Source: Macrostomum lignano
Lineage: Eukaryota
Length of the DNA stretch: 64,000 nucleotides
Direction: 5' to 3'
Assembly: GCA_002269645.1 (NCBI GenBank)
Contig: NIVC01000029.1
Coordinates: forward strand, 1,178,001-1,242,000
Numbering within the stretch: the first letter of the stretch is position 1; each line of letters starts with the position of its first letter. Of this stretch, positions 1 to 64,000 are shown one piece after another. Position numbers and translations under genes: made by a program. The notes under the pieces were generated by a model. It searched no databases, had not been told where the DNA came from, and was given only the letters and a program-made list of their open reading frames with translations.

Positions 1-101
1 TTTTATTTAAAAAAGCGGTCTTATAGATAACAACAAGCACTGAGGCTAAAACACTGAAGTCAGTTTTAATTTCATCTTGCAATCAAGAAGCCACAAAGTC
101 C

Positions 102-1725
102 TCAACAAGCGGCCTTGCGCAGAACAACCCGAACCTTGAACCGCTTCGGTAGACCAAACAGTAGCGATGCGTTTTCGCCATAACCATCGAAGTCCTTGCA
201 CTCCGAACTTTGAACGAACTTGAAAGATTGAATCAGCAGCGTAGTGATTAAAAACGTTGTCTTCTTGGCGATCGACTCACCAAGGCAGACCCGAGTGCCG
301 GCGCCGAACGGCATATAACCTTGCTTATGAGGCGCCAGCTCGCCCTTCTCGGTGAGGAAGTGCTCCGGCTTGAACGTGTGCGGATCCGGAAACGCTGTTG
401 GATCGAATGAGGACCGGTAAGTCGACAGCATCACCTGGGTGCCTCGGGGCAGCTGGTAGCCACCCAGTTGGCAGTCCTCAGAGCACTCTCTAGGAACCAG
501 CGGACCGAGAGGCCAGAAGCGCATCACCTCGTGCAGAAAAGCGTCGGTATACGGCAGGCGGTGTCGCTCCGACATTCTCGGAGTTGAGTCGCCGAATACA
601 GAGTTCACCTCGGCGTAGCAGCGCTCCTGCATCTCTGGGAAGCTGCACAGGCCCCAGATGACCCAGTAGAGGGTCATAGCTAGAGTGTCTGTTCCAGCGG
701 TAAATATGTCGATAAGGGTTTGTCTAAGGTGAACATCTTGGAACAGGTGTCTGAAAAATTTTTTTGATACATTTTGTACCGAAAAATGCATGACATACGT
801 TTGTATACTGAAAAAGCTCTCACCCATTGCCAGACGCAATGGCCTGTCGCTGCTCTTGAATCAGGAAGTCCAAAATGTCGTTCAGCTCATTCGGGTTGAA
901 GCTCGCCTTCCGTTTCTCGCACAGCTTCTTGGCCCAAGACAGCAGACCGTCGGTAGCATCAATGAAGCCGCGACAGCTCTTGAACGGAAGAAACCGAAGA
1001 ATGGGCAGGATGTCAATAATTACACCTTTTTGAAAGCCGATGTTTAAAAACTCCATTGTCTCTCGGAGCCAAATAAACTCAGGATCGTCTGGAGTGTACT
1101 CCGAGCTGAACGTCATCCGGCACTGCAGATTGTAGACCAGCAGGTACACAGTTTCGTACACGTCTTTGTACTCCGACTCCTGGCCTGAAAAGTACTTCAC
1201 AACACCATCAAACGAGTCCACAACAAACTGTTCGAGTCTCTCGCCTTGAGCAAACATCCTAAAGGCTGAGTAGGAGCTTTTCCGATGAAAACGCCAACGC
1301 TCGCTATTTGGCGCGGCAAAGATGCTGTTCATGCCCTCGGTGAAGTAGTCCAAGGAGTAGAAGCCCGTGAACCTGTTAGTCAGCTGTTTGCTCAGCAAGC
1401 CTTCCTGAACAAGCTTCGGATCGAACACCAATACAAACGAGAGAGCGCCAAACTTGACTGTAGTCATATCGCCGTACTTCTCCGCTAGTCTGTCAATTGT
1501 ACCGAGTACAGCGTCTCTGCCAGTGGCTTTGAACAGCTCGACATTGCCAATCAGCGGCCATCCGCGCGGACCTGGCGGCAGACGAGAACGGCGCCTGAGA
1601 CGCCGCACAAACCACAGGGTGGCCAGAGAGGCGCCTGCGATGGCAGCGGCTGTGATAGCGGCTTTGCGGTTCTCGACTGGGACCAAACGGATCGGCCACG
1701 CGTTTGTAGACAGCAGGGCCTGCAT
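102..1725 (-). CDS. Cytochrome P450, clan-2-like, copy A; 2 exons (1725-824, 750-102), about 516 aa
   Basis: N-terminal hydrophobic anchor followed by a basic stretch and PPGPRGWPLIG; I-helix AGTDT; ExxR (EVMR); meander FKPEHF; heme motif FGAGTRVCLG. A 73-bp phase-2 GT-AG intron at 751-823 joins the two supplied ORFs (..ASGNG/HLFQD..). The start Met is chosen by alignment with copy B. Confidence 0.93.
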
Positions 1726-2710
1726 GCTCTGCAAAGATGGCGAATGATTGATAAAAACTATATCTAACAGATATGAATCCATCACACATGTTCACACAGA
1801 AGAGTTTTCAGTAGCATAAATATATTTTCTGCTACGTACTAGTAGTAGTTAAAACGCTAATAGCCATAGATATACTTTTTATATATTAGGTATGATGATG
1901 AAGAATTTAAAACAAAGTATGTGAGTTGAGTTCAGAAAAAAACTGGGCTACAATTTGTTCTGTAAGATGGCTTTGCACTGAACCACAACAACGACTACAT
2001 AGAAAGCATAGCATCGAATGAGAGAATTAAATTGCTTATGACAGCTGCGGTGCAATTTGGGCTATTAAGGAGAAAAGCTCCTATTGTTAGTTTGATACTT
2101 CATGCGCATCTTATTTTGTTTGAGCTGCTCAACACAGCTCAAGCTCAAGTTTGCACCGCGAAATTGAAGTTTTCTACAAGGGTTGATTCTATTCGTTTTA
2201 CAAGCCAGCCACTAAGAAAATTATACAGAAAGACTACTCTCATATAGGCGTGCACTGTCAATACAAAAAATAGCTTAAGCTTGCTTTAAAATCGCCTTAG
2301 TAACTAAAGACAAAACAAAGGAAGCTAAGTCAGGGCATACTCTTTTTAAAAGGCCAGGTCATCTGGCGATTCTCTTTGTTTATTTTTAAACGATAGAAGA
2401 CCTAGGATTACAAAGTACACGTCAAAAAGTCTGGCTTACAACTGACAGGACACAATGTACTTTAAAATTTGTTACAGAGTTTGAATAAGGAGAGTCAAAA
2501 AACGATTCACAGTGCGTTGCCAAGTGTTAAAAAGACACTAACAATAAAAATTGGGAATGTATATAAAATATTTATATTTAAACGTTTACATCTGTAATTC
2601 GTCGTATATTTAGAAAGCGTATATACTAAAAATATATAGAATGTGATCGGTTAAGGCCGAAATACCAGTTTTTACAAGAAATCAATATGACAAAAGTCAT
2701 TAGAATCGCC

Positions 2711-4433
2711 TTAAACGCCTTTGCGCGGCACAACACGGACCTTGAACCTGCGCGGCATGGCGAACAGTAGCGAAGAGGACTCTTTGTAACCATCTGAGTC
2801 CTTGAACTCCGGACTCTGGATGAACTTGAACGATTGAATCAGCAGCGTAGTGATTAAAAATGTCGTCTTCTTAGCGATCGACTCGCCAAGGCAGACCCGA
2901 GTGCCGGCGCCGAAGATGAAAAAGTTTCGATTGTAAGGCGCCAGTTCGCCGTTCTCAGTGAGGAAGTGCTCCGGCTTGAACGTGTGCGGATCCGGAAACG
3001 CTGTTGGATCATAATGGCACCGGTAAGTCGATAGCATCACCTGGGTGCCTCGAGGCAGCTGGTAGCCACCCAACTGACAATCTTCGTTGCACTCTCTCGG
3101 TATCAGGCCACCCAGAGGCCAGAAGCGCATCACCTCGTGCAGAAAAGCGTCGGTATACGGCAGGCGGTGTCGCTCCGACATTCTCGGAGTTGAGTCGCCG
3201 AATACAGAGTTCACCTCGGCGTAGCAGCGCTCCTGCATCTCTGGGAAGCTGCACAGGCCCCAGATGACCCAGTAGAGGGTCATAGCTGTGGTGTCTGTGC
3301 CAGCACCAAAAATATCCATCAGCGTTTGACGAAGGTGGACGTCTTGAAACAGGTGCCTGGGTGAATGACAAATAACGGATTCAATACTTATATTTGTTTT
3401 GCTGTCAGTAGTAGTTAGCTTTTTTACGGTACGGAAACTATTGCTTAATCATAACGAAAACAAGTTTTAATAATTGACAAGAAAAAGCTGCAACATGCTT
3501 ATAGTGATTAAAATAGCATAAAACTATTCACCCATTGCCAGACGCAATGGCCTGTCGCTGCTCTTGAATTAGAAAGTCCAAAATGTCGTTCAGCTCATTC
3601 GGGTTGAAGCTCGCCTTCCGTTTCTCGCACAGCATCTTGGCCCAGGACAGCAGTTCATCTGTAGCGTTGAAGAAACCGCGAATACTTTTTATTGGAAGAA
3701 ACCGAAGTATGGGCAGAGCATCAACTAGCAAGCCGCTCTGGAAGACCTGATTCAGATATTCAAGCGTTTTCCGAAGCCAAAGAAACTCGGGATCGTCTGG
3801 AGTGTACTCCGAGCCGAATGTCATCCGGCACTGCAGATTGTAGACCATTAAGTACACAGTTTCGTACACGTCTTTGTACTCGGAGTCCTGGTCTAAAAAG
3901 TACTTTGTGACACTATCGAACGAGTCAATGACGAACTGCTCGAGTCTCTCGCCCTGAGCAAACATCCTGAATGCGGCATAGGAGCTCTTGCGATGGTAGC
4001 GCCAGCGCTCGTTATTCGGGCTGCTGAAGATGCTGTTCATGCCCTCGGTGAAGTAGTTCAATGAGTAGAAACTCGTCATGCGATTGGTCAGCTTTGGGCT
4101 CAGCAAGCCTTCTTGAACAAGCTTTGGCTTGAGCACCAGAACGAAGGTCATTGGTCCAAAACTGACGGTGGTAATATCCCCATAATTTTCTGCCAGCTCA
4201 TCGAATGTACCAAAAATTTTAGCTCTGCCAGTGGCTTTCAACAGCTCGACATTGCCAATCAGCGGCCATCCGCGCGGACCTGGCGGCAGTTGAGAACGGC
4301 GCCTGAGACGCTGCACAAACCACAGGGTGGCCAGAGAGGCGCCTGCAATGGCAGCGACTGTGACAGCGGCTTTGCGGTTCTCGACTGGGACCAAACGGAT
4401 CGGCCACGCGTTTGTAGACAGCAGGGCCTGCAT
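2711..4433 (-). CDS. Cytochrome P450, clan-2-like, copy B; 2 exons (4433-3532, 3356-2711), about 515 aa
   Basis: Same motifs as copy A (AGTDT, EVMR, FGAGTRVCLG). The 175-bp phase-2 intron at 3357-3531 sits at the identical position. The two copies are highly similar tandem paralogs. Confidence 0.93.
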
Positions 4434-5473
4434 GCTCTGCAGTTTGGTTTATTTATTACTAATTATAGACAATTTTTAGGTTTTGAAAATGTTATAAGCA
4501 TGGAAAAAGTATACAGTTGCAATAGAATTTGATTCCTATTAGCCTAATTATTGATGAAAACCTAAAATTAACGATTTTCAATCGTGAAAGGTGCTCATAT
4601 CAGATTATTAATAATAATAAAAATTAGTACAAGCATTAAGATATTTTTTATAAAAAGTAGATATTCAAGGTTTTTAAATTGCTTTTGAATTATATAAAAT
4701 GGACTCACAAATTAAAATGTCTTTTTCTGAACTATTGACAAAATTATACCATTAAATAGGTTTAGGAAATCAATTTTTAGGTACAAAACTTTATATGGCA
4801 ATTATAAAAATAATGCTTAAACTTTTTTTACAAAATAAACAAATGGGCAATTAAAATGGTTAGTTTCTATTTAGACTGTAAAACAAGTATAAAAAAACTT
4901 TAACACAGACAGCTGCTTATTGAAGAATATTTTAGTTCACTTTAAATTGTTTCGAAATTTAGTTCAAATCTTTTATTTAAAGTACATAATGTTCTTTGTA
5001 TATTACATTTTTACTGACGGAAACTATAAAAACGAGTAAAACATTCTTTTGTTTGAAATTAAACTAGCACTGCAAAATATTTGGGTATTCAAAAGCTTTC
5101 ACGAAAAACAACGCATACCCAACAGAAAGCAATTAAGCTCTAAGCCGTCTAGAGGGAAATGCTAGAACTAGAAAGCTCATTATTAATGCTACTTTTTCGC
5201 AACGTTAAAAAGATGCCACTAACAAACCTTTATTTAAAATTTATTACTTTATACTATGTAATTTTTTATTTTTTAATTTATATAAAAAAATGCAAACTTC
5301 TTGACAACCAGAGTTATATCCTAAACTTTATTCTATTGCTTCTGTTTTTTGTTTTAATTATTTGTTACCTTACAACAATTTACTATATGAAAATTTAAAA
5401 TCGGATAACTTTTACGATTATTCGTAGTCAAATCCGAGGCACATTTGCACTTCGTTACAAAATTTAAACCGGA

Positions 5474-8400
5474 ATGGGACTCACATTGTAAGTATACATT
5501 TACAAAACCTTATTCATAAGCAGTTATACGAGCGCACAAAAGCTGAGCTAACATGCACGGGTAAAGTAATGTACGAAGTACTGTCACTAATAAGGCGTTT
5601 GATTAACCTTGTACCGTAAAACTGATTATACAAAGCATAAATTTGAACAGATGTTTCAGTTAATCGGAAATGCAACAAAATGTTTAAAAATTGATATTCT
5701 TACTGGTTTTTTAATTTAGTTGTTTTTTCTAAAAGAGGACTTATTTTATGATTGTGTGGATGACACTTTTTAACATACTATTTAATGAACTTAGCAACTA
5801 AAACATTTATTCAAGATCACTACAGCACGCAATTCTGTACAAGACTGCGTAAAATGTCTAAATAATTGTCTTTTCAAATCATCTACAGAACTAAAGAAAC
5901 TGCGCAGCAGTTGCTGCAACACAGTCAAGAAATTTTGGACAGCTTTCGTTCCGCAGATATGGCGGTGGATGCCCACGCCAATCAGTACTTCGATGGTGTA
6001 AGTCTCTGTTCCTAAAATCTACACTGGCCACCTCAGGGCATTATAATAATGAATAAATTCGTCTAAAAAGAAATATACAACACTAATATACCCAACAGGT
6101 CCTACCTCGGGATGACCCTGTTCGAGTCACCATCGTAGAAATATTTGCCGGGTGCATTCGCTACGAGAAAGCGTTGGACACCGTGATCACGGCCTTCTAT
6201 AATGTTGAGGGACGCGTCGTCAAGCGGTCGGAGCAGAATCTCTATCGAGGTGAGATTTATACTGTACATATGCTACATTCTGTTAGACAAAGATGCGCCA
6301 TGCTGTTAGACAAAGATGCGCCATGCTGTTAGACACAGATTCGCCAAGCTGTTAGACACAGATGTGCCAAGCTGTTAGACACAGATTCGCCAAGCTGTTA
6401 GACACAGATGCGGCAAGCTGTTAGACACAGATGTGCCAAGCTGTTAGACACAGATTCGCCAAGCTGTTAGACACAGATGCACTAAGCTGTTAGACACAGA
6501 TTCGCCAAGCTGTTAGACACAGATGCACTAAGCTGTTAGACACAGATGCACTAAGCTGTTAGACACAGATGCACTAAGCTGTTAGACACAGATGCACTAA
6601 GCTGTTAGACACAGATGCACTAAGCTGTTAGACACAGATGCACTAAGCTGTTAGACACAGATGCACTAAGCTGTTAGACACAGATGCACTAAGCTGTTAG
6701 ACACAGATTCGCCAAGCTGTTAGACACAGATGCACTAAGCTGTTAGACACAGATTCGCCAAGCTGTTAGACACAGATGCACTAAGCTGTTAGACACAGAT
6801 GCACTAAGCTGTTAGACACAGATTCGCCAAGCTGTTAGACACAGATGCACTAAGCTGTTAGACACAGATGCACTAAGCTGTTAGACACAGATTCGCCAAG
6901 CTGTTAGACTTACGGATGCGTCATGATGTTAAGACACGGAGTTTCAAAAAATGACAGAAATTCAAATTAGGATTTTTCACCCCCAACCAATATAACAATA
7001 ACAATTCTATAACAATGTCCCTGCCAACTAATCTCAATAACCCCAAGCATAAACATATTTAATTTCCAGTTTTCGCTTACCTCATCGTGTTTCGCATGGA
7101 AGAGCTGGGAATCCCCAATCTGAAGAAGCTGATCGCCACACTTGAACGAAAACGGATCTATCGGGTAAGTGGATTTTGGAAGACAAAACAAAACCGGGTT
7201 ATTACGATTGTTTTAAAAACAAATCCATCAATCAGAACAAAAAGTGACGCTTGAAAAAACGTAATTTCTTTTAGTTTCTAAGCTTCCTACTAAACAGAAA
7301 GCACCTGTACACCTGGATGCTAGACGAGTGGGCCAAACTCTATGATCGAGTCTACGTTGAGAATGAAATCATTTCGCCTCTTGAGGAGTAAGTACTTCTG
7401 CATGTACTTTTATTGGGGGGATTGAATCTCGGTTTGTCTCTGCTTGGCACAGTGAAGTGTACATGCTTAACGATAAATAAAGTTAGGGCCGCTGTACACT
7501 CCTGTGTGAGTGTGTGCCTGCGCGTATGACTGCGTACGTATCCTTGCACTTGTGTGCCTGCTCAGGGAAGTCGGCGGAATGGGCAGTAATGCCTCTCGCC
7601 CGTTGTGTGACAATGTCGCCTAAAGTGCGCCCGGGTGCACACAGGCCGCCTTGTCTCTGAAAATGTACTTTATTGAAAATCAGTCAGTGACATTCTTCTG
7701 ATATTTATATTGTTAAATAAAACTCAAACTTCACAGATTTCTGCCTCAACTGGAAGAAATACTCGAGCGACTCCGAGTACAAATTGAAGAGGGTCTGAAA
7801 AGCAAGAAGGAGCTGATTAAACCAACAGGTATGTTATAATCAAATTTTAGTGAAAAAATTACGCGGAATGTAAGAAGAAATATTTACGTTACTATTGCAT
7901 GAATTTTCGCATTGAAAATAGGAATTTACTTGCTATAAGCTACCGATTTTACCACTAACTATACTACCAACTATACTACTAACTGTACTACTAACGTTTC
8001 CAGCCAGAATTACTAAAAAGGACCGACTTCCGAAAGAAGGTAAAATAATTATTTTGAGTAAGAAATCATTGTCGAAAAAATTGCACACATCACACGAACA
8101 CTTTGATTTTGATCGAGCAAACACAGCTGTCACTCTTTGCATCGCTTCTATCGCGTCTGTATTACTTTTATATCATATCATTTTTTATATAAAAATGCTT
8201 TTGATCCTGGAGATCTCAAAAGATAACCGAAAAACAGTTTTTTGTCTACGTTTTTTCGTTATATTTTTTTGCGACATTTAAGTCATCGATTTCCAGCTAT
8301 CTGATCAAACTGACATCGAAAAATGTAATTTACTTTTACGCAACTGCCGATATGTATCGAAATGCGCTTTATTGCTTAAATTGTGCCAATGCCTCGAATT

Positions 8401-11400
8401 GCTAGACAATTGGAATACTTGTTCACTGATTAATGTCAATATATTTAAAGTCTATTTCACAGTTGAACTCGATAACTTATATAGGTACACCAGTTTGGTT
8501 AGACACAGAGGCGCCAAGCTGTTAGACAATGAGAGTCCATGCTGTTAGACACAGATGCGCCAAGCTGTTAGACAATGAGAGTCCATGCTGTTAGACAATG
8601 AGAGTCCATGCTGTTAGACAATGAGAGTCCAAGCTGTTAGACACAGATGCGCCAAGCTGTTAGACAATGAGAGTCCATGCTGTTAGACAATGAGAGTCCA
8701 TGCTGTTAGACAATGAGAGTCCAAGCTGTTAGACACAGATGCGCCAAGCTGTTAGACAATGAGAGTCCAAGCTGTTAGACACAGATGCGCCAAGCTGTTA
8801 GACAATGAGAGTCCAAGCTGTTAGACACAAAGTCCAAGCTGTTAGACACAGATGCGCCAAGCTGTTAGACACAGGTGCGCCAAGCTGTTAGACATAATTG
8901 CGCCAAGCTGTTAGACACAGGTGCGCCAAGCTGTTAGACACAGAAATGTCAAGCTGTTAGACACAGATGCGCCAAGCTGTTAGACAGCTGTTAGACACAG
9001 AAATGCCAAGCTGTTAGACACAGGTGCGCCAAGCTGTTAGACACAGAAATGTCAAGCTGTTAGACACAGATGCGCCAAGCTGTTAGACAGCTGTTAGACA
9101 CAGAAATGCCAAGCTGTTAGACACAGGTGCGCCAAGCTGTTAGACACTGAAATGTCAAGCTGTTAGACACAGATGCGCCAAGCTGTTAGACACAGGTGCG
9201 CCAAGCTGTTAGACACAGGTGCGCCAAGCTGTTAGACACAGGTGCGCCAAGCTGTTAGACACAGGTGCGCCAAGCTGTTAGACACAGGTGCGCCAAGCTG
9301 TTAGACACAGATGTGCCAAGCTGTTAGACACAGGTGCGCCAAGCTGTTAGACACAGGTGCGCCAAGCTGTTAGACACAGAAATGTCAAGCTGTTAGATAC
9401 AGATGCGCCAAGCTGTTAGACACAGATGTGCCAAGCTGTTAGACACAGGTGCGCCAAGCTGTTAGACACAGGTGCGCCAAGCTGTTAGACACAGAAATGT
9501 CAAGCTGTTAGACACAGATGCGCCAAGCTGTTAGACACAGAAATGCCAAGCTGTTAGACACAGGTGCGCCAAGCTGTTAGACACAGAAATGCCAAGCTGT
9601 TAGACACAGGTGCGCCAAGCTGTTAGACACAGGTGCGTTAAGCTGTTAGACAGCTGTTAGACACAGGTGCGCCAAGCTGTTAGACACAGGTGGGCCAAGC
9701 TGTTAGACACAGGTGCGCCAAGCTGTTAGACACAGAAATGCCAAGCTGTTAGACACAGAAATGTCAAGCTGTTAGACACAGAAATGCCAAGCTGTTAGAC
9801 ACAGTTGCGCCAAGCTGTTAGACACAGAAATGCCAAGCTGTTAGACACAGGTGCGCCAAGCTGTTAGACAGCTGTTAGACACAGATGCGCCAAGCTGTTA
9901 GACACAGAAATGTCAAGCTGTTAGACACAGATGCGCCAAGCTATTAGACACAGGTGCGCCAAGCTGTTAGACACAGGTGCGCCAAGCTGTTAGACACAGG
10001 TGCGCCAAGCTGTTAGACACAGGTACGCCAAGCTGTTAGACACAGGTGCGCCAAGCTGTTAGACACAGGTGCGCCAAGCTGTTAGACACAGAAATGCCAA
10101 GCTGTAACACAGAAATGCTAAACTGTTAGACACAGAAATGCCAAGCTGTTCGACACAGGTGCGCCAAGCTGTTAGACACAGAAATGCCAAGCTGTTAGAC
10201 ACAGATGCGCCAAGCTGTTAGACACAGATGCGCCAAGCTGTTAGACACAGGTGGGCCAAGCTGTTAGACACAGGTGGGCCAAGCTGTTAGACACAGGTGG
10301 GCCAAGCTGTTAGACACAGATGCGCCAAGCTGTTAGACACAGGTGGGCCAAGCTGTTAGACACAGATGCGCCAAGCTGTTAGACACAGGTGGGCCAAGCT
10401 GTTAGACACAGATGCGCCAAGCTGTTAGACACAGGTGGGCCAAGCTGTTAGACACAGGTGGGCCAAGCTGTTAGACACAGGTGGGCCAAGCTGTTAGACA
10501 CGCAGCAGCGCTACAACTCAGCCAATTCCGCACCCGAACCTGCAGAGCCGCAGCCGTTCACTCTCACGGAGCCGAAGCCGCGCTCAGTGCCGATGCCGGA
10601 GGAGCTGCCCACCCTGGCACCCAGCCGCCCGGTGCCCAGCAGCACCTACGAGCGGCCTCAGGAGAGCGCCGATCTAGCCGAACGGCGCCGGAAGAATCGC
10701 GAAGTGGCCGAACAAAGACTGGCCGAGGCCACGCGCCAGCGGCCTCGCTGCGCCGATCCGGGCAAATCCGAGAAATGCGAACGAAAAATTCGAGAAATTC
10801 GAGCCGAGCAGGAGCGAGCGTTGGCCTTCGACGCGCCGAAATCGAATCCGATGCCGAAGGAGCGCCAGGGCGCCGGTCAGGCGGCTGTGAAGCTCAACGC
10901 TGCCGCCATCATGCGCGAGTGGGCGCGCTACAGAGAGGCGGAGAAGCGCGAAGCTGAGAGGCTCGGCGCGCTCGAAGCCGGCGCCTTTGATAAGTCCGCT
11001 TTCGAGGTGTGTTTCCTGACACTTAACAGCTTATCTGACACATCACCTGACAGCTTATCTGACACATCACCTGACAGCTTATCTGACACATCACCTGACA
11101 GCTTATCTGACACATCACCTGACAGCTTATCTGACACATCACCTGACAGCTTATCTGACACATCACCTGACACCTCATCTGACACATCACCTGACAGCTT
11201 ATCTGACACATCACCTGACAGCTTATCTGACACATCACCTGACAGTTTATCTGACACATCACCTGACACCTCAACTGACACATCACCTGACAGCTTATCT
11301 GACACATCACCTGACACCTCATCTGACACATCACCTGACAGCTTATCTGACACATCACCTGACAGTTTATCTGACACATAACCCGACACCTCAACTGACA

Positions 11401-13584
11401 CATCACCTGACAGCGCTTATCTGACACATCACCTGACAGCTACCTCATCTGACATCACCTGAAAGCTTATCTGACACATCACCTGACAGCTACCTCATCT
11501 GACACATCACCTGACAGCTTATCTGACACATCACCTGACAGCGCTTATCTGACACATCACCTGACAGCTCATCTGACACATCACCTGACAGCGCTTATCT
11601 GACACATCACCTGACAGCTTATCTGACACATCACCTGACAGCGCTTATCTGACACATCACCTGACAGCGCTTATCTGACACATCACCTGACAGCTAGCTC
11701 ATCTGACACATCACCTGACAGCTAGCTCATCTGACACATCACCTGACAGCTCATCTGACACATCACCTGACAGCTTATCTGACAGCTAGCTAATCTCACA
11801 CATCATCTGACAGCTCATCTGACACACCATCTGACAGCTCACCTGACACACCAACCTCCCTGACCCCTGAATCCGCAGGCCTGGCAGCAGGCGCAGAAGG
11901 AGGCCGACCTGCAGTCTCAACTCGCCGAACTCGAGCGCCGCCGTCTGGAAGGCCAGCTGTCCTACGAGGAGGCGGTCATCGCTAGACGCCGTCTGGCCGA
12001 ATCCAACCGGGCCGTGGTGGAGAAGGAGCGCGAGGCGGCTGCCGAACGTCAGGAAGAGCTGGCCGCGATGCGGGCAGCTGAGGAGGAGCAGCTGAAGCAG
12101 CGGATGGCGGAGATCATGGCGGGTCACGCCAAGGCTAGGCAGGCGGTTAGAGACGCCCAGAAAGCCAAGGCGTTGAGCAGAGCTGAGCAGCAGCAGGAGA
12201 CTGAGGAGCTGCTCAAGCAGGCCTACGAGGAGGCGGCAGCCGAGCTTCGAAGAAAGATGGAGCTGATCGCTGAGATTCGAGCGATTGAAGCTACTCAGGT
12301 GAGTGATTGATGCGCATCTGTTTGACAGACTTGCAAGATAAATGTCTAACAGATTGATAAAATCTTTGTGTAACATGTCTAACAGAAACTGACTCATTGT
12401 CTCTACCATATCTAACAGATCCATTGTGTCTAACATGTCTAACAGTTCCATTGTGTTAGCTAAACATGTCTAACAGTTCCATTGTCTCTGTCTGAATATC
12501 TAACAGATCAATAGTGTCTAACATGTCTAACGGATCCATTGTGTCTAACATGTCTAACAGATCCATTGTGTCTAACATGTCTAACAGATCCATTGTGTCT
12601 AACATGTCTTACAGATCAATAGTGTCTAACATGTCTAACAGATCAATAGTGTCTAACATGTCGAACAGATCCATTGTCTCTAACACGTCGAACAGATCCA
12701 TTGTCTCTGTTTAAATATCTAACAGATCCATAGTCTCTGTCTAACAGATCAATAGTGTCTAACACGTCTAACAGACCCATTGTCTCTAACATGTCTAACA
12801 TATCCATTGTCCCTGTCTAACATGTCTAACATATCCATATTGTCTCTGTCTAACATGTCTAACATATCCATATTGTCTCTGTCTAACATGTCTAACATAT
12901 CCATTGTCTCTGTCTAACATGTCTAACAGCTTCACCAGCTCCATGCCTCACGCAATGAAGAAAGTTAACTACGTGTAAAATGAAACAACAAACTCCAACA
13001 ACCAGGCTCCCCGTGAGAAGCGGCTGGACCTCACCGAGATCGCTGGCTTCGGCTTCCTGTCGGAGATGAGCATCGCGGAGCTTCGGGAGCGGCTCAGCCT
13101 GGCAAAGCAGCGCCAGACTCAAGAAATGGAAGAGAAGCGCGACCAGATTCTCGAGGAGAAGCAGGCCAAAGATGAGAAGCTGCTGCACACAATGGAGCTA
13201 ATCGGGCGCCATCGCGCCGAACGGTCGCGCGCCGCCGCCGCGCGTCAAGAGGAGAAGAAAAAGCGCGCAGAAAATTCGCGCCCCGGTCAGCCGAAGATTC
13301 GAGCCCGCGATCCGCGACTTAGCGACCTGGCACAGCAGGTCCAGGCGCGCAAACAGGAGCGCCAGGAGATGCAACAACAGGAGCGTCAGGGTTCGAATCT
13401 GGCATTGAAAACTACCAAGGCGATGTCGCGCGAGAAGAAGGCGCGCGAGGCGGCGCGCTGGGCTCAGCTGGAGTCGGCGCAGGAGCGGGTGGCCCGCCTG
13501 CGCACCAGCGGCATCGTCTCGGCGGATCCGAACGCACCTGACGAGAGGTTTCCCCGACAGAGCAGCCGCATGACCTGCACCTGA
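5474..13584 (+). CDS. CFAP99: Cilia- and flagella-associated protein 99; 9 exons (5474-5487, 5889-5997, 6099-6249, 7070-7164, 7275-7387, 7737-7828, 10546-11006, 11879-12298, 13006-13584)
   Basis: The assembled reading frame is continuous with matching phases. It shows recognisable CFAP99 blocks: EIFAGCIRYEKALDTVITAFY, AYLIVFRMEELG, YTWMLDEWAKLYD, PFTLTEPKPR, VKLNAAAIMRE, EGQLSYEEAVIAR, LDLTEIAGFGFLSEMSIAELRERL. The 14-nt first exon is the least certain part. Confidence 0.88.
6281..6910 (+). repeat. 23-bp minisatellite (GCTGTTAGACACAGATGCACTAA) in CFAP99 intron 3
   Basis: About 27 tandem copies read directly. Confidence 0.95.
7445..7652 (+). mobile_element. 5'-truncated copy of SINE family 1 in CFAP99 intron 5
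   Basis: Clear similarity to 54837-55040 (GGCACAGTGAAGTGT..AAAGTTAGGGC..TGCCTGCTCAGGG..GGAATGGGCAGTAATGCCTCT..AAAGTGCGCC). Confidence 0.8.
8495..10502 (+). repeat. 23-bp minisatellite (AAGCTGTTAGACACAGGTGCGCC and variants) in CFAP99 intron 6; same family as the intron 3 array
   Basis: About 85 tandem copies with polarised variant blocks; the array ends about 45 nt before the exon 7 acceptor. Confidence 0.95.
11025..11850 (+). repeat. 24-bp minisatellite (CAGCTTATCTGACACATCACCTGA) in CFAP99 intron 7
   Basis: Tandem copies read directly; source of the SDTSPDSL pseudo-ORF. Confidence 0.95.
12335..12930 (+). repeat. About 27-bp degenerate minisatellite (TGTCTAACAGATCCATTGTGTCTAACA) in CFAP99 intron 8
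   Basis: Tandem copies; the core TGTCTAACAG is the reverse complement of the intron 3/6 core. Confidence 0.9.
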
Positions 13585-13744
13585 CTGCCTGCATGAATAT
13601 GAGCATTGTGTTTTATTGTTTTTTCAATTGCTAAAATAATTGTCGTGCTTAACCTGGGCTGAGTGATTTGAATTTTTATTGATTAGATTCCTACAGACGC
13701 TATTAGCAGTACCTGTATTAAAAGCACTCTAAAGATGCTCCGTA

Positions 13745-14225
13745 TGGCACTCCCAATGGCACTCTCAATGGCACTCTTAATGGCACTCCTTATGTCACTC
13801 CCAATGGCACTCCCAATGGCACTCCCAATGGCACTCTCAATGGCACTCCTAATGTCACTCCCAATGGCACTCCCAATGGCACTCTCAATGGCACTCTCAA
13901 TGTCACTCCCAATGGCACTCTCAATGGCACTCTCAATGGCACTCTTAATGTCACTCCCAATGGCACTCTCAATGGCACTCTCAATGGCACTCTTAATGTC
14001 ACTCCCAATTGCACTCTCAATGGCACTCTCAATGACACTCTTAATGTCACTCCCAATGGCACTCTCAATGGCACTCTTAATGTCACTCCCAATGGCACTC
14101 TCAATGGCACTCTCAATGGCACTCTCAATGTCACTCCCAATGGCACTCTCAATGGCACTCTTAATGGCACTCTCAATGGCACTCTCAATGGTACTCCCAA
14201 TCGCACTCTCAGTGGCACTCCCAAC
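13745..14225 (+). repeat. 12-bp minisatellite (GGCACTCTCAAT) downstream of CFAP99
   Basis: About 40 tandem copies. Confidence 0.95.
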
Positions 14226-14589
14226 GGCGCCCTTAGCATGCTGCAGTCCTTCATTGCACTCGTAAAACACCCCCCCCCCGGAATGTAGGCTAGGGAATTC
14301 TTGACAACGATGTAGATTGTAGACTGTAATTTAACAAAATCACATTGTGACTGAGAAAGTAAAAATGTTTTTAATACGCGTAGTATCTCGCAGTGTGTGC
14401 GATTTAGCAGGCACAAAAAACTCATATCTAACACTCTGTTCTCTTTCAACGTTATACTTGATTGTGAATACTAACGTAAATTTTAAATAAACTAAAAATA
14501 AGCAAAGAGAAACTCAAGTTTTGAGATTTAGAGAAAATCTTTCATACTTTGATATACTTTGATTTACGCAAATTTTTACCCAAGATAGA

Positions 14590-15160
14590 GCGGTAGCACG
14601 ACGTTTGCCCACCGACGTTTTCCCGCCGACGTTTTCCCGCCGACGTTTTCCCGCCGACGTTTTCCCGCCGACGTTTGCCCGCCGACGTTTTCCCGCGGAC
14701 AATATTTCGCTCTATTTTTGGCTGAGTGACATTTTCCCCCTAAAGGAAGTCGATTCTCGTTGTGTTTTCAACTTCTTTTCATTTAGCCGCATAATATAAT
14801 CATGAACAGAAACATGATGCGAAATAAAATTGTGAAGATTAAATTTACTTGACGGTAACAACATAAAATTATTAGCTGTACCGTTTCACATTTTTACGTT
14901 TATTTGTGTAGCGGCTGCACCCACGTTTTTCGAAGATCGAAGGTGAGTACCTCTCGTGGAAAAAAAATCTTGGAAAATGGATCTAATTGACAATGTGTAA
15001 TACATGAGCATACAGAAATATATGCCACTGAACTGAAATTAAATAACAATAAATAATAATGAGAAACATGTGGAAATTATTTGAGTACTAGTTCCGGCCG
15101 GTAAATATCGGCGGGCAAACGTCGGCGGGCAAAATTCCGGCGGGCAAATTTCGTAGACCC
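14590..15160. mobile_element. Non-autonomous DNA transposon-like (foldback) element with subterminal CCGACGTTTTCCCG repeats in inverted orientation at both ends
   Basis: The left end (14590-14700) has about 7 CCGACGTTT(T/G)CCCG units; the right end (15095-15160) has inverted CGGCGGGCAAA units. No convincing TSD. Confidence 0.55.
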
Positions 15161-15657
15161 AATGGAGCGGTGCCCAACGCCCACTTAGAGGGAAAAACTA
15201 TAAATCAGGGGGTCGGTCACATGCGGCCCTTTGCTATAAATCCTACTTGAAAGTAGTCAATTGCGACTATACTTACGATTTTGTGCCTTCATTTCTTTAG
15301 GCAGTTGTTGAATTCACGTGGGCTGCATTGACAGCTGTTAAAGGCTTTTCTGGGGGGGGGGGGAGAAGGCTAGGGATGTCCCGCGGTGTGGAACTGATGA
15401 AGCTTTGGGTCAAGCGGCGCTTCCGTGTTGGATGGATGGAGAGAAAAGCAAACGCTAGCTTCTTTCGGTTCCATGAATTACTAGAAATGGGAATCTGGAT
15501 TGGAAAGCTTTCACATTAGATTTCTGTCGCGAAATCGAACGAATAGTCTGCCACTTTATAGATTTTTCGATAAATATTTTGCTAATTTTTTTGTTTAGGG
15601 CTTGTGTGCATGAAAATTTGCCGGTGTGGGGTTGTCCTGTGATTCACACCTATGATA

Positions 15658-15735
15658 GACAACCTCTCAAGGCTCAGAGTGTACACCTAGTGTGAGCGTG
15701 TGCATGAGTGCCTGCCTCACCACCGAAGGTTCTGC
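15658..15735 (+). mobile_element. Short fragment of SINE family 1
   Basis: AACCTCTCAAGGC..GTGTACAC..GTGTGAGCGTGTG..TGCCTGC resembles 17385-17480 and 54825-54920. Confidence 0.4.
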
Positions 15736-16305
15736 ACCACAACAAAGTCAAGTCTAGTAAAAATTGGCTTAAAGTTTCAAGAGTATCAAAAACGAGTTTC
15801 TTAACAAGCTTATATGTTAATTAGCTTTTACCAATCCAGAAGTCTCTAGTTAAAGCTCTCCTTGACATCAGGTAAGCAGAGAAAGCAAAGAACTAAGGCA
15901 CTTAGCACCTGGATAGAGTGAAGGAGAGAGAGAGCGGTCGGTGAAAGCCCGTGCAGTTTAGCGCAGAAAGAAAGTCTTGCACAGTCTGAGGGGGTTGATT
16001 AGGCCAAGAAGCAGATGTGCTACTAGCGAAGAAAATGCACAACAAGATGGCAAGCTTCTGGCTTTCTTCTATATACTAAACATCTAAAAATGGAATCCTC
16101 GGAACGAGGGGGCGGACGCAACAGCTGGAGTTGAAAGCTAGTCATTCCGTTGGTCGCTTGGTCTGGGGCCCAGTTGCTTGTCTGGACCGCCGCTGCCTCC
16201 CTTCAGCTTTCAACGCATAGTAATAATACGCGTCTCTGGCAGGCTAAGAAAGCGCCGCCTGTCAAAGTCGGCAATAGCCGAGAGGAACATCTGCGCTACA
16301 CGAGG

Positions 16306-19300
16306 ATGGCTTGGAGATTTTTTCAGTCGCCTCTTCTGCTTGCACTGCTGCTGCTACTGATCAGTTCTGGATGCTGTTCGTCCAACAGCAGTAGGCTAGT
16401 GCCTAGTTCGCAGTCCCGGAGCTTCTGGGACCAGGTGAGGCGACAGAGTACTCGAGTACATGTGTTTCGAATGTTCCAAATTCGAAATTCGAATGACTTC
16501 CGAGTTGTCTAGGTGAAATCTAGACATATACTATGTTAGACAGTGATGTTTAGGAGTACGAAGAACCAGCAAAAAAGTTAACGTCTTAGCTACTTGAACA
16601 GTGACATTATTCTCCAGACGGTGATGTCATTCGCTTTGACAGTGACTTCATTCTCTTTGACAGCGACTTCATTCTCTTTGACAATGATGCCATTCTCGTA
16701 AATAGTGACGTTTCAGACGTTAGCAGCGTTTCAGAAAGGAAAGTACTGAAGTATGAAAATCATTTTATCGAAATAGCTCCTTCCAGCAGGGCCAGATGCA
16801 GTGGTTAAAACTCTAATCTCATAGCAACACACAAAACATCAATGAACTTCATTATCGCGTCAGATCAACGCCAACAACGAGCAAGGCAAGTCGTCCAGCT
16901 CAACTCGAACAGCTGACGGTTCGGTCTACGGCCCGGCGGCGGCGTCCAACACTCGACGTGCGGACTCGGGCCGCAGCTCTGGCGCCGAGTCCACCGGTTC
17001 ACTCCGCGACGTGTTGGAGTCGCGCAAAGCCCGACGAAATCTGGAATGTCGGCCGGACTTTTGCTACCGGATGCAGGCGTCCTCGGCTGCGTCGGCGGGC
17101 TCCTCCAGCCCAGCTGGCACCCAGGTCTGCGGCACCGACGGAAAGACGTACGACTCGCGTTGCATGCTGCAGTTTCTGCGGCGCTGTCACGGTCAAAAAG
17201 TGCGCGTCAGACACCTGGGCGCGTGCGGAGTCCCGCTGCCAGGTGAGAAAGCACAAATAGAGCAAAGAAGAAGACTCGATGACCGAAGGTTGATAGTCGT
17301 GATTGCTAGAAAATATTGTGGCTTCACGATAGTTAATTATGTAAAAAGGTCAAGGTAGGTTAAGGTATTTTCGTGCGAGGATCAACCCCCAAGGCACAGT
17401 GAGTGTACATGACTGACAGGATTAGAAAGTCAGGCCGCTGTACACCCTGTGTGAGCGTGTGTGTGAGTGCACGCCTGCCGTACAGTATTGGCGCGCTTGC
17501 ATGTGCTCAGGAGTCAGCGGAATGGGCAGAATTGCCGTCAGAGCTGATTGTGGGACGATTTCGCCAAAGGCGTTGGGTATCTACAGCTCTCCTTAGTTAC
17601 TAATTATATTGCTATATAAATAAAATACCTGTCCAATACGCATTCCTTTTCTAGGCGATGGGACGGCATCAGCGGCGTCTGCCTCGGCGGGAGGCACTCG
17701 AGCGGGCCGGCGCAGGTTGGGCAGCGGCCGAGGTCGATGCCAGGAAATGCGGCTGGCCGCACTGGAGAAGTCCAGCACAGGCCGGCAGGTGATTTACGTG
17801 CCGCAGTGCAGTAGGAGAGGCAAATTCCGCCGGGTGCAGTGCAATTACCAGCTCAAGTACTGTTTCTGCGTTCGCCGACGCAGCGGCAAGCCGCTCCCCG
17901 GCTCCGGCGTTCAGCTGCCTCGCCGGCCGAGTTGCCGGAACGGCAGACGGCGGAGGAGGAAAAAGCAGCGGCGCCGGCAGCAGCAACAAAAAGCAGATCA
18001 GCAAGCCGATGGAAATAAACGACACAACAGGCGGAGAGGACGACGTAGGAAAGGTGGCGGCAGAGGTAGCGGACGTAAAAGTGCGTATCTGACGGTAACA
18101 CCCATTACAATTACATAATTAGCAAGTAGCATTGTAAAAATAATAATTAGTAAAAGGGTGTTACCTAAGTATTGAGAACCTGAGACATTTAAATATGGAC
18201 AATACACAGCTTCAGTTTGAAGTTTATCAGCCTGACATGCATCAGTGGAATTGACATTACCATGTCTTCTCACTTGCAGCTAACTTCATTGGTCAATTTG
18301 TCCACCGGGATCCGAGTAGGAAGGGGGAATGGGGGTGTGCGGGCGAAGCCCCCACTTACAACCATAGACTATTTTATTTTACGCTCATAGACTCGTTCGT
18401 TTTCTAAAATGATATCCCGGTAAATTGCTTTTTTTGTCAATTTCAAACAATGACCGGTCATTGCTTGAATGTCATTGCCTTAACGTAAATTTATCATAGA
18501 AATTTTGAACAATGACGTCTGTTTAATGGCTCGTCATTAACCGAAAGTCCTGTTTCGACCATAGACAATTCAATCAACCTTCCGCTGATTACAATTCTTT
18601 GTTCTTTAGTCTATAGACCTAACAGACTGTTGAGAACAATTCAAAGCTGTTGCCGATTCAGATACTGGCTACTTCGTCTACAAAAATCTTAACATTTTTA
18701 TCTCGAGGGTCTGGACTTTCCTGCCAGATATCACTGATGCATGTCTACTCGTATAGGCTGATAAATTTGAATTTGAAACTGAAGCTGTTATGCTGTTCAT
18801 GCTTGCAAAATTTCAGGGTAAAAAGTTCAAGTTGATTTCTTATCAACGGTGGGTCATTATGCGACGATTAATTCACTCGAACTATACTAGCACTAAACCA
18901 GAAGTCAGCATGACAGGTGATGGCTTACAACATTTAATTAGGCAGCACATTATAAAACAGCACACGAATCATAAAAAGCGACACTAAGCTAATTAAGAAA
19001 AGTGAAAGTGGTTGCAACGTTTTACTCGTAATCGAGAAAAATTCATCGAGAGCTCGTTAAAAGTTTTATAGCGACCTCTAATTGCCGATTTGTCCGGCAA
19101 TATTTTGTGAAACAAGCGCAAATTCTGTGCAAGGAATCTAAGATTAAAATTAAAGCCACTTTTTCGTTTTTAAGCTTATTTAAACGCGGGGCCTCGATCG
19201 CAATAAATTTTAAGGTGAGAGGGACAAAGCCAAGAATTCTACATGACTAAGTTCCGACATTACTTTGCGAATCGGTGTTTTTAGCACTCTGTTGGCGCCA

Positions 19301-22073
19301 CAGGTTCTCATTTTAGCGCCACAGGTTCTCATTTTGGCGCCACAGGTACTCATTTTAGCATCACAGGCACTCATTTTAGCGCCACAGGCACTCATTTTAG
19401 CGTCACAGGCACTCATTTTAGCATCACAGGCACTCATTTTAGCGCCACAGGCACTCATTTTTGCACCACAGGCACTCATTTTGGCGCCCTGAAGCAGTTG
19501 TTGATTTCCATAACGGGTCACAGCTGGTGTGTCCTTCACACAGCTTTTACTGGGAGGGACAGGAGTCCCCATGCCTTCCCCCCCGGGTGGCGACACCCCT
19601 GTTTGAACGCGGTGCCGGCTAGTCGTAGTACCAGGTACTCCACGCAACCTCCTTTTACAGATCGCTGCTCCTCGCGGCAGCGAGCCCATTTCAACCGGAA
19701 CATTCTCAAACAGTTCGAAATTGAGTTCAATGCGTCAATAACTTATCGAACTGGAGGCCTACTCAAGCCCAGACGAGAGATCGGTAGTTTACCAACTCGC
19801 GTAGCCGCTGTTGAGCAGTCGATGCAACAACAGCCCGAGAGACGATCGGCAGAGTGGAAATTCACCCAGCTGGATTTGGACGGCGACGGCCAACTGAACT
19901 ACCGAGAGACCAAGGCGCTGAGAAAGGTAACGCGAGCGAACATCAAGCCGAAAGGTTGCGCCAGGCGCTTCTTTAGGACCTGCGACCTCAATGCGAACAA
20001 GCAGTTGGAGCGAGCCGAATGGATTCTGTGCTTCGGATTGGAGAATTCTACACCTGTGACCGTGGTGAGGGTTTTTTGGCATATAGCTTCTAATTATTCT
20101 TAACTGAATGTCACCTGCAGGAATCGGTAGCTTAATTACTCTTGATCGAATGTCACCTGCAGGAATCGGTAGCTCAATTACTCTTAACTGAATGTCACCT
20201 GCAGGAATCAGTAGCTCAATTACTCTTGATCGAATGTCACCTGCAGGAATCGGTAGCTCAATTACTCTTGATTGAATGTCACCTGCAGGAATCGGTAGCT
20301 CAATTACTCTTGATTGAATGTCACCTGCAGGAATCAGTAGCTCAATTACTCTTGATCGAATGTCACCTGCAGGAATCGGTAGCTCAATTACTCTTGATTG
20401 AATGTCACCTGCAGGAATCGGTAGCTCAATTACTCTTGATTGAATGTCACCTGCAGGAATCGGTAGCTCAATTACTCTTGATTGAATGTCACCTGCAGGA
20501 ATCGGTAGCTCAATTACTCTTGATTGAATGTCACCTGCAGGAATCGGTAGCTTAATTACTCTTGATTGAATGTCACCTGCAGGAATCGGTAGCTCAATTA
20601 CTCTTGATTGAATGTCACCTGCAGGAATCGGTAGCTCAATTACTCTTGATTGAATGTCACCTGCAGGAATCGGTAGCTTAATTACTCTTGATTGAATGTC
20701 ACCTGCAGGAATCGGTAGCTCAATTACTCTTGATTGAATGTCACCTGCAGGAATCGGTAGCTTAATTACTCTTGATTGAATGTCACCTGCAGGAATCGGT
20801 AGCTTAATTACTCTTGATTGAATGTCACCTGCAGGAATCGGTAGCTCAATTACTCTTGATTGAATGTCACCTGCAGGAATCGGTAGCTCAATTACTCTTG
20901 ATTGAATGTCACCTGCAGGAATCGGTAGCTCAATTACTCTTGATTGAATGTCACCTGCAGGAATCGGTAGCTTAATTACTCTTAATTGAATGTCACCTGC
21001 AGGTCACCCGCAACAATAAAATCATTTTGATTCTTTTAATAATTTAAGCATCCAATTTCTCTGCAATATCGTGTCCCAGGTTGCACTGTCTCAATCCCAA
21101 AACTATCGAACTTCAGATTTCGGCTCCGCCAGCTGCGGCCGGCACAGCACCGAGATCCTCCCAAGGAGGAGTTGCAGCTCCTCTAGTCGCCGCAGCCACC
21201 GCAGTGTCAGCTGAGTGGCCTGGCCGCTCCTCATCATCCCAAGCAGCGAGCGGAGGCCAGCCATTAGCAGCAGGCGGAGGCAGCAAGGGCAGCCTGATGG
21301 AGCTGGTCTCTCGTCGGCGCAGACGCAAACGACCAAGAAAAGCGCGCCCGTTCGCGCACAAATCCTGCCCGCTGGCGCGCGAGGAGGCGCTTGAGAAGAA
21401 TCGACAACTGTCGCGTCAACGAGCAGCGACGATGGCATCGGTGGCGGCGTCAAGCATCAGCCGAGTGTTCGTCCCCGAGTGCTCGGCCGATGGCAAGTAC
21501 GCCAAGCGGCAGTGCCACACCGCCGGGGCACCAACGACAAGCTTATTGTGCTTCTGCATGGACCCGGACTCCGGCCGGGTGCTGAAAGGCGGGACCGGCA
21601 GCGGCGCCACCCTGGACTGCGAGTCGGCGCACATCAGAGCTCGCGCCACCCAGTCGGCCGGTTTCCGCGGCTGTTCGCAGCCGCTGCTGCGCGAGTTCGC
21701 CAGCCAGCTGACGGCCCTGATGGTGCAGGAGACCAGAGACGCCTGGCGGCCCGAGGACGCTCATCTCAGCGTAGAGGCGCGCAGTTTAAAACTGCGCTTC
21801 CAACGCGCCGATGTTAGCCGGGACGGCCAGCTGGATCGCAAGGAGCAGCGCTGGTGGCGCCGCGAGATCAAAGCGCACTGGAAGGCCCGACGGCGTGGCG
21901 ACTCCAATGGCGCTGAAGGAACTTCCGACGCAAGTAGCAGACGTAGAAGGAAACCGGAACTAAGGCGTACAAGAAAGTGCGCTGTGAATTTCCTGCGCTT
22001 CTGCAACGCCAATGGGGACCAGTTTGTTACCCTGGGTGAACTGCAGGCGTGTCTGCGTCTGCCCACCAGCTGA
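16306..22073 (+). CDS. SMOC: SPARC-related modular calcium-binding protein (SMOC/Pentagone-like); 5 exons (16306-16434, 16864-17242, 17655-18080, 19661-20064, 21117-22073), about 764 aa
   Basis: Signal peptide; Kazal domain (VCGTDGKTYDSRC); thyroglobulin type-1 domain (YVPQCSRRGKFRRVQC..YCFCV); EF-hand EC domain (WKFTQLDLDGDGQL, CDLNANKQLERAEWILCF); second TY domain (VFVPECSADGKYAKRQC..LCFCMD); second EC domain (ADVSRDGQLD, CNANGDQFVTLGELQACL). Phases are consistent. The exon 3 donor has alternative phase-1 options. Confidence 0.88.
17383..17545 (+). mobile_element. Diverged partial copy of SINE family 1 in SMOC intron 2
   Basis: CAACCCCCAAGGCACAGTGAGTGTACATG..GGCCGCTGTACAC..GCTCAGGAGTCAGCGGAATGGGCAG matches 54825-54970. 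Confidence 0.7.
19187..19601 (-). mobile_element. hAT-like MITE carrying an internal 21-bp minisatellite, copy 1 (SMOC intron 3)
   Basis: Right end GGTGGCGACACCCCTG; degenerate left end CGGGGCCTCGA; 8-bp flanks TTTAAACG (19179-19186) and TTTGAACG (19602-19609). The internal GGCACTCATTTTAGCGCCACA array and its unique flank are homologous, inverted, to 61383-62115. Confidence 0.7.
20105..21002 (+). repeat. 42-bp minisatellite (TGAATGTCACCTGCAGGAATCGGTAGCTCAATTACTCTTGAT) in SMOC intron 4
   Basis: About 21 near-identical copies. Confidence 0.97.
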
Positions 22074-22429
22074 CAGCAATAATTATGCATGCTGTGATTG
22101 CAGCAGTATCTCAATACCGTGCCCTTGTCTGGTCTATATCATACGCCTACACGATATCTAATTAGCAAACAGCATGCACCCTTATATACTGTAACAGGTT
22201 GTAACATAAAGTAGAGCAAAAATGCTGCCTGCAAATTGCATAAGCTACTTTAAGTAGCGCATCGATTGGACCACAAAAAAATAACCTAATAATACTTAGA
22301 CAAATAATAATGTTCGGTTTTAATCAATCAATTCTGCACTTTATAAATTATGAACGACTCTTAAATTTTTTTAGACCGTAAGTTGAATTTTTACCTTTAG
22401 ACTGACAAAACGATTTTCTGGATGATTTA

Positions 22430-23570
22430 CCATCAATTTTCTGTATGATTTACAACCAATTATGTGAATTTTATGAGCAATTTTCTAAATGATTTATGAC
22501 CAATATTCTCGGTGTGATTTATGAACAACTCTATGGATGATTTGTGACCAATTCTCTGAATTATTTGTGACCAATTCTCTGGATAATTTAAGACGAATTC
22601 TCTAGCTTATTTATGAGCGATTCTCTGGATGACTCATAAGCGATTATCTGGTGATTTATGACCAATTCTCTCTGTGGTATTTATGACCGATTCTTTGGAT
22701 CATATATGACCAATTCTCTGGATCATTTATGACCATTTCTTTGGATGATTTATGACCAATTATCTGGATCATTAAAGACAGATTCTCCGGATTATTTATG
22801 ACCTATTCTCTGGATTATTTATGACCAATTCTCTGGATCATATATGACCAATTCTCTGGATCATATATGACCAATTCTCTGGATGATTTATGACCAATTC
22901 TCTGGATCATATATGACCAATTCTCTGGATCATATATGACAATTCTCTGGATGATTTATGACCAATTCTCTGGATCATATATGACCAATTCTCTGGATCA
23001 TATATGACCAATTCTCTGGATTATTTATGACCAATTCTCTGGATCATATATGACCAATTCTCTGGATCATTTATGCCCAATTTTCTGGATGATTTATGAC
23101 CATTTCTCTGGATGATTTATGACCAATTATCTGGATCATTAAAGACAAATTCTCTGGATGATTTATGACAAATTCTCTGGATGATTTATGATCAATTCTC
23201 TGGATCATATATGACCAATTCTCTGGATTATTTATAACCAATTCTCTGGATCATTTACGACCAATTCTCTGGATCATTTATGACCAATTTTCTGGATCAT
23301 TTATGACCATTTCTCTGGATGATTTATGACCAATTATCTGGATCATTAAAGACAAATTCTCTGGATGATTCATGACAAATTCTCTGGATGATTTATGACC
23401 AATTCTCTGGATCATATATGACTAATTCTCTGGATCATATATGACCAATTCTCTGGATTATTTATGACCAATTCTCTGGATCATATATGACCAATTCTCT
23501 GGATTATTTATGACCAATTCTCTGGATCATATATGACCAATTCTCTGGATGATTTGTGAGCGCATATCCG
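22430..23570 (+). repeat. 23-bp minisatellite (TATGACCAATTCTCTGGATCATA) between the convergent SMOC and TP53BP1 3' ends
   Basis: About 45-50 copies, degenerate at the left edge. Confidence 0.93.
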
Positions 23571-24224
23571 GTGATTGATGACCGCTTGTACTACAGGACA
23601 AAAATGCAAAATGAACGACCTGCATTTTCTGAAGGCATTTCCTAAGAAATGGATAGTTATTTAAAAATAAGGCTACTAAACAAAAATTAGGCAGTAAAAT
23701 TATTTAATAATTTAATAGATTATTAGTAAAAACAGGTGGCTATGATGGAACTAGCAGAATTGTCACGCAAAAATTTCATTAGAATTGAAAATTAATATGA
23801 AATTCTTAATGCAACATGCTGCTAGCGTGGGTTGAGATATAAATTAAATTAATAAACAATGAACCTACTGATGTATAGTAGTATAAAATGCGGTCATATT
23901 CACTGTGCAATTTTAAAACAGTGGCTAGCGGATTTAAGGCAGATATACGCAGTTAACTGCACTTAAAATCAAATACAAAATACAAAATATACAAAACACT
24001 GTACCAAAATAACTTGAAATCTTAATTGTGGATAAAATTATCAATTTGAATCAAAAACTTACAATTAGGACTTAAAATAATTATGGGCATGACTGTGTTT
24101 AGATTATACTGGGTACTGTATAAAGCACTCGATATCTATAGCACTTTATCTCAGAGTTGTTCCAAAATTAATGAATTCACGAGTATTGTACATATTACTA
24201 TTTTTATTTATGAAAATAGAAAAT

Positions 24225-24930
24225 CTTCCCCATTTTGACCGATCCTCAAATCTTCCCATTATGAGCACCTTCCTTGAATCTCCACATTTTGAGCACCATT
24301 GTTTAATCTTCCTATTTTGAGCACCTTCCTTAATTTCCCAATTTCGAGCAGCTCTCAGATATACCTATTTTGAACACCTTCCTAAAATCTCCCCATTTCG
24401 AGCATATTACTCAAATTTCCTCACTTTGAGCACATTACTCAAATCTCCCTATTTTAAGCACCTTCCTCAAATCTCCCCATTTCGAGCATATTACTCAAAT
24501 TTCCTCACTTTGAGCACATTACTCAAATCTCCCTATTTTAAGCACCTTCCTCAAATCTCCCCATTTCGAGCACATTACTCAAATTTCCTCACTTTGAGCA
24601 TATTACTCAAATCTCCCCATTTTAAGCACCTTCCTCAAATCTCCCCATTTCGAGTATATTACTCAAATCTCCCCACTTCGAGCATATTCCTTAAGTCTCC
24701 CCACTTCGAGCATATTCCTCAAATCTCCCCATTTCGAGCATATTCCTCAAATCTCCCTATTTTAAGCCCCTTCCTCAAATCTCCCTATTTTAAGCACCTT
24801 CCTCAAATCTCCCTATTTTAAGCACCTTCCTCAAATCTCCCTATTTTAAGCACCTTCCTCAAATCTCCCTATTTTAAGCACCTTCCTCAAATCTCCCTAT
24901 TTTAAGCACCTTCCTCAAATCTCCCCATTC
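24225..24930 (+). repeat. About 29-bp minisatellite (TTTTAAGCACCTTCCTCAAATCTCCCTAT) immediately downstream of the TP53BP1 stop
   Basis: Tandem copies; related to the 27920-30325 family. Confidence 0.9.
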
Positions 24931-24977
24931 GAGCAGTCACCTGAAGTGCTGCCGCCTTGGGAATGTTACGCAACAAA

Positions 24978-27900
24978 TCAATTGTTAATAGGCAGCTGTT
25001 TACCGCAGACCACACAGGAAACATAATAATCCCTAGGCATTGGTCGGCAGCCCAGCTGCAGCAGACGCCGGGGCACAGACATTGGACAAGACTGCTCATC
25101 CAGCCACGCCAGCCTATCACCAACGCCGGCAACATCAGCAGCAGTCAGGCTGGCAACCAGTCGCGGCTGCACAGGCTTTACATTAGCCCCGGCAGCTTGA
25201 AGCAGATCTGTGCACCTGGCAAGAAACTCTGCATCGTCTGACACTACTATAACTAGTAGTTGACGATTGAACACCGGCTGCACGGGCAATGTAGATTCCG
25301 CAGACCAGGGCACCAAGCGATTATTCAACGAATCCCATCCTCGAACGTGTCGATAAGAATCAACTGGCTGAAGTGCGCCTCTAGAGCAGGAGTCGGTGAC
25401 CCAAAGAGTCGACAGGCAGGGCACCCGAGCTGTCAGGCACAACAGAAACTTCACCGATCTGCTGAAGTTTGGCGACAACAGAATCAGCGGTTGATTGTGA
25501 AGATTGTCCGAAGTCAACTTGTCCGCGAACAGCTTGCCGCCGCCTCGAACCAACTGCCGCTCTAGCCAGACGTGATCGAAGAGGTCGCGAGCTCGATTCT
25601 GCCGAGCTAGGACATCGGCGGGCAGCTGGGCATCATCAACTGGACAAGGAGAGTTCGATATTAGAAATGTGTAGCCAGCAAACAAGTGCGAGTCCAGTAT
25701 TGGACCGCGGCTGTCTGACCCCGCCGCCACCGACTGCTGCTGCTGCTGCTGCTTCAAGCCGCGTCGAGGACTTCGACGCGGCGGCGGCGACATCGGCAGA
25801 GACGACGGATTCACCTCTTCGTCTATAGAGCGACGCGACACCGGCGAGACAGCAGCAGCTTCTGGCTCTGGAAGCTGGCGTCGAACCCCCCGAGGGGTGG
25901 CCGCCGAAGTAGATGCGACAGGGACCGCGGCTGCTGATGACGGAGTCCTGGGAGTTGACGGGGTGCCGCCTCCTTGACGACGCTTGTTGGCGGAGCCTAA
26001 TTTTCGTCCGCTTCCTGGCCTGGGGAAAGTAAGGAATGTTCATGATTTTTACTACTACTGAAAGTAGGTATCTTTATAACGAAAAAGCTTAAATCAAAAT
26101 GCGAACTCGGGACTTCATCTTCTACGCCCTATTTATAGTCAGACAAACAACCAAAACGAGATTCGAACTCAGGACTTTCCTATTGTATTTTCTGTGGGTC
26201 TATTGATCGAATTGAGATTCGAACCCGGGACTTCTTCGATGAATTTTCAGCCTAATAAGGCTAAATTGGGATTCGAACTCCGGACCTTATCTATACACTA
26301 TTCTCAGCCCTAAAGACTCAAACTGAAGTGGGATTCGAACTCACTCAGGATCTTATCTAACTATACACAATTTTTCAGTCCGATGGTATCGAATCCCAAA
26401 AGATTCGAACTCGCGACCTCACCTATCAGGCGCACAAACGCTGGCAGGCGGTTCAGGCAGCCAACTGCCTCTCAACGGGCGCTCCTTACGAACTCTCTGA
26501 GTTCGCTGATTGGCCACTGAATTGGAATTACTATTAGTAGTACTGGTAGCACCATTGCTGGTGTCCAACACCACATCAGATGATAGATCCCTAATAGAAG
26601 AGGCGGAAAGCTCGCCAGGAGAACATCTGGAGTCTGGGCCGTTAGCTAGTAGGCTACGAGCGGACGATTTAGTCAGAGCGACACCGCCGCGAGGCAGCGC
26701 GACAGTCTGACCAGTGCTCTGGTGCTTCACCAAGTAGACTAGGCTACTCATATCTGAGCTAGCAGGGCTGATGTGCCTCAAAATCTCATAGCCATTAGTG
26801 AAGTTTCCGGTAGAGGCGGGATCGGCGCAGACTCTGGTGCCAACCGGAAGCAGACTGTGCCAGACAATCTGATTGAATTGCACCGATGGTGCGACGCTTC
26901 CGTCATCGAATGCGATTCGAAATGGTTCCACAGGCTCAGCCCCGTGCGGCTCTGTGCTAATTATGCGGCCAGCGTAGTAGAACCTGTCAGCCCGCCACAG
27001 GGCATACACCTGCCTGGGTGAGGTGTGGGAAGCTGTGTTAACTTTTACTATCGAGCCCACGCATGGTATGAAATCCCATCCAGAGAGTGTGGGGAATTCT
27101 ATATGGTATGAAATCCCATCCAGAGAGTGTGGGGAATTCTATATGGTATGAAATCCCATCCAGAGAGTGTGGGGAATTCTATATGGTATAAAATTCCATC
27201 CAGAGAGTGTGGGGAATTCTATATGGCATGAAATCCCATTCATAGAGTGTTGGGAATTCTATATGGTATAAAATCCCATCCATAGAGTGTGGGGAATTCT
27301 ATATGGTATAAAATTCCATCCATAGAGTGTGGATAGAACTTACAAAACTGAAAAATAAACAAACCTGCTCGATGCATCATCGGTACCGCTACTATTAGTA
27401 GCGATTATGGAAGGATTAGCATTCTCAGCAGCTGTGGCGGCACCATGAGCGATGGCCATCCTGGGCACGAAGCCCGGAGTGCTGTCACTCGCAGCCTGTT
27501 GCCGACTTGCAGTCGAACAAGATGACGCAGTGTTTAACTGTGTCGGCGCGGTCCCGGTGTGGCCGCCGAAATTGGCAACATCGGATCGACGCACTGCGGC
27601 GGCGGCGGCGGCGGCGGCGGCTGCGGTAGCAACCGCATGGGAACTGGTCGAGTTGCTGCTGTTATCCCCTTCGTAGCCATTATCGGTTCTCTCAGACGGC
27701 CGCTCCGAAGTCAAGGGCAGCTCCGACACGCTGACCCCTTGATGGCCTAGCCAGCCGTCTATAGCCGACTTTAGCCTGGGAATTGCTTCCCTGGCGATGG
27801 CTTGCGGAAACATCAGCATCACGCAGTTGTATTGGCCCGGTGCCAAGGCTCCTGAACGCCATAGAAACGCTTCCGGGTTGCCACCTGCTTGTATTAGGAA

Positions 27901-30900
27901 AGCATGCTTATGAAGTATAATTTGAGCAATATCCAAATCTCCCCATTTTGAGCAATCATCCAAATCGTCCCACATTGAGCAATTCCCTGAATCTTCCTAC
28001 GAGCTATTTTGAGCAATCCCCAAATCTTACCATATTGAGCAAATCTCCAAATATTCCCATTTTGAGAAATCCCCAAATCTTCCTATTTTGAGCAATCCCC
28101 AAATCTTCCCATTTTGAGCAATCCCCAAATCTTCCCATTTTGAGCAATCCCCAAATCTTCCCATTTTGAGCAATCCCCAAATCTTCCCATTTTGAGCAAT
28201 CCCCAAATCTTCCCATTTTGAGCAATCCCCAAATCTTCCCATTTTGAGCAATCCCCAAATCTTCCCATTTTGAGCAATCCCCAAATCTTCCCATTTTGAG
28301 CAATCCCCAAATCTTCCCATTTTGAGCAATCCCCAAATCTTCCCATTTTGAGCAATCCCAAAATCTTCCCATTTTGAGCAATCATCCAAATCTTCCCACA
28401 TTGAGCAATTCCCTAAATCTTCCTACGAGCTATTTTGAGCAATCCCCAAATCTTCCCATTTTGAGCAATCCCCAAATCTTCCCCCATTAGAGGAATCATT
28501 AAATCTCTCACATTTTTAGAAATTCACATTTTGAGCAATCCCCAAATCTTCCCATTTTGAGCAATCCCCAAATCTTCCCCCATTAGAGGAATCATTAAAT
28601 CTCTCACATTTTTAGAAATTCACATTTTGAGCAATCCCCAAGTCTTCCCATTTTGAGCAATCCCAAAATCTTCCCATTTTGAGCAATCATCCAAATCTTC
28701 CCACATTGAGCAATTCCCTAAATCTTCCTACGAGCTATTTTGAGCAATCCCCAAATCTTCCCATTTTGAGCAATCCCCAAATCTTCCCCCATTAGAGGAA
28801 TCAAAATCTCTCACATTTTTAGAAATTCACATTTTGAGCAATCCCCAAATCTTCCCCCATTAGAGGAATCATTAAATCTCTCACATTTTTAGAAATTCAC
28901 ATTTTGAGCAATCCCCAAATCTTCCCATTTTGAGCAATCCCCAAATCTTCCCCCATTAGAGGAATCATTAAATCTCTCACATTTTTAGAAATTCACATTT
29001 TGAGCAATCCCCAAGTCTTCCCATTTTGAGCAATCCCAAAATCTTCCCATTTTGAGCAATCATCCAAATCTTCCCACATTGAGCAATTCCCTAAATCTTC
29101 CTACGAGCTATTTTGAGCAATCCCCAAATCTTCCCATTTTGAGCAATCCCCAAATCTTCCCCCATTAGAGGAATCATTAAATCTCTCACATTTTTAGAAA
29201 TTCACATTTTGAGCAATCCCCCCAAATCTTACCATATTGAGCAAATCTCCAAATATTCCCATTTTGAGAAATTCCCAAATCTTCCCATTTTGAGCAATCC
29301 CCAAATCTTCCCATTTTGAGCAATCCCCAAATCATCCCATTTTGAGCAACCCCCAAATCATCCCATTTTGAGCAATCCCCAAATCTTCCCATTTTGAGCA
29401 ATCCCCAAATCTTCCCATTTTGAGCAATCCCCAAATCTTCCCATTTTGAGCAATCCCCAAATCTTCCCATTTTGAGCAATCATCCAAATCTTCCCACATT
29501 GAGCAATTCCCTAAATCTTCCTACGAGCTATTTTGAGCAATCCCCAAATCTTCCCATTTTGAGCAATCCCCAAATCTTCCCCCATTAGAGGAATCATTAA
29601 ATCTCTCACATTTTTAGAAATTCACATTTTGAGCAATCCCCAAGTCTTCCCATTTTGAGCAATCCCAAAATCTTCCCATTTTGAGCAATCATCCAAATCT
29701 TCCCACATTGAGCAATTCCCTAAATCTTCCTACGAGCTATTTTGAGCAATCCCCAAATCTTCCCATTTTGAGCAATCCCCAAATCTTCCCCCATTAGAGG
29801 AATCATTAAATCTCTCACATTTTTAGAAATTCACATTTTGAGCAATCCCCAAATCTTCCCATTTTGAGCAATCCCCAAATCTTCCCCCATTAGAGGAATC
29901 ATTAAATCTCTCACATTTTTAGAAATTCACATTTTGAGCAATCCCCCCAAATCTTACCATATTGAGCAAATCTCCAAATATTCCCATTTTGAGAAATTCC
30001 CAAATCTTCCCATTTTGAGCAATCCCCAAATCTTCCCATTTTGAGCAATCCCCAAATCTTCCCATTTTGAGCAATCCCCAAATCTTCCCATTTTGAGCAA
30101 TCCCCAAATCTTCCCATTTTGAGCAATCCCCAAATCTTCCCATTTTGAGCAATCCCCAAATCTTCCTCCTATTAGAGGAATCATTAAATCTCTCAAATTT
30201 TTAGAGTTTCCCATTTTGAGCAATCCCCAAATCTTCCCCCATTAGAGGAATCATTAAATCTCTCAAATTTTTAGAAATTCACATTTTGAGCAATCCCCAA
30301 CAAAAAATCTTTCCATTTTGAGCAATTTTGAAGAAAACTTCAAGTACATCTTGTTACTACAGACAGAAAAAGGCAAAAGAAAAGAAAACAATAGGCTACC
30401 AGCCAACGCTGCAGCCGAAGAAGCCATCGACGCCGAAGAAAATAATGACGAATTAGTAGAAGATGTCGACTGTCGGGGCGGAGGAGGAGGCGGCTGCGGC
30501 TGAGGCGGCTGCTGCTGCTGCTTCTGTCGTTTCCGACCACTTCGAGGAGTGTTGCTGGAGCCAGACTGATCAGACAACCCTGCATCAGTGCCCGAGCCAG
30601 TGTTGCAAGCCCGCTTGCGGTTGCCGCCAGAGGGCGGCGGCGGCGGGGGCGGCGGCGGCGGGGGCGGCGGCGGCGGCAGAATCTGCTGCTGCTGTCTGGC
30701 CTGAGACTCCGGGCCCGAGTCAATCACTATTGGCGGATCAGAGCCGACAAAATATGAAGGCTGCCGATAGTCGCTGGAGTACATTTATAAATGATTATAT
30801 ATTAATAAAAGCTAGCAAAGCCTGCATAGAAACTATTGCATGTATTAACTAGGGAGTTGTAGCCTAGTGGTCAGCGTCGAACTCACGACTTAGAGGTGGG

Positions 30901-33469
30901 GGGTTCGATTCCCGATCCCATTTGAACAATTTGTGTCCTTGAGCAAGACACTTAACTCTGCATTGCTTCAGTTCACCCAGCTGTAAAATGGGTGCCAGCA
31001 TTAGCTGGGGTAATTGAGGGTGTGTGTGGCGACCCCCCAGTCCTTGGACTGAACAGCCGTACGCAGCCTTCAGATGCGCCGCGCAATAGCTGCGGCTGAG
31101 CTGTCGGTTGCACATCTGCTCACTGGGCTGAGGCATTGAGGATCTGAATAGCAGTCGCAGGAGAAAACTTTAGAAGTTAGGCTAAAGAGCAATAAGACCG
31201 ACAATTAAGTAATTCGGGATTCTTAGAGATTAGGGAGTTATACTAGTTAATCTGGGAAATACAGTCGCCGATTAATTAGGCCCTGAGATTCAGGGATCTC
31301 TGTCTCGATCTCTTTGTCTCTCTGAAGACGGTACTGAGAGTCAGGAGTCTCTGTGAGAGGGATGCTGAGAGTCAGGAGTCTCTATGAGAGGGATTTTGAG
31401 AGTCAGGGGTCTCTGTGAGAGGGATGCTGAGAGTCAGGAGTCTCTGTGAGAGGGATGCTGAGAGTCAGGAGTCTCTATGAGAGGGATTTTGAGAGTCAGG
31501 GGTCTCTGTGAGAGGGATGCTGAGAGTCAGGAGTCTCTGTGAGAGGGATGCTGAGAGTCAGGAGTCTCTGTGAGAGGGATGCTGAGAGTCAGGAGTCTCT
31601 GTGAGAGGGATGCTGAGAGTCAGGAGTCTCTGTGAGAGGGATGCTGAGAGTCAAGAGTCTCTGTGAGAGGGATGCTGAGAGTCAGGAGTCTCTGTGAGAG
31701 GGATGCTGAGAGTCAGGAGTCTCTGTGAGAGGGATGCTGAGAGTCAGGAGTCTCTGAGAGGGATGCTGAGAGTCAGGAGTCTCTGTGAGAGGGATGCTGA
31801 GAGTCAGCAATGTCTATACAAGTCTGCTTACAGGTTGTGCTCAAAAACAAAAATAAAAAACTAACCAATCACTGCTGGTCTCAGAGGCGCAAAAAGCGGT
31901 GCTTCTAGTTCTGGTTGCACCATCGCTAGTACTGGCAGTGGTGGCTCCAACCAGCAACTGGGGCGGCTGATGCTGATTTGGCGCGGTAGCTTCATCATCC
32001 TTCTCTTCATCTTCTTTGTCGCCTAAGCGACTGGCATGAACGATGGGCGCTGGCGTTTCTTTTGCTGAGGGCGATGAGATAAAAAGCTAATCTCTTAAAG
32101 CTTTGTCATGGCGAATCTATAAGGTCTTTCTTGCCGAATCTATAAGGTCCATCTTGCCGAATCTATAAGATCTTTCTTGCCGAATCTATAAGGTCTTTCT
32201 TGCCGAATCTATAAGGCCTATCTTGCCGAATCTACAATATAAGGTCTTTCTTGCTGAATCTATAAGGTCTATCTTGCCGAATCTATAAGGTCTTTCTTGC
32301 CGAATCTATAAAGCCTATCTTGCCGAATCTATAAGGTCTTTCTTGCCGAATCTATAAGGCCTATCTTGCCGAATCTATAAGGTCTTTCTTGCTGAATCTA
32401 TAAGGTCTATCTTGCCGAATCTATAAGGTCTTTCTTGCCGAATCTATAAAGCCTATCTTGCCGAATCTATAAGGTCTTTCTTGCCGAATCTATAAGGCCT
32501 ATCTTGCCGAATCTATAAGGTCTTTCTTGCCGAATCTATAAGGCCTATCTTGCCGAATCTATAAGGTCTTTCTTGCTGAATCTATAAGGTCTATCTTGCC
32601 GAATCTATAAGGTCTTTCTTGCCGAATCTATAAGGTCTTTCTTGCCGAATCTATAAGGCCTATCTTGCCGAATCTATAAGGCCTATCTTGCCGAATCTAT
32701 AAGGCCTATCTTGCCGAATCTATAAGGTCTATCTTGGCAAATCTAGAGGGCTTATCTAGGTAAATCTAGAGGGTCTATTTTGGCGAATCTATAAGGTTTA
32801 TCTTGGCGATTCTATAGACAACTCTTAAGCTGGGGATTCTAAATTTTATATATTTGTTTTTATTTCAAAAGACAATTCCATTTTCTAACCCTTCGAGGAT
32901 TTGTTAACAGAAGCAGAACCGCTGTTGCTGCCGCTGCTTCCAGAAGCAGAATCAAGCCGATTTCCGGGCAACTCTTGACCGCTTGGCAACGCGTAGGCGG
33001 CAGCTGCGGCCTCCTCAGAAGCCGGCAAATTTTCTGCAACTTCGACGTCATCTTGACATCGACGAAGCCCGACCTCGACGGCCTGGGAAGCGGCATGATC
33101 GTACGACACTTCAAAATCTGTTGTCACCTCGTTGCTACTATTAGTAGCATTGGTCGAACATCGGAGCTGATATTATAATTAAAAAGCACAAATTTTTATT
33201 CTAACTATGCTTTAAAAGCCTATGCTCTTCAAATATAAATTAAATAACAAGCCCGAGAGAACAAAGCAGCGATTCCATCACTTACAGGAGGCGTCGGGCC
33301 TAAAGTTTGCGGCACAGAGAATAGCAGACTGGAGCTGCTCTCTTCCGATGATTGCGGTGGGCAATCCTGAAATATAATAGTTATATGTATTGCATTGGGC
33401 ATGCTGCTTGCTGAGTGCACCTGTCTGTCTGTGTGTCTGTCTGCCTGTCTGTCTGTCTGTTTGTCTGTG

Positions 33470-33504
<35 letters not shown>

Positions 33505-33505
33505 G

Positions 33506-33538
<33 letters not shown>

Positions 33539-33551
33539 GCCTGCCTGCCTA

Positions 33552-33616
<65 letters not shown>

Positions 33617-33962
33617 GCCTGTCTGTCTGTATTGTTTCATCTCTATAGTTCAAGCATATAATCATACAAGTTGATCTATTAACTTGTAAACAGACTATAA
33701 ATTGTGTTTCCACACACATGTAAACTCCTGTAAATATGTAAATCTATTTACGGTAAGCTTATCTTCGTACGAAAACAGACCTAAAGTATAGGTAAATATG
33801 TAGCTCTCAGAGTTAAGCTAACTAACCTATAGCATTTCTTATGCTTTCTTCATCATTAGTAAAAAAAGAAACATAAAAAGAAAAAATGAATAACTCGGGA
33901 AGGATTTACAAGGAATTGAAAATACGGTAAACAGCTAGGTGCGTTACCGGCCTTGTGGCCAT
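24978..33962 (-). CDS. TP53BP1: TP53-binding protein 1-like (tandem Tudor + tandem BRCT); 8 exons (33962-33948, 33366-33286, 33166-32890, 32064-31866, 30773-30400, 27884-27365, 27013-26423, 26019-24978), about 1032 aa
   Basis: Tandem Tudor [33 protein letters not shown]; BRCT pair [44 protein letters not shown]. All exon phases chain (3099 nt, divisible by 3). The low-complexity 5' exons are less certain than the Tudor/BRCT exons. Confidence 0.85.
26098..26416 (-). repeat. Degenerate tandem array of six tRNA B-box-like motifs (GAGTTCGAATCCC) in TP53BP1 intron 7
   Basis: (G/A)GATTCGAAC(T/C)C-like motifs on + near 26100, 26160, 26216, 26270, 26331 and 26401, spaced about 55-70 bp apart. Confidence 0.7.
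27060..27335 (+). repeat. 40-bp minisatellite (ATATGGTATGAAATCCCATCCAGAGAGTGTGGGGAATTCT) in TP53BP1 intron 6
   Basis: About 7 copies. Confidence 0.95.
27920..30325 (+). repeat. 26-bp minisatellite (TTTTGAGCAATCCCCAAATCTTCCCA) with higher-order blocks, in TP53BP1 intron 5
   Basis: Homogeneous runs are interleaved with recurring composite blocks (..CCCCATTAGAGGAATCATTAAATCTCTCACATTTTTAGAAATTCACA.. and ..CCCACATTGAGCAATTCCCTAAATCTTCCTACGAGCTA..). Confidence 0.95.
30852..31140 (+). mobile_element. tRNA-derived SINE with a CORE-like central domain (family 2), antisense in TP53BP1 intron 4
   Basis: A-box TAGCCTAGTGG and B-box GGTTCGATTCCC, then TGTGTCCTTGAGCAAGACACTTAACTCTGCATTGCTTCAGTTCACCCAGCTGTAAAATGGG, which resembles the MIR CORE (GACCTTGGGCAAGTCACTTAACCTCTCTG..CTCAGTTTCCTCATCTGTAAAATGGG). 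Confidence 0.8.
31335..31806 (+). repeat. 31-bp minisatellite (GAGAGTCAGGAGTCTCTGTGAGAGGGATGCT) in TP53BP1 intron 4
   Basis: About 15 copies. Confidence 0.95.
32110..32810 (+). repeat. 23-bp minisatellite (TTGCCGAATCTATAAGGTCTTTC) in TP53BP1 intron 3
   Basis: About 30 copies. Confidence 0.95.
33420..33630 (+). repeat. (GTCT)n microsatellite in TP53BP1 intron 1
   Basis: Read directly. Confidence 0.97.
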
Positions 33963-34289
33963 TTTCTATTACTAATTTTGTATTAGAAAATAAAGTAAAG
34001 GAAACAATCTTTTAAAACTAAAAGAACAGACACACAAGAAGCAATAAGCAATAACTTAAAAGTAAACTCAAAAAAGTTTCTAGCATTAAGTATGAGAAAG
34101 CCGTTTATTACAATATATTAAGAATTTTATAGCCTATTAAATTGTAAGACACATTTCAGATTACCAAAAGCATTAAGCACAGTCCCATTTTATTACCTTT
34201 AGTTGCTAAGGGGCAGCGAGTTTCGGATTTGCAAATACAATTTCAAGTAGTTTTAATTGAGACTTCAATAGTAAGACTGGAACTTTTGT

Positions 34290-36596
34290 CTCAGAATGCG
34301 ATTCTAATTGGGGGGGGGGGGGTCAGAATGCGATTCTAATTGGGGGGGGTCAGAATGCGATTCTAATTGGGGGGGTTAGAATGCGATTCTAATTGGGGGG
34401 GGGGGGTCAGAATGCGATTCTAATTGGGGGGGGGGTCAGAATGCGATTCTAATTGGGGGGGTCAGAATGCGATTCTAATTGGGGGGGGTCAGAATGCGAT
34501 TCTAATTGGGGGGGGTTAGAATGCGATTCTAATTGGGGGGGGGTCAGAATGCGATTCTAATTGGGGGGGTCAGAATGCGATTCTAATTGGGGGGGGTCAG
34601 AATGCGATTCTAATTGGGGGGGGTCAGAATGCGATTCTAATTGGGGGGGGTCAGAATGCGATTCTAATTGGGGGGGGGTCAGAATGCGATTCTAATTGGG
34701 GGGGGGGGTCAGAATGCGATTCTAATTGGGGGGGGGTTAGAATGCGATTCTAATTGGGGGGGGGGTCAGAATGCGATTCTAATTGGGGGGGGGTCAGAAT
34801 GCGATTCTAATTGGGGGGGGGGGGTTAGAATGCGATTCTAATTGGGGGGGGGTTAGAATGCGATTCTAATTGGGGGGGTCAGAATGCGATTCTAATTGGG
34901 GGGGGGGTCAGAATGCGATTCTAATTGGGGGGGTCAGAATGCGATTCTAATTGGGGGGGGGGTCAGAATGCGATTCTAATTGGGGGGGTCAGAATGCGAT
35001 TCTAATTGGGGGGGGTTAGAATGCGATTCTAATTGGGGGGGGGTCAGAATGCGATTCTAATTGGGGGGGGGTCAGAATGCGATTCTAATTGGGGGGGGGG
35101 TTAGAATGCGATTCTAATTGGGGGGGGGTTAGAATGCGATTCTAATTGGGGGGGGGGTCAGAATGCGATTCTAATTGGGGGGGGTCAGAATGCGATTCTA
35201 ATTGGGGGGGGTCAGAATGCGATTCTAATTGGGGGGGGTTAGAATGCGATTCTAATTGGGGGGGGGTCAGAATGCGATTCTAATTGGGGGGGGGTCAGAA
35301 TGCGATTCTAATTGGGGGGGGGGTTAGAATGCGATTCTAATTGAGGGGGTCAAAATGCGATTCTAATTGGGGGGGGGTCAGAATGCGATTCTAATTGGGG
35401 GGGGGTCAGAATGCGATTCTAATTGGGGGGGGGTCAGAATGCGATTCTAATTGGGGGGGGGTCAGAATGCGATTCTAATTGGGGGGGGGTCAGAATGCGA
35501 TTCTAATTGGGGGGGGGGGTTAGAATGCGATTCTAATTGGGGGGGGTCAGAATGCGATTCTAATTGGGGGGGGTCAGAATGCGATTCTAATTGGGGGGGG
35601 GGGGTTAGAATGCGATTCTAATGGGGGGGGGGTTAGAATGCGATTCTAATTGGGGGGGGTCAGAATGCGATTCTAATTAGGGGGGGTCAGAATGCGATTC
35701 TAATTGGGGGGGGGGTCAGAATGCGATTCTAATTGGGGGGGGGGTTAGAATGCGATTCTAATTGGGGGGGGGGTCAGAATGCGATTCTAATTGGGGGGGT
35801 CAGAATGCGATTCTAATTGGGGGGGGGGGTTAGAATGCGATTCTAATTGAGGGGGTCAAAATGCGATTCTAATTGGGGGGGGGGTCAGAATGCGATTCTA
35901 ATTGGGGGGGGGGTCAGAATGCGATTCTAATTGGGGGGGGGTCAGAATGCGATTCTAATTGGGGGGGGGGTTAGAATGCGATTCTAATTGGGGGGGGGTC
36001 AGAATGCGATTCTAATTGGGGGGGGGGGGTCAGAATGCGATTCTAATTGGGGGGGGGGTTAGAATGCGATTCTAATTGGGGGGGGGTTAGAATGCGATTC
36101 TAATTGGGGGGGGGTCAGAATGCGATTCTAATTGGGGGGGGGGTCAGAATGCGATTCTAATTGGGGGGGTTAGAATGCGATTCTAATTGAGGGGGTCAAA
36201 ATGCGATTCTAATTGAGGGGGTCAAAATGCGATTCTAATTGGGGGGGGCGTCAGATTAATGCGATTCTAATTAGGGGGGGGTCAGAATGCGATTCTAATT
36301 AGGGGGGGGGGTCAGAATGCGATTCTAATTGAGGGGGGGTCAGAATGCGATTCTAATTGAGAGGGGGGTCAGAATGCGATTCTAATTGAGGGGGGGTCAG
36401 AATGCGATTCTAATTGAGGGGGGGTCAGAATGCGATTCTAATTGAGAGGGGGGGGTCAGAATGCGATTCTAATTAGGGGGGGGTCAGAATGCGATTCTAA
36501 TTGAGGGGGGGTCAGAATGCGATTCTAATTGAGGAGGGGTCAGAATGCGATTCTAATTGAGGGGGGGTCCGAACCCGAATGCGATTCTAATTGAGA
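34290..36596 (+). repeat. About 27-29-bp minisatellite CAGAATGCGATTCTAATT(G)7-12T between the DUF4807 gene and TP53BP1
   Basis: Roughly 80 copies with an invariant 18-bp core and a variable poly-G run. Confidence 0.97.
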
Positions 36597-36655
36597 TCGA
36601 AATTAAAATTCGTTTTCTTGGAAGTTGCTTTTTTAAAAGAAACAATGATCAGTCA

Positions 36656-38521
36656 TCAGACTTTGATGATAGCACCAACAATAGCAGACGTGTCATAAGA
36701 TCGATACAGTAACCTCTCCGATTGAGACGACTGTCCATTTTCCTTAGTCGCTATTGTTTCTGCTCCTAGTAGATATTTTCTAGACCGATCGAGTCGCCGC
36801 TTGATCTGAGCAGCTTGCAGCTTTCGCCAGACGCCCAGACACATGAGTCGAATCCTGGGATCCCCGGACACGTCCGGTCGCCTTACAGAAGCAACGTAAG
36901 CCGATCGAAGCAGCCTAGCAGCCCTGCTGATGAAGCCGCGCTGCAGCAGACTCTGAGCGTACCAGATACAGCAGCGGCACTGCAACTCGGCATCGTCCAA
37001 CTCCATAGCAACACGAAACTGTCGACAAGCAATTTCGCCAGCAATCGATGCAGCATCAGCAAACGAATCGCCCAGGTTGGAGAATCCGCCGCCCAGAGTT
37101 GATAGCCAAGCTAAAAGTGCATCCAAAGCAATTGCCCGACAAAGCAGGCTGAGCAGCCGGTCGAACCAAGCTAAATTAAGCGATCGATATGGTAGTAGCC
37201 AAGCCTGCCTAGCTAGCAGAATTGTAGCTTTTGACTTGCTCGATAGAAGATTATTTAATAACTGACATCCGTAAGGCGAGTTGGAGATGGATGTCAAAGC
37301 TACTGGTAGACTAGTTGGCACTAGGAGAACATTGATTTGTTTCTTCGCTTGTACCTGCCTAAGCTGCACACATTGCTCACAATGGCGCTTAATGCTGAGT
37401 TTCACTACTTGTAGTAGCGGCCGCGGTACATGACGATCTGACAAGCTGACAAGGTGACGGCACAGAGCTGCGCGATGGGAGAGGAAAAAGGACTTGTAAT
37501 AGACTGACTTTTATAGAAGATTATTCTTATAGACTTTTAAGTAGCTGAGATGCCAATTGGCTCACAATGGGGAGTTGCTGAGATGCCAATTGGCTCAATG
37601 GGGAGTTGCTGAGATGCCAATTGGCTCACAATGGGGAGTTGCTGAGATGCCAATTGGCTCACAATGGGGAGTTGCTGAGATGCCAATTGGCTCAATGGGG
37701 AGTTGCTGAGATGCCAATTGGCTCACAATGGGGAGTTGCTGAGATGCCAATTGGCTCACAATGGGGAGTTGCTGAGATGCCAATTGGCTCACAATGGGGA
37801 GTTGCTGAGATGCCAATTGGCTCAATGGGGAGTTGCTGAGACGCCAATTGGCTCACAATGGGGAGTTGCTGAGATGCCAATTGGCTCAATGGGGAGTTGC
37901 TGAGATTCCAATTGGCTCACAATGGGGAGTTGCTGAGATGCCAATTGGCTCAGTGGGGAGTTGCTGAGATGCCAATTGGCTCAATGCGGAGTTGCTGAGA
38001 TGCCAATTGGCTCAATGGGGAGTTGCTGAGATGCCAATTGGCTCAATGGGGAGTTGCTGAGATTCCAATTGGCTCACAATGGGGAGTTGCTGAGATGCCA
38101 ATTGGCTCAGTGGGGAGTTGCTGAGATGCCAATTGGCTCAATGCGGAGTTGCTGAGATGCCAATTGGCTCACAATGGGGAGTTGCTGAGATGCCAATTGG
38201 CTCAATGGGGAGTTGCTGAGATGCCAATTGGCTCAATGGGGAGTTGCTGAGATGCTAACTGGCTCAAATGGAGAGCTGATGTCCTATTCTGGAGAGCTAA
38301 ATAACAATGTCAATGCTACTCTGCCGTATTTGAATCTACGAGCCGTATAAAAAATTTGGCCGTAACTTACCATTGCAGCCGAATAGCCTTGATGCAATGC
38401 AGACATTGCCTAAATGTTCTTCTTCTTTAAGGTTAATTAACGATGATTGCAGAGCACCATCGGCAGAGCTCACTGACGATGGCAGATCGAACGGTCCTCG
38501 TTGGATTATCAAGATAGCCAT
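36656..38521 (-). CDS. DUF4807-family protein (C. elegans F58A4.6-like); 2 exons (38521-38371, 37467-36656)
   Basis: WLSTLGGGFSNLGD..AGEIACRQFRVA..QCRCCIWYAQSLLQRG..MCLGVWRKL matches the DUF4807 pattern as recalled. Phase-1 intron with GTAAGT donor and TCCCATCGCGCAG acceptor. Confidence 0.75.
37545..38270 (+). repeat. 31/33-bp minisatellite (GCTGAGATGCCAATTGGCTCACAATGGGGAGTT) in the DUF4807 gene intron
   Basis: About 22 copies in two length variants. Confidence 0.95.
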
Positions 38522-38644
38522 GAATATTGCGGATGTGGCACAGGTAGACTCTGGTCAGTTTTCATTTTTTAATAAAACACTTTTCATACTTGATCTTCTA
38601 TGATTAGAACTTTCAGAAGGTTTAAAATTTTGAAGTTGGGACTA

Positions 38645-39938
38645 GTGATTGGGATTCTTAGGTTAGGGATTAGGATTCTTAGGTTAGGGATTGGGATTCT
38701 TAGGTTAGAGATGGGATTCTTAGGTTAGGGATTGGGATTCTTAGGTTAGGGACTGGGATTCTTAGGTTAGGGATTGGGATTCTTAGGTTAGAGATGGGAT
38801 TCTTAGGTTAGGGATTGGGATTCTTAGGTTAGGGACTGGGATTCTTAGGTTAGGGACTGGGATTCTTAGGTTAGTGATTGGGATTCTTAGGTTAGGGACT
38901 GGGATTCTTAGGTTAGGGATTGGGATTCTTAGGTTAGGGATTGGGATTCTTAGGTTAGAGATGGGATTCTTAGGTTAGGGATTGGGATTCTTAGGTTAGG
39001 GACTGGGATTCCTAGGTTAGGGATTGTACTCTTAGGTTAGGGATTGGGATTCTTAGGTTAGGGACTGGGATTCTTAGGTTAGGGATTGGGATTCTTAGGT
39101 TAGAGATGGGATTCTTAGGTTAGGGATTGGGATTCTTAGGTTAGGGACTGGGATTCTTAGGTTAGGGACTGGGATTCTTAGGTTAGTGATTGGGATTCTT
39201 AGGTTAGGGACTGGGATTCTTAGGTTAGGGATTGGGATTCTTAGGTTAGGGATTGGGATTCTTAGGTTAGAGATGGGATTCTTAGGTTAGGGATTGGGAT
39301 TCTTAGGTTAGGGACTGGGATTCCTAGGTTAGGGACTGGGATTCCTAGGTTAGGGACTGGGATTCCTAGGTTAGGGATTGGGATTCTTAGGTTAGGGATT
39401 GGGATTCTTAGGTTAGAGATGGGATTCTTAGGTTAGGGACTGGGATTCTTAGGTTAGTGATTGGGATTCTTAGGTTAGTGATTAGGACTCTTAGGTTAGG
39501 GACTGGGATTCTTAGGTTAGGGACTGGGATTCCTAGGTTAGGGACTGGGATTCCTAGGTTAGGGACTGGGATTCCTAGGTTAGGGATTGGATTCTTAGGT
39601 TAGGGATTGGGATTCTTAGGTTAGAGATGGGATTCTTAGGTTAGGGACTGGGATTCTTAGGTTAGTGATTGGGATTCTTAGGTTAGTGATTGGGACTCTT
39701 AGGTTAGGGACTGGGATTCTTAGGTTAGGGACTGGGATTCCTAGGTTAGGGACTGGGATTCCTAGGTTAGGGACTGGGATTCCTAGGTTAGGGATTGGAT
39801 TCTTAGGTTAGGGATTGGGATTCTTAGGTTAGAGATGGGATTCTTAGGTTAGGGACTGGGATTCTTAGGTTAGGGACTGGGATTCCTAGGTTAGGGACTG
39901 GGATTCCTAGGTTAGGGACTGGGACTCTTAGGTTAGGG
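38645..39938 (+). repeat. 21-bp telomere-motif-containing minisatellite (TTAGGTTAGGGATTGGGATTC)
   Basis: About 60 copies; most units contain TTAGG directly followed by TTAGGG. Confidence 0.95.
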
Positions 39939-40559
39939 TCAGGCGGCAATGTACGATTGTACAAAACCTGATAATGTCACATAAAGTACAGGAAGGAACA
40001 CAAACTCAAACAAATACTTTTTCACGTAAAATATTTGCATGCTGAATAAAACAAAGTTAGCAGCGTTTTGCTTATTTTTTTCTAATTTCATTAAATTCTA
40101 ATTACCGTCCAAATTTCTTGCGTCATTTTATTCACGGGATAGTGGGAAACATTTGTTTTGATAAGGAGTTTAAAACGGCATAAAGACATCTAGACAACAA
40201 GAATTCAAATAGTTTGGCTATAATGGGCGCAATTCACATGATATTTAAGGCAAAGTTCAAAAAATCTCAAAGGATATAATGGCCAGACTAATAATCGCCA
40301 AATATCATTAGAATGTTAACAGTTTTCAGATTAAAAGTAGTCATCAGGCAACCAGCATTAAATATGAGTTAGTTTTCACAATTTTTTTTCAATGAAAACA
40401 AGATAGATACGATACTCGTAATGCAACGGCGTTAAAATCAATAACAGATTACCTAAACGTATTATTGTACTTTTAACATGATAAATAATAATTGGTCGAT
40501 GGAGGATTTGTAGCAACTGATACTGTGCAATCCACTGTCTTATTATCAGATGTACTAGC

Positions 40560-41025
40560 TAATCCCATCTGATTCCCACCTGATTAATCCCACCTGATCA
40601 ATCCCACCTGATTAATCCCACCTGACCAATCCCACCTGATCAATCCCACCTGATTAATCCCACCTGATTAATCCCACATGACCAATCCCACCTGATTAAT
40701 CCGACCTTATCAATCCCACCTGATTAATCCCACCTGACCAATCCCACCTGATTAATCCCACCTGATCAATCCCACCTGATTAATCCCACCTGATTAATCC
40801 CACCTGATTAATCCCACCTGATTAATCCCACCTGATCAATCCCACCTGATTAATCCCACCTGACCAATCCCACCTGACCAATCCCAACTGACCAATCCCA
40901 CCTGATCAATCCCACCTGACCAATCTCACCTGACCAATCCCACCTGACCAATCCTATCTGATTCTTACCTGACCAATCCCATCTATTGAATCAATCCCAC
41001 CTATCTAATCGACCCCACCTGATCA
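40560..41025 (+). repeat. 14-bp minisatellite (AATCCCACCTGATT) just downstream of the TIR-RHIM gene
   Basis: About 30 copies. Confidence 0.93.
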
Positions 41026-41146
41026 TAAAAAGTGAACACAGAGTCAATGCAGACTTGTTGCCACTAACATCAATAACAAAATCATAAGCAAGCTGAATAA
41101 AGGAAACCTGACATTGCTATGCTACACAGAGAAAAGTCAAACTTAT

Positions 41147-44100
41147 TCAAGCCTGTCGATAGTTTCCGCCGGTTCCGACTCCGCCGCCGCCCTGAGCTCC
41201 TTCAGCATCTTCGCCGCCTTGAGCATGCTGATGCGCCTCGGTAGCGCCCGCTACAAACTGCTGCACATAGGTGACGTGTACGTGAACAGTTTGACCTCGA
41301 ACTGACAGCTGATTAGCGCTGCCAACTTGAACATTTTCCGGATTATTAACCACCTGTTGGGCGGCGGCGGCAGCGGCAGCTTGCGGTTGCAGGAGAGGTT
41401 GCTGGCGCGGCTGCTGGATGGACTGCTGAGGCGTCTGCTGCATATCTACTTGAGAATTGCCCCTACTAACAGTAGCCATAGTAGCGTGACCAGAATCCAA
41501 CAGAGTCTGCTGGCTGCTAACTTCTTGCGGCTGCAGATCGGTCCGCTGCTCAGTTGACGGTAGCGGCTCGCCGTGGTGTTGCAGCACAGCGTCCAATGGG
41601 GCTCGCAAGCGTTTCACATCCTCTTCGGATAGGCGCATCCGTTCGGCGAAGAAGCTGGCCAGCTGGTCGATGAGGCGGGCGCCTTCGCGGTTGTTGGCCC
41701 GGGCGATTTCATCTCGAACCTGTTCGATCTGGGCGGTCTCCCGACTGCGGCGCTGGTTGAGGCGGGTGCGCAGTAGCTGGCGCACCCGGCCCAGCTGTTG
41801 GGAATAAGGGACATTGTTCACGATGCCTGCATAGCTGAGATGGCTGTATTCACGATGGGGACGGTTCTATTAACACTGAGACCAGTTCCTTCAAGATTGG
41901 AATCAATTTTTTAGGATCGGATCAGAATGGATCACTTTAGGATAGGGATGGATCACATCAGGATAGGGATGGATCACATCAGGATAGGGATGGATCACTT
42001 CAGGATAGGGATGGATCACATCAGGATAGGGATGGATCACATCAGGATAGGGATGGATCACATCAGGATAGGGATGGATCACATCAGGATAGGGATGGAT
42101 CACATCAGGATAGGGATGGATCACATCAGGATAGGGATGGATCACATCAGGATAGGGATGGATCACATCAGGATAGGGATGGATCACATCAGGATAGGGA
42201 TGGATCACATCAGGATAGGGATGGATCACATCAGGATAGAGATGGATCACTTCAGGATAGGGATGGATCACTTCAGGATCTATTACTTCATGATTGGTAT
42301 CAAGTGCTTCAGAATCGGGTTGAATTACTTCAGAATCGTGATCAATGACTTCAGAATCGGGATCCATTACTTCAGAATCCGGATCCATTACTTCAGAATC
42401 CGGATCAATTACTTTAGAATCGGGATCAATTACTTCAGGATCGGGATCAATTACTTCAGGATCGGGATCCGTTACTTCAGAATCGGGATCAGTTACTTCA
42501 GAATCGGGATCAGTTACTTCAGAATCGGGATCAATTACTTCAGAATCGGGATCAATTACTTAAGGATCGGGATCAGTTACTTCAGAATCGGGATCAGTTA
42601 CTTCAGAATCGGGATCAATTACTTCAGAATCGGGATCCATTACTTCAGGATCGGGATCAGTTACTTCAGAATCGGGATCAATTACTTTAGAATCGGGATC
42701 AATTACTTAAGGATCGGGATCAGTTACTTCAGAATCGGGATCAGTTACTTCAGAATCGGGATCAATTACTTCAGAATCGGGATCCATTACTTCAGGATCG
42801 GGATCAGTTACTTCAGAATCGGGATCAATTACTTCAGAATCGGGATCAATTACTTAAGGATCGGGATCAGTTACTTCAGAATCGGGATCAGTTACTTCAG
42901 AATCGGGATCAATTACTTCAGAATCGGGATCAATTACTTAAGGATCGGGATCAGTTACTTCAGAATCGGGATCAGTTACTTCAGGATCGGGATCAATTAC
43001 TTCAGAGTCGGGATCAAATACTTCAGGATCGGGATCAGTTACTTCAGAATCGGGATCAATTACTTCAGAGTCGGGATCAAATACTTCAGGATCGGGATAA
43101 ATCAGTTTTAATGTTACATAGTGACGCAGCTCTTACCTCGCCAGACCGCAATCCCAGCTGACGAGTCATCGGATCCATTTCAAGGCGCATGCCTCTCAGG
43201 TTTCTAAACAGAGCAGCCTCGGGAATGGACATGTCCTCTATGCTGTGCACATCGACTCCGGGAGCGAACACGGGCACAATGCGATTGCGCCGATCAGCTG
43301 ATCCCGAGACGCTCTCATTGTACAGCTCTTCGATGTAGCGAAGTCGCTCGGAGTTCTGCAAGAATTCGTTTGTCACGTAAATGAATACAAACGTGCTGCG
43401 ACTGTTGGCGGAGTTGAGCCAGGAGAGATAGCTGGCCTGCGGATTAAGGAGGGAGGGAGGAGCACGACAAGTAGACAGATTTCGGCTGAGAATTTTAACA
43501 AAGGAAAATAAACATAATAGTCTACTCGTTAGAGAGTATTTACCGACCTTTTTCCTATGTAACACTTCTCACTCTATCTCTCGCAAATCCCCATCTCTCC
43601 CTAATCCCCATCTCTCCCTAATCCCCATTTCTCCCTAATCTCCATCTCTCTAATCGCCATCTCTCTAATCGCCATCTCCTCTCTCTAATCCCTATCGCTC
43701 TCTAAAATACCCACCTCTCCCTAATCCTCATTCTCTTTATAATCCTTAAGTCTTTCTAACTATATACGAGTATCTCCCTAATCCCCATCTCTCCCAAATC
43801 CCCATCTCTCCCTAATCCCCATCTCTCCTTAATCTCCATCTCCTCTCTCTAATCCCTATCACACTCTAATACCCACCTCTCCCTAATCCTCATTCTCTTT
43901 CTAATCCTTAAGTCTTTCTAACTATATATCTCCCTAATCCCCATCTCTCCCAAATCCCCATCTCTCCCAAATCCCCATCTCTCCCTAATCCCCATCTCTC
44001 CTTAATCTCCATCTCCTCTCTCTAATCCCTATCACTCTCTAATACCCACCTCTCCCTAATCCTCATTCTCTTTCTAATCCTTAAGTCTTTCTAACTATAG

Positions 44101-44460
44101 ATCTTCCTAATCCCCATCCCTAATGCTCACGGATTCGCCAGCCAGCGGCTCGTTAACCAGAACCCTAGGCGCAGTGTTATCATCGAAGCGGATTTCCTGC
44201 AGCAGACTGCGCAGCGATTCCATGTCTGCCAGATCGTTATACCGATCGCCGACAATAACGATATCGTATTGAGGAATTAGCAGTCGGCCAGGCAGACGAT
44301 CCAATGGAAAGCCGCCCTCCTCAGCAACGGCTTGCAGGCGGGCTCTGAATTGGTCGGGCTCTTGATCGCCTCGAGGTGGACGGTAGTGCTCGCGCAACAC
44401 AGGCCGGGTGCCATCGTCTGGCTGGGGCAGATCTTCTGGCGGATTGCCTTCGTTTGGCAT
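41147..44460 (-). CDS. TIR-domain protein with a C-terminal RHIM motif (TRIF/TICAM-like architecture); 3 exons (44460-44131, 43436-43137, 41794-41147), about 425 aa
   Basis: Flavodoxin-like TIR pattern: YDIVIV (bA), PRVLV..PLAGES (bB/BB loop), STFVFIYVTNEF (bC), RIVPVF (bD). This is followed by a helical segment, a Q-rich linker and VVNNPENVQVGSANQLSV (RHIM-like). Both introns are phase 0 (330+300+648 nt). The TIR call rests on pattern recognition only. Confidence 0.72.
41925..43098 (+). repeat. Two adjacent 21-bp minisatellites (GGATAGGGATGGATCACATCA, 41925-42280; CAGAATCGGGATCAGTTACTT, 42330-43098) in TIR gene intron 2
   Basis: Read directly; a graded transition zone at 42270-42400 links the two. 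Confidence 0.95.
43585..44125 (+). repeat. CCCTAATCCCCATCTCT-based degenerate repeat with larger internal duplications, in TIR gene intron 1
   Basis: 17-bp motif; the block ending ..CTAATCCTTAAGTCTTTCTAACTATA occurs three times. Confidence 0.85.
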
Positions 44461-44574
44461 GTTATTTTATCAGCGACTGGGCAGCAATTGTTAAATATGG
44501 GCGAACCAAATGACATTTATATCATTCCTAATTAATTGTTGCAGAGCTCATATTTGACGTTGGCAGCAACAGAA

Positions 44575-45195
44575 GGGTGAGGGCTAGAGGGTGGGAAGGG
44601 TAGGGACTGGAGGGTGAGGAGGGTAGGGACTGGAGGGTGTGGAGGGTAGGGACTGGAGAGTGGGGAGGATAGGGACTGGAGGGTGGGGAGGGTAGGGACT
44701 GGAAGGTGGAAAGGGTAGGGACTGGAGGGTGGGGAGGGTAGGGACTGGAGGGTGGAGAGTGTAGGCACTGGAGGGTGGGAGGATAGGGACTGGAGGATGG
44801 AGAGGGTAGGGATTGGAGGGTGGAGAGGGTAGGGACTGGAGGATGGAGAGGGTAGGGACTGGAGGGTGGAGAGTGTAGGGACTGGAGGGTGGGAGGATAG
44901 GGACTGGAAGGTGGAGAGGGTAGGGATTGGAGGGTGGAGAGGGTAGGGACTGGAGGGTGGAGAGGGTAGGGATTGGAGGGTGGAGAGGGTAGGGATTGGA
45001 GGGTGGAGAGTGTAGGGATTGGAGGGTGGAGAGTGTAGGGACTGGAGGGTGGGAGGATAGGGACTGGAGGGTGGAGAGTGTAGGGACTGGAGGGTGGGAG
45101 GAAAGGGACTGGAAGGTGGAGAGGGTAGGGACTGGAGGGTGGAGAGTTTAGGGACTGGAGGGTGGAGAGTGTAGGCACTGGATGGGGACTTGAGG
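44575..45195 (+). repeat. 23-bp G-rich minisatellite (GAGGGTGGAGAGGGTAGGGACTG) between CMTR1 and the TIR gene
   Basis: About 26 copies. Confidence 0.95.
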
Positions 45196-45629
45196 GCAGA
45201 AAAAGATCTGGAGGTTGTGATAATGCAGTATTTGATACACGCTGTAATGCAAAAAAGTAAGTCTCCAAGTACAAGTAGATTCTGAAAAGAGAAAAAAAGA
45301 CGCTTAGCTCATTGAGCAAAGCTGAATTCACACTAGGATTCACACGGTCATCAATGTAATGTCACACGAACAAATGAAAGTGTGCAGTGAAAGCACACAG
45401 ATACATGATAATTATTTGACAACAACAGGATGCGTTTTAAAAACTTTTGAAACAGGATCATGGCAAATTTATGGAATTATTCAGTTTGAATAATTTAGAG
45501 ACTTAACTATCAATGAGCGAAAGCAAGGAAACAAGTTGTAAGCAGTGATCATATAATACACAAATTAAATTTATGGGATGAATAAAGATTTCTAAGAAAG
45601 CCCTAGCTCTAAACTGTACTTTAAGGCTG

Positions 45630-45930
45630 ACTGGGACACAATGTACCTTGAGGCTGTTTCAGCATAAGATGATTGGGGCATAATGTACTTTTACTGCAAC
45701 CCATACCGTATAGGGTCCGAATTGGGACAAAATGGACTTTTATTGTAACCTATATAAGAGGCTTGCTGGGACAGAATGTACTTTTATTGTAACCTATATA
45801 GGAGGCTCGTTAGGACAGAATGTACTTTTATTGCAAACTATATAGGAGGCTCGTTGGGACAAAATGTACTTTTATTGCAACCGTTTACAGGACGCCGGTT
45901 GGTTGAATTGGGACTAAAATGTACTTTTAA
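45630..45930 (+). repeat. About 45-bp degenerate tandem repeat (GGGACAGAATGTACTTTTATTGTAACCTATATAGGAGGCTCGTT) downstream of CMTR1
   Basis: About 6 imperfect copies. Confidence 0.75.
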
Positions 45931-46121
45931 AGTGACGAGAATGCAAAAGAACTATTAACAATTCTGGGGTAAAAACCTAAGCTTTAATGAGAACAAATAT
46001 TTGTTACACGCACCAATAACCACAGTCAAGTTTTTTTTAACTACAAGTACTTATTAATTCTAATTTCTATTAGATAACTTGGCATAAAAAACTGACAAAA
46101 TGTAGAATCGTTGAAAGTAGC

Positions 46122-53733
<7,612 letters not shown>

Positions 53734-53894
53734 AGTAACAATGACTCTACTAGTATTTAACCTTTAGTTTCTATGATGCGCATGCAATAGAGAAGTAAGC
53801 TTAGTAGAACAAATAACTAACACATTAAACTAAATTTAGCTGACTCAATTTAGCTTAGCTAAATTTGAGGCAGTTGACACAAAAGTCGGAGAAA

Positions 53895-53897
<3 letters not shown>

Positions 53898-53929
<32 letters not shown>

Positions 53930-53930
53930 A
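53898..53930 (+). repeat. (GA)n microsatellite upstream of CMTR1
   Basis: Read directly. Confidence 0.9.
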
Positions 53931-54379
53931 GGTCATGGCGTGTTAAAATATTATTTTAGAAAATAGGAACTACTAGTTTCAAGCCTCTGGGCTCTTCGTC
54001 AGGCCAAAAATCTGTGTGTAATGCAAAGCAAGTTGGTCTTCTAAGCATTATTTTTCTTAGTCTGATAAAATTGATGAGTAGTTGTACATATGAGGGATGT
54101 ACATTTAAAGCCCTGTTTTGTCTAGCTCTAACTTGTCCCAGAGGCTTTTCACCATTCATTTCAATCGACATTATATTAAATATATAAAAATTGTTTTTTT
54201 GAAGTACTATACGATTAGATGAAATGCCAGTATTGGAGGTGGGAGCATAAAAATCAATATTTGTGCATACAATCAAGTTTGGATAAAATAAATGACAAAG
54301 TGAATAAATATTGTACTTCAATAGGGTAAAATGAGTGCATTGGTTAAAATGATTCAATGGTTTCCTGGCTGAGACTTAA

Positions 54380-54560
54380 ACTTATTGGGAGCCTATAAGT
54401 TCCCAAGGAGGCTCTGTAAGTTATGTTGCCATGTAAATGCAGGCAGTATGCGGGAGCCTGGTTTATTTTGTAGTTTATAAAAGTTATTAGCAATCTTGTT
54501 GGCAAGCCAGACCATAGATGGGTGAAAAGAAAGGACCAGTGGGATGGGTTGGAGAAGATG
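54380..54560 (-). pseudogene. Possible decayed CR1/L2-type LINE ORF2 3' fragment
   Basis: The translation HLWSGLPTRLLITFINYKINQAPAYCLHL loosely resembles the LHWLP..RI.FK...YK....AP.YL motif. Weak evidence. Confidence 0.3.
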
Positions 54561-54685
54561 ATTGTCAACCCTAATGTTTGTATCTAGCAGTTTGTCAGTC
54601 CCCAGTTTTTTAATCCAGATTTCTTCCTTTAGTTTAATTTAGTTTGAGAGAGAGAGAGAGAGATAGTTGACCAAGGCAACAACAA

Positions 54686-55050
54686 GGGGGGCCATAGCCC
54701 AGCAGTCTAGCGCAGGCTCTGGTATGCCAGCGACCCAGGCTCGATTCCAAGTGCAGTCACATTAATTTGGGGCTGAATTGGAATCTTGGCTTGGCTTTGC
54801 TCCTGCAATTAACGGCCTTGAAAGCCAACCCCTCAAGGCACAGTGAAGTGTATATGCCTAACAATAAAAATAAAGTTAGGGCTGCTATATACTCCTGTAT
54901 GAATGTGTGCCTGCGTACGTATCTGCATGCTTGTATGCCTGCTCAGGGGAGTCGGCAGAATGGGCAGTAATGCCTCTTGCCGGTTGTGTGCCTATGTCGC
55001 TTAAAGTGCGCCAGGATGCACACAACCCCCTTGCCTCTAAAAAAAAAAAA
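54686..55050 (+). mobile_element. Full-length tRNA-derived SINE (family 1) with poly-A tail and 13-bp TSD
   Basis: Head GGGGGCCATAGCCCAGCAGTCTAGCG (A-box) and GGCTCGATTCC (B-box); A12 tail; TSD AAGGCAACAACAA (54673-54685) versus AAGGCAACAGCAA (55049-55061). Confidence 0.85.
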
Positions 55051-55710
55051 GGCAACAGCAAAGCTCTATTCACAAGTCATAAAAACTGGACCTAAATCAT
55101 TGATTGTGCAACTATTATGCTCTAAAAATGAATATGGATAAATCTGGGACAGATTAACAGAAATCTTCTAGAAGTGCAAGTGTTTGCCTAGATGAAGATA
55201 GGAACTGTCTGGATTGACTATGCCTGATTTATACTTCCTCTCTCCTTCCCTGCCCCTTCTCTCTCACCATCACTCTACGATTTGTCATAGCTCTTGTCTT
55301 TTCTTACCCTACTTGGCATTTGAGTAGTTCCTGCCTACCTTCCTGATCCAATTATGGCAACTTTTTTTATCTCATGGATAAGATAAATAATGATTCTAGC
55401 TCATAGCTGCTAGCCAGATAAGGGAAGAAAGGAAAGAATTAAAATGATTAGGGTGAGAAAAGATAAAAGAAGAAAAGGAAGAAAAGAATTGACAAGAGAC
55501 AAACATTGAGTAGGCCTAAGGGCTAAGGGCTTGGAGTTTTCCAACCCCCATTCTAAACATTCCATTATAGGTATAGTATTGACAATATATTGTATTAAAC
55601 TATTATATAATTAGAATACTAGCCAATTTAATTTTCATTTTAACTAGACTTAGGAAATTGGCAAATACTTTGGCTTTACTAAAAAAATTTCAAACTATTT
55701 ATTAATGACA

Positions 55711-56824
55711 CCATAGTCTGGATCATGCTAGGTGCTAGGTCTGTTGTTTTTTATGAAAGCTTTATTTTGCTGTCTATTTGTTATTTGTAAAGAACAAGGA
55801 TTCTATACAGATATTCCCATTGGGAGGCAAAGATTGCTAGTCCACATTCTCAAATCTAAGCAAGTGTTGCAACAATAAAAGACATTTTTGCATTGCCACA
55901 GTAAATTACCTTTTTATGTTATGCAAAAGACTTTTTTTAGCAAATAATTTAGTTAATTCTTCATCTTTATTGCATATACTATTTATTGCAAAAATTTATA
56001 TGCACAAACATTTGTTTAATGTTTTTAATGAGCTTAAAAACTAGAAGGTTTGATTGAAATTTACACTAAAATATAAATATTATTAATCTTTTTTCCACTT
56101 AACATTAACTTTTTCTTGTGATTCTATGAATTGGATGCCAAGTGTGCACATATACTATTTTTTAAAAGTCATATACGCTAACTATGCCTGCCTAAATTTA
56201 GGTAGGCCTAGCCATAAAAGGCCAATGCACGACAGAATTTTTTAGCATTTATTATATTATCTAGAGTATAGTATATATAGAATAGCATATGTATAAAAAA
56301 TATCAAAAAAATATTATAGGGTAACAAAAATCCCACACTCTGGATCCTGTAGTATATGCCCAAAAATTCGGGCATGCATTGGCCTTGCATGCCAAAATTA
56401 GGCGTGCACAGTTGGCGTGCATCACTCCTGAAAAGATAGTATGCGTGCACACCTGGCGTGCACTTTATAGAATCATGCATAAGAGTCATTGTAAAGTAGA
56501 AAAAAGATGAAAAGGTTCATTTTTAAGCGCAAATTTCAAGCTTGTAAAAGAGCATTTAAACAAATCTTTGCGTGTATAAATTTTTTGCAGTAAATAGTAT
56601 TGCTGAAAAAGCATAGAAAGCAACCAAATTATCTGGTAATAAGGGTGTATTACGCAATTTGAAAAAAAATATTTTATTGTCATAATGTAAAAAAGGTCAT
56701 TTATTGTTGCAACACTGGCATATTTTAGGCCTAGAGAACAGGTGTGCACTACATTTTTTCCTGTGTGCATTTGTAATTATTCAATTTTTGTTTAGGCATG
56801 CACCCAGCATGATCTGGACTATGG
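55711..56824. mobile_element. Old non-autonomous TIR element (about 1.1 kb)
   Basis: 25-bp imperfect inverted repeats: CCATAGTCTGGATCATGCTAGGTGC (55711-55735) and GCACCCAGCATGATCTGGACTATGG (56800-56824). AT-rich interior with no ORF. Confidence 0.45.
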
Positions 56825-58378
56825 CAAAAATTTACAAAATAATACCTAAAATATTAAAATTAATAATAAAAAAGTATAGAAATTTTACTGTAAAAACATT
56901 TTCTTTGCCCAAAAATGGCACATTTTTATTTAAGATAAAGAAGAAACCACATTTTTTCTAGACAAACTTAAAAACTTTTTTATTATTTGATCTAGATTCA
57001 TTTTCAAAAGTTTAGTGTCATTTTACTTATAATATCTATGGCTACAGCATGGTTATTGCATGGTTAAAATGAAAAAAGTATAAAAAATTCTCACTGCACA
57101 TCCTACTATCATGAGAACTGAATATTTTTTTGTATTTTTACTATACTATGTCTATACATAATAAAATGACAATTAAATATATTAAGAGACAGGACAGCAT
57201 GATATTAAGATAGGTTTAGGCTAGGCCCATTAAATATTGTTATAGTTAAGTTTCTAATTCATGCCAATCAATAATCAACATCAAACATGTATGTTTAGGC
57301 CTACTCTTAGCAGGATGCAGGAACAGTGTAATTATACAGGCCTAGACTATAGTTGTTAGTTGTATACTTGTATAAGCCTAGAGAAAACTAGGCATAGGCC
57401 TAGGCCTAATGCGAAATAAAAATGCTTAGAACTCGAGGCCTACTCGGTAGGTAGGACCCTACTATGTGTGCATTTTACATAAATATACCTGTCAGTCAGA
57501 GCTAGGTGCACGTGCACCTTGACATACCATGGAGGCCGGGAGGGTTGTGCATGCCAATTATTGAATTAGAGTTCTTCAATAGTTTAAAAATTATTTTTTA
57601 ATTAAAAAAATCTGACGATAAGTGGAAATTCCCAAAGCTAATCAAAATACTATAAGTGCAACATTTTAGAACTTAGTAGGTACAGAACTTAAAACGGACG
57701 CACTTCGGATCTCGGACCTGGAACCAAAGAATGGCATTTAAAGATTAATTAAAATCAATTTCTTTGAATTTGCTAATCAAATCCTTTACTTAATTAAAAC
57801 AAATTATTCTCAAGATACAGAGATTTTGGCACATTAAGAAATTCTTTAGATTTGCAACAGGTGCACTGGAGCGGTTTAAAAACATTTCATAACCCTGTTA
57901 TAACCCTTACAACTGCAGATTGACTTTACTAACGTGCATACATGTGCTGCATGTGATGCCGACGAAAATGTACTAGTCCTAGTTTCGTTCTAATTCTAAC
58001 CTCTTTCTTAATTTACCAGTTAAGTCTGTCTTCTATAAAAGAAGTGCTTTGTCTCAGCGTTCGCTCGTTTCGGCGTCCCGATCCCACATGAGCTCGTACG
58101 GGAAAATTGTCGGAAAAAAAGCAGTCGAGGAGGCTGGAGATGCACCATGGAGATGAAAGAAGGGATCGAAAGAAAAGTCGGAGCGATGTAAAGTGTGCGA
58201 CAAAGCCACCAGGTGGGACCAACCGCGGGTTTGAAATATGAATTCTGCGGATGTAGAGTGTTCTACCTCCCGTAAGAAGACATAAAAGTGTTAATGTACT
58301 ACTCACACATTTTATTTAGTAGTAAATTGAAGAGCATGAATAAAGGTATGCTTTGAACTATAAGTATATTCGGACTAA

Positions 58379-58674
58379 CCAATAGGAAGAGAGAGACCTC
58401 GAGCATGCTAATTTTAGAAATCACCCAATCACGTGCGACCAACAACTGTCAATTCAAACCCCACCTTCAAGTCATCATTTGGTTTGCACTCGGGTTGCAC
58501 CCGGATGAACCAATCAAAGTCTACCAGCTACGGTAACCAATCATGCGCTTTTACAGTAGACTAGTTGCGCAACTTTCTACCCTGTCATGCTTGACAGCCA
58601 CCGAATCGTGACCCTTTGACATTTGCGAAGACAGTGATGTACGACCTCGAGAGATGTCTGAACGCCTATAAATA
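58379..58674 (+). promoter_or_regulatory. Putative LTR U3 promoter: four CCAAT boxes plus TATA box
   Basis: CCAAT at 58379, 58425, 58510 and 58537; TATAAATA at 58667-58674. Confidence 0.55.
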
Positions 58675-60002
58675 CAAGTGGTCCGGAACGGACTCAGAGC
58701 CAACAATTCCTCCGGAAGGAGAAGAGCTCCGAAGAGGAAGCCACTACAGGACTTCCTACAGAAGACTCGTCGAGTTCTTGCGGTAAGCCTTACTCATTTG
58801 CGCCTGTGTTTTGAGACGTCTCGTTGGAGTTTAGTTTGAGTCTGTTGAGACTCCTGAGTCTGTCTAGACTCTACTGGTTGCAGTCTCCAGAAGGACTGCC
58901 CCTGATAGATCTTAGAAGACTATCAGTGGTTTCCGGAGCTATACCTAGAGTGCATAGAGGCACTGCTAGAAGGAGTAGGCTTATGTTAAACCGCAGTTTG
59001 GCGCAGGGTACCCGTTGTTAACTTGGAAGCTTCCGATTGGTCCGAACTACAGATAACCGGCCGGCAAGAAGTCAAGAAGACAACTGCAAGAGCGGACCAG
59101 ATCAACTGTTGACCGGCGCCCGGAATTCCTGAAGGACAGGAACGCTACTGATAACGAGATCAACGAACAAGGAGTATTGACGAGAGCTCTCAGTTAAGGA
59201 CTCAAGGTAATTGAATACCTTCTGTTGACGTACTGGGTTGCCTAGCTACTGAGTTAGAAGTGAGTGTTCTTTGATTACCAAAAGTCGGGTAATAAGGAAC
59301 ACATCAATTGGTGATCTCGCCCTCTCGGCACTACTCAAACTTTTGAGCAATAGCCTGGCCAAGCTATTGTAAAGTGACGAAACAGCGACTTCATTAATTT
59401 TGCGCGCACGTGTTAGAGGTAACACTTTTCGACACTTTTCGATTTTTGTACGATTTGAAACTCGAGTAAAAGTTTAGGTATACAGGCTTGAGTACCTGTC
59501 GATTTTGAGTAACGTTTGAGCACGCGTGTTAAATTTTTGTTTTTAACGAGCTCGAGCAAGCGTAAACCTTAAACAAAACCGAAAACAACGTCCGGTACAC
59601 TGAAAACAAACCGAAAAATAATCAATACACACTAAAACAAAACCGAAATTAAAAACACTTGACGAAAGCTAAAACAAACCGAAATTTGATAAAACGTAAC
59701 AAGGCACGTCACGAAGACAAGAAAGGCCTTTGAAAAAAGCAAGAAGCAGCTGCACTTCAAGCACTTTAAAGATACACTTTGCGGGACGCCGCATAAGTGC
59801 GAAAATCAGCCAGCGAATAAGAGGTCAGAAAAAGCAGCCAAAAGCCGAATTCCGCTCAAGGTCAGACATAACAAATTGAGGTGTCAAAAGCGCCGCGAGA
59901 CAATCAGTTACAATCGAAGTTTATTTCGAAAGAAACACCACACTGGAAGATCCATTACAAATCGACCCAGACCTAGAGCTACCGTTCTATCCCATCAACA
60001 AC

Positions 60003-61403
60003 ATGGCGCGGCGCAATCCAACGGTGCACAGAGATATCAAAGAGACAGTTGGCACCTTTTCTATGGAAAAAGACTTTAACACCTTTGTTGATCATTTTGA
60101 CCTGGTATGTAGGGAATACAACCTACAAAATCCAGAAAAAGCGCAACTGTTGCCACCACTCCTCCAAGGCACTGCACGAGAGATTTATGGTAAACTGGAC
60201 GCAGCAACACAGCAAAACTACCCAGCATTAATCATTCAACTGCGCGCACACTTCAACCGCTGTGGCACAAACAGGTCAGTGCTACTGCACAAGTTGCATA
60301 ACAGACGGATGCAGCCAACAGAATCCTTCCTGACCTTCGTGGACGATATACGTCAAATAATTAAGGCACTGCATCAGCCAACGCTGCCAGCTGCGGATCA
60401 GCCACCTCCAGGCGCAGCGGAGTTAGCCGCAAGAGAGCGACAACGATTGATGGACCGTGAACAAAACCTCATCCTGCACGTAATAAACAATGCACAGCCG
60501 TCACTGCGGGATAGACTTTTGCGCGAGAACATTGAAACCGAGGAAGACCTTTTACGGTGCGGAATGCAGTGGGAAGCAAGCGCTCTACTAATGACAACCG
60601 GCAACACAGAAGTGCAGAAACTGACACAGCAACTAAACAAGCTGATGCAACATCAAACAGCCGTTATCGCCGAACAAAAAAGACGAAATGAACGAGCCCA
60701 AGCCAGATGCTATTACTGTGGACGAGAAGGACACTACCAAATTAATTGTCCTCATCGGTCAACAAGAAATGACATGCCGCGACAGCCATTCAACAGACGG
60801 AAGCCGCAAAAACCATGGCAACAACATCAAAATTGGCAGCAGCAAAACACGAAACGCTTCGGAAACAATGGCTACAGACCGCGAAACGCCAGATACATGC
60901 CCAAGCAACCAACGCAAGCGATGCAACGATATGCAAACGCCATCACGTACACACCGGAAAGCGAACAGCAAGAGCAGCAAGTCTTCACGATAGACGACTT
61001 AGAAATGGACTTCACTATCAATGAAATCGACTGGCTCGATGCGGAGAGCAGCGAAAAGACAAAAAACATCAGCATGGTCGAAATGAAAGAAACTAACATT
61101 GACAGCGAAGAAGAAAAGACAGAAGTGAGCACAGAAAAAACATTGCCAAGCGACATCAATGAAAGAAAAGAAGAAACAAACAAAGGCAACGACAAGGAAC
61201 CGGCAACGAAGGATGACAACGAAAAAAGCAACGAAGGAAATGCAGAGATGGAAGAAGAACAGCAAGAAGAAAGCAGCGATCACGATTATGAGATGCACAA
61301 TGACGCTGATGACAACCGAGCCGCCGACAAAGAACATGAAGACGGAAGGCACAAAGGAATGGAAGAAAGAAATCTAAGCTCTTTCTGTGGCCTGTGGCGC
61401 TAA
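60003..61403 (+). CDS. gag: Retrotransposon Gag-like protein with CCHC zinc knuckle, 466 aa
   Basis: FNTFVDHFDLVC..KAQLLPPLLQGTAREIY..RRMQPTESFLTFVDDI capsid-like pattern; CYYCGREGHYQINC knuckle; acidic tail whose stop falls in the adjacent MITE repeat. Confidence 0.85.
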   Translation: MARRNPTVHRDIKETVGTFSMEKDFNTFVDHFDLVCREYNLQNPEKAQLLPPLLQGTAREIYGKLDAATQQNYPALIIQLRAHFNRCGTNRSVLLHKLHNRRMQPTESFLTFVDDIRQIIKALHQPTLPAADQPPPGAAELAARERQRLMDREQNLILHVINNAQPSLRDRLLRENIETEEDLLRCGMQWEASALLMTTGNTEVQKLTQQLNKLMQHQTAVIAEQKRRNERAQARCYYCGREGHYQINCPHRSTRNDMPRQPFNRRKPQKPWQQHQNWQQQNTKRFGNNGYRPRNARYMPKQPTQAMQRYANAITYTPESEQQEQQVFTIDDLEMDFTINEIDWLDAESSEKTKNISMVEMKETNIDSEEEKTEVSTEKTLPSDINERKEETNKGNDKEPATKDDNEKSNEGNAEMEEEQQEESSDHDYEMHNDADDNRAADKEHEDGRHKGMEERNLSSFCGLWR

Positions 61404-62115
61404 ACTGAGTGCCTGTGGCGCTAAAATGAGTGCCTGCGGCGCTAAAATGACTGCCTGCGGCGCTAAAATGAGTGTCTGTGGCGCTAAAATGAGTGCCTGT
61501 GGCGCTAAAATGAGTTTCTGCAGCGCTAAAATGAGTGCCTGCGGCGCTAAAATGAGTGTCTGTGGCGCTAAAATGAGTGCCTGTGGCGCTAAAATGACTG
61601 CCTGCGGCGCTAAAATGAGTGTCTGTGGCGCTAAAATGAGTGCCTGTGGCGCTAAAATGAGTTTCTGCGGCGCTAAAATGAGTGCCTGCGGCGCTAAAAT
61701 GAGTGTCTGTGGCGCTAAAATGAGTGCCTGTGGCGCTAAAATGAGTGCCTGTGGCGCTAAAATGAGTGCCTGCGGCGCTAAAATGAGTGCCTATGGCGCT
61801 AAAATGAGTGCCTGTGGCGCTAAAATGAGTGTCTGTGGCGCTAAAATGAGTGCCTATGGCGCTAAAATGAGTGCCTGTGGCGCTAAAATGAGTGTCTGTG
61901 GCGCTAAAATGAGTGCCTGCGGCGCTAAAATGAGTGCCTGCGGCGCTAAAATGAGTGCCTGCGGCGCTAAAATGAGTGTCTGTGGCGCTAAAAGGAATGC
62001 CTGCGGCGTTGAGATAAGTGCCTGCAGCGCTAAAATGAGTGCAAAATTTAGTCATGTGCATGTTGAATTCTTGGCTTTGTCCTTCCCCACCATAAAATCC
62101 ATGGCGACGCCCCTG
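61383..62115 (+). mobile_element. hAT-like minisatellite-carrying MITE, copy 2 (left end missing), with about 31 x 21-bp GGCGCTAAAATGAGTGCCTGT units
   Basis: The unique tail TTAGTCATG..GAATTCTTGGCTTTGTCC..CACC matches the reverse complement of about 19213-19255; terminal TGGCGACGCCCCTG at 62102-62115. Confidence 0.75.
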
Positions 62116-62655
62116 TTTATATAATTTAACATAACCCACCAGCAAGGCTAAAAGTCTTTGAAAAAGCTCTATTGATCATAAATATAGCAAGTTTGGATGG
62201 AATGCGATTCGATTTCGATCGAGAGTTCATACGATGAGAAGTGATACTGAAGTAGTAAAATATGAATGGATTTTTTGGCAAGAAAATTACAATTCATTTT
62301 TTCAGTATATAGTGGATACTTTCTTTAATTTCCAGAAACCTCAAGCGTTAGTTGCCACCTCTTTCTGGAGATCCTTGGGGCCCACCGACAGACAAGTTGC
62401 AGGCTATTGAACGACCTACTTGGTTACGCCCAAGGTATTCAGCAATTATGAGTGACTCCAACGTCTTCACTAATGGTCGGGGGTCATGTCTTTACACTTG
62501 CTGTAAAAAGCAAAAAAGTGCTGCTTATCTCACTGATAAGCAATTAGCTTGAGTCCGAACATAAAAGCCTGTGGTAGAAAAACTGTGCGTGACTACTGAA
62601 GACAGCCAAAAGATCAGACGCAAAAATAAACAGTTAATACAGCTAGAAAACTGCC

Positions 62656-64000
62656 ATGGAAAACGGTCAGCCCAGCGACATTCGTCTCGTCGCTTCGAAT
62701 GCCCAGAATCAAAGACTGCGCTTGTACCGTGGCCTGGCGTTGAACAAGTTGAAGCCTGCAGAGGTTGCCAAAGTTATTGGGGATGGTGAACAGCAGCTCA
62801 GATCGGTGCTCGATATCCGAACTAAGGAGGAGATCGGAGACTGCATAGATTATCCGGTGCCCGAAGGTGTCAGCTATCGGATTTTGCAGCTCGACAGCAG
62901 GTCTGGGGAATTCGTGGAACTGCGCTCGGCGAAGGCGGCATCAGAAAGCGACTCCGCTGTCATAACATTCTACCGCGTCGACTTTTACACGCTAACTAAG
63001 AAGCTGAAAATATTTAGCGGACTGCTCTGGAACAACTGGCGGCTGGCGCTGTCTGGTTGGACATCTTCTGAACGATTTGACACTACCGATGGCATCAAAA
63101 TGGGCATCCTGAAGAAGCTGGCCAACGATGTGGCGCACAGTAAGGGAGGGGCTGGTCTTTATCTTGACTGGCTGGACCCAGCGATGGACTGTTCGGGTTT
63201 GGTGGCTTTGTTTCGACTGCTGTGCAACCCGGACATTTATCCGGCTATGCTGCACTGCCAGTATGGCAAAGATCGCACTGGGGCGGTCTGCGCTCTGCTG
63301 CAGATGATGGACCCCGGAATGACTGAGGACCAAGTTGTGGACGAGTATCACGCCACTGAGGTACTTCGTAGATACGAATATTGCTCAAGAAATTGACAGT
63401 ATATTGCGCTTAGCTTTTCTTTTCACTTTCTTTTGGGGCATCTTAGAAGTGTTGACAACAAGCCAATTTTAATAGCTAGGCTGCAGAGGACTCAAGTAAT
63501 GATTCACCGTCTGTAGGACAATCTGACTTCGATGAAATCGGCTTAAGTTTTAAGCATCTACGTCTATCGACTTCGATGACACATGGGTACTTTTAAATTA
63601 CGTTGTCGTTTTTGAGGACGACCGTCATTTATCGGCCTAATGCAAAAGTAAATACGAGCATACCTATGCCATTGACGTCCGGTACGGGCCACAGACAGTC
63701 CCGCAGGGTTGTCCTTTGATTTTCGTCTGGCTTTGCGCGGGATGACTAATCTTTGGGCCATAGACAATCAATGACAACACAGATTTATACCAAGGACTAC
63801 TTAAGTAGATACTTAAGTAGATAAACGATACTTAAGTAGTCCTTGATTTATACTGTAAAATAATTATTACTTAACTATGATAAATGATTTCTCTACATCA
63901 GGTTCATATCAAACGCCTCCTACCGGAGATTGAAGCAAAAGTGAAGCGAGCCGGGATGCCAGTTGAGTGCGCCAGATGTCCCAAAGAGCTCATCAAGGAA
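62656..64000 (+). CDS. Atypical tyrosine/lipid phosphatase of the IphP/MptpB (Y_phosphatase3) family; exon 62656-63360, intron 63361-63901, exon 63902 to window end (3' incomplete)
   Basis: P-loop HCQYGKDRTG (CX5R); RSVLDIRTKEE resembles the RTVIDLR..E motif; ..DQVVDEYHATE then phase-0 splice to VHIKRLLPEIEAK.. Confidence 0.75.
63791..63845. mobile_element. 55-bp mini-MITE with perfect 17-bp TIRs and perfect 8-bp TSD, in the phosphatase intron
   Basis: TIR CAAGGACTACTTAAGTA / TACTTAAGTAGTCCTTG; TSD ATTTATAC at 63783-63790 and 63846-63853. Confidence 0.8.

What the first reader, a model, noticed from the sequence alone, without database searches (positions are those of the whole stretch)
41147..44460. 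TIR + RHIM protein: a TRIF/TICAM-type amyloid signalling adaptor in an apparent flatworm
Seen: the 425-aa model has an acidic, Pro-rich N-terminus, a TIR-like alpha/beta domain, a helical extension, a Q-rich disordered linker and then QVVNNPENVQVGSANQLSV (about 41298-41356). Known: RHIM cores are (I/V)Q(I/V/L)G with a preceding hydrophobic-NN and a following N-x-(M/L). Examples are RIPK3 ..NNCSGVQVGDNNYL.., RIPK1 ..NSTGIQIGAYNYM.. and TRIF ..HHAQMVQLGLNNHM.. These motifs form signalling amyloids. TIR + C-terminal RHIM is the TRIF layout, described in vertebrates and amphioxus. Inference: an amyloid-nucleating innate-immune or cell-death adaptor in a lineage where I know of no TRIF/necroptosis pathway, implying unidentified RHIM partners (receptor, kinase or pore-forming effector).
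Basis: partly seen in the sequence, partly recalled or inferred. Interest (0 to 1): 0.82.

Follow-up and report, generated by a model that had tools for sequence, protein, structure and literature searches.

The report
Possible TIR–RHIM adaptor gene in Macrostomum
A transcribed, flatworm-only gene encodes a protein whose layout and short motifs resemble the vertebrate immune adaptor TRIF (a TIR-like domain followed by an amyloid-type RHIM motif), but the resemblance is statistically weak and no relatives outside this species could be found to confirm it.

Summary
The sequence features are real. A three-exon, 425-aa gene lies on the minus strand (44460-41147). A 97%-identical, RNA-seq-based annotated copy exists in Macrostomum lignano (BOX15_Mlig032176g1). 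VQVGSANQL (aa 365-373) fits the published RHIM consensus exactly. It is the only such motif in the window, and composition-preserving shuffles give it with P of about 2-4e-4.

No database method recognises a TIR or a RHIM: Pfam, PDB sequence search, PADLOC, NCBIfam, phmmer against 1.84 billion proteins, and AlphaFold plus Foldseek all fail. Targeted tests are consistently suggestive:
- The predicted secondary-structure order is TIR-like.
- TRAM and TRIF are the two best of 18 pairwise comparisons.
- With two TIR HMMs the domain outranks 165 decoys, and with the TICAM HMM it also beats genuine MyD88 and SARM1 TIRs.
- Every alignment uses the same register.

Human TRIF's TIR escapes the same libraries.

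Against the reading: hhalign is not significant, a small RHIM HMM gives only P of about 0.02, and the TRIF N-terminal domain, pLxIS and TRAF6 motifs are absent. M. lignano has no TLRs, and no ortholog exists to test conservation.

Verdict: a plausible (about 0.4) TRIF-like adaptor, either divergent or convergent, not a demonstrable TICAM family member.

The parts
44131..44460 (-). Exon 1 (aa 1-110). It holds the start codon, the Pro-rich acidic disordered N-terminus (aa 1-57, 44290-44460) and the first third of the alpha/beta domain: strand A 'YDIVIVG', helix A, strand B 'RVLV' and the loop 'NEPLAGES'.
   Evidence: ATG, GT donor, translation; composition; predicted secondary structure; alignment register to TIR box 1 and the BB loop.
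43437..44130 (-). Intron 1, almost wholly minisatellite (17-bp and 173-bp units at 43576-44118).
   Evidence: GT..AG borders.
43137..43436 (-). Exon 2 (aa 111-210). It holds the rest of the alpha/beta domain: helix B, strand C plus helix C 'FVFIYVTNEFLQNSERLRYIEEL', strand D 'NRIVPVF', and the short helices and strands that follow.
   Evidence: Alignments to TRAM and to the TIR HMMs are in one register. The domain ranks first among 165 decoys with both HMMs.
41795..43136 (-). Intron 2, filled by two 21-bp minisatellite arrays (41927-42279 and 42276-43102). Its length differs in the homeolog (1342 versus 2646 bp).
41576..41794 (-). Start of exon 3. It holds the long Arg/Glu-rich helical extension (aa 208-283, helices 208-262 and 267-283), a possible coiled coil or oligomerisation module.
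   Evidence: DSSP on the model; the only segment with pLDDT above 50 is 253-275; composition.
41357..41554 (-). Q-rich, polar, disordered linker (aa 291-356) ending in a run of seven Ala.
   Evidence: 17 Q of 66; low hydropathy; no predicted structure apart from a short low-confidence helix over the Ala run.
41300..41356 (-). RHIM-like segment QVVNNPENVQVGSANQLSV (aa 357-375). The core VQVGSANQL lies at 41306-41332.
   Evidence: unique strict match; shuffle P=2-4e-4. Compared with human RIPK3 V450-L466 and the mutational map: V359, V365 and V367 match three of the four essential aliphatic positions, N361 matches N454, N371 matches N464 and L373 matches L466, but Q357 replaces V450. The small RHIM HMM gives only 1.9 bits.
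41249..41299 (-). Val-rich, beta-prone extension RGQTVHVHVTYVQQFVA (aa 376-392). It has the highest beta propensity in the C-terminal 140 aa and could add further strands to an amyloid core.
   Evidence: propensity profile; low-confidence strands at 372-375 and 378-381.
41147..41248 (-). Gly/Ala/Gln-rich disordered tail (aa 393-425) and the TGA stop.

Best explanation
The locus is an expressed gene known so far only from Macrostomum. It encodes a cytosolic modular protein most simply read as a signalling adaptor.

Shown:
- the gene model
- RNA-seq-based transcript support in a homeologous copy
- the order of modules
- the exact match to the RHIM consensus

Inferred:
- The roughly 150-aa alpha/beta domain is a highly divergent TIR-type fold with TICAM-like local motifs.
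- That domain is recruited to, or oligomerises with, an upstream partner.
- The helical segment helps multimerise the protein.
- Multimerisation raises the local concentration of the C-terminal VQVG segment, which sits on a long disordered tether.
- The VQVG segment then forms a RHIM-type cross-beta assembly with itself or with another RHIM protein, and this passes the signal on to a kinase-type or cell-death-type effector.

Because M. lignano has no TLRs, the upstream partner cannot be a TLR. The protein would be TRIF-like in how it works, not a TRIF ortholog.
For: Gene reality:
- The model has three exons with GT/AG borders and gives 425 aa.
- P0001 is 97% identical and has the same exon structure at a syntenic homeologous locus.
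- That GenBank annotation derives from a genome-guided RNA-seq assembly (PMC5730564).

TIR-like domain:
- The predicted element order is strand-helix repeated, as in TIR strands A to E.
- The local alignment to PDB-verified TRAM runs from helix A to strand D, z=2.9-3.1. TRIF gives z=2.3. These are the top two of 18 comparisons.
- An 8-seed TIR HMM gives 5.0 bits, reached by 3 of 2000 shuffles.
- A TICAM HMM gives 6.7 bits, reached by 1 of 3000 shuffles.
- The domain ranks first among 165 non-TIR decoys with both HMMs. With the TICAM HMM it also scores above genuine MyD88 and SARM1 TIRs.
- All alignments place YDIVIVG, the EPLAG loop, FVFIYVTNEFLQNS and RIVPV on box 1, the BB loop, strand C/helix C and strand D.
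- Negative library results are weak evidence, because human and primate TRIF TIR is also missed by the precomputed Pfam table and by PADLOC.

RHIM-like motif:
- It matches the published consensus exactly and is unique in the window, with shuffle P=2-4e-4.
- Three of the four aliphatic positions essential for nucleation, and the flanking Asn residues, are conserved relative to RIPK3.
- It lies in a disordered tail next to a beta-prone Val-rich stretch. Known RHIMs also have unstructured flanks (PMC4262963).

Plausible partners:
- RIPK1-like proteins with a RHIM exist in spiralians (PMC12119088).
Against: - No significant hit to any TIR or RHIM model in Pfam (no hit on record), PDB, PADLOC, NCBIfam or PHROGs.
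- hhalign gives P=0.06-0.11 and a probability below 1%.
- Six other TIRs score no better than non-TIR controls in pairwise comparison. One control, Rac1, reaches z=2.1.
- The AlphaFold models have low confidence (pLDDT 32 and 56), and Foldseek finds no TIR at E<=10 in its top 50 hits.
- The small RHIM HMM gives 1.9 bits, P of about 0.02.
- The -8 aliphatic position is Gln in this protein.
- The strict motif is expected about 10 times by chance in a proteome of about 1.8e7 residues (my own calculation from typical residue frequencies).
- No ortholog is known, so no conservation test is possible. The two copies differ too little for a selection test: dS=0.023, with 7 synonymous and 13 non-synonymous differences.
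- M. lignano has no TLRs.
- No second RHIM-like motif occurs in 64 kb, and the neighbouring genes are housekeeping.
Confidence: 0.4

Rival explanations
1. This is a lineage-specific orphan protein. Its alpha/beta domain is not a TIR, and its Q/V/N-rich low-complexity tail contains VQVGSANQL by chance. It has no amyloid or innate-immune role.
For: - Every unbiased search is negative.
- hhalign is not significant.
- Six of eight TIRs are indistinguishable from controls in pairwise comparison.
- The RHIM HMM gives P of about 0.02.
- Chance matches to the strict motif are expected in any proteome (about 10, my calculation).
- The tail is compositionally biased toward Q, V and N.
Against: - Two independent weak signals point to the same known architecture.
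- The TICAM-specific signal ranks first among 165 decoys in two HMM tests.
- Alignments obtained by four methods share one register.
- The strict motif is rare even given this composition.
Confidence: 0.33
2. The TIR-like domain is real, but the VQVG motif is incidental. The protein is a TIR-only adaptor, or a NAD-cleaving TIR enzyme, with a coiled coil and a disordered tail.
For: - The TIR-directed tests are somewhat stronger and more consistent than the RHIM HMM test.
- Orphan TIR-domain proteins are common in spiralians (PMC9334734).
- Glu residues E146 and E147 lie within a residue or two of the catalytic-Glu position when 'NSERLRYIEEL' is set against TLR2 'SEWCKYEL'. This is my reading and is not resolved.
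Against: - The motif fits the consensus exactly, including the flanking positions -6, -4, +6 and +8.
- It sits in a beta-prone island within a disordered tail, about 150 aa after the domain, as in TRIF (TRIF layout from PMC9440496).
Confidence: 0.15
3. The amyloid motif is real, but the N-terminal domain is a different effector or interaction fold. The protein would then work like fungal HET-s or bacterial BASS effectors, which are switched on when a receptor carrying a matching motif templates them.
For: - The layout, a globular domain plus a C-terminal amyloid-type motif on a disordered linker, matches those systems (PMC13506858; PMC4262963).
- TIR identity is unproven.
Against: - No partner gene with a matching motif lies in the 64-kb window or at the homeologous locus.
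- The neighbours are a G-patch/FtsJ gene and a DUF4807 gene.
- The domain's best similarities are to TICAM TIRs.
Confidence: 0.1
4. The gene model is an artefact: the exon carrying the RHIM-like motif does not belong to the same transcript as exons 1 and 2.
For: - The introns are minisatellite arrays that could mislead gene predictors.
- P0002 and P0003 are visibly defective models with skipped or frameshifted stretches.
Against: - The splice sites are canonical and keep the reading frame.
- The same three exons are joined in the RNA-seq-derived GenBank model of the homeolog.
- All three database models join the domain exons to the RHIM exon.
Confidence: 0.02

Closest known systems
TRIF / TICAM1 (vertebrates) and its paralog TRAM / TICAM2
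   Same: - A TIR-type domain is followed, about 150 residues later, by a C-terminal [IV]Q[ILV]GxxNx[MLI] motif in a disordered region.
- The best pairwise and HMM similarities of the alpha/beta domain are to TRAM and TRIF.
- Like TRIF's TIR, the domain escapes generic TIR models.
   Different: - There is no statistically secure homology.
- The TRIF N-terminal helical domain, the pLxIS motif and TRAF6 motifs are absent.
- A long helical segment sits between the domain and the motif.
- Pfam RHIM does not hit this protein.
- The host has no TLRs.
- The protein is 425 aa, against 712 aa for TRIF (my knowledge).
bbtTICAM of amphioxus
   Same: It is a non-vertebrate TIR adaptor reported to signal through a RHIM to RIP1 (cited in PMC9444067; PMC9440496).
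   Different: It is from a chordate and is recognisably a TICAM. PMC9440496 did not find the RHIM motif in Leptocardii by its own criteria. I made no sequence comparison here because the sequence was not at hand.
Spiralian RIPK1-like proteins (zebra mussel, Lingula)
   Same: They show that canonical RHIM tetrads exist in Spiralia, the clade that includes flatworms (PMC12119088). They are candidate partners.
   Different: Their architecture is kinase plus RHIM plus death domain, not TIR. None is reported from Platyhelminthes in that paper's text, and a search of its supplements for Macrostomum found nothing.
Drosophila IMD-pathway cryptic RHIMs (PGRP-LC, PGRP-LE, Imd, Pirk)
   Same: It is an invertebrate innate-immune pathway in which amyloid signalling runs through short RHIM-like motifs without causing cell death (PMC13506858).
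   Different: Those motifs are degenerate (VxxG) and sit in PGRP or death-domain proteins. The motif here is a full canonical VQVG..N.L.
Fungal HET-s/NWD2 and bacterial BASS amyloid signalling
   Same: A globular effector carries a terminal amyloid motif on a disordered linker, and the motif is related to the RHIM (PMC4262963; PMC13506858).
   Different: Those systems pair neighbouring genes that carry matching motifs. No such neighbour is present here.

Membership tests
TIR domain superfamily | Significant match to a TIR profile (Pfam TIR or TIR_2, or another curated model) | tested here: not met
   - No Pfam hit is on record for P0001.
- PADLOC gives no families, NCBIfam gives no TIR match, and PDB phmmer finds nothing at E<=10.
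- My own TIR HMMs give only 5.0 and 6.7 bits, and hhalign gives P=0.06-0.11.
- Caveat: primate TRIF also lacks a Pfam TIR entry in the same table, and human TRIF TIR gets no PADLOC hit.
TIR domain superfamily | Flavodoxin-like fold with five parallel strands alternating with five helices | tested here: inconclusive
   The predicted element order fits: strands at aa 67-70, 100-102, 125-131 and 161-167 with helices between them. However, the models have pLDDT 32 and 56, and Foldseek against the PDB gives no hit with E<=0.001 and no TIR among its top 50.
TIR domain superfamily | Box 1, box 2 (BB loop) and box 3 sequence motifs in order | tested here: inconclusive
   - Box-1-like YDIVIVG, BB-loop-like NEPLAGES, strand C/helix C FVFIYVTNEFLQNSE and strand D RIVPV align in register.
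- No box 3 'FW' is seen.
- The rank-first result against 165 decoys supports the match but does not prove it.
TICAM (TRIF/TRAM) family | Demonstrable homology of the TIR domain to TICAM1 or TICAM2 | tested here: inconclusive
   - TRAM (z=3.1) and TRIF (z=2.3) are the top two of 18 comparisons.
- The TICAM HMM gives 6.7 bits, reached by 1 of 3000 shuffles.
- phmmer from this protein finds no TICAM in 1.84 billion representatives, and hhalign is not significant.
TICAM (TRIF/TRAM) family | TRIF N-terminal helical domain, pLxIS motif and TRAF6-binding motifs | tested here: not met
   The N-terminus is a 57-aa Pro-rich acidic segment with no Pfam hit. Regex scans find no pLxIS, no PxExx[aromatic/acidic] and no TRAF2 motif.
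TICAM (TRIF/TRAM) family | Acts downstream of TLR3 or TLR4 | not testable with these tools
   The literature reports 0 TLRs in the M. lignano genome (PMC8609888). This argues against the feature, but I did not test it here.
RHIM (PF12721) | Core tetrad (V/I)-Q-(V/I/L/C)-G and the extended consensus [IV]Q[ILV]GxxNx[MLI] | tested here: met
   VQVGSANQL at aa 365-373. The definitions come from PMC9444067 and PMC9440496.
RHIM (PF12721) | Match to a RHIM profile across the 18-22-residue motif | tested here: not met
   PF12721 is on record for TRIF hits P0008, P0021 and P0100 but not for P0001. The 4-sequence RHIM HMM aligns only 8 residues and gives 1.9 bits, which 2% of shuffles reach. PDB phmmer of the C-terminal 60 aa finds no RHIM chain.
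RHIM (PF12721) | The aliphatic tetrad needed for nucleation (hRIPK3 V450, I452, V458, V460) | tested here: inconclusive
   Three of four positions are conserved (V359, V365, V367), and Q357 stands in place of V450. This comes from aligning the protein to verified RIPK3 and using the mutational map in 10.64898/2026.02.19.706818.
RHIM (PF12721) | Forms amyloid and binds other RHIMs in a tetrad-dependent way | not testable with these tools
   This needs ThT/EM, a nucleation assay or co-assembly experiments.
HET-s/BASS-type paired amyloid signalling | A receptor gene carrying a matching motif, usually adjacent | tested here: not met
   No second strict or near-strict motif occurs in the six-frame translation of the window or of L001. 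The neighbours are a G-patch/FtsJ gene and a DUF4807 gene. The rest of the genome could not be searched.

The most novel reading that the evidence does not exclude
A flatworm that has lost all TLRs still has a TIR-RHIM adaptor with no detectable sequence homology to chordate TICAMs. On this reading, coupling TIR oligomerisation (possibly NAD-cleaving) to RHIM amyloid nucleation is either older than chordates or evolved twice. The adaptor would feed an undescribed spiralian RHIM network, for example a RIPK1-like kinase or the kinase-prodomain caspase reported in M. lignano (PMC11463336).
Probability: 0.3. Interest if true: 0.8.

Novelty: new variant of a known kind. Interest (0 to 1): 0.5.

Why it matters
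RHIM amyloid signalling and TIR adaptors are central to vertebrate cell-death and antiviral pathways. The TIR-RHIM combination is held to have arisen in chordates (PMC9334734; PMC9440496).

A working TIR-RHIM protein in an early-branching, TLR-less flatworm would push the origin of that coupling back, or show that it evolved convergently. It would point to unknown RHIM partners in Spiralia. It would also provide a genetically tractable model for functional amyloid signalling in immunity or regeneration, since M. lignano is transgenic-capable and RNAi-amenable (my knowledge).

If the motifs are coincidental, the locus is simply one of many Macrostomum orphan genes.

Tried and rejected
1. Homolog searches. 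I searched with the full protein and with aa 46-290 against 5.8 billion proteins, and with phmmer against 1.84 billion representatives. Only M. lignano copies came back, so no deep alignment and no conservation test were possible.

2. Structure prediction. AlphaFold on the full-length 4-row alignment gave pLDDT 32. The domain alone gave pLDDT 56 and pTM 0.50. Foldseek against the PDB returned only noise, such as MIF/tautomerase at E of about 0.1-1.

3. Family libraries. PADLOC, NCBIfam and PHROGs gave nothing relevant.

4. Last homolog search. I spent it on a chimeric query (TRAM TIR + TRIF TIR + the C-terminal segment), hoping also to catch RHIM partners. Only the best 120 of 334 hits were listed, and all were mammalian TICAMs. 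Any weak RHIM-only hit was lost, and the resulting TICAM profile is shallow because it covers mammals only.

5. Selection test. dN/dS between the window copy and the homeolog is uninformative: only 20 differences, dS=0.023.

6. Literature. I searched for the locus tag, and for Macrostomum in the RIPK paper's supplements. Nothing was found.

7. Rejected: gene-model artefact (see rivals).

8. Rejected: the name 'SGNH domain' on P0003 as evidence of function. Its N-terminus includes the out-of-frame ORF 44277-44516.
Full report
**What is there**

The minus strand of 41147-44460 carries a three-exon gene: 44460-44131, 43436-43137 and 41794-41147. The borders are canonical GT/AG and the frame is intact. 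Both introns and both flanks are almost pure minisatellite, with 14-, 17-, 21-, 23- and 173-bp units.

The organism is the flatworm Macrostomum lignano. The only homologs among 5.8 billion proteins are three M. lignano entries:
- P0001 is hypothetical protein BOX15_Mlig032176g1, 423 aa and 97% identical.
- P0002 and P0003 are two visibly defective UniProt models.

P0001 lies on a 345-kb GenBank contig at a syntenic locus, with a G-patch/FtsJ gene upstream and a DUF4807 gene downstream. It has the same three exons. That GenBank annotation was derived from a genome-guided RNA-seq assembly (PMC5730564). The join of the RHIM exon to exons 1-2 is therefore transcript-supported in a homeologous copy, and the artefact rival can be set aside.

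**Module order**

| Residues | Feature |
|---|---|
| 1-57 | Pro-rich and acidic, disordered |
| about 65-205 | Alternating predicted strands and helices |
| 208-283 | Long Arg/Glu-rich helices |
| 291-356 | Q-rich linker ending in seven Ala |
| 357-392 | Val/Gln/Asn-rich, beta-prone island |
| 393-425 | Gly-rich tail |

There is no signal peptide or hydrophobic span by direct reading.

**The RHIM-like motif**

VQVGSANQL (aa 365-373, window 41306-41332) fits [IV]Q[ILV]GxxNx[MLI], the definition used in PMC9440496. It also fits the core tetrad definition in PMC9444067.
- It is the only strict match in the six-frame translation of the window and of the homeologous locus.
- Shuffling the protein's own residues yields the strict motif with P=4e-4 for the whole protein and 2e-4 for the C-terminal 130 aa.

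I aligned the segment to human RIPK3, whose sequence I verified against PDB chains. I then used the deep-mutational map of RIPK1 and RIPK3.
- V359, V365 and V367 match three of the four aliphatic residues essential for nucleation (I452, V458, V460).
- N361 matches N454, N371 matches N464, and L373 matches L466.
- Q357 replaces V450, and the aromatic residue before the final Leu/Met is Gln.

Softer tests are less kind.
- A 4-sequence vertebrate RHIM HMM aligns only eight residues at 1.9 bits, which 2% of shuffles reach.
- Pfam PF12721 is on record for primate TRIF but not for this protein.
- The C-terminus hits no RHIM chain in the PDB.
- By my own calculation from typical residue frequencies (about 5.5e-7 per position), roughly ten chance matches to the strict motif are expected in a proteome of this size.

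**The TIR question**

Unbiased methods do not call a TIR.
- No Pfam hit is on record.
- phmmer against the PDB finds nothing at E<=10.
- PADLOC, NCBIfam and PHROGs are negative.
- phmmer of aa 46-290 against 1.84 billion representatives finds only the protein's own paralog.
- The AlphaFold models have low confidence (pLDDT 32 full-length; 56 with pTM 0.50 for the domain alone). Foldseek against the PDB returns noise and no TIR.

For hypothesis-driven tests I assembled TIR sequences and verified each against PDB chains. These were TRAM and TRIF, and MyD88, TLR1, TLR2, TLR10, MAL and SARM1. I also collected 120 mammalian TICAM sequences. Results:

| Test | Result |
|---|---|
| Smith-Waterman vs TRAM | z=2.9-3.1, colinear from helix A to strand D |
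| Smith-Waterman vs TRIF | z=2.3 |
| Six other TIRs | z<=1.0, same as ten non-TIR alpha/beta controls |
| Control Rac1 | z=2.1 |
| 8-seed TIR HMM | 5.0 bits; 3 of 2000 shuffles reach it |
| TICAM HMM | 6.7 bits; 1 of 3000 shuffles reach it |
| hhalign | P=0.06-0.11, probability below 1% |
| Calibration with both HMMs | First among 165 decoys (controls, window ORFs, its own reverse) |
| Calibration with TICAM HMM | Above genuine MyD88 (4.0 bits) and SARM1 TIRs |

TRAM and TRIF are the two best of the 18 pairwise comparisons.

Every alignment uses the same register:
- YDIVIVG on box 1
- NEPLAGES on the BB loop
- FVFIYVTNEFLQNSE on strand C and helix C
- NRIVPV on strand D

The negatives also need calibrating. 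Primate TRIF carries no Pfam TIR entry in the same precomputed table. Human TRIF TIR gets no PADLOC hit, and TRAM only E=0.0055.

My reading is that a divergent TIR-type fold with TICAM-like local motifs is more likely than not, at about 0.65-0.7. It is not demonstrated.

**What argues against a literal TRIF**

- There is no TRIF N-terminal domain, no pLxIS and no TRAF6 or TRAF2 motif.
- M. lignano has no TLRs (PMC8609888).
- TICAMs are regarded as a chordate invention (PMC9334734).
- No partner with a matching motif lies nearby.

There are no orthologs in the databases. The homeologous copies differ by only 20 nucleotides (dS=0.023; 7 synonymous and 13 non-synonymous), with none in aa 356-425. 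That last point is not significant at this level of divergence.

**Context that helps the hypothesis**

- RIPK1-like proteins with kinase, RHIM tetrad and death domain occur in spiralians such as zebra mussel and Lingula (PMC12119088).
- A heterogeneous set of RHIM-bearing immune proteins exists in amphioxus and in some other invertebrates (PMC4262963).
- cRHIM amyloid signalling operates in insects and crustaceans (PMC13506858).

A RHIM network in the spiralian ancestor is therefore plausible.

**Mechanism proposed (inferred)**

1. The TIR-like domain is recruited by, or co-oligomerises with, an upstream non-TLR partner.
2. The helical segment promotes multimerisation.
3. This concentrates the tethered VQVG/Val-rich segment.
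4. That segment nucleates a RHIM-type cross-beta assembly with itself or with another RHIM protein, and so propagates the signal.

I put this at about 0.4. The main rival, an orphan protein with coincidental motifs, is at about 0.33. A real TIR with an incidental motif is at about 0.15. A real amyloid motif on a non-TIR effector is at about 0.1.

**Verdict**

The protein is not a demonstrable member of the TICAM family or of Pfam RHIM. If it works as proposed, it is a new variant of a known kind: a TIR-RHIM adaptor outside chordates, in a TLR-less animal. The decisive steps are ortholog recovery from Macrostomum transcriptomes, profile and structure searches on that alignment, a proteome-wide RHIM scan, and a VQVG-dependent fibril assay.

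Noticed in passing
window 102-1785 and 2711-4433 (minus strand): Two tandemly duplicated two-exon cytochrome P450 genes. Both have near-identical N-terminal ORFs and carry the haem-binding signature FGAGTRVCLGE.
   Followed up: no
window 60003-61403 (plus strand): A 466-aa ORF with a CCHC zinc knuckle (CYYCGREGHYQINCPH) and an acidic tail. It looks like the gag of a retrotransposon. It is followed by an A/G-rich minisatellite that is read as long ORFs on both strands (61156-62145).
   Followed up: no
window about 50900-53733 (minus strand); L001 931-7992: A G-patch plus FtsJ methyltransferase gene, similar to a cap 2'-O-methyltransferase, lies upstream of the finding. It is syntenic in the homeologous GenBank contig at 88-97% nucleotide identity, and its introns are packed with minisatellites.
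   Followed up: partly
window 17717-18118, 19498-20103 and 21081-22073 (plus strand): ORFs with a thyroglobulin-type-1-like Cys pattern (QC...CFCV) and an EF-hand-like loop (DLDGDGQLNYRE / DVSRDGQLDRKE). They suggest two neighbouring paralogs resembling SPARC or testican. This is read from the sequence only.
   Followed up: no
window 40574-40962, 41927-43102, 43576-44118 and 44574-45182: The gene is embedded in strand-asymmetric minisatellites with 14-, 21-, 17/173- and 23-bp units. These fill both introns and both flanks and create long spurious ORFs on both strands. Intron lengths differ strongly between the homeologs: 694 and 1342 bp here, against 494 and 2646 bp.
   Followed up: partly
P0003 (UniProt A0A1I8F5C6) versus window 44277-44516: The database model named 'SGNH domain-containing protein' is a chimera. 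Its N-terminal part includes the out-of-frame ORF that overlaps exon 1 (…TTVHLEAIKSPTNSEPACK…), so its name says nothing about this gene.
   Followed up: yes
protein hits P0008, P0021 and P0100: In the precomputed Pfam table, primate TRIF entries carry only PF12721 (RHIM) and no TIR family. Absence of a Pfam TIR call is therefore weak evidence against TICAM-type TIR domains in general.
   Followed up: partly
window 28000-30000 and 34000-40000: These stretches have extreme GC skew (-0.56, and +0.25 to +0.57) that coincides with long minisatellite tracts. This fits the repeat-rich M. lignano genome, in which simple and tandem repeats make up about 15% (PMC5730564).
   Followed up: no
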